A stretch of 62,453 bases of DNA, the filler included, from Hausera hauseri (lineage: Eukaryota): assembly GCA_046269625.1 (NCBI GenBank). It is 13 parts of 13 records of this genome, joined end to end, with 100 filler letters (N's around TTAATTAATTAA, not from the genome) between each part and the next. Parts side by side here need not be neighbours in the genome. Positions count along the whole stretch, not along the records: positions 49,179 to 53,829 come from JBJURY010489132.1; positions 53,930 to 58,298 come from JBJURY010613444.1; positions 58,399 to 62,453 come from JBJURY010790980.1; 10 more parts are not named here. One strand, written 5' to 3'. The notes under the pieces are model-generated. The model was not told the origin of the DNA. It saw only the letters and a list, made by a program, of their open reading frames with translations, and ran no database searches. The position numbers and the translations under genes were made by a program. Shown here piece by piece: positions 1-62,453 of this stretch (position 1 is its first letter; each line of letters begins with the position of its first letter).

Positions 1-104
1 CCCCAATCAGCAATCGGGTCCCAGCATTTCTCCCTCCTTTTGGGGTAATCGGGGTCTCAAAATCTTCTGCGGCATCCGTCCAATTTAATTCATTTTCTAT
101 TTTG

Positions 105-2945
105 CATAGCTTATGTACTGGCCTCATATGTTTCCCCATTTAATTTTATCTCCACTACTCTTATGACATTGTCTATTCCAGGGAAGACTTTCGTTATTTT
201 TGCAACAGGCCAGTGATTTAATTTTTCATTCTTCAATAACCACGCCTTATCTCCGATTTTCAACCCTATCTTTTCTCCATTTATTTTCTCATAATTCCTC
301 CATTCGAATAGGCGTTCGTTTCTCCAGCGGTCCCAATATTCACTAACAAATTTCTCTATATACCTTCGTTTATCTGCCAAGCTGCTACTCCCCGTTCCGG
401 TCAGCTCCGACGAGATTTCTCCATTGTGTCCAGCTATTATAAAGTGGTTTGGAGATAGAATGATATCACTTTACTATCATCGGTGACTCTTAGTAACGGC
501 CGACTATTCTTAATTTCTTCAATCTCGATCAATAGTGTTTCAAATTCCTCATCTGTCAATGAACCATCCGGGAGTAATTTGCTCAACGAACTTTTTACAA
601 ACTTGACCATTACTTCATAGACTCCATCTTATTTCGGTATCCTTGAGTTCTCTCCTAAGGCTATATGTGTCGATTTGAAACTCACACACTTCCCTGTTTA
701 CTCCAATAAATGTTCCTCCGTTGTCGGAGACTATCAATGAAGGCCTTCTCCCGCTTATAAAACGTTTGAGTGCTTTTAGAAAGGAATTAGTATCTAAACC
801 TGTCAACATTTCGATATGCACTCTTCGACAAAGTAGACACGTAATTAGGCAGATGTATCTTTTTTCTTGTATTAACCCTCGTCTTTGTCGTGTCTTCAGT
901 GGTCCGGCAAAATCAATTCCAACCTTGTCGAAAGCCTTGAGCGGCAATTGTGTTCTAAATGCTGGTAGTGGTGCTCCTATCGTCCGCATCCCTTTCGCAT
1001 TAAATCCCCTGCAGGTCACACAATAATTTTGGTAAGCCTTGACTAGCTTCCTCATCCTGGGGAACCAGTACTTACTACTTAACTCAGCTACTTGATGGTT
1101 AACTCCCGCCGCGTGTGGTAAATTTAAATGAGTATTATTGGATACTTTTGCTCCCAATTCAACCAAGAGGTCGTTATCAACCGACTACACTATCTCAACA
1201 TCCCCTCGTTATCTAGAACGGGGTTAGATTTTGCTATAACACTCTTATAGCTAATCTCCTTCTTAGACCTCAAATCTCTTATCTATGTTCACAATTCCTT
1301 TTCTTGGTCTTTTTTGATTATTTCCAATTTTGCCTTCCTCCTTAGTTCTGACTCGCTTAGATTATCATTTTCCGCTTTTGGACGATTTTTTCAATCCTTT
1401 GTTTAACCACCCTTTCCCAGCGGGATTCTGTATTTTGTTCAACGATTACTGCATTGCCCTGGCTTTGATGTTCTCCCTCTATCGCAGCGTTTCTCGAAGA
1501 CATCATTGCGAACGCATCTTTTCTCCTTTCCTCATCTTTCGGTTTTGTTAGTTCTTTGCGTGATCGGGCCATTGGTCTTCGGTCCTTCTGAGGAACTCTG
1601 GGCCATTCCACCATTCTATTTTATCTCGTAACTCCTCAACATCCAAACCCCTAGAAAGATAGTCCGCTGGGTTGTTTTCTGACTTTACAATTCCATTGCC
1701 CCCCGATCGTTTCTTCTTGGATAAATCCTACTCTATTCGCAACGAATGTTTTGTAATACTTGCTACAACCTTTTATCCAATACAGCACATTCATACTATC
1801 CGTCCAGTACTGTATATCTTCCTTTTTTATTGCACAGAGTCTTTCTCACTTTTCGTTCCAGCTTGATTTCAAGACAGGCGGCCATCAGTTCTAATCTCGG
1901 TATGGCAACAGATTTTACCGGCGTCACTACTTTTTGAACATATGATCGTCACTTTAACTTCTTTCTCTACATTCGACCTTAAATAAGCGACCGCACCATA
2001 ACCCCATCTTGAGGCGTCACAGAAAATGTATATCTTACTATTATTATCTTGAAAATATAAATACCTTGGCACCTTTATTGTGCTTAGATTTTCCATTCCT
2101 CTCATCAATGTTTTTATTTTTTCACTTATTTCTTTCGGTATCTCTTTGTCCCAATCTATATTCATCATCCACAGTTGTAGAAACATTTTTCTTAACAACG
2201 TGTAACAACTGAGGAAACCTAATGGATCGAACACTTTCGCTAACATGCTTAATAATGTTCTTTTAGTAACCTCCTATTCTTGTCTATTTTGATCCTCAAA
2301 CTCGAATCTATCATTTTCTATTATCCATTTCATTCCCAACGTTTTGGTAACGGCATCAGTCTTTTCCAATATGTTGAATTCCTTAGCTCGGCTCATATCA
2401 GGTATTGTGTTTATTAATTCACTACAATTTGATACCCATTTGTGTGGTTTCATCCCAGCCTTCTCCCATATCTCACTTAACTCGTCGTATAACGAGATAG
2501 CTTCTTTCTCAGTACTGACTGAATCGATACAATCGTTCATGTACGTGGAACACTCTATCGTTTCTACAGCTCTGGGAAATTTATTCTTGTATTTTTCAGC
2601 ATTGTGTTTTGATATCAATTGCGCCAGAAATGGAGAAGCGTTCAATCCGAATACCAACCGATTGAACTCATACGTTTTGAGCTTCCCATCCTTGTACCAA
2701 AGAAATCTCAAATATTTCTTACCCTGTTGTTTTACCTTAATTTGCAGGAACATTTCCTGGATATCGCATATGACAACCCACGGCCGTTTTCTCATCCTTA
2801 ACATAATGTCCACAATATCCAATTGTAACTTCGGGCCGGGGTCTAGGAAATTATTCGGGCATTTTCCTCGATATTTTGAAGCAGCATCGAAAACTATCCG
2901 GCATTTTGTGGTGTCTCTATCGACCTTCATAACCGGGAAGCGCGG
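105..2945 (-). mobile_element. BEL/Pao LTR retrotransposon pol fragment (RT, RNase H, integrase, C-terminal tail), frameshifted
   Basis: CRIVFDAAS, CDIQEMFLQI, FGLNASPFLA, YMNDC (RT); IFCDASRWGYGAV (Pao RNase H); GIDFAGP, SDNGGTF (integrase); WPVAKITKVFPGIDNVIRVV. Confidence 0.93.
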
Positions 2946-5443
2946 CAGCTGTTTCGCTATACCATGAATTAAGTGAGATATGGAAAAGTGCTGGGATGAA
3001 ACCGCACAAATGGGTGTCAAATTCTGGTGAATTAAAGGAAATAATCATTATCAAGGACCGAGCTAAGGAATTTAACATATTAGAAAAGGTTGACGCTGTT
3101 GCCAAAACGTTGGGAATAAAGTGGAAGATCAAAGAGGATATATTCAAATTTGAGAATCGTAATAAGCAAGAGTCAGATGTAACTAAAAGAATATTATTAA
3201 GCATGTTAGCGAAAGTATTCGATCCGCTAGGCTTGCTCATTTGTTACATATTGTTGGGAAAAATGTTTCTGCAGCAAATGTGGATTATGAATGTAAACTG
3301 GGAGGAAAAGATTCCTGAGGAATTGAGCGAGAAAATAAGGGCATAGGTGAAAGGGATGGAGAACTTGAGTACAATAAAGGTGCCAAGATATTTATACTTC
3401 CAAAAAGGTAATGATAGTAAAATACACATTTTCTGCGACGCCTCGAGATGGGGTTATGGAGCGGTCGCTTCTTTGAGATCGATAGTAGAAGGGAAAATTA
3501 AGGTAGTGATCGTATGCTCGAAAGGCAAGGTGACACCGGTGAAATCTGTCACTACACCAAGACTGGAACTGATGGCAGCTTGTATAGGGGTTAAGCTAGG
3601 GAGAAAAGTAAGAAAGACATTGGAGAACAAGAAGGAAGATATACAGTACTGGACGGACAGCATGAACGTATTATATTGGATAAAAGGCTGCAGGAAGTAT
3701 TACAAAACGTTCTGGGCGAACAGAGTTGGATTTATCCAAGAGGAAACGACTGGGAAACAATGGAACTATGTAAACACAGAACATAACCCTGCGGACTACC
3801 TTTCTAGGGGATTAAATGTTGATGAGTTACGAAACAAAAGAGAGTGGTGGAATGGCCCAGAGTTTCTTAGGAAGGCGGAAGATCAACGGTCTGCCCAACC
3901 CAGAGAATTAACAAAGCCGAAGGATGGGGAAAGGAGGAAATATGTCATCACGTTGATGTCTTCGAAAAATAATTCATTGGAAGGAAAATATCGAAGACAG
4001 GATAATGTGGACGACACCGAACAATGTGTAGAATCTCGTTGGGAAGGAACGATTAGACAAAAGATTGAGGAAATCGTCCAAAAGGCAGAAAACGATAATC
4101 TAAGCGAGGTAGAACTAAGAAGGAAGGCAAAATTGGAAATAATCAAGGAAGGCCAAGGAAATGAATTTTGCACAGAGATAAGAGATTTGAGGTCCAAGAA
4201 GGAAATTAGTTATAAGAGAGTTATCGCAAAATCTAACCCTGTTTTAGATGATGAAGGAATACTGAGGTCTGGTACTTGCCTAATAACAACCTCTTGGTTG
4301 AATTGGGAACAAAAATATCCAATAATACTGTCTTCAAAGAGTATCGTAACAAAGCTAATCATCGAGGATACATAGATGAGTTTACGGCAAGCCGCGGGAG
4401 TTAACCACCAAGTTGCGGAGTTAAGCAGTAAGTATTGGTTTCTCAAGATGAAGAAGTTAATCAAAGCCTATAAAAACTATTGTAGGATTTGTAGGAGAGC
4501 AAATGCAAAAGGCATACGAGCCATAGGGGACCCGTTGCCGACGTTTAGGACTCAATTACCACTGAAGGCTTTCGATAAAGTCGGGATTGACTTCGTAGGA
4601 CCAGTGAAAATTCGACAAAGACGTGGGTTAGCACATGAAAAAGGTACATATGTCTAATCACATGTTTACTTTGTCGTGAAGTACACATCAAAGTGTTAGC
4701 AGGTTTGGACACCAATTCCTTTATAAAAGCACTTAAACGTTTTATAAGTCGAAGAGGAAGGCCTTCGTTGGTAGTCTCCGACAACAAAGGAACATTTATT
4801 GGAGTAAATAGAGAGGTGTACTAATTTAAAATCGATACATATAATCTTAAGAGAGAACTCAAAGATACCGAAATAAAATGTATATTTAAACCCCTGCAGG
4901 ACCTCACTTCGGAGGAGTCTATGAGGTAATGGTCAAGTCTGTAAAAAGTTCGTTGAACAAATTACTCTAGGATGGTTCATTGACAGATGAGGAATTAGAA
5001 ACACTATTGATCGAGATTGAAGGAATTACAAATAGTCGGCCGTTAATAAGAGTCATTGATGATAGTAAAAATGATATTATTCTATCGCCAAACCACTTTG
5101 TAATAGCTGGACACAATGGAGAAATCTCGTCAGAGATGACCGGAATGGGGAGCAGCAGTTTGGCAGATAGATGGAGGTATATACATAAATTGGTTAGTGA
5201 ATGTTGGGACCGCTGGAGAAACGAACTCCTGTCCGAATGGCGTAGTTGTGAGAAAATAAAAAGAAAAAATAAAGTTGAAAGTCGGAGATAAGGTATGGTT
5301 GCTAGAAAAAAATGAAAAGCTAAATCATTGGCCAGTGGCAGAGATAACAAAGGTATTCCCTGGAATAAATAACGTTGTAAGGGTGGTTGAGATAAGATTG
5401 GACGGGGAAACCTACAAGAGGCCAGTACATAAATTATGTAAAA
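2946..5443 (+). mobile_element. Second BEL/Pao pol fragment (RT end to integrase C-terminus), a diverged paralog in the opposite orientation
   Basis: FDPLGLL, IFCDASRWGYGAV, PRLELMAA, YWTDSM, NPADYLSRG, WWNGPEFL, GIDFVGP, NSRPL, WPVAEITKVFPG; several stops and frameshifts. Confidence 0.93.
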
Positions 5444-5543
5444 NNNNNNNNNNNNNNNNNNNNNNNNNNNNNNNNNNNNNNNNNNNNTTAATTAATTAAN
5501 NNNNNNNNNNNNNNNNNNNNNNNNNNNNNNNNNNNNNNNNNNN
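5444..5543. other. Artificial contig linker (N-run/TTAATTAATTAA/N-run). Identical linkers at 10349-10448, 14481-14580, 19882-19981, 24193-24292, 29105-29204, 34530-34629, 38971-39070, 44012-44111, 49079-49178, 53830-53929, 58299-58398
   Basis: Twelve identical 100-bp blocks carrying a six-frame stop spacer; sequence on either side is unrelated. Confidence 0.98.
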
Positions 5544-5862
5544 ATAAACTCTGACGGTCTGTATTATGCTAATTGAAAGTAGATGGAAAAAGGACAGTGG
5601 CACAAAGGCCCCCTCCCCCCCGAGGAGAAAAAAATCATGTGGTTCGCGGATGATTCATGGGTTAGGAAAAACGTTGCACAAATGCACGGTTAGTAGGGCG
5701 GAAATAGGAGACACACAGTTATGAAAGTGATACACACAAGCACGCGTACTGTGTGGATTGTAGGTCGACTTAAAAATTTGAATTTCGCGCAAAAATTTTT
5801 TTGGTTTAAATTTCGTGGTAAAAATTTTGTTTTAATTTTGCTTTTGTTGTAATGTGATTCGT

Positions 5863-6050
5863 TGGTTTGTTTACATTTTGAACAAAGGGATTTCTGCCGG
5901 AGATTGGGTTTCACTATTCCCACCCATAGGAAAATAGCTTCCTGTGCTTATCATGGTTTCACTATTCTTACCCCCAATTTGTTTAAATTTTGGTTGTGAA
6001 CAAAAGGAATTTCTGCTGCAGACCGGGTTTCACTATTTCCACCTTAGGGA
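5863..6050 (+). repeat. Imperfect direct repeats (~120-bp period) downstream of pPolB
   Basis: TTTGTTTA..GAACAAA.G.ATTTCTGC...GGGTTTCACTATT.CCACC occurs twice, plus a third GGTTTCACTATT near 5955. Confidence 0.6.
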
Positions 6051-6271
6051 TTAAGTGCTTTTAGGTGCATTCATGTTTTCCTCCCATCGATTACCTTTAT
6101 ATGTGTATTGTTTTCTTAATGTGTGATTATGTAGTAGTATGTTCAAACATAACGCTGTGTCTAGTGTGGGAGATAACGGAAATTGAATGTATTTACTAAA
6201 AGGCTTATTTAACAAAAACAACATAATTATATATTAATACACGATATACAAATAAATCGAAATATTTACAA

Positions 6272-8612
6272 TTAAATACAATAACGTCCGTAAGCAACTG
6301 ATCTGTTTATCTCAATCCACTGCCGTTTGTCGTCGAATGTATCCAATGCTTTCTTTTTTGTGCTGATCGACATAAGTTGGCGACTTTTAGTCCCGATTCG
6401 TTCTTGGTCCACAATGGTCCAACAACCGGATTCATAAGCCTGTAAATAGCTGTCAAATTGCAAGTCTGTCTGCTTGAGATTTACGCTCTTGCATTTGAGA
6501 ACTGGTGTGCATTGATTTTTGAGAGCATAAGATTTTGGCCGTAGAAAAATCCCCTCTTCATACTGAACGCAGCCCTTACCTTCGTCTTTAAATTTCCCAA
6601 TTACAGCTGCGAAGCGAGTCGAGTATAGCGTATCACTCTTGTCGTAGTTAGATGTATCTAGCTGTTCATTAGCTATCATTGCTGGTAACAGTTGCGACTT
6701 TAAGTCAACACCGCGACACTCAAGAAAGAAACTGTCAGTGTCACAAGCAACAACATTAAGTTCGCAATTAAACTGGTGCCTATACGTCTCCAACTCGATA
6801 TAATTCAGCTTATACATCCGTAACTTGGATAGATCAAGTACGGCCTGACAAATGTATGATAGCCTATCTAATGTGACTATATCTTTATAGAGAAGAACTG
6901 CAACCAGATCACCGGCTATTATTATGCTCTCGTGAAACTGAGCCTTACTAGCATATGTGATTAGCATTTTAATATTATTGCACAGTCTCAAGTTTGACCT
7001 ATTCACCAAATTCTCTACTGTTTTGCCATATAAGCTGTTGTTCTTAAGCTTATAAAAGTCTTTTTCAAAAGGATTATTTGCTGCAGCCCTTTTAGCAGTA
7101 TTAAGATCGATGTAATCCTTAAAGACATAACCCTGGTCAAACTCAACGGCCCGATGTACCTTCTCAACTACAGCACCTAACTCGATATACAACTGTAAGG
7201 GCCGATAGTGAACAACATAGTTGGACTTTCGATCATGTGTCAGCAACAATTTTTTTCACTTTGAACCAAGAGGACAATTATTAATTGGGGCTAGAGGCAG
7301 TTGGTCCAACTTATCATGTTTGTCAGCTGGAATGCTTAAGTCAACTTCAAAGACTAAACCTCGTTTTTCCTTAACAGTCAATAAAAGGTAATTGTTGGAT
7401 CAGACTAGTCAAGACGTTCTCATCGTAAATCCAAGTCAGATTCGCAAATGGCAGAGGTTGTGATAAAGCCCAACCGTATAAATTATTTACATCAATATAC
7501 AAAAACTGGTGCTTTCATCTGTTACAACCCTATGCTTATTTACAAAAGTCATGCCACCGCGAATACCCAACTGAAAGAACTGATACATCTCAGGATCCTG
7601 TATAAGCTCAATCTTAGAAGGACTGGTTTTCAATACAGTTGCCAAAGATAAACCGGGAATTGAAAGGAAATTAACCGCTTCTAAACCATCTTGCAACTTA
7701 ACCTCCTTTCTAAACCGTTCAAAGACATCGCCTAACAGGTATACATTAAGTTTCATATAAACTAACATGTAGTCCAAAAGGGAGCTGCAACTATATCTTG
7801 ACCAAACGAGTTGAGCATCTTGATAATCATCATCAGTAACATCATCCCATTTAGCTGGCATCTGTTTAATAGACTGAAAGTCACTGAAAGATTTTGCAGC
7901 AGTGTATTGAAAAATACCTTTTCCCTTAATAATGTCAGAAGGAAAAGCCGACTCAGTAAAAGGATAGCTATCTAAGTTGGAAGCCAAAGTCTTAAGTGAA
8001 GTCAGTAGAAACTGTAACGAGTCGATAAATCGAATAGATACAGACTTTTTGTATGAACACTGTATATTTGCCTGCATGGTTAAAATTTTCTCTGTTGTTT
8101 GAGGAATAACACTCAAATTCCAAGAAGCAAATTTACTTAGTGCATGTTTTAAGATATGATGGAGATCATATCCACGCAAATTATGAAAAATAACAGACAA
8201 ATTATAACTTATCTTACAAGCCAATTTACACTGATTACAAGCTGCGCCTAAGTATTTATCCGTAACATGGCAGTGATCTATAACAAATGTAGTGCCCTGT
8301 TCGTGGCAAAGGTAACATTCTATGGTGTTTTTAAACTAAAACCATTCAGCTGATGTTAATGGGATCATCGGCTTTTTGGTAGTTTCATACCGGGGGAAAA
8401 CTAATGTTTTAACAATTTCCTCTAAACAAGCCAATGACTCAACTATAGAGATTTCACCAATAAATGGCCTATATTTAATACCTGTCCGTGAAACTATCAA
8501 GAGACTTGCTGCAGCAGGCGAATGAATATGCTTGACTTTATCGTCAGGACAAAGAACAGATTCATAGTCAGCATATACGACGAAAAGCGAACTTATTTAT
8601 TTTGCCCAGTAC
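6272..8612 (-). pseudogene. Protein-primed DNA polymerase B (Polinton/adintovirus type), 5'-truncated and frameshifted
   Basis: VVYADYES (ExoI), DHCHVT..YLGAACNQC (endonuclease-VII-like insert), FHNLRGYDLH, FIDSLQFL, GIRGGM, KLKNNSLYGKT, CDTDSF, GKFKDE, LRPKSY, DDKR. Confidence 0.9.
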
Positions 8613-8949
8613 TAAATGAGTTACTGACATTGGGAATAAATCCGCTTATATAAGTTATGATACATATAACAAAAATTTATTTCAAAGTTTTAACATTCAA
8701 TAGCGATCAATCATTTCATGTTTATTACACATTAACATTTATTTTGGTAGATAGAACTGTTTATTTTCACAGGTTTGGAGAACAGGGGTAAGACTTTTAA
8801 TCCGAATTTATATGCCAAATACGACCGAATATGTTCGAATATTTCTCGGATAGATTATGTTATTTTTCATCATCTGTTGTGTTGTTCATTTTGATTTGCA
8901 GTTGACTATGTTGAATGATTTGTCTGAGCACATGCGAGAAAGAGACCAC

Positions 8950-10330
8950 TTCTTGTCACAGTTGTCTCGTGACTGGCAATAACAGAAACGCATCTTCTAA
9001 TGGCTTGAAGTTCTGTTGATAAATATTAGGCCAAAACGACTGGAAACGTTCAAATATGGCAGTTTGTACTTTTGCTCGGTCCAAGCAATGTGATAAACAC
9101 CCCAGCGACAACCAATTCATGAACATGAGGCCTGCATGCAAAGTACAGAAGCTTTTTGCAAAGTCTCTGTTCGAGAAGAACATGTGTCGTTATGTGCACC
9201 TGTGTTGCTTGTTGTTGTGTTGAACCACATCCCAACAATGTCATCAGCAATTTCCCAGAGATTCAGCAAATGAGTGGTAGCAGCTGCTTGTGCTTTTCCG
9301 GTTCCTGATAATGTTTCAGTGATATCAAGTATTTTGGTGACCTCGTATTCACTAACACCCACGGCAACCCCATCCCAGTGAACAACTAAAGGTGGCTTGT
9401 CATTTCTGTGGAATTCGCATGCAGCTATCAATGTATGACCGGTGAGCTGAACGCTTACATTGAATTGTTTGCCGTGAAAGTGCCACTGTACTTAAGTCAT
9501 CCCTGTTAGCTTTAGCTACTGCTGCTGCCAGTATAGCAAACTTTCTGTCACTCAGATTGATTTGATCTAGAGCTGAGGAATCATCAGGACTATGTAGTGT
9601 TTTTTCAGGTAACCTGGATCTTTTGGATTCTACCGCTGTCATCACATTCATCATCATCATCACATTCCGACTTTAGACTTGGCCAATATTGTTTGTAGTG
9701 TGTAGGTATCTCAGACCCCATCTTCTCTCTATCATTCTTATAATCATCACTGTAAGTGTTACTGCCACCAGAAATAATTTTTGAGAGCTGATTTGTGAAA
9801 TTGATTGGTTTTCGCCAGACTTTGTCTGTTTTTCTTTCTGTTTTCGCTCCAGTTCTTTCAGCCTGCAGTTTAATGATCGTTCCTCTTGTTGTTCCAATTG
9901 TTTATCAACACCATCCATCATCATTTTTCTCAATGTTCTCTACTCTTCTAGAAATAACATGTCCTCCTCAATTTTGATCAGTGTCTCTGCATCCTTGTGA
10001 CTTATGTCAAACAACAGTTTCATCTTGGTTTTAAACCCTTTTCACGGCATCGTTGAGTAGCAGAGTCTATGCAATTATGCTTTTTCAAGAGGTTATATTC
10101 ATCAACCAGTTACCTCAATTTTCAAGTGATGTTTTGAGGTAGGGCTGTTGGTATTCGAGCACAGTCCCATATTGACAGTAACTGATCAATTGTAAACTTC
10201 AGGCTTTGAGAAACTGAATTTGCTGTATGTTGATTATAGAAAGTTCTCAACACTTCTTCTGTTGTTGGTAAGACCATTTCTAGGAAGGTAGGTTCTGGCT
10301 GGCCAATCACTCATACTGTAGTTTAATCCT
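8950..10330 (-). mobile_element. Degraded DDE cut-and-paste transposase with a CxxH motif; superfamily not assigned
   Basis: LPTTEEVL..WDCARIPT N-terminus, LVVHWDG, WFNTTTSNTG (FDTT-like), LLYFACRPHVHEL, spread over several frames; abuts the truncated pPolB 5' end. Confidence 0.65.
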
Positions 10331-10620
10331 TGTCTTGTGAGAATTCACNNNNNNNNNNNNNNNNNNNNNNNNNNNNNNNNNNNNNNNNNNNNTTAATTAA
10401 TTAANNNNNNNNNNNNNNNNNNNNNNNNNNNNNNNNNNNNNNNNNNNNGGTCGGTTGAATTGTTTAAAACTATGAATACGGGTGGGTTATAATAAATCAT
10501 TTGTGATGAGACATCACTCACAAAGTAAATGTTTATTGTTTACAATTAAAACAAACCGGTATGAACAAATTTTATATAAATAGCGATGCAATTTCATTTT
10601 ACATTTGTCCTATTTAAAAA

Positions 10621-11107
10621 ATGTCTTTGGAAAACAATTCAGCAGATGACAGTCTCTCAAAAAAGCCACAGTACAGCGAATATTCGCTCAGAAATTTCAG
10701 GTTGTATAATGGATACAACATACATTATCTGCGCAGCGCTATTCAATTGCCATTGATGCAGACGGTAAAAATCAAACCGTCAAAATATGATCTATTGGTG
10801 AAGAAGATTAGCGACGATGATTTGAATACAATGGAAGACACACATAAAATGTTGATAATGACTTGGTGTTGACTAACGATATTCGAGATATATGGTCCAT
10901 TTTTGTCAATTCAAATATAACAGAAATTGTCAAGTCACGTAATGGAGAAACAGCAGCAGCAGTTTTGTAAATGGAAGAAGCTAAAGGCTGGCTAACATTG
11001 AAGCTGAAACGATACAAAGAACTGCACGGCATTAAATCACCAATATGGAAGCTAGAAAGGTTTAGTCTAATTTTACTTACTTTGTTTGTGATCTTAGTTT
11101 ATGATTA
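10621..11107 (+). pseudogene. Small intronless hypothetical gene convergent with pPolB, apparently disrupted
   Basis: TATATAAA about 45 bp upstream of the ATG; 83-aa ORF with coding-like continuation in a shifted frame; AATAAA near 11107. Confidence 0.35.
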
Positions 11108-11289
11108 ATAAATATAATGGGTTTATTTTTCATATTGTTTTTCGCATTAAGTTAAATATATAGATAAATAAAATAATAATAAAGCAAAAACCAAAACACT
11201 GAACAGTGTGCATTATTTGCAAAACACAGATTACAATGAATTGGCTGCAAATATTAGATAATTTTTCAGTATTGGGATTTCATTTCTTT

Positions 11290-13700
11290 GTCTGCATTAG
11301 GTCGTCACCGAAGAAATCATGTATTTTATTACGAACACCAATGTCCGTATGCCCCACCCACTTACGCTTATCACATGATAAAGCGACTTTTTATATACAG
11401 GTTGTGCTCAATTGGTCGGATGATCGTTTGAAACACAACACCCTTTGATTTTCTTTCTCCTACGTCTTCTACCCTTTCATAGACAGGGCGATATCACCGT
11501 GGTTTATTTCCATCTGGGCCAACTGAACTGCTTTTGGGCGCATTTTCGTTTCACACTCCGTCAGAAAACTGTAACACTTGGTGTGCAAAAATATCCATTC
11601 CCGATACTGAACTCGACGTTTCTTTCATCCTTCAAACAGCCGACTTTGTTTGTGTTGGTGTTGCTGTACAATGTATTATTCTGTGGTAGTTGGATGTGTC
11701 CAGTAAACTGTCTGCCATTATTTGTCGCAGTAGTTGTTCGCGACTGACGTTTTTCAGTTTCAAGAAAAACCTATTTGTGTCAGCGGCAATTATATTGATC
11801 TTGCATCCGCCAAAGTTTTACCGATAACGTTACAAATCGAGATACTGCAGCTCATACATTTGTAATTTACTGGGTCCAATACCACCTGTCCTATATAACT
11901 TGGCCGGTCCAGTACGACTTCTTTCCTGTTTAAAAGTACGGAAACCAATCCATGGGAAATATGCATTGACCGTCTGAACTTAGCCTTGCTGGTGTACGTG
12001 ACCAACCGCTTTTCGCTGTTGCATAGACGTACACTGAGACGACTTTGCAAATTCTCTACTGTTTTTAAGTACAGAGAATTGTTTTTCATCTTGTAATAAT
12101 CCTGTTCAAACTTCCTACAAGCTGCATCTCGTTTCTCTAAATTCCGACTGATGTATGCCTGGAATATCGGAGCCTGATGGAATCAGATTTCACCATGTAA
12201 TTGTGTGACGCATACACCCAATTGCATATGAAATTGCAACAGATGCCAATGAATAATATAATTTGATTTGGATTCATGCGTCATAAGAAGCTTCTTCACC
12301 TTCGAGCTAGGCGGACATTAGCTAATTGGTGCGACCTGTAATTCATTCAGAAAGTCATGCAGCTCATCAGGCACCATATGATCGACTTCTATCAGGTATC
12401 CAATTGAGCTGTTTTCTTCCCTGTCTGCTCTAGGCAGATTTTGAACTATTTCGTCCAGATCTTTTCTGTCAACTACCTATTCAAATAAACCGTACGGCAA
12501 CGGTGGTGGAAGCGCCCGGCCATAGAGGTAATTAATATCAATGTATAACAGTAATGTTGTATTATCACTGGTAGCAGCAGAACTAACATGGTGCTTCTTG
12601 ACAAATGTCATGCCGCCACGAATACCAACATCAAATAGCATGTACATTTCTGTATCTTGCAACACCTCTAAATCACCATGATCCAGTGACATCAGGGCCG
12701 ATGCCTAACTCATTTCCGCAGCCGAGCTCTGTCCAAAATCCCTGTGCTTTCTGTCATTCATCCTCTATGATACCTGTCCATCACGATGGCAAGCCTTCTA
12801 TTATCTGAAACCGCACGTACGATACCGGAAAGTCGTATAGAAATATGCCTTTGCTATGTGCAACATGTGTGGAGAACTGTGTCAATGTTAGCGGCACATT
12901 TGACAAGGCATTTACTAGCCTTGTCAATGATTCATTCAGAAATTGCAATGAATCAAGGAAGCGTACATGGAACCGATTTATACGAGCAGACAAAGACAGG
13001 TATTTCTACATAGTAGTTGGAATTATGGATAGTTTTTAGTGCGAAAATCCATTTATTGCCCATTTTAAAATGTTGCGACAATCATAACCCCTGAAGTTAT
13101 GAAAAACCACAGGTAGAAATGGTCGCATACGCCTTGCCAAATTGCACGAATTACATTCAGCTCATAGATATCGACCGGTAAAATGATTATGATCCAGTAT
13201 GAGCCGTTCCTTTGCATCTAACGGTAATATTTTGTGGCACAGGTGACATTCATTGGTGGCTACAAACATCAACGGTTCACATTCATCTGTCCATATCAAG
13301 GGTTTAGTCTTATTATTTTGATACCACGGTGCGATTTTCGTTTCTATTATTGTTTCCAACTGATGCATGAAATCGCTTATGTAGTTCCAACCGTGAAAAA
13401 CGTAGTATTGAGGTTGGCCAGTGGCTTTTATTGGGACAACCAACATACTGACAGCGATTGGAATGTGCTACTGATTATATACATGTAATGTGGTAGAATG
13501 GCTTCAATGTCAGCATATACTACATATGCCGGACTGTTGGATTTAGACCAGTCACTCAACCTGAGTTTCGTTTTGACGAGCAGGACGTACATTGTTGTTG
13601 CCGATGGATTCTGTTTGCATAATGTCAAATATTTTTCCCACATTGTTTCTGACCTGAAACCATGCAGGCATATGGGACACCTGTAGTAGAAAAATGCCGG
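11290..13700 (-). pseudogene. Second protein-primed PolB relic with Zn-finger and endonuclease-VII-like insert
   Basis: CPICLHGF, VVYADIEA, CHLCHK..DHNHFTGRYL, FLDSLQFL, GIRGGM, YIDINYLYG, KNNSLY.KT, RPSYIGQ. Confidence 0.88.
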
Positions 13701-27200: not shown

Positions 27201-27734
27201 TCTTGTCAGAATATTACTAAGTATGATATTTGGATTAACGTCCTCTTGTGGCGCAAAATATATTGGCTGATCATCCTCTTCGCGGATTTGAGCATAAATT
27301 AGCATTTCGGTTCTAGGCGGAATATTTTCATCGACGGGAATCCATACTTCTCCTTGCTTCCTTTCTTTCATTGTTATAATACCTTTCACTGGTCCGATTT
27401 CAAGTAATTTTGCGGTCTGTAACTTTATTGCTATATTAGGTAATTGTTTCAATATGTCGCAACCTAGCACTACATCGTCGGTTAATTGACCCATTAACTG
27501 GACTAAAGCACTCCATTTAAATTTTGGTTTGGATTCTTGCCCGAAGGCTCCTATGCTGCCTGGGTCTGATGATGACGCTGGCTGCAGTTGCTTTCGGAGT
27601 GTCGGTGGTACCGATTCTAATTTGATAAACGATTTCTCTGATCCGGTGTCTATTAATGCATAGACTTCCCGATCTTTGATAGTAACTTTTGTGAAGGGTC
27701 TTCCTTCCATGAATGATCTATAACAACTCGACAC
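24293..27734 (-). mobile_element. Gypsy/Metaviridae pro-pol (protease, RT, RNase H, integrase), frameshifted
   Basis: ALIDTGS; RFCINYRALN, LDLQSGY, PFGIK, YLDD; MDIVGPLP, YHPQCNGTVERMN, TGFTPF. Confidence 0.93.
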
Positions 27735-28284
27735 GTTCTTTGTTTGTTTAATCGAAAAAATTTTTTGTCCGTTTATCGTTATCTTTGGTGAAGAAATAAT
27801 ATTTTTGCTCAGCTGTTTCAGTTATTCGTTAGGGTATAAGTCGTTAACTGCCATGTTATTTGCATTGTTCTGATTAATGATTCTTATACTATTGGATTTT
27901 GGAACGATTTCACTCCTTGTGTTCCCCAGACTGTTGATTTTGTCTCTATATTTTAAGCTATTCTTGGTCAGTACAATATCCCGTGGTCATCTTCCTCTCG
28001 TCGTTGATTAGTAATTTGCATTTTCTTTAATACACCATATAGTTTTGTTCCTTCATAATGTTCTTCATAGCTGAAAGGTTTTTGAGAGAATGCTGATCTA
28101 TAAGACATCATAGATGTTTTGTCATAGTTCTTGTATATCGGAGCCGCTGGCGACATGATAGGTAAGGGTGATCTAATTACTGAATACATGTTGTGTCTAT
28201 TTTGTCTGAGGATCGCATCTCTTCCCTTAGGCTCGTCATTATCGGAGTTATTTGTTGGTGTCGTTGGTTTCTTAGCTTTGTGTT

Positions 28285-29104
28285 TCAATTGAAATATGGG
28301 TCTTGCTCATCGTTTATAATTATAGTAGCCGACATGGCGTTCACATCAGTTTTCCATCGATTGTCTTCGTATGTTTTAAGCATTTTGCCAAACGATGTGA
28401 TAATTGCGGTTAGGATCTTGCAAGAAAATCCTGTTAGCGTAAATATTTCATACCTATTTATAACCGCTTGAATTACCGCCTTTACTAGTTGTACAATGAA
28501 ATAAATTGCTAAAAATACAAATGCAGCTTGTCCAAAAATTAAAAATCTTCCCCATATTTTGCAAAGTATTTCTGTAGTTACCCATTGGTATTGATTTGCG
28601 CAAAGCAAGGATTCCCATTTTGCTTGGTATTGCGTATCATCTACTACTAATGCCATAGCCCGATTTAATTCGTGTGTCCGCTGTCGTGGAAAAGCGAGAA
28701 ATTGCCGAAAAGCTTCGATTTCTTTAGGCCTATAAATGCCTTTCTGAGATATATCCTGGAATTGTCGTCGGTAATTCCTTTTGCTAAATTAGTTCCAGTT
28801 AGTTTTTTAGGGATAATAATAACACCTCCATTGGGTAAGCTAAACCAATCCGTTTCGCCACGTCTAAACATTGGTTCACTCAAACTTGCTTTGCAATCCT
28901 TTAATATTGTAGGTTGTGTTGCGTTGTCTAGCAATACTTTAGTGAGAGGCATGGCTAACCGTGGGGTATTCTGGTAGATTATAGGGCGCTCCTGTATGCA
29001 TCGTTTTTCTTCAGCGTTAATTGGTACATCTATTTTTTCGCATTCATTTGTTAGTAAAACTTCGCCAGTAACCCGACCAAAAATTCCTACTCTCATGGGA
29101 ATAA
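28285..29104 (-). pseudogene. C-terminal half of an env-like glycoprotein resembling chuvirus/herpes-gB-related class III fusogens of invertebrate LTR elements
   Basis: GEV....C..I.V.....C.QE.PI.Y....P..K.L....T...C...PMF....W cysteine pattern; GIY..E....R.FL.FP across a frameshift; W..F..FG followed by a hydrophobic TM region. Confidence 0.7.
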
Positions 29105-29554
29105 NNNNNNNNNNNNNNNNNNNNNNNNNNNNNNNNNNNNNNNNNNNNTTAATTAATTAANNNNNNNNNNNNNNNNNNNNNNNNNNNNNNNNNNNNNNNN
29201 NNNNTGATTGAAAGTGCATCGTCTACTACACACGCCTGTACATGTGCCATTTTGAGATTATTGATTATTGGTGGGCCAGAACCGCCATTTATACACTACT
29301 CCAATTGTGTTCCTTGTCAATAAAATCAATCGGTTAATTATTAAGTAGAAAATAAGACATGTATGCTTAACTTGGAAAACAAGTGTACCGCGCGTTAACT
29401 TGTTTTTTTAGAATTGTTATTTATGTTCACTACAATAAACTTAATTTGATATCTAATGAAAATGTACGATGGGAAACGATTTCAGATTAATAAATAGTAA
29501 AATGGAATTTAGAATTACAGATATTAAATAATTGAATTTGTGATTAATTTGTAG

Positions 29555-29758
29555 AATGTGCTCAACGATGTCATAAAAATGCCGTCTGTATACAAGGAAA
29601 ATGCCAATGTCTACCAGATTTCAAAGGAGATGGAATAACGTCATGTTTCAGTTGTTCTGTTTGTGACAGATATGCGACTTGTGTTCCAAATGAAGAGAGG
29701 TGTGTTTGCTCACCTGGATTCCAAGGAGACGGAAAGATTTGTGGACGAATTGGAGAAC
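29555..29758 (+). CDS. 204-bp phase-1 exon encoding two EGF-like domains
   Basis: AG/GT borders; CAQRCHKNAVCIQGKCQCLPDFKGDGITSC..CDRYATC..CVCSPGFQGDGKIC. Confidence 0.85.
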
Positions 29759-30202
29759 GTACGTTCACAGTTTGAATAGATTTATTTTGGTTCTTTTTTG
29801 AATATTTTAAAACGTTCAGAAATATAATCGTCTTTCCGAAATATTGAAATTTTTTGCTCCGTATACACATTTTGTATTTTGGTAATTTTTATCTTTTGCA
29901 CATTTCATTGCTGTAAAGGAAATTGTTTATTTGACAACAAACTTTGTTCAAAATACCAATAAGTAACCAATTACAAAACTATGATAAATCTTACAAATAA
30001 TAGAACTTAGTTTTGAATAGATCGTTGCACTACAACTACTTTTTTAATCAATCAATTTTTAATTTAAGATTATTGATAAATCACAATCTATTGATTGATA
30101 ATTTAAATCAAAAATATCCACAATTAAAATTTTTTTTACAAAAATTTATCTTACAATTTTTACAAAACTATTCGGCTATTTATATTAAATAATTTTGGCT
30201 TA

Positions 30203-31267
30203 CAGTCTCTGGTGTTTAATAGTATATGTGGTGCACACATTCGCCCAATGGGACACAAAATAGTATATTTGTTTAAATATTACATATGTTGTTCTTCCAA
30301 TAAAGTCAAAAATTTTCGTCGCGGTTTTGTAACATTACGTTATCTGACTTCGACTCGAATTTTTTAATGTGTGAGTCTTTTGCGAAAGCAGCTTCCAAAA
30401 ATTAAGTGGATTTAATAGAATTTATTAGGATTTTTATGAATAATTCCTCCAACCAAAATTTGGGTATTTTGAATCTCATTGTAAAACATAGTCGAAGAGA
30501 AAGTAAATTTTAATCAAAACAATTCTAATATCTGTTGTCGGATGATTATAATAACAAATTTCACAGTATACTTAAAAGAAAAAATTTTTATGAAATTTAA
30601 TTAAATTGGTACAGTATGAAATATAAAATTTTACTTACCAATATTTATAAAAAATTAATAAAAATGATATAATTTTAAGGGAGATTAACAGAATTTAAAT
30701 TACAATTTTCCCAGTCAATAACACACACTCACATGTATTCACGGACAATTTGACATGCAGATACACACAGACAAGTTAAGTACACACATGACTTTTCGTG
30801 CATTTAATGGTATACCTGAATTTGTTAAAATTTCGAATTTTTCCATTAGTATCACCTTATTTAAAGTTGATGAACATTGTTAATGAAAATTTATGAGGTA
30901 TTTTGTGTTTCCAACCATTTTTACATTGAAATTCTATCAAATGTGACTGTCAATGAAAAATGAAATTTCATGTTGATCACAAAATATTCATGAAAATGAT
31001 TGAAATGATTTCAAAATGTCTATGAACAACTATTAAAAACTAAACCAGAACGAAATTGTGGTAAAGTATATCAAAATTAAAAATAAAACATCCAGTAAAA
31101 CCAAAAACAACTAGCACTCTTTGTAAAAAAATAATTCCGTGGTATTGCTGAATATGAAATCTACAAATTAATTACAAAAACCCCGTTTAAAGTCGAATAT
31201 ATAATCAAAAATATACAAAAAACAGAAACCTGTAAAATCCAGGTATGAAATTAAATGCCAGAGACTG
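30203..31267. mobile_element. Non-autonomous or decayed Tc1/mariner-like element in an intron
   Basis: TA|CAGTCTCTGGTGTTTAAT ... ATTAAATGCCAGAGACTG|TA: terminal inverted repeats with a TA target duplication. Confidence 0.75.
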
Positions 31268-32325
31268 TATAACACTTTACATTAGAATTTTTATAACGCG
31301 TGGTTTACCGAAAAAATTCTGTCTAAAAGGTCATCTGATTTCTTAATTGACATTAATTAACTTATGTACTGTATATTCAGAATATTCAGATTTTAGCAGG
31401 TTTAGCTAATTTCCACACTATTTCTCATGGTTCAATTTCTTTTAATCAAACATCATCGTGTGATCTGTCAATATGCGCATGTCAAAAATATGAATTTTCC
31501 CATAATTTCTTTTTTGTACAGTTTTTTCCAATTATTCTTTGGTTACTCCACTTATACGGCTATTTTCGGTGATCCAAATTATGTGCCACTGTTACGAATT
31601 TTTAAATTCGGAATAGTGTATCGATGGTAAAATTATGTAAAACAGATTTACTCTAGGAGACCACTCAAGAAAGGGCGGATCCTTTCCAATGACAGAAAAT
31701 GAAATGAAGTGAAAAACAAATTCGTTTAAATGTTCCTTTTTCATGCTTTTTATCAATAATTAGTGGTACCGAAATATTTTTGGTTAACTTTAATCCTAAT
31801 TTAGGCATTTACAAAAATAAAGAAAACATACATCATTCTATATCATATTAATTTCAAAGCAAATCAACGAAATCTGGTACAGAAAAGCATGTTAATAATG
31901 TAGTACATTTGGTGTAACATCTTTTGTGAGATCTTTATTTCCATCACTGTAACTAACTAATATTACGAAGAGAACAATAATCGTTTTACCATTACAAAGA
32001 CAGACTTAATACATTGAAGATGACTGAACACCCAAGCAGAAAACTCTGTTTATAAATTGTTTACATTATCAAACGTATTCATCATCTTTCAGCATTAGTT
32101 TGAGAGGAAAATGTAAGAAATATCAATCATTTTGTGAAATTTCACAAATTAATTAAAATGATGGAGATTACCAAATTGATAAAATATACAAATTATTTTG
32201 TGTTAATTTTTGTTGATAAGAACGAAAAGACATAAACATACTATTAATGTTATTAGCATGTGTTTCTTGAATGTGTTATCAAATTTGTTTTACAGTAAAT
32301 GCAATACAACAATATTTTACTATAG

Positions 32326-32529
32326 AATGTCCTCAAAGATGTCACAACAATGCAATTTGCGTCTTTGGAAATTGTCGATGCCTTTCAGATTTTGAAGGAA
32401 ATGGCGTATCATCATGTTTCAATTGTTCTACATGCCATGTCAATGCTGAATGTTTGGTTGATGAAGGTCGATGTAATTGTTTACCTGGTTTCATCGGAAA
32501 TGGAAGGACGTGTACAAGAATTGGTGAAC
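32326..32529 (+). CDS. Paralogous 204-bp double-EGF exon
   Basis: AG/GT borders; CPQRCHNNAICVFGNCRCLSDFEGNGVSSC..CHVNAEC..CNCLPGFIGNGRTC. Confidence 0.85.
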
Positions 32530-33209
32530 GTGAGTTTTTCACTTTTTTAATCATTTTATTCATCAAGTAAGATTGCTCGACAATGTTTTGGGAATTGTTT
32601 AGTTATAAACGTAAAGATTGACTTATTTTATATTAGGAACACAAATCTTAGATGAGAAAATTTAGTTTCAAGAAAACAACTTTTATATTTTTTACTACGG
32701 TTTTCTTTTTTGTTTTATTATTTCAAAAAATTCATTTTGAAATATTAATTTAAAACTGAACTTTATGATTCACGTGTAAATATATTAATTATTTATTATT
32801 TATTGTAATTGACATAGATTATTGGTGCAGAAAAAATATACTGCCAGTTTCTGAAACACTTGCAAACATTTTCATAAATTATTTTTAGTTCCAAACACAA
32901 TCTCATTTCAAGATCATTGCAATTATTTATTTAACCTCCGATCCAAACATAATAATTTTTAACGTGATATACCATAATCCTTTGTACAAAAATCTAACGT
33001 GATACATTAACATCATTCATTAATTATCACACTTCATGAAACATAGAAAATAATTTTACTAGCCAATATAAAACGAACTAAGCATCTATTACTAATATCT
33101 AACAGTGTTTGTAAAATTGGTAATATTGCTTTCGCACCAATAAACCGTGTTAATTACAATAAATAAGTAACATATTCACGGGTGGATCAAAAATTGTTAA
33201 AAAATTTTA

Positions 33210-34529
33210 AATTAACAAAAGGTTGCCGTGAGGTTTGATATTAATAGGCGCTCTTATTGTGTCTATTCGGTGTTTGATGAGAGATGTGCACCCTATGTCC
33301 CACTTGGCGGCCATGAATACCTCTGGGTATTTCTGTATAATGTTGAGCAGCTCTCTGTTGTCACTCACCTGAAGAGCTTCCTTTATCCTGTTGACTCGTT
33401 CCTGGTTAGTCACCTTACGGCCAAACTTGGCTTTCAGGTAGCACATATCTTGCTGTAATATCCCCGTTTCTGTGCTTTTCCATCTCAGTTCTATTCCGAA
33501 TGCCTTTTGCAGGTCCATACCACCTATTATTTCCGGACGTAATTCCAACACTACCAGGAATGTTACGCGTCTCCTTAGTCCTTTGATTTCGAAGTCTATT
33601 GTCAGTGTGCCCAGGAAGTCTAAGGAGCTATTATTTGCACATCGTAGTATGGTATTCGATTTCTCTATGTGAGTGTTTGTCAGTTTATCCTCGGTCTTCT
33701 CGCTTCAGACGTTTACCCTGACCCCCGTGTCCAATAAGCAATCTTCTTACATATCTTGTATTGTTAGTGACATCTGTTCGGTATACAATTTTTCTAGTGT
33801 GAAGATATGCGTATCGTTCCCGCTTTACTCCGTGCTTTGAAGGATTTTTCCAGAAGGAAATTTTCCGTTTTCATAATTTTCCGTACTTTTTCCTGTATAC
33901 TTTTATCCATCACTATACATCTGTGCCCCTTTTTTCTTGATCCGTCTATAATATGTGGTATACTACTACTATTGTAAATAACGATATTTTGGGAGACTGA
34001 ATCTATTGTAATGTTCCGATTTGCTCAACTTCTATCGAGGCTCTGCCTTTTGGGGCAACTGACTCCTGTTCTGATTCTGTTCCTTCTTCCTCTACGTTTG
34101 CGACTTTCCCCCGTCTTCTGTTCAGATTATCCCCGTACCTTCTTTTCACTTTGTATGTATCCCATCCTGGTTCTCTTTTCCTCTCCAGTCTGGTGTAGCA
34201 CTCCTTTTTGGTATGTTCCCTATGGAGACATCTTTCACATATAAGGTTTCTACAATTTCTTGTGACTTGCCCCTGCTAACTACATCCGTAGCATCTTATT
34301 GATTTTCTTTGGGGGCACTGCCTGTTTATATGTCCTTCTTTTCCGCATCCAAAGAATTTAATCGGTTCACGTGTGGTACAAGTTCTGCTCGTATATTCTT
34401 CCTTCTAACATGTCCAACACATTTTAATCCACTATTTGGTGGTCTAGTTGCCGTCGTGTTGGTTCTAGGAATAGGTTTTCCAATATTTCTTCCTGTCACT
34501 TCCTGTTAGGTTTTTCTCCCGATTTCTGG
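33210..34529 (-). mobile_element. Gypsy fragment: Gag CCHC knuckles, protease and RT start
   Basis: CWTC and CYGC knuckles at ~34200-34420; CLLDTG near 33730; IIGGMDL; DIGCTSLIKHRIDT..PI. Confidence 0.75.
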
Positions 34530-34747
34530 NNNNNNNNNNNNNNNNNNNNNNNNNNNNNNNNNNNNNNNNNNNNTTAATTAATTAANNNNNNNNNNNNNNN
34601 NNNNNNNNNNNNNNNNNNNNNNNNNNNNNCAACAGATATTTGAAAAGACAGATGGACAGATTTCCGTTCTGTTTTTTATATCTACTGCTTTCAGTCTACG
34701 GAATGTCTTAGTTACATGCTTAGTTACAAGTTGTTTATTTACGTGTT

Positions 34748-34748
<1 letters not shown>

Positions 34749-34814
<66 letters not shown>
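34749..34814 (+). repeat. (ACT)n microsatellite
   Basis: Perfect trinucleotide run. Confidence 0.95.
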
Positions 34815-35224
34815 GTTACAACAACTACTAGTATTTCTGCTACTGGTAATTCGTGTTCGTTCCATTCATGGAGCATAAAACCATAGCTGTAGATCTCTAT
34901 TTCTGAAGATCCAGTGCATTTATCTTCATCTCGTTCAATTGTGCATTTGCCGCTTCAGTGGTCTTTATCAAAGGGTCCTTCTCAATTTAGCTATTGTTCT
35001 CCCGAACCTCCTCTGTCCTAGTGGCTTCCGTTGTAAATCATGTCTCATTGCGTACAAACAGACAGACAGACAGGCAAATTGAAAGAAAGGAATGCAATAG
35101 CACCTGTTATAACTGCCCTGCACATATAGATAAGTATCTCGTAAACGTTGTATCTGCCTGCCATTATGCTTTGCAGACGTTACTATGCGCGTCACTTGTG
35201 CTCTCAAAAACTACTCTAATTTAT

Positions 35225-35578
35225 ATCATCATCATCATCATCATCATCATCAGTCCGGTAAGCTATGGTGATCGTTGGGACACATTCAATGACGTCGAAC
35301 GACTCTTCTCCATTCGTCTCAGTTCTTGGCTGTATTCTGTGATGCGCTGATCGTCAGGCCTGTCCATTCCTTGATATTATCCTCCCATCGTTTCTTCTGT
35401 CGACCCTGTTTTCTACCACCTGGTACAGTGCCTTGCAGGGTGGTTTTTGTAAGACCGTTTTATCTTGTGACGTGGCCATACCATTTCAGCTTCCGTTCTT
35501 TCACCATTGCAAGCAGATATTTTTGTGGGCCAATGGCTTTTTTGATTCGCTGTCGCATTTCATCATGTGTGATGTGGA
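35225..35578 (-). mobile_element. 3' end of an RTE-clade LINE with a (GAT)n tail
   Basis: Minus strand reads LKWYGHVTR..TLQGTVPGGRKQGRQKKRWEDNIKEWTG and ends in GATGATGAT repeats. Confidence 0.8.
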
Positions 35579-35724
35579 AATTTATATATTGTTGTTTTAA
35601 ACCATGCGAACATGGATTCAATACTGCTGGTTCCCGGATAGCCAGTTTCCTTATGTTTTTTCTTTGATTTAGTACGCTTCTTTTTCTTATCTACTTCTTT
35701 CAATTATTGAGTGCAAGTATAACA

Positions 35725-35920
35725 TGCACCTCTCTATGGTGTCTCCACCTTTTCGTAGTAGGGAGGCTTGTGTGACTCAATAATGTCGAGAGCTAATGTA
35801 AGTGGTAACTTGCTACCTGAAGTAGCGGTACCTTGTTACCACGAAGGACAGGTCAAAAAGATCGGACAAACAGTGACGCCTCTGGTTCTCCGTGCTGGGT
35901 GTTGGTCACAGTTAATAACG
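35725..35920 (+). mobile_element. RTE-type 5' leader fragment
   Basis: CCACCTTTTCGTAGTAGGGAGGCTTGTGTGACTCAATAATGTCGAGAGCTAATG resembles the BovB/RTE 5' end as I recall it. Confidence 0.55.
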
Positions 35921-36649
35921 GGGCATTCTTAAAAAAAATGAAATGTCCATAAGAACTCGAAAGAAAATAAGTAGTTTTTTGCTCCAAGCAGTACGAGGTC
36001 TAGCAGTGAAAACTGGAGATTCTGGAAACGAACTAGGCTAACTGGACGTATTTATCTGTAGACTGATTCAAAGTTATATTACGCATGAAGTCATACTTCA
36101 AAAAGGCCCATGATAGGAAAGTTCAGAATTGTCTTATAAAATGACATAGTACTGTGAGTGAGTAAAAAGCATCTAAAATATTAATATACGTTTGAATATC
36201 AAGAAGTATTGTGTTAACTTTTTCTGGCTTTACCCGCGTAATCGCGCATTCTAAACATCGTTACACTGAGCAGCGCCAACGAAGCGACAAGAACGACTCG
36301 CTAATACAAAAGCCAATGACAGAAATCTTCGAGTCACAAAATTACAAGGCTCTTTCGCTAGCTAATTTCACCTTCAACCCTAAGGTCAGTATTATAATCT
36401 TACAATAAAAGTGTTACCTTTAGATTTGTATCACATTTGCAATGTTGTCACATAAAAGTGATTAACAATAATCTCAGCCCATCAGCCATGTCCAGATTCA
36501 ATGATTGTAGAGAAATATTACAATCATACATGTGGACCAACATAAGCAGCAAATTATGAAGACATCGGGAAACTGTACAGCAAACTGCAAAAAATCTCTA
36601 CAAACAAAGTAAAGAAAAACAGACATCAAATTATAATGGGAGATTTTAA

Positions 36650-37167
36650 TTGACGTCATTAAAAAGTTGTCGACATAAAACGTTGCCGATATTAAAAAGT
36701 TGCCAACATAAAAGTTAATGACATGAAAAAGTTACTAACATGAAAACGTTTACACGATTAAAAATTGCGGACATGAAAAAAGTTGCCAACGTGAAAGCTA
36801 CCGACATGAAAAAAGTTGCCAACATGAAAAACTGTCAACATGAAAAGAAATGGCACACATGAAAAATTACTGACAAGACAAAATGTCGAAATCAAAAAAA
36901 TAAACCAACACGAAAAATTGCTCATACAAAAAAATGCTGACATGAAAAATTATCGACATGAAAAAAGTTGCCTACGTAAAAGTTAACGACATTAAAAATT
37001 TACAATACCAAAAAAATGGCCGATATAAAATATTGGCCGATATGAATTAATGGCCGATATGAAAAGTTACTGACATGAAATCAATTACCGACATGAAAAA
37101 TTGTCGACTCGAAAAAAGTGGCCGACATGAAAATTTACCAACATCAAAACAATGGCCTACATGAAAA
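36650..37167 (+). repeat. Degenerate minisatellite with a ~20-21-bp unit (CCGACATGAAAAAAGTTG-like)
   Basis: Over 20 contiguous diverged units with no unique spacers. Confidence 0.85.
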
Positions 37168-37650
37168 TGATGATGATGATAAAACCAGATGACTAACATA
37201 AGAACCCTAATAACTTCCCTTCATTTCACAACAGTTCACCTAATGCTGATGACTAATATCCCTAACAACACTGTTATCTCGCCCTTCCTTACACTGCATG
37301 ATACATGATGCTGACTAATATCCCAACAACAGGACACATGATGATGATGAGGACTAACCTAACAACGCTGATAACTTCCCCTTCCTTAAACGGCAAGTTA
37401 AATAATGCTAATGACTAAAAACCCTAACAACAGGACACATGATGATGATGACTACCCTAAAAGTACTGTTAACTCCCCTTCCTTATACGACAAGTCAACT
37501 GATGATGACCAATATCCCTAATAACTTCCCCTTCGTTATACGACAGGTCACCTGATGCTGATGACTAATACCCCTCACAAGAGGACACATGATGATTATG
37601 ACTAACCTAACAACGTTGTTATCTTCCCCTTCCTTAAACGACATAACACG

Positions 37651-37682
<32 letters not shown>

Positions 37683-37800
37683 ATCCCTGACAATGCTGCT
37701 ATCCTCCACTTCCTTATATGCCAGCCTGGCACATGCTGATATCTAACAACATGAACCACGCTGGTATCTTCTCCTTCCTTATACAACAGGCACCAGCATA
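37168..37800 (+). repeat. Degenerate tandem repeat (GATGATGACTAA..CCCTAACAAC..CCCTTCCTTATACGAC)
   Basis: Motif blocks recur at roughly 60-110-bp spacing; an isolated copy lies near 38515-38560. Confidence 0.75.
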
Positions 37801-38669
37801 AAATTCGAGTGCAAATCGTTGTGACCCCATCACTGTGAGCCCGCCTAAACGGTAATCTGATACCGCGCTATCAAATTTTGGTGCCTAGCACTAACGTGGA
37901 CTGATCGTCTCTATGCTATTATTATTTTTACAGTAATTATTTTTGTCTGTCCATCTGTAACACAGCACTATACTTATTTGTACGTCACAGCCTATTAAAG
38001 AACAACACTGAAAACTTAAGTTTTTGGACAGGTTTGCCTTGGGGGCGTAACTGCCTAAGATATTAGTGTTTGTTATGAATCAACAGAAACGTTCGTGTCT
38101 ACACAGCCTCTAATACCAAAATACGTTCTCCTCCTGACACGTTAACATCTGAAGGCGTAGAAAGCTCCCCATCAGATTAGCTTATAACGGAACCCCTAGC
38201 TGAGGATGATGATGATGATGGTGCATGGCACTTGCCAATGATGATTAATTGCTTCGTTCCGATATCTAACGCACCACTGACGACCAGATTCCTAGACCAT
38301 AAGGAAGTACTCGAGCCACCACCTCCAGCTCAGATTCCATAAGAACGAAGAAGAAGAAGGACAGTACACCTAAATACACCTCACATTATATGCAATCACC
38401 TCTACCAGGACACCGGATGTGATGATGACTACAACCAAAGAAGAACCACCAGCCCTCTATTTGTGAAACAACACACTTAGTCATGGCAGTGTGGGAAGGT
38501 TTTAATAATTAATAGATGACCCCTTCCTTATACGATCGGGCACATGATGATGATGATACTACCCAAAGAAACAAGCCACAACCACCACCGGGAAACAAGG
38601 GCTAGTCACCTGATGAGCAAACCCACACCTCAACAAGCATGGGCAATACCTATGCCGGCAAAAGAAGCC

Positions 38670-38970
38670 CACCCCAACACCATGGACAAGACGAGACCCA
38701 CCCTTAACCCTTGGGAAACAAAGTCTCTTGAAGATCTAACCCACCCCGTCAATAAGCACTGGCGATATTTATGTGACCCATCCCCCAAAACCCATGGACA
38801 AGACAAGCCCACTCCCTACCCTTGGGTAACAATGTCACCTGAGGATCTAACCCACCCCTCAACAACCAGGGGGAAGACCTATGGGGACAACAAAAGACTC
38901 AACCTCCAGCACCAGTGGACAACACGAGACCACCCCCCCCCCCCGAGCACCCATGGACAAAATGGCAACA
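38670..38970 (+). repeat. C-rich degenerate repeats (CCATGGACAAGAC...GATCTAACCCACCCC)
   Basis: CCATGGACAA occurs three times and GATCTAACCCACCCC twice. Confidence 0.6.
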
Positions 38971-39816
38971 NNNNNNNNNNNNNNNNNNNNNNNNNNNNNN
39001 NNNNNNNNNNNNNNTTAATTAATTAANNNNNNNNNNNNNNNNNNNNNNNNNNNNNNNNNNNNNNNNNNNNTAAAAGCAGTTGAAAAAGAGTTTGAAATAA
39101 TGAAAAAATCAAGCCACTAAAATAACTGTTTAATGTTTTGTAAATAGTGTTTTCATTCAATGTCTCCATTCTGGACAGCATATGGACCAGTTATAAGTAT
39201 GAAATTGACTGTTGTTTTTTTTTAAATGGTTCAAATAATTTCTGAAATATAATCTTGGAAGCTGGATTACTTGTACCGACAATAGTGGAACCAACAGACA
39301 ACATTGGAAGCAACATTTTTAAGTCTATATGCATTATTTTATCAAATGATAATAAAATAGTGTCGCGCGTGAAGATCATTAAAAGTCGCGAAAAGATCAT
39401 TACAAGTCATTAAATTTGGTCTTGGAATTTCTGTAGATACCCTGGTCCTACATTCTGATGTTTATTTTTTTCTCATGTTTTATACATTATACTTTCCATC
39501 CCACTAAGTGTACAACCGTTTCAATGCATTCTATCCTGGATAAGTGTACATTCATCGTCAAAGAAATACACATTGTCATCTCATGTTTTCAGATTAGATA
39601 TCTGTATCCATGTCACGCTTCATCTGGATACACGTTTATTTACATACATAATCAGTGGGGATACACATTCATCATTGTCTTGTGGTAGATTCATTTTGTC
39701 AGAACATTGTCATGTGACTTGTTGATTCCATACAGTTGTAGAAGATTCAGTTGCTTAAATATGCTTTCCATGGTCATCTTTCATAAATTGTGATGTTGTT
39801 AATTTATACTTGACAG

Positions 39817-40152
39817 ATGATGAGCCCTATGAATATGATGCCACAGTTACCTCAAGTACAAATACAGCAGCAGCTGAAACAGCAACAAAAACTGCTGTCA
39901 ACCAGTGAGGTTATCAGTATTAGACTGCAGAGTGGAGCGAGTAAAAAGATGGATTACAGACGTCTGTCAAAAGGCACCAAGCAAACAAGATTCGGTGAAA
40001 ACTATACGACATATAACGAACTGGTTGGCTTGTTCAAAGAGTCGTTGAGTACGCAGATCGCTCGTAGGATGACACGACGTGAGAAAGTCTATCTGCAGTG
40101 TCCACAATGCAAAACGATACTGTCAACCGCTGAGAAACCAGTTAACGATGAG
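39817..40152 (+). CDS. Probable host exon, Q-rich with a CxxC motif, function unknown
   Basis: TTGACAG acceptor, open frame of 112 codons, GAG|GTGAGA donor. Confidence 0.45.
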
Positions 40153-40621
40153 GTGAGATTTGTCATTGCGTACTATTTGTCTGGCAACAACCTTTTTCAT
40201 TTACTTATTAACGATTTCTCTTCCCCATTTCTTATATGTTTTTGCTCTTTACATGTCCGCCGTTGGCATAACAACGTCACCCCTTTTAGGTTTAGCCTCC
40301 AGTTGTAGTTGAAACTTAATGTCCCGTTATTTAGAGATTCCCTATAATTGTTCACATGATCCACTAACAATTTCATCAGCCCTTAGCTTAAATATTCATC
40401 TGAGAGATTTTCCATAGACGTCTTCTGAATTCCTTTGAAACCGTGATTTACGGAATATATATTGATATACCCCTTGTTATGTCTAACCTCCATTTACGTA
40501 CTATTACTTTGGACAACAGTAATACCATCCCTACTGATGGTATCCAGTTGAGTGTCGATCGCCATAGAAACACGATTGAACAATTGAATCAACATACTTC
40601 TCTGACCGGACCCCCGGTGAA

Positions 40622-43600
40622 GTATCGGTCAACCCATATGTTCGGGTGCATGGCAGTGTGATTGACTTCCTGGCCTCCTGTCCTTCGTCAGTGGGTCCCA
40701 CACCATGGTCCATTAAATCGCCACACCACCCAATAGGGCCTATGACACCCCTTTCGTTTTACTTTTTATTAAATAATTCTCAAATACTGACGTACTATAT
40801 CACATAGCATATAGATGCACTGTACTTATACAAATATTTACAACATTTTACTGCTGTTTCAGACTTTTACTTAACTATTAATACTCTACCACTCGTTAAT
40901 GCCAATGTCCGAAATTATTTTCTCCTTCGACCCCATATCTTGTTATACATATACATATGCGCATACGTGGTGGAATGGACTCTTCCCTCACCAATGACAC
41001 CACTGACAAAATTACCTCTAAACCATTACATTTTGCTTTTCACCAGAAATGAACGACCGTAATCACGCCATCTACTTTCACCAGTTATACATCTTCCATC
41101 CCGCCAGCCAAACACACTTCTTCTCAGTGCATGGAATATTTTATCGATCATGAAAAATCCAGAATAACCTGGCTCAGCTTTCACAAACTTTGGCTGCAGT
41201 CTAACAACATTACTGATCCCTCAGCAAAAGTTCATAGTTTACTTTGCCTCTTCTCTTCACGACATTTTAGATATTTTCCAACAATCCGACGAGTACACAC
41301 ATCTCTATAACGCACTCTTAAAACTTACCGAACCATCTATGGATTCCATAATCCATAGATTCTTTAATGATAACGCCATTAGAACACAAAAGCTTTCTGA
41401 GTTTTTACGTACGTCGTTGGTTCACCTAAAAACGCTAGGTGTAACTAGGCAGCACAATTCAGACCTTCTGCGACGATATTTCTTAAACGCGTTGCCCATA
41501 CAAATTAGAACACTCATTACCGTTGTCGAGGAATCTACGGCGTTAGATAAATTTGCGGAATTGGCTTATAAAACACATGAAGTGCTGCAATTGAATTCCC
41601 AACCAATTCTATCAGCAGCTGTCGCAACAAGCGACAATCAACACCATACAACAACAGAGCAACAGTTGAGCCAATTACGCGCTGAAAATTTAGCACTACA
41701 ACAGACAAAAAATAACTTTAATAATAGGTTGAACGATCTTTCATTACCACGACGAAGTGTTCCTATTCATAATCATATTCGTTCTGTTTCCAGAAACAGG
41801 TCACCATCGCCTACACGATATTTTGTGTGCATTTATCATAGCAAATTTCACAATAAAGCTAATAAATGCCGTTTAGGGTGTAGATATTACATTCCAAATT
41901 TACATTTAGACAAAATCGTTTGCATCTGCCATGCGAAATTTGGATTCCGCGCTCAGAAATGTCTTTCAGGCTGCAACTATAAGAATAACGCTAACCATAC
42001 TACCGACAGACGTTCTATTTCCCCTACTAATAGTCAGCCGATCTCACCAATTCAAAAGAACTAATTTCGCCGCCATTACTCACGGCAGAGTCTGGCAAAG
42101 GCAACTTCTCTAATACTACCTGCTGACACACTTCTTTTGCAGTCTTTACACTAAAGGCATCGATAACCACACCAACAACTCAATCCATAGACTTCCTTAT
42201 CGACACAGGCGCCGCTGTTTCTTTGATACCACTCACTTTCCCTGTGCAAAATTCACCATTTAAAGATAATCGTTATTTACGGCTTCAGGATAACCGCCTG
42301 ACATTTCAGGTACATCTAAATTGTCGTTCACCTTACCAAACTTTCACTCCACATTTCATTGGACGTTTACCGCAGCTAACGTTCGCACAGCAATCCTAAG
42401 TTCGGATTTCTTATCGCACTATAATCTTTTAGTTGATTGCAAACAACAATGTCTGAGACGTAACACTACTGGATATCTTACCGAGCGAATAAATAGTATA
42501 TCCGATAAGGCGCAAACGATCTTCCCGCGGAAGCTTATACTCAAAAACCCTGTAAGTAAAACAAACCTCTTCAACAAGCATTTTTCATTTTGTAAATTTT
42601 TTTTAATAATAATGTCAATATTCAGTCGAGAGTTGGTTTTGACAACTACGATTGTGTTGGTTCAGTAAATTCATTAGACAAAATTACCTCTTCAAACACT
42701 ATTTTTAATACTACTATCCTACGTCAAATTCCCCTTGATTTCGATAACTCGCAAACATCACTCGTCACTGCACATATTGACTCAACACTATCACCATCAC
42801 CCAATTTCTCGCAATTGCTTGCAATACACACTTTATGCCGCCACTTAATCCAGAAAGACCGAACCTTCACATCTACAAACAGCACTTCTCATCACATCAT
42901 AATGCAACACCAAAGACCTATTCGTCAAAAGGAACGTCCATTGTCACCTCGTCATAGGCAAGCTGTCGAAGCGGAATTTCTAGACCTTGAACGCTCCGGC
43001 ATTGTGCGCAGACCTAAATCGCCGTGGTCTTCGCCTTTAAACGTTGTCCAAGAAAAGATGGATCCTTCCGACCATGCTGTGATTACCGTCAGCTAAACAC
43101 TTTAACTGTTAGGAATGCATACCTTTTACCATTAATTTAGGACATCCTGCACCGGCTCAATTCTACTACAGTATATTCAACCATAGACTTAGCCAATGCA
43201 TATCATCAAATTCCTGTACCACCCGAGGACATCGAAAAAACTGCCGTTAAAACACCTTTCGGCCTGTACGAATACATTTATATGCCTCTTGGTTTAAGCA
43301 ACGCTGAGCAGACTTTCCAACATCACATCAACTCCATCTTGTCGGATTTCGTTTTCGCGCATCCATATATAGACGGTATCTTGATTGCTTCGTCTTCAAC
43401 TAAACAGCATGAAATACACCTTCATTCTACTTTCCAACGACTCAGCCACCACAATTTATAAATTAATTTTACGAAATTTCACTTCTTCCAAAAGCGTATT
43501 AACTTTCTCGGAAACATCATTTCGGCAAATAGTTATTCTCCTCAGCCAGAACATGTTGAAGCTCTCAAAAGTATACAACTACCCCGAACAACAACAGAAA

Positions 43601-44011
43601 TGAGGAGCTTTTTGAAAACTTTGCACTTCATTAACAAGTATGTGCCGTACTGCTCTGAACTTACAGCACCATTTTCTCACTTAAGCGGCGGCAAAATACA
43701 TCTGCCAATCAAGTGGACACCTGACCTGGTTGATACGTTTGATAAGCTACGCGATGGAATTAGGACCGCCGACATTCATAAGACTAATCCTTACTACAGA
43801 CGCTTCAACCACCGCGGTAGGTTCTGTGCTTTATCAAATACATAAAGGAGACAATCAACCGCTAGAATTTTTCTCTCGTAAGCTAACATCCCATGAAACT
43901 AGATATTCAGCATTCGATCGAGAATTATTGGCCATAATTCTTGCTTTAAAGCATTTCTCCCACCTATTTATCACTCGCCGTTTTACCATACAGACCGATC
44001 ACAAGCCCTTG
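40622..44011 (+). mobile_element. CsRn1/Kabuki-like Gypsy internal region (gag, pro, RT, RNase H), degraded
   Basis: CIYHSKFHNKANKCRLGC and CICHAKFGFRAQKCLSGC; FLIDTGA; SPWSSPL; DLA.AYHQI; TTDAS..AVG, YSAFDRELLA, TDHKPL. Confidence 0.9.
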
Positions 44012-44184
44012 NNNNNNNNNNNNNNNNNNNNNNNNNNNNNNNNNNNNNNNNNNNNTTAATTAATTAANNNNNNNNNNNNNNNNNNNNNNNNNNNNNNNNN
44101 NNNNNNNNNNNCCCCATATAAACTTCCCATACAATATTGATTATCGATCCTTGGGGGGGGGTGGCGCAGTGTCCTCCTTTCCTC

Positions 44185-45293
44185 CTACTTGCTATCTTCT
44201 TCACTTACAACTTCTTCATTTTCAACATCTTCAACTTGGTTGACATGTAGAAAAGTTTCATTGTTAAGAATACTCCATAACTTCTGATTTAGCTTCTCCG
44301 TTGTTACTTCCTGTCCATTTGTAGCAACAGCACAACATTCAAACGCACGCTTAATTGACTGAGCCTGCACAGTATTAAAAAAAGCAACAACCATCTCAAC
44401 AATCTTCTGGTATGATAATCGTTTTCTGTAACCTTTAGTAGAGTAATGAAGAAGATCCTCTCTTGCCTATTTGTCCCATTCATCACGGAGTGCAGCTCTA
44501 AAGCAAGCATAAATGCTGACATCTAAGGATTGTACAAAGTGTGTAATTTTCCCTGGTATTATGATAGCTTTTGAATTGTAGATTTTAGCCACGTTTAGTT
44601 TAATTTATCACTTATCTTGAAACCTGGTGGTATAGGTGTATCAAACTCAGGAGACAACAAATGATTTCGGAGTGTATTGTACGTTACAGATGGGTTGTTT
44701 TCTCTTTCTTTTTTGAAGAATGTAAAGAGCTTTTCTTCAATTTCAGAATAAAATGACTTTCTTCCGCCTCCTTTTAGACGTGGGACTTTTCGTTTGTTAA
44801 CTTGCTTCAACAATTCTTCTTCTTGCTGTAGCCAACGACGGAGATTCTTCCGATCAACTCCTGTCTTTTCAGACGGATTTTTGTCTTTCTCATGCCTTTA
44901 AACGCGCTACAAACTGCAATTTCTCTTGAAAAGTATAAGATTTCCNNNNNNNNNNTGACTCCATACGAAACAGATTTGAACAGCTCAAAATATGACTAAT
45001 TTTAATTACTTATAAAAAATACTTCACAAAAATCAACTCACTTCAAGAATGTCAACACAATCCAAAAGCTGAAATTCACATTAACAACGAAATTAGTAAT
45101 ATATAAACTTAAATCAATCAGCAATTAAACAAGATGCGTGCCAAGATGATTGCCAAGCTGTGTGTAAAAACTAAAATACTACATAGCTTTACTGATTTAC
45201 ATAATCTTGTCTCCAAATAAAGGCCCATGGGCCTCTATTTGGAATGAAAAACCAAAATAGAAGTCCAGGTGGGCCTCTGTAGGGAAAAACCGG
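44185..45293 (-). mobile_element. Internally deleted pogo/Tigger-type transposon
   Basis: CENP-B-like HTH (GGGRKSFYSEIEEKLF) fused to IPG..T..VQSLDVS (DDE_1 C-terminal part); terminus TA|CCGGTTTTTCCCTACAGAGGCCC at 45293. Confidence 0.8.
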
Positions 45294-45416
45294 TATGTTT
45301 TTTATTTTCTGACACAGAATCCGCGACATTTTTATTTTCTCTTCATTCTTCAGATTTTCATCCTCAGTACTTTCTGATTGTAGGTACGAAATCCTGATGA
45401 CATTATCTACATACAT

Positions 45417-47670
45417 CAGAGATGTTCAAAGTACGGCCCGCGGATTGATTTTTAGTGGCCCGCTAGTCTCAAAGAAAATAAAGAAATGTGCACTTAATGT
45501 GACCCGCTTACCACTCAAGAACTATCGGTGTCAGTTGCTATATGCTATACCGGCTATACCACTATCTGATATTGAATCATTTGCCGTTAATTAACATTGC
45601 GGTAATAACAAGAACAGGTAAGTGAGAAATGATTATATCGCCTGCTACTGTTTGTAGGTAATTCATTCACATGAACGTGTTTTGCAGGTATGGCATCTAA
45701 AAGAAGGAAAGTGAACACCGAATGCAGATAGTTTCAGTCTCAGTGGACATATGAATGCTTCTTTATTCCCAGCAAAGAAAAAACCCTGTGCCTGATCTGC
45801 AGAGTAACAGTTGCCGTTTGGAAGGAATACAATCTTCGTCGACATTATTAAATAAAACACGAGGGCCGCTATGGAAAGTGACGGATGAATTCAGAAAAGA
45901 GAAGTGGAAAAATTGAAGTGGTGACTGTTAGCGCAGCAGTTGGTGTTCAACATGGCCTCAAAACAACCAGAGAACGCTGTTCGCGCCAGCATGGCGTTTG
46001 CATATCGCATTGCAAAGCGTAGCATGGTAAGCTAATCAAGGATTGCATGGATGATATGGTGTCAATATTATGTCCAGAGGTGTGTGGTGTGCTGCAGAAT
46101 GTTAGTTTGCCTAGAAACACTGTTGCCAGAAGAGTACAAGATATGGGTTACAATCTTCTGGAACAATTAAAAAACCATGGCAAGGAGTTTGCATTTTACT
46201 CACTTGCTGTCGATGAAATTACGGACTTGAATGACACGGCCCAATTCCTGATATTTCGCGGTGTTGAGAACTTCACCATTACCGAAGAGCTAACTTGCAT
46301 GTCAAGTTTAAAGAATCGCACTCGAGGAAGTGATTTGCTCGATGAAGTAGCCGGTGCCCTAGATCTGTTGAAGTTGCCATTGTACAAATTTGTTGGACTA
46401 ACGACAGATGGGGCACCAGCCATGTTTGTACAATCAGTTGGTCTCGTGGCTTTTGTGAAAAAGAAACTCATTGAAGAAAATTGTCATCAGCCATTCTTGT
46501 TATGCCATTGTATCATACATCAAGAATCACTGGAAAGCAAAGTTTTGAAGATAGAAAATATCATGACTGTTGTTGTGAAGACGGTGAATTTTATCAAGAG
46601 TCATGCGCTCACTCACCGACAATTCCGAGCTCTTTCCGACGAAGGCCATACTCACAATGGCGCTATCATTTTTTAACTCAGATACGATGGCTAAGCTGTG
46701 GAGCGACCCTCAAGCGCTTTTTTAAATTGAGGCATGAGATAGACCTGTTCATGCATCAAAAGCAGAGAAGTTCCTCAACTCAGCAATCCTGAATGGTTAA
46801 AGAACATGTACTTTCTGGTGGATATCACAGAGCATCTCAATGAATTGAACAAGTCACTTCAAGGCAAGCAATAGCTCATCTCAACTTTGCTCGACCGAAT
46901 AAGAACATTCGAAAGAAAACTGCGCCTCTTCAAAATGCACTTCGATGGAGAAGTGCTCTTTCACTTTGCAACTTGCAAAGAGATGATGGAGGATATTAAG
47001 ACTGCTAGCGGTGCCGAGAGTCCCTTTCCTTTCTCTCGTTATGGTACCATAATTCAGAGTCTTACTGACGAATTTGATCAACGCTTTCAAGATTTCACAG
47101 CATTCCAAAGCAAGCTTGATTTTGTGGTCCAAATTGAAATGGCTCAACAAGATGTGCAGCTTGAACTGATCGATCTGCAGGAAGATTCCACTTTACGTGC
47201 TTATTTCAAAGACCGTCCACTGCTCGAATTCTATGATCTCCTACCGAAAGAGTGATTCCCTGTCTTGATCAAAAATACCCTCCACATGGCTTCGCTATTC
47301 GGAAGTACTTACACATGTGAGCAAACATTCTCTATCATGGCTGGTAACAAGAACGAACTCCGAACAAATCTGACGACTGAGCATCTGCAGTCAATAATTC
47401 GGCTGCCTACTTCGAAACGCACACCGGATTATACTGTCATTATTCATAAAATGGATCAGTGTCACATTTCACATTCACGCTCTCACTGGCATCGATTCAC
47501 ATGTGATCGTTCATTCTTTCTCTGAGATGGTTTGATGTAATACTAATGTTGCTAATTTACGTGTACATTTCATTACTCGTACACATTCTGAACAATTAAA
47601 CTTTTTGTGGGTTTGATTATTCGTAAATAAACGGCATGTCAATTAACCATGTGTGGCCCGTGATTCGTTA
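45417..47670 (+). mobile_element. hAT transposon of the SPIN/Buster (GTF2IRD2-like) type, degraded
   Basis: Terminus CAGAGATGTTCAAAGTACGGCCCGCGG; MASKRRKV near 45690; SLAVDE, TTDGAPAM, HCIIHQESL, IRWLS, FGSTYTCEQTFS. Confidence 0.92.
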
Positions 47671-47729
47671 TAAATTTCAGTACTGCAAAAATAGGGAGTC
47701 TGTCCCACACCCCCACCTGGGGGGGGGGG

Positions 47730-48520
47730 GTAATCGGTAAATCAATTTTGCACGTGCCAATCGATAGTGCACACGGTGCAGCATCGATCGGTAGTGTGCT
47801 AGGCGACGGTGCCGTTAGGTGCCGTTGCTATGCACATTTCACAAATCGATAGCTGCACATTGCAAAATTGATCGAATCGATCGGGACAAAGTGCTAATCG
47901 ATAGTGCACATTGGTGCACATCGATTGGTGAACAGTGCATGTGCGTAGCACATGTGCAAGTGTGCAAAAATCAATAATATCGGATTTCCGATAATTCCAA
48001 TATTGATGATTAGCACATGGCACCGAATGAAATCGAAAGACATACGATGCACTGTGTAAATGTGCAGTTAAAATTTAAATCGACCGATTGGTTTTCGATA
48101 AAATGCCAACTGAGGGAGAATATACATAGGCCTTTCCAGTATAAAATAAAAATCAATAATTTCGAACTGGGGCAAGTACTGCTCGGTAGTACATACGGTG
48201 CACTACCAAACGGGAAATGCTCAATGGTGGGTATCTTTGGGCACGGTTGCCATGACACTTACACTTTTCACATATTTGTTGCTGTACGGCTTTGTATTGA
48301 TGGAATTGATCGGGACCAAGTGCTAATGGATAGAACATGTCGAGATGCACCGACCTGTATTAGGAGCAGTGCACATACACATGTGCAAGTGTGCAAAAAT
48401 CAATAATATCGGTTTTCCGATAATTCTAATATTGATGATTAGCACATGTGACCGGATGCAATCGAGTGCAAAAACGGTGCACTATACAAATGTGCAATTA
48501 GAATTTAAATCTATCGAGTG
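47730..48520 (+). repeat. GTGCAC/ATCGAT-rich repeat containing a direct duplication of ~130 bp at ~430-bp spacing
   Basis: CACATGTGCAAGTGTGCAAAAATCAATAATATCGG.TTTCCGATAATTC.AATATTGATGATTAGCACATG at ~47949 and ~48378. Confidence 0.75.
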
Positions 48521-49178
48521 GATTTCGAATAATGTAGACCCTAAGTGCAACTGGGGCAGAATGCCCACAGGTTTTATTTGCCATAAGGAGACAAAAATCG
48601 ATATTACATTGAGCGGGGACGAATAAGAAACCGAGTATGGAGATCTCGAATATCGAGTCGAATATTCGAAATTCGAACATTTTTTGGCCCGAATATCGAA
48701 CGTCGAACTTTTCGAAAAATCTGATGTCATTCGATTCCCAATGCTCAAAAACCCCTAATTCCATTAAAATTATTCCATGACAATGTGCTATATAGATATA
48801 AAATCAATATTTCGACTTAAGCAAAATGTGCATTTAAATCTAATATCGCATACAAATGGGGAGCTATATATGGCGAATCGGAATATGACGTCAGATATTC
48901 GAAATCGAACTTAAAATCGAATATTTACCTATTCTAATTCGAAAACTAGATCAAGCATGCATTATTCGAAGAATCCGATGACGTCATTCAAATCCACGAG
49001 GGCGAAAACCTATAGAGCAGTGCACCGCGGTGTATTAAAACAATGGTTTTGCAATATGATAAAAGTACATAATAAATANNNNNNNNNNNNNNNNNNNNNN
49101 NNNNNNNNNNNNNNNNNNNNNNTTAATTAATTAANNNNNNNNNNNNNNNNNNNNNNNNNNNNNNNNNNNNNNNNNNNN

Positions 49179-52100
49179 GCAGTGGTTGGAGCGTCTGTAG
49201 TAAGGATAAGTTCGGTATCAGACTTGGGAAAAGCGAGAATATCGACAGTTTTGATGCCTTCGCGTAGCTTATCAAATTTGTCAAACAATTCAGGTGTCCA
49301 CTGGATTGGTTGATGTTTTTTCCCTCCGCTTAGGTGTGCGAATGGTACTGTCAATTCGGAGCAATGGGACATATTTATGTAAAGTGTAGTGTACCGAGAA
49401 AACTGCGCATTTCAGTGGTTGTACGTGGCAACTGGATATTTTTAAATGCTTCGACTCGGTCTGGTCGGGGAGAATGACCGTCTAGTGAAATAACGTAGCC
49501 TAAAAAGTTAATGCGCTTTTTGAAGAAATAGCATTTGTCGAAATTGACTTGGAGATTATGGTGGTTAAGACGTTGGAATATTGAGCGAAGGTGTTCTTCG
49601 TGTTGCTTGGCCGAAGATGGAACGGCTAAAATTTCGTCGATATAAGGGTGTGCAAACGGGAAATCTGAAAGAATTGAATCAATGTGCCGCTGAAAAGTTT
49701 ATGCGGCATTCTGCAAACCGAATGGCATAAATAGGTATTCATAAAGACCAAAAGGATTAGTGACAGCAGTTTTTTCTGTCTTCGGGTGACACCGATATTG
49801 ATGGTATGCTTTAGCTAAATCAATGATCGAATAAATGGTGGTTGAGTTAAGACGATGCAAGATATCCTTGATGAGTGGTAAATGGTACGCATCCATGATA
49901 GTCAAGTTGTTCAGCTGTCGGTAGTCACTTCATGGTCTAAAAGTACCGCCCTTTTTGTATAACGTGTAAAGGTAATGACCAAGGAGATTTGGAACGGCGT
50001 ACTATGCCGGAACGTTCTAGTTCAAGAAATTCGGCTTCTACGGGCTGCCTATGACAAGGTGACAGAGGTCGTACCTTTTGGCATATTAGTCGTTGATGCT
50101 GTATAACTATATTTTGTAAAGTGCTATTTGTGGGAGTAAACGTACGATCTTTTTTAAGTACGCGTGGACATGATGTGTTGACGAATTGTTGTAAATTTGT
50201 AGGTAACTGTGATAGATTCGGTGAAAGTGGTGAAACGGCTTGAGTATTATCGGATGCAATTTGTGAGTTGTTTGGTGATGTGCTGTCAAGTGGTATTTGG
50301 TGTAAGATGGTAGAATTAAAAATAGTGTTGGATGAAGCGATTTCGTGAAATGAATTAACGTTGGTGGTAGTACCATAATTATCGACATCAAACCTCAATC
50401 GAATATCATTATTATTATTTGAAAATTTAGGAACTGAATTATTGTTATGAAAATTCGAATTATTCATTGATTTTTCCTAGATCGGCCTCTGAGTCCCGGT
50501 CGACTGCGCGGTAGTCGAAATGCTATTGGTATGCCCAAAAATGTCGCCAGTGGTTCCGTTCTTCAAACATCGTTGACTGCAGTCAACCAATAGATTATAG
50601 TGTTATAGAAAGTCGGATTCTAGAATTGCCGTCTGGACGTTAGCGATTGTGAACGTCCAGTGGAAATAGGAAGGAAAATTTGGTAAGGTGAAAGATAATT
50701 TAGCCATGCCAGAAATGTGCAGCGCTTGGCCTGAAGCAGTGTATAAGGGCTTAATTCGGAATGGAGAATTTTGTACACGAAAGGTTTGTGGTAATAAAGA
50801 AATCGCTGCACCTGTATCAATGAGGAAATCAACAGATTGTGTTGTAGGGGCGATGATTGCAGCCTTTATATTAAATAGAGCAAGAGACGTGTCGGCGTTT
50901 AGAAAGTGAAGTAGTGCCTTTGCCAGAGTTTTCCGTGACTTCTGGCGGCGAACATAGTTTTTCTGAAAGGGTGAACTAGGACGACTATTAGAAGGAAAGG
51001 TAGCACGTCCGTCGTTCGTATGTGATTTGAAAGTGCAGCCTAAAATTCATTTACAAGCTTGGTTTTTGAACCTTGCGTGGTAGATGCAAACAACGGTGTT
51101 CGAGGAAAAACTTTGGTTATAAAATTTGCACCTTAGGCAGCACTCTTGAGCACTAGTGTTAAGTCTGCTATGATAATAGCAGGTCGACAAACGCGCCGGC
51201 GATGGTGAGCAGTTTCTAGACGCAGAACAAACGCGGTCATCGACAAAATCCTTTCGGCGGGACAGATAAAGTTCGTTTAATTTATGATTAATAATGTTGA
51301 TTGTTGCGTGTAATGCAGTATTTTCAGCACGTAGCTGATTAAGCTCTTGTTCTATTAGTGTGTTATTGGTTTGAGTATCGTTAGTTACAACTGCTGCCAA
51401 AACAACTGGTGCGAAATTTAAGTGTAGAAGGTCGTGTGTCCTATCAGCTAAATCCGCCGATTTTTCAACAGTCGTGGAGTCCTCCACCAAGGTAAGTGGG
51501 GCCCGGATTTGGATAGGTAACGGCTTCAGGAAATAGTGGAGCAGTAGATCTGGATTGTGTTCTTTAGTGACGTCGAGGGTATGTAGATGTGCCAAAGTGC
51601 GTAAGAATTTTAATGGTCGTTGCGTGCCTATCACATTGTCGTGGAAGAAACGTTGTATGATTATGTCCATGGAGGGTTCCGTGATCTTAAGAACGGCGTT
51701 GAAAAGTTGGGAATATGGGCCAGGAAGTTCAAACATTTCGATGATGTTGTGAATTCGTGTTTTGATGTTATTATGGAGTAAGAAGAGATTTTGTGCATTG
51801 GTTAAAAAATCAGTAATATTATTTGTTTGTAGCCATAGTTGATGAAATTGCAACCACATTTTGCTGCAGCCTTGGTTGTCAATAAAGAATTCGGTGCAGT
51901 GAGAGAAAGGAGAGGAAGAGGTAATGGGTGAAAGGTTGCTAGCAGGGGTAGAAGTGGGTTTTTGAAGCAATATAACAGATTTTGGTTTCGTAGTGGTTTT
52001 ATCCGTTGTCTATGGTTGGCGATGAGTTCATACCACCACGGGTACGGAAGTGTATGTGGATACAAGTATGAGTTGAGAAAAATGGTAAATTTTCAGTGAG

Positions 52101-52362
52101 GGGTACTATAGATCCATTATGTGTAAGGTAGAAATCGGAAGAGTGGAATAAGATGGAAATGAAGTTACGAATTGTTGCAGTGTAAATGCAATGAAATGAG
52201 TGTGTGTTTATTATTTAGAAAAAAGAAGATGGATAAGAGATAGTGTGCTCGGGGGCGTGTTGTGGGGCTGAAGCTAAAGGCGCCATCTGACCAACTGGCG
52301 CAGGGTAGGCCGCCGGGACCTCAGCCTCGCCGCACCGGGTCCCAAATTTCGGGGTAACCGAT
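49179..52362 (-). mobile_element. Second CsRn1-like Gypsy internal region, degraded
   Basis: Gag homologous to 41339-42064 (CYYH..C..C and CIYH..C); FLIDTGA; IDLAKAYHQ, MPFGLQNA; LTTDA. Confidence 0.9.
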
Positions 52363-52599
52363 TTCTCTGCTTAAGGTATGATGAAGTGCACCGCTGACGG
52401 AGTAACAAGTGGATATGCATCGCATTCTATATGCAGCTTTTTTGCATTTACAACAACGACGGCTAGGCCATTTACATATACTATTGCCTTTGGTAATGAT
52501 GCAGCAACGCCAGGTGCGGTTCCATACGGAACAAACAGAGTGACCTCTTCGCCGGGTTTGAGCACAACGATCATACAATGTGTAGTTATTATACCCACG

Positions 52600-52705
52600 G
52601 ATATATTCTAAACCCTGATGAAATGTTTGCCACTTCTGTAGATAAATTGGAAGAAAGTCGTTAATCTCATTTCTATTTGTCTCTTGCTTTATTGACTCAA
52701 TGTGC
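52600..52705 (-). pseudogene. Cullin N-terminal repeat-like fragment
   Basis: HIESIKQE...DFLPIYLQKWQTFHQGLEYI resembles cullin repeat 1 (L..Y...W..Y..G..Y). Confidence 0.45.
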
Positions 52706-52712
52706 CGTTGAG

Positions 52713-53194
52713 TCAAGCGAAGTGTATCGGTATATAACGACTCGGCATAAACTTCACTTCTATCTTTTTTGCTGCATACCTTTCATTATCTACGCTAGGC
52801 GTACCCCAATATGCATCATAAATAATAGCCTTTGTCCTTAATGACATAAGTGCATATCCAATATTATTACCGTGATAATAAAAATTGACAATGTAGAAAT
52901 GAATATTACCTTGTCCACTCATCTGGCTATTTCATTGCTTCCCTGATCAGTTTCTCTTCCGATTAAGAAGTGTAAAAGTCCATGAGTATTCCTTAATACA
53001 GATGCTGCAAACTCCTGAGAAACACAAATTAAACTCTGGCCGTTTACGTCCACAATTTGATCATCAGAATGAACATTGTCGACATTTTCGAAATGAGTGG
53101 TTCGGAAATTGTATGAATCCGTTAAAAAGTCCTCGAAATCAGGCGCATTTGTAACTAATTTTTGTAGAAATACAAATGCGTGGAGCATTTTCAA
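52713..53194 (-). pseudogene. Possible MULE-transposase-like fragment following a Ser/Asn-rich ORF (53139-53672)
   Basis: FYIVNFYYHGNNIGYALMSLRTKAI resembles the MULE YAL...KT motif; the catalytic DGT motif is not seen. Confidence 0.35.
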
Positions 53195-54828
53195 TCATTT
53201 GATAAAAACTGAGATTAATATTAGACGGTTCATGCTGATCAATAAATTGTACATCATTGTTAAGATTTATAAACTCTGCTGAGTAATGACTGATAAATTG
53301 GTCATGTTTGTTTTCTGTATGGCTAATTGGATTCGATATTGTTTCATTTAACGTAGGTGTTGGTTTATCTACATCTGAATCAGAGTCACTTTCAACGTGT
53401 ATTAACATCAGTTGATCGTTGGAATGTATACCATCATAATTTTCAGATGGTACTTCAGCTGAAAGACGATTCGGTTTGGATGTCAATGAATCTGTGTTGT
53501 TAGATGGACTATTGTTTTCAGATTTTTCGTTACTATTGGATTTGGAAAGTGATGTCTGTTCAACATTTTTCGTATGTTGAATACTTAATCTCCGTACACG
53601 GAATTCTTCGGCTACTGGCTGAATAACGGAAATTTGGTTACTTAAAAATGGGGATGTAACTAACAATGACATTGAATTTTTTGAAATTTAAATTTGAGAC
53701 TTCTGACTGATCAGAATCGCTGTAAATGTACTTTTCATTTTTTAGCATATTTTCAACACCTGGTAATGACCAAGGCTTTTTCATCATCAATACTGAATTG
53801 TTCCAATTTCTGTCATAACTTTCAACATTNNNNNNNNNNNNNNNNNNNNNNNNNNNNNNNNNNNNNNNNNNNNTTAATTAATTAANNNNNNNNNNNNNNN
53901 NNNNNNNNNNNNNNNNNNNNNNNNNNNNNAGATGAATGATCGGAGAAGCGAAGGAAGAAAGTGAGTCAGACGGGTGTAGCACAGAACCATGGTGCGACAA
54001 ATAAAAATCGGAAGTGTGTAGGAAAGAGGATAGACATAGATGGTGTAAGCAATGTCCGTGTTACTAGTGTGTATGGTAAAAATGTTATTTTTAAAAAGAA
54101 AAAAGAAAGGGGTTGAAGAGTGATGCCAGAGGCGTGTTGTGGCGCACGGATAACGGACGCGTCCAGGTTTCTGACCAGATGATGTTCGGGCCGCATAGCC
54201 GAGGGGGCAGTCGCCAAAACCGATCTCTGATGGCCAATGTTTATCGCAGACTGATCGGATGCTCCGTATATGTCAATAAGTTTAGAGTCGTGGATGTTTA
54301 AGTAACCACACCTTATAATTCGAATAACCATAGAAAGAATCGGTATAACATGCATCATCATTAATAAAAGGAATATCGTCACAACTATCACCAATTCATA
54401 AGCGGCTTTCCGCTTCAAACGGTGCCACTGAATCCGAATAGAGATCGTCAGTATCAATGATCATAAAGGTGTCTTGTTGAATTTTCTCCAATTGCGAATC
54501 CGTCTTTTTCAACAATGCACAAACTCCATCCAAAATCGGTGATCGTTGCATTCCGGATTGTGGCAGTATAGGTAATGGGAAATAAGTATTCGATCGTGAA
54601 TGCGTCGGTGCTGGTGACGATGATATTTTTCGAAACACGGAATTTCATAACGTGTTATAGTATTCATCGGTAACCAAATTGGTTTCATCTTTGGAAAGTG
54701 TTTTTTTCTTGTTATAAAGTCCGGATACAAAGAGTGAGGCAACGGTATGGCTCATTGTTATCGGATGGTTTGATATGAAATCGTCGTAGGAACTATCGAG
54801 TATAATCATACGAGTACAAGAATGTGTA

Positions 54829-54926
54829 TGGTGCCCACAGCGGCCGGTGCCCTTTAGCCCATTTGGTCGGGCACGGCCGGATTTTTGTTAACGCCGCGTC
54901 GGGCCCATAGTCGGTCCCGATCTTCC
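54829..54926 (-). promoter_or_regulatory. Conserved GC-rich non-coding cassette, copy D
   Basis: Clearly homologous to 60734-60831 on a different segment. Confidence 0.6.
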
Positions 54927-55244
54927 GCCTCGACATTTTATGATTTTCACTCAAATAGACCTCAGAAACAAAGATGATGCCCGACATCAAACGAGCCTGT
55001 TTATATATGAGTCCGCTGATCGCGTTTTAAGCCACTGTGTTACTGGTTAATCAGTATATTTACGGGATCAGTTTAAATGAAATTACAATCAAAACCAAAA
55101 CCAATCTGGATTCTAGTCCGTTGTTTTGCAATGCTATTCGTCTTTATTCAGGGCCCCGTTGTTGTGTTTAGAATGGTTTACATGTTCATGTTGATTCATT
55201 TTCAATTGACATTTATTATATCTTATACCTTTTTGGCGGGAACA

Positions 55245-55300
55245 GATGTATACGTTCATGGTGGTTTGTCATCTATAGATATGTTGAATCAATTGGTTAT
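55245..55300 (+). pseudogene. PPP-family Ser/Thr phosphatase-like fragment
   Basis: VYVHGGLSSIDMLNQL compared with the PPP motif CVHGGLSPSI.TLDQI. Confidence 0.4.
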
Positions 55301-55498
55301 CAGATATTTGCATGGCGTCTGGGAACATGTTCCTGTTTACTCTCAAGTACAACTACAGTGTTCGTATAGTTATTCCATGACATTTACATAATTAGACGAA
55401 AATGTAATACTTTGAGTAGCGCTTTGCAATTCAAACATGTTTAAACTGGCTAACGTCACTTGGTTGTATAATATAATGAATATGCACTAGTTCTAATT

Positions 55499-56205
55499 AT
55501 GGTCTACAAAATTCACTATTACAATGGAATATTGTACTCATTCTTCGGTCGCTCCTTACAATCGGTATTTACCGAAGCACAACGATTTAATTCAAATTCC
55601 AACATTACTCTAAGCTTCATTAAAACACCTGAGACAACTAGACATTTGGGATTTTCGCACTTTTCATGGTCTGAAAATGATTCTCAGGTGTGGATTCACA
55701 GTGGTGCTAGGACAGTATCACTCGACATGTCTGACACACCGGTAGCCATTCTTACCAAAGTTACGGGTGCTACCACCTTTCTATGGCATACAATCAACGA
55801 CGGAAGTGGTCACACTGCTACAGTACCTGAAGCGCTTTTCACGACAGACATACCCGGTTTCTCACTTCTCGACTCACCGCTACCTCTGATGGATTGTACT
55901 GGCTACGCAATTCATTTAGAAATGCATGTTTATATCATTGTTTGGTTTCCGCACCTGTGTCTAATCATACTCCCATTGACTTTTTCCAGCACTGCGAACA
56001 GACGGACGAAGTTTCGTTCATTAGAGATCGGCCCTTAAAATTGTACTCACAATATCAACTTAATAATCACATAGCCAACAAGGAACAGAGCATTACAGTT
56101 GTTTGCAAAAACCCCGTAACAATGGCTATTAGCAACAGGCGACCGGACTTAGTAATTATTAGTGTACGCATTGGTATGAATTCTACTGAGCCTAGTAAGG
56201 TACCG
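55499..56205 (+). pseudogene. UBR4: Intronless internal fragment of a UBR4/pushover-like E3 ligase
   Basis: YWL..S...PIDFFQH....DEVSF....L.LY...Q...I......ISN......VRI.....K.P is collinear with the UBR4 PIDFFEH region as I recall it. Confidence 0.65.
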
Positions 56206-56277
56206 AATCATACTGAGGATAAAATTCTTAAATCAGCCATTATGAAATATGGCACAAATCAGTGGGACAGAGTGACC
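56206..56277 (+). pseudogene. CDC5L: CDC5/Cef1 Myb repeat-1 fragment fused in frame to the UBR4 fragment
   Basis: TEDKILKSAIMKYGTNQWDRV compared with CDC5L [21 protein letters not shown]. Confidence 0.75.
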
Positions 56278-56301
56278 AATGGAGAAACATTATATACAGG
56301 A

Positions 56302-58298
56302 AACTCGGCTACCCCGAAATTTGCGACCCACCGCGGCGAATCTGAAGCCCGGCTGCCCACCCTATGCCATTGGGTCGAACGGCACTTTTCGTTGCCGCCT
56401 CGAGACACGCCCACCGCCACACGACCTGTCCTCATTTCCTTTTTCTTCTTAAATAACAGACACATTTGCACAAATGCAGTAACACATTTAAAAACGGCGA
56501 CAATCTATAACTTAATCTTTACTCTTCTTTGCACAACAGACTTTTACCTCACACATTACGGCGCCACGGTACTTTTCGTTGGAAATCTGCAACCTTCTTC
56601 CATCTATATTCACCTTCACATTCACTTCCGCATCCGTGGTGGCATGGATTTACCATCCACTATAAATACAACGGACAAACCCACCAAACCACCGATCTCT
56701 ATTACTTACTTGCCAAACAAAGTGCTTCAAACACTCCGACACAGCACACACTCCCCACTCATTCATCCTGTACAGAATACTTCCTTTACCGCCAAAAACT
56801 CCACTCAAACATGGCTAAAACTACACAATTCTGGCTCCAATCACAAAACGTCGTCGACCCCTTATCCAAAGCCAACAGCCTGTTTTTCCATTTACCTGCT
56901 TCTATCAAAACTAAAATTACAAACATTATCGACATCCTTCAAGACACCGATACATATGCACAACTTTATAATGCCGTTCTTAAGCTCACTGAGCCGTCAA
57001 TCAACTCTATCATTCAAAGGTTCTTCAATGACAACGCCATGGGCCTACAGAAACTGTCTGAATTTTTGTGCACATCTTTGTCTCACCTCAATACCCTTGG
57101 CGTAACATTTGAGCATAGTCCAGAACTTCTTCGTCGCTACTTTTTAAACGCACTGCCCTTCAAATAAGAGCTTTTTTCACTCTGGTCGAGGACTCCATGG
57201 CATTGGAAAAGTTGGCCGAACTGGCGGACAAAGCCTATGAAGTGCTGCACTCACACACAGCACCAACTTTCTATGCGGCATTAACAACAAAGCACCAACA
57301 ATAAAGTGCAATGCTGCAGCAACAAATTTCGCAATTACGCACAGAAAGCGAAATTTTGCAAAAGACAATTAATAACATAAACGAGAAATTATATGAGTTA
57401 ACGCTGCCTCGACGAGGTCTTTCTAATGCTGCTTCCCCTAATGTATTTCATAAACGATAAAGACGGTCGCCTTCGCTCGCGCGGTCATCTATTTGCTACT
57501 ATCACAACAAATTTGTTAACAATGCTCAAAAATGCTGCATCGGTTGTAAATTTTACTCCCCTATTTTAATACAAGCAACATCGTCTGCATCTATCACGCA
57601 AAATTTTGAACAAAAGAACAAAAATGCCTACTTGTCTGTAATTACAACACGCACAATAAAATCAACACTATCAAACCCACATAAAATAGCAGGCCAAACT
57701 CTCCAGCTACAAAACACTCATTTTGCCTTTAGCATACACGGCAAGGTCTAGCAAAGACAACAACCTACAAAAAGATAGCCGACACATTTCTTTTGCTGTA
57801 TTTACGTTGGAAGCAGCAGTCGTCACTCCAACAAAGTAAAACATTAATTTTCTCATAGACACCGGCACAGCAATCCCTTTATTTCCACCAAAACAGCACA
57901 TCCAAAACAATTTTACTTTAAAAAAGCAACTGTTCACTGCGTCCGGTGAACCCTTACAAACTCTTGGTGTTATCAAATTAACTTTCACTCTTCCAAATTT
58001 CCAAAACACATTCACTTGAAATTTACAGTAGCCAAAGTACGCACACCTATATTGAGTTTAGACTTTCCGTCTCACTATAATTTACTGGTAGACTGCAAAC
58101 AATGTTCCTTAAAGAGCGGAAATAATTTTAATTAAATTAGCAGCATTTCGGTGACCACCCGGGTGATCGCTTCCAGCAAGTTAATACTGAAGAAAACGAC
58201 CTCCGATTTGACTTACTTTTATAACCATTTATTATATAAAAATTTTTTTACGGCAACAAATACGATATTGCCAACTGCGTGGCACCTATTACTGATAG
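56302..58298 (+). mobile_element. Third CsRn1-like Gypsy internal region (gag, pro), degraded
   Basis: LKLTEPS...IQRFFND..LLRRYFLNALP; CYYH and CIYH motifs; FLIDTGT. Confidence 0.88.
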
Positions 58299-58569
58299 NN
58301 NNNNNNNNNNNNNNNNNNNNNNNNNNNNNNNNNNNNNNNNNNTTAATTAATTAANNNNNNNNNNNNNNNNNNNNNNNNNNNNNNNNNNNNNNNNNNNNGA
58401 CACTGAACAAAATACGTTATTGAAATATAAAAAACAATATACATCGGATAATTGTCAATGATTGTCACAGTAACTAAACTGAACTGAACTGATTTGTATG
58501 AACCCATAGAGCACCGATTGTTTGGACGTACGTTTATTTCAGCCACCAATTTCCATACGCCCAACTCTT

Positions 58570-60510
58570 ATTTCGCCCCACCCACTTTCGCTTATCATCC
58601 TTATATGACAAAGCGACTTTCACACTGGTTATTGTGTACAGCTAGAACTCAATTGATCGGGTGATCGTTTGCGACACAACAGCCACTGATTGTCCTCCTT
58701 CTGCTGCTGCTGTTTCTTCATATATACGGCGATAATCACCGTGGTCGATTTCCATCTGTCTCAGCCGGACTCTTTTTGCCCGAATTTTCAGTCCACAGTA
58801 CGTCAGAAGACTGTATCACTTTTGGCGTAGGAATATCCGTTCCCGATACTGAACCATGCCTTCACTTTCATCCTTGAAGTAGCCGATTTCGTTAGTGACC
58901 GCGCTGCTGTACAGAGGATGATCCGGTGGATAGTTGGACGTGTCAAGTAATCCATCTGACTGCATTTGCTGCAGTAGCTGTTCACGATCAACTTTTTTCA
59001 GCCGCAGGAAAAAACTGTCTGTATCACCGGCAATTATACTAATGTCACAGTCATCAAACATTTGCCGGTAACGTGCCAAATATCGATACTGTAGCTTATA
59101 CATCCGCAACTTACTCAGATCCAATACCACTTATCCGATGTAACTTGTCCGGTCCACAACGACTTCTTCTCTATTTAACAGCACCTCAACCAATCCATCG
59201 GCAATACGTGACCAAATGCTTTTCACTATTGTATAGGCGTACATTGAGCCGCTTTTCAGATTCTCCACTGATTTTCCGTATAGGTAATTGTTTTTCAGCT
59301 TGTAGTAGTCCTTTTCGAACTTTGTGCAAGTTGCAACTCCTTTCTTCGGATTTCCATCTGTGTACGCCTTGAATATGGCAGCCCGAGAAAATCGGATTGC
59401 ACGACGCAGCCGTGTGACGCGAACACCGAGATGCATGTGAAACTGTAGCAAACTTCAATAAACCACGTAATTCAACTTCGCTTCATGCATCATAAGCAGT
59501 TTTTTCACTTTTGAGTCTAGCGGACATTGGTTAAATGGTGCAACCAGTAAATCGACTAAAACGTCATGCAGCTCATCTGGCGCCACGAGATCGACCTCCA
59601 TCAGGTATCCGACTGAGCCTGCCATGTCTGCTCGTGGTAGATTGATGATTTTTGTAAATTTCTTCATCCGCCAGTATTTCTGCGATTGTGTTGTACCGGA
59701 ACACGTTGATTGCCGTTGTCGGATTACGCCGTTCAAAAGCCGGAATGGATTTCAGTTTCATTGGCATCCAACTTTCATCGAAATCCAATTCGGAAAAATA
59801 TTTCTGATACTGTTTTGAACGAAATGCACTATGTCTGTCCACTTCGTCATATTTCAATACCGCCAGAATACTGTAACAAAAACGGTATTCATCGTTTGTA
59901 TATTTTACATTCACTACCGCCAGAGACTGCTTCAGAGCTAAAGGTGTCGGTATGAATGATCGTCCAGACAAATATATTATACTATTCTACTTTCTTATGA
60001 TAAAGCCAAGGGTGACAATCTTTACAATTCGCCATCCACTACAATTTTCTCTGCAGTTGGCGATTTTCTCCTCCAGCTTTTCGCCAATCTTAGCTATAAA
60101 ATCCTCGGCATATGGTACAACTCGACGTGACAGGTACCATTGCTTCCTGTCGCCTTGCATGTTTTCGAATTCTGCAAGTGCATAATACTGTACTTTGCAG
60201 TGGTGGTGTTGGAATTTGTCCACTTCAGATTCCAACCGGTTTCGTACAATGGCTGGAACATGTCTCAATTGCGTTGTTATTTTCTCTGACATGTTCACTT
60301 TTATATCCACGTACAATTTTTTCAGATTGTACTTGACAGTAATGCGTGGTTCCTCCATATATTGCTCCTGTTCCTGCTGCTTTTTCTGCTCATTCTGCTG
60401 TTTTTGATTTCTGTCGTTTTCGTCAAGTATTCGGCAAGGCTTTTTGATGCCTGACGTTTCCTACTTGTTGAAGGAATACTACTGCTGCTGCTGCTTTTTG
60501 ATCCGTCCAT
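58570..60510 (-). pseudogene. Third pPolB relic with a large internal deletion
   Basis: SGWRI, SFIPTP..VVNVK, FERRNP (N-terminal domain) joined near 59660 to GYLMEVDL, KLKNNYLYGKS, GDTDSF, GYFKDE. Confidence 0.88.
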
Positions 60511-60733
60511 TAATATATGTTTTCTCGACCGCTTAAACTGGTTTAAGTAATCATGGTTCTGATTATAAAATTGTTCATAGTTGATTTGACCATCAGCTAT
60601 AGTACAACTGGGACATACATAGGCCCATTTACTGTGACAGTTGTGGTGCTATAATATTGCTCCATTGCACTATGGCAACCACCAACGTCATCACTGTACT
60701 TGTACAGTACCGTGGGTATATGGGGCAATGCTG

Positions 60734-60831
60734 TGGTGCCCACAAAGGCCGGTGCACTTTGGCCCATTTGGTCGGACACGGCCGGGCGTCCGTTGCCGCC
60801 GCGTCGGATCCATAGTTTGGTCCGATCTTCC
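60734..60831 (-). promoter_or_regulatory. Conserved GC-rich non-coding cassette, copy C, between divergent pPolB and chromodomain genes
   Basis: Homologous to 54829-54926. Confidence 0.6.
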
Positions 60832-61077
60832 AACTTTTTGCTCCAAAAGTCAAACTCGAAAAGACGTTCCCGACTGCCATCCATCACAGATCACGTCCAC
60901 GCGACGACCAGCCAGTCAAGAAATGCTACTTCGCGCTCTCTCCGGTATTGCGACACGATAAACGCTCATATTCACAAACCAAACAAAATACCAATGTTAA
61001 CGATTTTTCAGTTCTAAATACGCCAAGTGCCCAAAAGCCGTTAGACGGCCTTTACAAAACTATTGTTTTATAATTGA

Positions 61078-61824
61078 ATGATGTCTCACGATCACTTTTC
61101 TATTTCGGACAATTTAAATTCTGACAAATTATATCCGATTGAGCAAGTTGTGGGTAAAAGACGACGAAAGGGTATTATTCAGTATAGAATCCGATGGAAA
61201 GGTTATCCGCCAAGTCAAGATACGTGGGAACTGGTTAGTTTAATTCGTGAAAGCTGTCTTACGTTAATCAAAGAATTTGATGACAAACGGAAATCGTTGG
61301 ATTTGCAAAGTGAATTTGATATGCATTCGAATGAAAGTGATAATTTAAACTGAAATTTGAATGATATGGTTTCAAAATCGAAAGAACATATTAACGAGCA
61401 GGACTTGTTACAGAAAAGCGATTCTGATATTGAAATAGTTATGGTGGAAACACTTATACAAATTAAAAAATCAGTAAATAGCCCTAAAGACACGACGGTA
61501 TCACACAATAAAGTCCCCAAATCTCGTTCCTTCGTTAATAAATCGAAGTCCGAAATTGGGTTGTTACCCCATCATCCCGTTCAAACGAGCAGTAATATCT
61601 CCTGTTCCAGTACGTCGTACATCAGTGACAAATCGAAAACCGAAACACCAATTACAAATCATTTAATCGAATTGAAAAATTCTGTGAAAAACTCTGTTTT
61701 ATATCATCAACCTAACACATTTGTAAATAATAACAGGTCAGATCCATCCAATTCATTGACGACAACCGACTCATCAACAACACCAAACAGTCGTGTGTCC
61801 GTCGACAAATCCGCGAGTTTTTAA
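61078..61824 (+). pseudogene. N-terminal chromodomain protein with a Ser/Asn-rich tail and one in-frame TGA at 61351
   Basis: YPIEQVVGKRRRKGIIQYRIRWKGYPPSQDTWE; ORF 61357-61824 continues in the same frame. Confidence 0.85.
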
Positions 61825-62329
61825 CGTTCTGGCCTTCCTTCATCTTCGGGATCTCTATCGTTTGTGAGTTTTGTCGCATTACGTTGGCGGAATCCACGTG
61901 TGCTTCTAGCCACTAGGTGTTGTGACATTGTAATTGTCTATATCATTGTGATATCTATGTGGCATTGCATGTTTGTTGTACCCTGCTCATTATTCCCTGT
62001 CTCCGTACGTTCTCAACCCGTGTGATCGCCAGGCGTCGACTGCTGAATTTGTTGGTGTATTTCTGTACTGTTTTATGTATTGAGGAGATATGTAATTGTA
62101 ATATAATACACTCTTTAATTTACACACACGTCTCAGTCATTCAAATCAGCGGTGCGCATGGGCATTCGCAGCTGGGTCAAGTGGAAAACCGGTTAAAGAG
62201 GCTAGTGGCACCTTTGCCATGACCACAAGCAGACTGACTATGGAGGCGATGGGAGTGACAAAAACGGTGGCTTGAAACACGGGAGCATAACTCATGTTTG
62301 CATTCTGTCTGACTCAATGAACATTCTTA

Positions 62330-62453
62330 AGAGGGTAAAGTCTGGCTGGACACGTCAGCAGTGGCTTGAATCACTGCAGAGATGTACAGTCCGCGGGGTC
62401 ACCTTCATACTCGTTCCAGGCCTTGCCGGCGTAGAGGGTAACGAGAGAGCGGA
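62330..62453 (-). mobile_element. Probable LINE ORF2 3' fragment
   Basis: Minus strand reads YAGKAWNE...CTSLQ*FKPLL. Confidence 0.35.

Follow-up and report, generated by a model that had tools for sequence, protein, structure and literature searches.

Putative ubiquitin-like leader ahead of Gag in decayed CsRn1-type Gypsy copies interleaved with Polinton-type repeats in Hausera hauseri

Introduction

The CsRn1 clade of Ty3/Gypsy retrotransposons (CsRn1, PwRn1, AgCR) is treated in PMC2582038, and the Gypsy copies described here share with it a CX2HX9CX3C Gag, a DTG protease, a reverse transcriptase (RT) and a DAS RNase H; they may also share its tRNA-Trp primer site, which a 12-mer of theirs resembles. 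Unlike the clade, they carry an extra domain of ~73 amino acids ending in R-x-R-G-G, their primer-site-like motif starts with CGG and one of them, copy A, has no 5' LTR; their clade membership is putative. According to bioRxiv 2024.03.18.585575, polinton pPolBs carry homing-endonuclease insertions, and the pPolB of this locus resembles those of Polinton/Maverick elements in having a DNA_pol_B_2 domain with an endonuclease VII insertion. In contrast to such elements, it is present here as decayed fragments only, and integrase, ATPase, protease, capsid and TIR were not seen on its 4–5 kb contigs. Retrotransposons and pPolB elements are likewise interleaved in one genome where Ngaro retrotransposons are nested in EMALE virophages, a case for which PMC8547959 shows nesting inside TIR-bounded elements, with an insertion preference. 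The retroelement here is instead a Gypsy, and the observation is one of interleaving.

Ubiquitin and ubiquitin-like precursor fusions include polyubiquitin, ribosomal fusions, SDE2 and pestivirus ubiquitin insertions. The Gypsy copies resemble them in placing an N-terminal domain of ~75 amino acids, with a di-glycine at its end, directly before the next protein. They differ in that the domain sequence is far from ubiquitin beyond the tail, the partner is a retrotransposon Gag and both fold and cleavage are putative.

Results

Layout of the window

The stretch analysed (62,453 nucleotides of Hausera hauseri, assembly GCA_046269625.1; hereafter the window) consists of 13 separate contigs of 4–5 kb with artificial linkers between them. 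A sequence-only reading of 52250-60831 had proposed that one GC-rich cassette, in copies here called A to E, heads the genes of a candidate composite Polinton-Gypsy element. This interval is no single segment but spans three contigs, split by N-linkers:

53830..53929, no strand: artificial contig linker (N44, 12-mer, N44)
58299..58398, no strand: artificial contig linker

Copy B, copies D and A, and copy C are located on three different contigs. D and A had correctly been placed on the same segment, as one contig carries both, together with a further Gypsy head, H. The number of contigs in the window carrying both pPolB and Gypsy is zero. In a concatenated assembly of this kind, adjacency across linkers is not linkage.

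Gypsy heads and gag-pol bodies

All five cassette copies were found where they had been placed, and a fourth Gypsy head was added to A, B and E:

56302..56424, plus strand: head A, GC-rich non-coding Gypsy leader, no codon bias
52242..52364, minus strand: head B leader
40622..40741, plus strand: head E, diverged leader, ATG at 40742 directly behind
53930..54227, minus strand: head H, fourth Gypsy head (nhmmer E 3.5e-8)

A/B/E and C/D are real families. The pairs A/B and C/D, previously called clear, each reach p=0.001 against 1,000 dinucleotide shuffles, as does B/E, E being the diverged copy at 40622-40740; identity is 73% for A-B, 50% for A-E, 55% for B-E and 80% for C-D. Head H consists of the leader (about 54227-54120) and an R-x-R-G-G-type domain, which the contig end cuts before the tail. 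The 'unknown ORF cluster' said to follow D ends in this head. Mismatches between A and B in the cassette are even over codon positions (10/12/11), and a coding role of the cassette was rejected for A/B. The upstream flanks of A, B and E, when compared, had nothing in common, and no match was found for the fragment upstream of E.

The heads are followed by gag-pol bodies:

56644..58298, plus strand: Gypsy A, broken and truncated by the contig end: gag (weak DUF7041 match, CHCC) and protease
49179..52031, minus strand: Gypsy B gag, protease and RT, cut by contig end
40975..44011, plus strand: Gypsy E, truncated by the contig end: gag with two CHCC motifs, then protease, RT and RNase H

The CHCC (CX2HX9CX3C) motif is located at 57494 in A, 51181 in B and 41828 and 41921 in E, and both CHCC and DTG are present in 3/3 copies. 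RVT_1 was found in B and E and RNase H in E, with the Gypsy order kept, and the best PDB match is Ty3 RT. These features suggest that A, B, E and H represent 5' termini of one CsRn1-type Gypsy family, the clade being assigned by motifs. A locus scan with Gag B confirmed 0 of 1,180 candidates.

Candidate primer site and LTRs

Heads A, B and E appear to open with a degenerate tRNA-Trp primer-binding site. With the pattern taken from section 6 of PMC2582038, the 12-mer at the head start matches at 10/12 positions in B (52360), 9/12 in A (56306), 8/12 in E and 7/12 in H, the background per position being 7e-5 for 10/12, 5e-4 for 9/12 and 3e-3 for 8/12. The first base of the motif deviates in all of B, A, E and H, and in the three heads A, B and E it starts with CGG, not TGG. 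Read on the plus strand, C and D also match the pattern, at 9/12 and 8/12 positions, which speaks against the primer-site reading.

In copy A a fragment of the host gene CDC5L ends 25 bp upstream of the head, which leaves no room for a 5' LTR; depth upstream of this head is 51-191 versus 642. The earlier description of the copies as LTR-less thus stands for the 5' side of copy A, and probably of B, a result that does not extend to other members of the family. For the 3' side it goes beyond the sequence, as contig ends cut every copy inside or before pol. If the family as a whole also had no LTRs, it would have a priming and integration route unlike known Gypsy elements; our literature search found no matching paper on a Gypsy family without LTRs.

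The R-x-R-G-G domain before Gag

Between leader and Gag lies a coding domain:

56425..56643, plus strand: ~73-aa domain of copy A, ends R-I-R-G-G, in frame with Gag
52032..52251, minus strand: R-x-R-G-G domain of copy B, frameshifted
40742..40974, plus strand: R-x-R-G-G domain of copy E, interrupted by one stop and one frameshift

All three complete heads have this ~73-aa domain, with the tail R-x-R-G-G directly before the Gag methionine, and the tail pattern occurs three times in the window, once ahead of each complete gag, and never in 100 shuffles. The interval from cassette end to gag Met is 244, 219 and 235 bp in the three copies; the previously noted distance of ~220-245 bp is therefore correct, but the interval is a coding domain and not a spacer. 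The 'likely ATGs' proposed as gene starts are internal methionines, since the gag Met comes after the coding domain. Mismatches between A and B in the domain fall 25/18/38 over codon positions (p=0.008), and this third-position excess is seen for A-B only, being absent for A-E, A-H and B-H.

The domain is likely ubiquitin-like, a call that was significant in no search run. Pfam gave no ubiquitin match. The PDB profile matches polyubiquitin through the tail only, at 6.6 bits per repeat, and a new alignment made without the Met gives no such match. In models of the domain the N-terminus is helical and pLDDT is 48.5 and 59.7; among the Foldseek matches listed, 43 of 47 are ubiquitin or ubiquitin-like chains (best E 2.9), a tally that has to be read with the over-representation of ubiquitin in the PDB in mind. 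VIA-align reached a best Z of 2.6, which carries no information, and the domain together with Gag had no usable match in the Atlas. The sequence-only reading had overlooked this domain of 73 residues before Gag; no earlier case of a cleavable ubiquitin-like leader on Gag was found among the open-access full-text listings searched.

The C/D repeat and the contig of D and A

The second cassette family and its surroundings comprise the following features:

54829..54927, minus strand: copy D of a ~99-bp high-abundance repeat
60734..60832, minus strand: copy C of the ~99-bp repeat, TGG...CCA end to end, abuts pPolB start
54228..54828, minus strand: moderately repeated stretch of ~600 bp separating D from H, depth 382-851
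55244..55535, no strand: single-copy-depth stretch between D and A, depth 10.1-10.9
13759..13770, minus strand: 12-mer common with D, chance match

Copy C reads TGG...CCA over its 99 bp while D ends in CG, and a target-site duplication is absent in both copies. Depth was taken from the contigs of one public run, perhaps of the window's own sample, and is not a copy number; it reads 430, 16,283 and 141 across D, and from D to A it drops from 16,283 to 10 and then climbs. The depth of D is thus ~1,600 times that of the unique stretch separating it from A, so that D and A do not form a repeated unit. The stretch between them has one 611-bp contig, of depth 9.7 and with 3 differences, and at the left boundary of D loose ends occur in 111 contigs at an agreement of 0.39, indicating varied flanks. 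By chance alone, a copy of C/D would be expected in the 1.5 kb ahead of a Gypsy head with P 0.07-0.14. No protein relative was found for 54228..54828, and the locus scan of the frame downstream of D confirmed 0 of 245.

The 12-mer at 13759-13770, noted earlier as lying upstream of pPolB copy 2, is a chance match (P of at least one = 0.40), and the pPolB copy that it adjoins is truncated at residue ~411 of a relative, so that it is not upstream of a gene start.

Host-gene fragments occur next to both A and B:

55107..55232, plus strand: Piezo-like exon fragment, multi-copy (E 1e-5, below Pfam cut-off; bin depth 241)
56197..56277, plus strand: CDC5L Myb fragment, ends 25 bp before head A (E 2.8e-6)
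52910..53074, minus strand: neurabin-type PDZ fragment upstream of B (E 3.7e-9)
52492..52776, minus strand: cullin-like fragment, ends ~130 bp before head B (E 4.8e-5, below cut-off)

The captured host fragments reported earlier are real for CDC5L and neurabin-type PDZ and weaker for Piezo and cullin, both below the Pfam cut-off; the cullin-like fragment had no PDB match. Both host fragments on the contig of D and A are multi-copy. On this contig, H and A may be best described as Gypsy ends pointing away from each other, with a repeat and scraps of host genes in the space between.

pPolB and the chromodomain ORF

58537..60730, minus strand: decayed pPolB, middle missing (residues 4-368 and 868-1235 of P0034)
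61081..61353, plus strand: low-copy chromodomain ORF on the outer side of C (E 1.7e-11)

PF03175, on two contigs and on P0034, an intact pPolB relative used as reference for residue numbers, identifies a protein-primed family B polymerase (DNA_pol_B_2), into which an endonuclease VII domain is inserted. P0034 is 64-70% identical to the copies at 11-13 kb and 58-60 kb. The pPolB start had been put ~224 bp after C, but homology begins at 60730, 4 bp after C, and no in-frame ATG is present at this homologous start. With 120 pPolB relatives, all 740 tblastn matches fell on three contigs without a Gypsy head and 0 of 740 on the contig of D and A. No integrase, ATPase, protease or capsid Pfam match was found in the scanned frames of the 4-5 kb pPolB contigs. 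Depth is 30-77 in the chromodomain gene versus 3,800-89,000 in the pPolB body. The pPolB locus scans confirmed 0/3, 0/81 and 0/17 pattern matches, and Atlas leads, obtained for the P0034 N-terminus only, stayed under 0.9.

Relation between the two cassette types

The sequence-only reading had seen collinear anchors in all of A, B, C and D. The similarity of A/B to C/D is borderline: collinear at 50-56% identity, with p 0.001-0.46 for single pairs against 1,000 dinucleotide shuffles and a joint p of 0.0003 under lenient and 0.006-0.07 under strict scoring, all before correction for hand-picking among the ~100 island pairings open to the eye. Of the 124 other GC-rich window/strand controls, none scores as high as C or D. 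C is the best non-member match of the Gypsy-head profiles, though at just E=7.6 for A/B/E and E=2 for A/B/E/H; the C/D profile recovered none of the Gypsy heads, and neither E nor H matched C/D. A region at 21990, which scored next to C/D, was dismissed as a cassette copy at just 32-42% identity.

The cassettes show no shared fold (covariation term +0.76), and, folded as single strands, they do not differ in favour of structure from shuffled sequence (z -1.08 to +0.92). None of five Rfam matches at E<=5 overlaps a cassette, no tRNA was detected in them and an HDV-like descriptor matched 0 of 10 strands, which rules out ribozyme and tRNA readings. Cassette patterns were found neither in the viral nor in the metagenome contigs searched.

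Discussion

We consider it reasonably probable that decayed CsRn1-type Gypsy copies carrying a ubiquitin-like Gag leader are interleaved here with Polinton-type repeats, and that C/D is separate and adjoins them by chance. The Gypsy copies begin with a ~120-nt non-coding leader, which probably opens with a worn tRNA-Trp primer-binding site, followed by the coding R-x-R-G-G domain, presumably a beta-grasp fold, and then by the Gag Met, CHCC, protease, RT and RNase H. Host deubiquitinases are predicted to cut after the double glycine, which would release Gag with its N-terminus fixed, much as ubiquitin precursor fusions are processed. If so, a cleavable leader on Gag would let a retrotransposon use host deubiquitinases to control the N-terminus of its capsid protein, or the stability or timing of that protein. 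The C/D repeat, far more abundant, may be a leader or terminal segment of abundant Polinton-type elements that has also spread as a short unit; it is likely separate, and likely lies beside Gypsy copies by chance.

That separateness may be wrong because identity between A/B and C/D equals that of the homologues A and E. One module, common by descent, could head the Gypsy frame in A/B/E/H and have been acquired as C/D by pPolB elements and other cargo, with no composite element involved, an alternative that we regard as unlikely though of some weight. Besides the lenient joint p and the scores of C and D over controls, it draws on reading frames that, in each of A, B, E and C, start where the cassette ends on its 3' side. 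With the starts corrected in this way, the part of the earlier shared promoter or cis module proposal that sees both cassettes as 5' leaders gains support. Against common descent stand p 0.06-0.07 under the strictest scoring, the hand-picked pairings, the failure of E and H to match C/D, profile E-values of 2-8 and the absence of a common fold. Improbable, too, is an origin of C/D as a solo LTR or miniature element, in which an unrelated unit landed or recombined beside the pPolB start: the TGG...CCA ends of C, the sharp boundaries, the depth of D far above both flanks and the missing ATG would fit, but neither copy has a target-site duplication, D ends in CG and chance would seldom place a junction as close as 4 bp to where pPolB homology begins.

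The composite element of the sequence-only reading, uniting pPolB, chromodomain gene, host fragments and LTR-less gag-pol under one cassette, is very improbable. D, H and A do lie together on one contig, A and B both have host fragments beside them, of which the two on that contig are multi-copy, the cassettes are borderline similar and copy A has no 5' LTR. The proposal is nevertheless unsupported because its pieces lie on separate contigs, with pPolB off the Gypsy contigs, and are vastly unequal in abundance, with depth varying over 1,000-fold along what had been proposed as one unit; the adjacency of D and A is within reach of chance, and the pPolB contigs, in the frames scanned, yielded none of the other genes sought. 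A fuller version of the preferred reading, in which an LTR-less CsRn1-derived lineage with a modified primer site and a ubiquitin-like-Gag precursor has its leader module also on Polinton-type polymerase elements, appears doubtful to us; if such sharing were true, one mobile leader would drive both a retrotransposon and a DNA transposon.

Contig layout and linkage of the two families

The 13 contigs of the window are 4.0–5.4 kb each, joined by a 12-base stop linker that sits between two N44 runs. Heads A, B, E and H are GC-rich leaders of Gypsy copies, whereas C and D are copies of a ~99-bp GC-rich repeat; the GC-rich blocks of A–E are termed cassettes.

10449–14480: contig with the 12-mer (13759–13770) shared with D
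39071–44011: contig with head E (40622, +)
49179–53829: contig with head B (52364, −)
53930–58298: contig with D (54829–54927, −) and head A (56302, +)
54227–53930, −: head H, a fourth Gypsy head (E = 3.5e-8), 600 bp past D
58399–62453: contig with C (60734–60832, −)

The sequence-only reading treated 52250–60831 as a candidate composite Polinton-Gypsy element headed by one cassette. D and A are truly adjacent on one contig, but B and C lie on other contigs. The "unknown ORF cluster" behind D turns out to terminate in another Gypsy, that of head H; a search for relatives of the frame between D and H found none. When 120 pPolB relatives were compared with the window using tblastn, all 740 matches fell on three contigs, none of which carries a Gypsy head.

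Depth, which is not copy number, was compared over two stretches using the contigs of a single public run, X1, which may derive from the same sample as the window: depth changes from 430 to 16,283 to 141 across D, is 10 at 55244–55535 between D and A, and rises from 642–903 at the head of Gypsy A to about 10,000 within gag. In the same run it passes from 8,882 (partly C itself) to 36,704 to 267 across C, with 3,800–89,000 over the pPolB body of this contig and 30–77 over the chromodomain ORF. Such 1,000-fold variation argues against one unit moving in a single piece, and together with the separate location of the pPolB matches makes a composite element very improbable. The nearest precedent for mixing is that of Ngaro elements nested within virophages (PMC8547959), where nesting is demonstrated; none is demonstrated for Gypsy and pPolB here. 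Under random placement (three heads, H excluded), the probability that one of the two C/D copies falls 1.5 kb or less upstream of a Gypsy head is 0.14, and it is 0.07 for the divergent arrangement. We favour, at somewhat better than even probability, two families, both abundant and decayed, that interleave in leftover contigs rich in repeats.

Similarity between the cassettes

The pairs A/B and C/D, already regarded as clear, are confirmed (p = 0.001 each), as is B/E (p = 0.001). A cassette common to the Gypsy and pPolB sides fares less evenly: A/B and C/D are collinear with 50–56% identity over 93–94 columns (A–E is comparable at 50%), but Gypsy-head profiles match C no better than E = 7.6 or 2. 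Single cross-family pairs give p from 0.001 to 0.46. A leader module shared by both cassette types without a composite element is a minority reading. The joint A+B versus C+D score reaches p = 0.0003 under one scoring scheme, and C (117) and D (105) both exceed all 124 GC-rich window/strand controls (best 99), but the other two schemes give 0.006–0.009 and 0.06–0.07, and a C/D profile searched against the window recovers no Gypsy head. Because the A/B–C/D pairing was chosen by eye out of 13 GC-rich islands, the cross-family similarity is suggestive and not established. The 12-mer, formerly counted as a recurring cassette piece, is explained by chance (P = 0.40). None of the cassettes matched Rfam, tRNA, an HDV-like fold or a common structure.

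The pPolB side and repeat C/D

On the C contig, the alignment of the intact relative P0034 (1,235 aa) begins with residue 4 at 60730, which is four bases beyond C, so the ATG at ~60510, previously taken as the pPolB start, is internal. Residues ~369–867 of P0034 are missing from this copy, and the remaining two copies are 5′-truncated, so that the cassette position at the pPolB start is visible on the C contig only. This position suggests that C is a leader or terminus; C reads TGG...CCA across 99 bp and lacks a target-site duplication. Excess depth and varied flanks suggest that the repeat also spreads alone, and the left edge of D coincides with loose ends in 111 contigs (agreement 0.39, run X1). 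That C/D is an unrelated solo unit is unlikely.

The pPolB enzyme carries an endonuclease VII insertion, consistent with insertions known in polinton pPolBs (bioRxiv 2024.03.18.585575). No other Polinton gene was matched, whether in ORFs of at least 100 aa (both strands) or among the read-through frames that were scanned. Decayed pPolB occupies 3 of the 13 contigs (5544–14480, 58399–60730); the family is unusually abundant (depth up to about 89,000 vs 10 for unique DNA), and its nearest relatives are intact proteins of 1,100–1,400 aa from metagenome assemblies. A second short repeat (61029–61119, depth 64,536), with no further copies found in the window, lies between C and the chromodomain ORF. 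The sequence at 8620–10348, which precedes the first pPolB fragment, resembles the remnant of a DNA transposase by its motif; it had no Pfam match.

Gypsy heads and the missing 5′ LTR

Heads A, B and E continue into gag with a CHCC motif and a DTG protease; RT is present in B and E, and RNase H in E. These are marks of the CsRn1 clade (PMC2582038). The 12-mer opening heads B, A and E agrees at 10, 9 and 8 of 12 positions with the tRNA-Trp primer site described there but, unlike it, begins with CGG. A CDC5L fragment ends 25 bp upstream of head A, where depth is lower, not higher, than at the head (run X1), and hence copy A has no 5′ LTR. For copy A, "LTR-less" thus applies to the 5′ side, the window containing no Gypsy 3′ end; the family as a whole may have lost its LTRs. 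Head B is preceded by a cullin-like fragment that stops ~130 bp short of it. CAG stands six to seven bases ahead of the conserved head in both A (56296–56305) and B (52361–52370), and may represent what is left of an LTR end, or else a splice acceptor. Host exon scraps lie just upstream on the same strand as heads B and A, PDZ and cullin at B (52492–53074), Piezo and CDC5L at A (55107–56277, both multi-copy); the paired scraps come from unrelated host genes. The Piezo and CDC5L fragments and the PDZ one, which is of neurabin, point to an animal source.

A predicted ubiquitin-like domain ahead of Gag

The 220–245 bp before the gag Met, earlier read as a spacer, are coding (219–244 bp). In copy A the frame is open through into Gag, and in copy E an ATG (40742) lies on the cassette edge. 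Mismatches between A and B by codon position are 25/18/38 in the domain (p = 0.008) and 10/12/11 in the cassette; in the other three pairs compared the third-position excess is not significant. All three complete copies show alternating hydrophobic residues, then R-x-R-G-G, then Met, a tail pattern found nowhere else in the window and in 0 of 100 shuffles. Ubiquitin-like precursors have the same length and tail. Direct evidence for such a domain is weak: a Pfam search gave no match, VIA-align no informative one, and a PDB profile search matched polyubiquitin through the tail only, the match being lost without the Met. Predicted models have pLDDT 48.5 and 59.7, and in the latter the C-terminal two thirds show a helix followed by three strands; with Foldseek (best E 2.9), 43 of the 47 matches listed are ubiquitin or ubiquitin-like. 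The domain is probably ubiquitin-like, and, from the general biology of such precursors, host deubiquitinases might cleave it from Gag. The di-glycine domain fused to Gag, together with the missing 5′ LTR, is worth keeping; the listings of literature searches gave no precedent for either.

Other elements in the window

A different Gypsy pol with protease, RT and integrase occupies 24293–29104 (−), where the remnant of a fusion glycoprotein of chuvirus type, matching PF24664 (E = 1.9e-21), lies upstream of pol, not downstream. Two BEL/Pao pol copies are fused inverted at 1–5443 (arms 74–92% alike), TRAF-like ORFs with MATH and RING lie at 22636–23835, and 36655–38960 holds arrays of degenerate short tandem repeats.

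Follow-up and report, generated by a model that had tools for sequence, protein, structure and literature searches.

How do short pieces of unrelated host genes come to lie, in sense and partly in an open frame, ahead of the gag of a retrotransposon? The question is raised by a locus of Hausera hauseri (assembly GCA_046269625.1) within a window of 62,453 nucleotides, the whole stretch of DNA analysed here, which consists of 13 short, transposon-rich contigs joined by N linkers. For contig 12 (positions 53930-58298), the initial annotation had described a mosaic of intronless host gene fragments (PPP phosphatase, UBR4 and CDC5 Myb) abutting a Gypsy element, and had attributed it to serial mRNA capture by template switching or to Pack-type transduction.

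Host-gene pieces upstream of a Gypsy gag

The pieces and frames that concern the mosaic of contig 12 are the following.

55107-55232 (+): Piezo fragment, TM1-24 region, Pfam PF24871 positions 555-596 (E 1e-5)
55254-55271 (+): VHGGLS, PPP-phosphatase-like motif (6.0 bits), assignment unsupported
55472-56038 (+): 188-codon open frame overlapping the start of the fusion ORF, no informative Pfam, PDB, ESM Atlas or fold-search match
55831-57105 (+): 424-codon fusion ORF, running from UBR4 through CDC5L, a linker and a predicted ubiquitin-like segment to the Gag N terminus
55969-56205 (+): UBR4 fragment, human residues ~2287-2365, ungapped phmmer alignment (E 0.003)
56206-56277 (+): CDC5L first Myb repeat fragment, residues ~12-35, same frame as UBR4

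Two of the three pieces named initially were borne out. The UBR4 piece gives an ungapped phmmer match to residues 2287-2368 of UBR4 in the PDB (E 0.003-0.004 against 177,635 sequences), and the CDC5 piece corresponds to the start of the CDC5L Myb region, with a best PDB match at E 2.7e-5 and a Pfam Myb match at E 1.1e-4. Both lie on the plus strand and are fused in frame, as had been claimed, with the join after SKVP at 56205/56206, and the Gypsy does follow some 25 bp beyond CDC5L, since 24 nt (56278-56301) separate the Myb piece from position 56302, where similarity to a sister copy begins. Adjacency to a Gypsy is therefore correct but mere abutment is not, as the mosaic is in frame with the spacer and with Gag, and the description as intronless holds solely in the sense that every piece aligns without gaps to its match. 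The PPP phosphatase piece was not supported, though an animal-type match may still exist. It rests on the six residues VHGGLS, which are not above chance: a profile made from 15 of 17 fetched loci, representing giant-virus PPPs rather than animal PP2A or PP4, matched these residues alone at 6.0 bits, a score that was equalled in 17 of 20 six-frame shuffles of the window. Neither the PDB nor Pfam gave a match to this piece at E 10, and a first PPP pattern search returned nothing. In frame with the VHGGLS motif lies a Piezo piece that had been overlooked, whose match to PF24871 scores below the gathering cut-off.

The UBR4, CDC5L and Piezo pieces are short and diverged, and they reach significance in smaller libraries only. 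A HMMER search with the UBR4-CDC5L stretch against 1.84 billion protein representatives gave no matches at E 0.001, and word-based searches with the UBR4 piece and with gag were likewise negative. Several further candidates were discarded. The frame at 55472-56038 was considered as upstream UBR4 sequence, for which phmmer, the Atlas and a model with a pLDDT of 41 gave nothing. Likenesses noticed by eye to Cdc42 (at ~54935-54975; no PDB match), to Aurora kinase (the search returned a weak Ig-like match only), and to metaxin and leucine-rich repeats were unsupported, while matches to MBOAT_2, sCache and DUF6951 were taken as chance.

The element and its predicted ubiquitin-like spacer

Downstream of the mosaic, the plus-strand element of contig 12 comprises the following parts.

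56425-56643 (+): predicted ubiquitin-like spacer of 73 residues, ending HFRIRGG, with the Gag ATG (56644) immediately after it
56644-57639 (+): decayed Gag with a frame change and stops (DUF7041, E 0.0055)
57494-57547 and 57586-57639 (+): two CX2HX9CX3C (CHCC) motifs in Gag
57723-58099 (+): aspartic protease region (tblastn with the relative P0004, E 2e-11), before the contig end at 58298

Judged by its sequence, the element is a Ty3/Gypsy of CsRn1 type. The CX2HX9CX3C motif of Gag, given as a CsRn1-clade signature in the available text of PMC2582038, is found in all three gags and is doubled in contigs 9 and 12. The order protease, reverse transcriptase (RT), RNase H is found in the sister copies on contigs 9 and 11, while contig 12 stops after the protease. 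The RT is 44-64% identical to the best 120 of 201 relatives, several of which have a CHCC or DUF7041 Gag, and flukes, sea slugs and arthropods are among the hosts of those listed. Taken with the neurabin and Piezo pieces, these relatives suggest that the DNA comes from an invertebrate animal. In a 38-row tree of 36 of these 120 relatives and two window sequences, in which no named CsRn1 reference is included, the contig 9 RT groups on a long branch with five environmental sequences (96/83). All copies in the window are decayed. Searches of viral contigs and metagenome contigs found no copies of the family; they returned distant relatives only (2 and 14 loci), none of which fits the spacer profile, most falling short of the region upstream of gag. 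Several bacterial genome bins and viral contigs also contain Gypsy pol (L040-L055), probably as animal contamination.

The frame that leads into Gag is open to an unusual degree. The fusion ORF runs stop-free for 272 codons up to the Gag ATG, whereas none of 20,000 shuffles is as open, and the 123 codons between the end of CDC5L and the ATG are equally open in 113 of 20,000. At the end of this frame, the motif RxRGG-M occurs in each of the three copies that reach the gag start, and these are its sole matches in the six frames of the window. Pairwise comparison of contigs 12 and 11 shows the spacer to diverge in the manner of coding sequence (pN 0.32, pS 0.71 over 68 codons), the corresponding values being pN 0.23 and pS 0.80 for gag and pN 0.42 and pS 0.55 for the linker.

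An AlphaFold model of the spacer (pLDDT 49) has the strand-helix order of ubiquitin (bb-a-bbb). The top 15 Foldseek rows for this model are all ubiquitin, NEDD8, ISG15 or UBL (E 0.12-0.9), and a VIA search over 48,161 chains places ubiquitin-like proteins first with 67 aligned residues, an rmsd of 3.0-3.2 and a Z of 5.2, a value in the range which the tool labels unspecific. A second low-confidence model, made for another ORF, gave no comparably coherent list of structural matches. Searches of the spacer against Pfam (E 10), the PDB (E 10) and the Atlas returned no sequence match to ubiquitin families. A ubiquitin-like (beta-grasp) fold is thus likely for the spacer, as a prediction made at low confidence.

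The rest of the window is of mixed character, with a GC content of 0.29-0.42 between contigs, and it may combine organisms or genome compartments. A different Gypsy, at 24476-29102 (-), encodes a fusion glycoprotein of Monjiviricetes type (Pfam E 2e-21) 5' of protease, RT and integrase; planarian Burro elements are likewise described as having env ahead of the protease in the accessible part of PMC6431247. At 22636-23832 (+), a MATH/TRAF domain and a RING finger occupy neighbouring uninterrupted frames and may belong to the cargo of an element instead of forming a host gene, both being among the accessory motifs of Burro in the same portion of PMC6431247. Two BEL/Pao-type pol regions (DUF5641) lie inverted at 100-5443, with 77% identity across 2.5 kb. 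Decayed protein-primed type B DNA polymerases (Polinton-like) occur at 6275-8335, 11351-12440 and 58575-59643, the last two being 71% identical, and similar EGF-repeat stretches (67% identical) are found at 29548-29772 and 32271-32567 (+).

Sister copies and the likely site of capture

The spacer or its start is present in four copies, namely contig 12 (+), contig 12 (-), contig 11 (-) and contig 9 (+). The features of the sister copies, and those that bear on the ends of the plus-strand element, are as follows.

39071-40974 (+): contig 9 copy, with a coding-like upstream region and a frameshifted spacer ending RIRGG
52032-52238 (-): predicted ubiquitin-like spacer in the contig 11 copy, with RTRGG as its last residues ahead of the Gag ATG
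52376-53829 (-): upstream mosaic of the contig 11 copy, with neurabin PDZ and cullin pieces
~52492-52776 (-): cullin piece (Pfam Cullin E 5e-5; no PDB cullin match)
52925-53074 (-): neurabin PDZ piece (PDB neurabin E 1e-9)
53930-54822 (-): fourth copy, head-to-head with the plus-strand element of contig 12, comprising the spacer start and a shortened upstream region
54825-54931 (+): GC-rich repeat of ~100 bp, the putative 5' terminus (LTR start) of the plus-strand element
56305-56317 (+): putative degenerate primer-binding-site (PBS)-like sequence, read through in frame
60734-60831 (+): second copy of the 100-bp repeat, 82% identical, with a TGTGG start at 60732

Copies with the same spacer carry unrelated upstream cargo in all four cases. 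In contig 11, the last upstream frame is that of the linker, the ubiquitin-like segment and Gag, with two stops ahead of the Gag ATG. Upstream of the contig 9 copy there are weak Pfam matches only (Piezo THU9, E 0.009-0.013; DIL, E 0.007), and the fourth copy gives hints that are weaker still (GPCR-like, E 0.03; Ig-like, E 0.13), with no host match better than E 0.007 for either. As the contig 9 and minus copies give weak matches only, most of the cargo is without an assigned host gene. No DNA is shared among the four upstream regions, which consequently show no conserved LTR core.

The cargo nevertheless has a direction. In Markov simulations of the four upstream regions, the three longest sense frames were as long in 0, 23, 0 and 2 per 2,000, whereas the antisense frames of the same regions are ordinary (p 0.19-0.99). 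Pfam tiles match at E<=0.02 in 5 of 96 cases in sense as against 1 of 80 in antisense, and at E<0.001 in three as against none. All five pieces at E<0.01 beside the contig 12 and contig 11 copies are in the sense of the element. Two long sense frames to which no identity could be given lie upstream of the contig 9 copy (39814-40305, +, 164 codons) and of the contig 11 copy (53142-53687, -, 182 codons).

The mosaic of contig 12 lies between a high-copy terminal motif and a PBS-like site, and the upstream mosaic region is therefore likely to be the 5' LTR of the element. In run X1, the single run that matches the stretch (0.40 of words) and possibly its source sample, summed depth, which is not copy number, reaches its top over the repeat (16,594 at 54829-54931), amounts to at most 13,900 across gag and protease, and is ~10, the single-copy level, over 55244-55535. 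At the left edge of the repeat, 143 contigs part ways just before 54829, and the coding strand switches across it. This layout fits an LTR of ~1.5 kb inserted into a minus-strand copy. A ribozyme or other structured RNA was considered for the repeat and for the linker and was discarded (no Rfam match; fold z -0.8 for the repeat and -0.6 to -0.8 overall). The second copy of the repeat is flanked by a Polinton-type fragment and a chromodomain ORF, and no evident mosaic follows it; the ORF (61078-61350, +, E 2e-11) could itself be cargo or an integrase tail. A search ahead of the copies on contigs 9 and 11 did not turn up the motif, but these contigs may stop short of it. The contigs end before the 3' end of the elements, where the second LTR and the 4-bp target-site duplication expected for the CsRn1 clade would lie.

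The PBS-like site was identified by comparison with a primer motif of the loci L020 and L043, which we take to be of tRNA-Trp type. Its identity to the L020 motif is 9/11 in contig 12, 10/11 in contig 11 and 7/11 in contig 9, and in these three copies the best match within 600 nt falls at a homologous place, 328-348 nt before the Gag ATG. Shuffled sequences match as well in 79 of 2,000 trials for contig 12, 4 of 2,000 for contig 11 and 1,756 of 2,000, i.e., chance level, for contig 9. The site begins TCGG instead of TGG in 3/3 copies, and it was not seen in the fourth. ARAGORN found no tRNA in 22 loci with which the motif could be compared, and the available portions of PMC3286476 and PMC12471100 contain no usable PBS sequence. 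The L020 motif also occurs at retroelement-like 5' ends, and in L043, an ordinary CHCC element, the PBS motif stands ~34 nt before gag and less than 200 bp from integrase, and an RGG spacer is lacking.

The departure of the site at 56305 from the clade motif leaves room for the same RNA-level capture having taken place in an internal 5' leader, with the true LTR and primer site further upstream, which would approximate ordinary LTR-mediated retroposition. The 100-bp repeat itself starts with TGG, and internal capture is the documented norm according to the accessible text of PMC5131818. However, what lies to the left of the repeat is a minus-strand region of another element and no LTR, the flanks at 54829 are heterogeneous over 143 contigs, and the best PBS-like match recurs at the same place in three copies, so that we regard an internal leader as unlikely, if the best placed of the alternatives to capture within the LTR.

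Routes of capture and known systems

We propose, with moderate confidence, that the locus is a decayed CsRn1-type Gypsy with sense-oriented Piezo, UBR4 and CDC5L pieces in its likely 5' LTR, that this region was filled by template switches, and that Gag would be freed by host ubiquitin-type proteases. Of the two routes suggested initially, serial mRNA capture by template switching is the one that fits the sense-oriented pieces, the lack of poly(A) and the sister layout with different cargo, while Pack-type transduction is the less likely. No A or T run of seven or more and no consensus splice donor was found in 54821-56700, and the terminal inverted repeats (TIRs) sought around the contig 12 mosaic amounted to short, chance-level pairs, which argues against LINE-type as well as Pack-type routes. 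We infer the LTR location of the capture, its RNA origin and the template switching. In this proposal, the RT, at work on the terminal region, would jump to mRNAs packaged with the element and then return; sense-strand scraps would enter the LTR and would thereafter be copied along with it. Host ubiquitin-type proteases would then cut after the GG of the spacer and release Gag. Translated captures upstream of gag would block or corrupt Gag unless they were both in frame and removable, a cost that a cleavable ubiquitin-like spacer would lift; in-frame captures would thus be tolerated and would accumulate differently in each lineage. The cargo itself looks unselected.

Serial 5' transduction, in which elements residing in genes are transcribed or spliced from host promoters and carry upstream exons along, one gene per round, would explain why the pieces are in sense, lie upstream and are fused in frame to Gag. 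It is known for SVA elements from the available part of PMC13317346, and a CAG does stand a few bases before the conserved region in three copies. Yet no pyrimidine-rich acceptor is present ahead of the linker and the pieces come from mid-protein (UBR4 2287-2365). Moreover, in LTR replication the sequence upstream of an LTR element in a transcript is lost at strand transfer, so that a transcript begun there would shed its cargo. We consider this route improbable, slightly more so than an internal leader.

Capture at the DNA level, whether by a Helitron or by a Pack-type TIR element, with the Gypsy inserted alongside, is more doubtful again. A DNA element could have the 100-bp repeat as one of its ends, and elements of this kind take up several genes, as far as the accessible text of PMC6431247 and PMC13317346 goes, but the search for ends, which covered TIRs, found none that bound the mosaic, the splice donors are lacking as noted above, the frame continues into Gag, and the layout recurs at four Gypsy copies.

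An assembly or amplification chimera is very improbable: the contigs are short, a single run that may be their source matches the stretch, and the key joins are unspanned (the UBR4-CDC5L junction among 8 listed of more than 7,300 X1 pieces, and both this join and that of CDC5L to the linker in the two X1 contigs cited here), but two inner stretches are covered by X1 contigs at ordinary single-copy depth (55252-55545 and 55516-56126; depth 8-10, with 1 and 3 differences), the host-like pieces are found at many-fold depth at an identity of at least 80% (summed X1 depth of 75-240 over the Piezo, UBR4 and CDC5L bins), and the sense bias, the in-frame joins and the repeat of the layout across independent contigs all speak against it. 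Given the X1 depth over the inner stretches and the host pieces, the join is not a one-off.

Capture into the 5' LTR by template switching, as preferred here, has individual features in common with a variety of known systems. Template-switch capture into internal regions is established for LTR elements, and the accessible text of Tan et al. 2016 (PMC5131818) describes LTR-mediated retroposition that resembles our case in joining partial host coding pieces to LTR-element sequence without poly(A), with up to four genes per locus and further amplification within the element. In the same text, by contrast, the retrocopy had taken the place of some internal ORF sequence in 15/15 Drosophila cases, whereas here gag and protease are in place and the cargo is upstream of the PBS-like site, copy-specific, and in frame with spacer and Gag. 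Maize Bs1 is alike in that one LTR element holds three host-gene fragments in a chimeric ORF (PMC13317346, PMC7264820, PMC5131818); it is unlike our element in being from a plant and having one fixed cargo, and the available portions of these sources describe neither a ubiquitin spacer nor an LTR location.

A parallel to the proposed role of the spacer is offered by cytopathic pestiviruses, in which, according to the accessible part of PMC8310069, a ubiquitin insert may be preceded by other host mRNA and captured ubiquitin frees NS3 with its authentic N terminus via host hydrolases. The pestiviruses are RNA viruses with a true ubiquitin captured lately, whereas the segment here is highly diverged, belongs to a retrotransposon lineage as a whole, and has a cleavage that is predicted. 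Within the CsRn1 clade, the element shares the CX2HX9CX3C Gag, DUF7041 and RT relatives in flukes, sea slugs and arthropods (compare the available text of PMC2582038, where the LTRs of PwRn1 are given as 381 bp); it differs from PwRn1 and L043 in the 328-348 nt between PBS and gag with their spacer, in the mosaic of at least 1.4 kb upstream, and in the doubled CHCC. The planarian Burro giant Gypsy elements also carry host-like polyprotein domains, one of them ubiquitin/SUMO-like, but in the accessible text of PMC6431247 these are complete accessory domains that follow an N-terminal Gag, rather than short, variable scraps upstream. Drosophila telomeric elements, as described in the available part of PMC13534243, are retroelements with 140-235 bp host fragments of piwi, aub and nxf2; they are non-LTR and their cargo is drawn from piRNA genes, unlike the seemingly unselected cargo here. 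By analogy with them (PMC13534243, same portion), the scraps might serve the element via small RNAs. The literature within reach of our search, which mostly did not extend to subscription papers and repeat-database reports, gave no account of variable host mosaics that lie ahead of a primer site and share a frame with Gag and a ubiquitin-like spacer.

In LTR elements, the uptake of host mRNA is known as a sporadic mishap by which the element is mostly inactivated. In the present lineage it seems to be systematic: gag and protease stay in place behind it, and a predicted cleavable spacer is a plausible device for enabling it. A bolder and more tentative reading, which we consider possible although not probable, is that of a class of animal retrotransposons whose LTR is a running mRNA-capture array, in which a domesticated ubiquitin-like spacer would insulate Gag and mosaics of host exons, different in each lineage, would be copied and perhaps translated. 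Such an element could act as an exon-shuffling machine, and possibly as a source of decoy peptides or small RNAs directed against host genes. If the proposal is true, it would explain in a testable way why certain retroelements put up with host sequence and multiply it, and it would reveal one origin, in animals, of chimeras that join several genes in frame; it would also caution that annotation will take LTRs of this kind for broken-up host genes.
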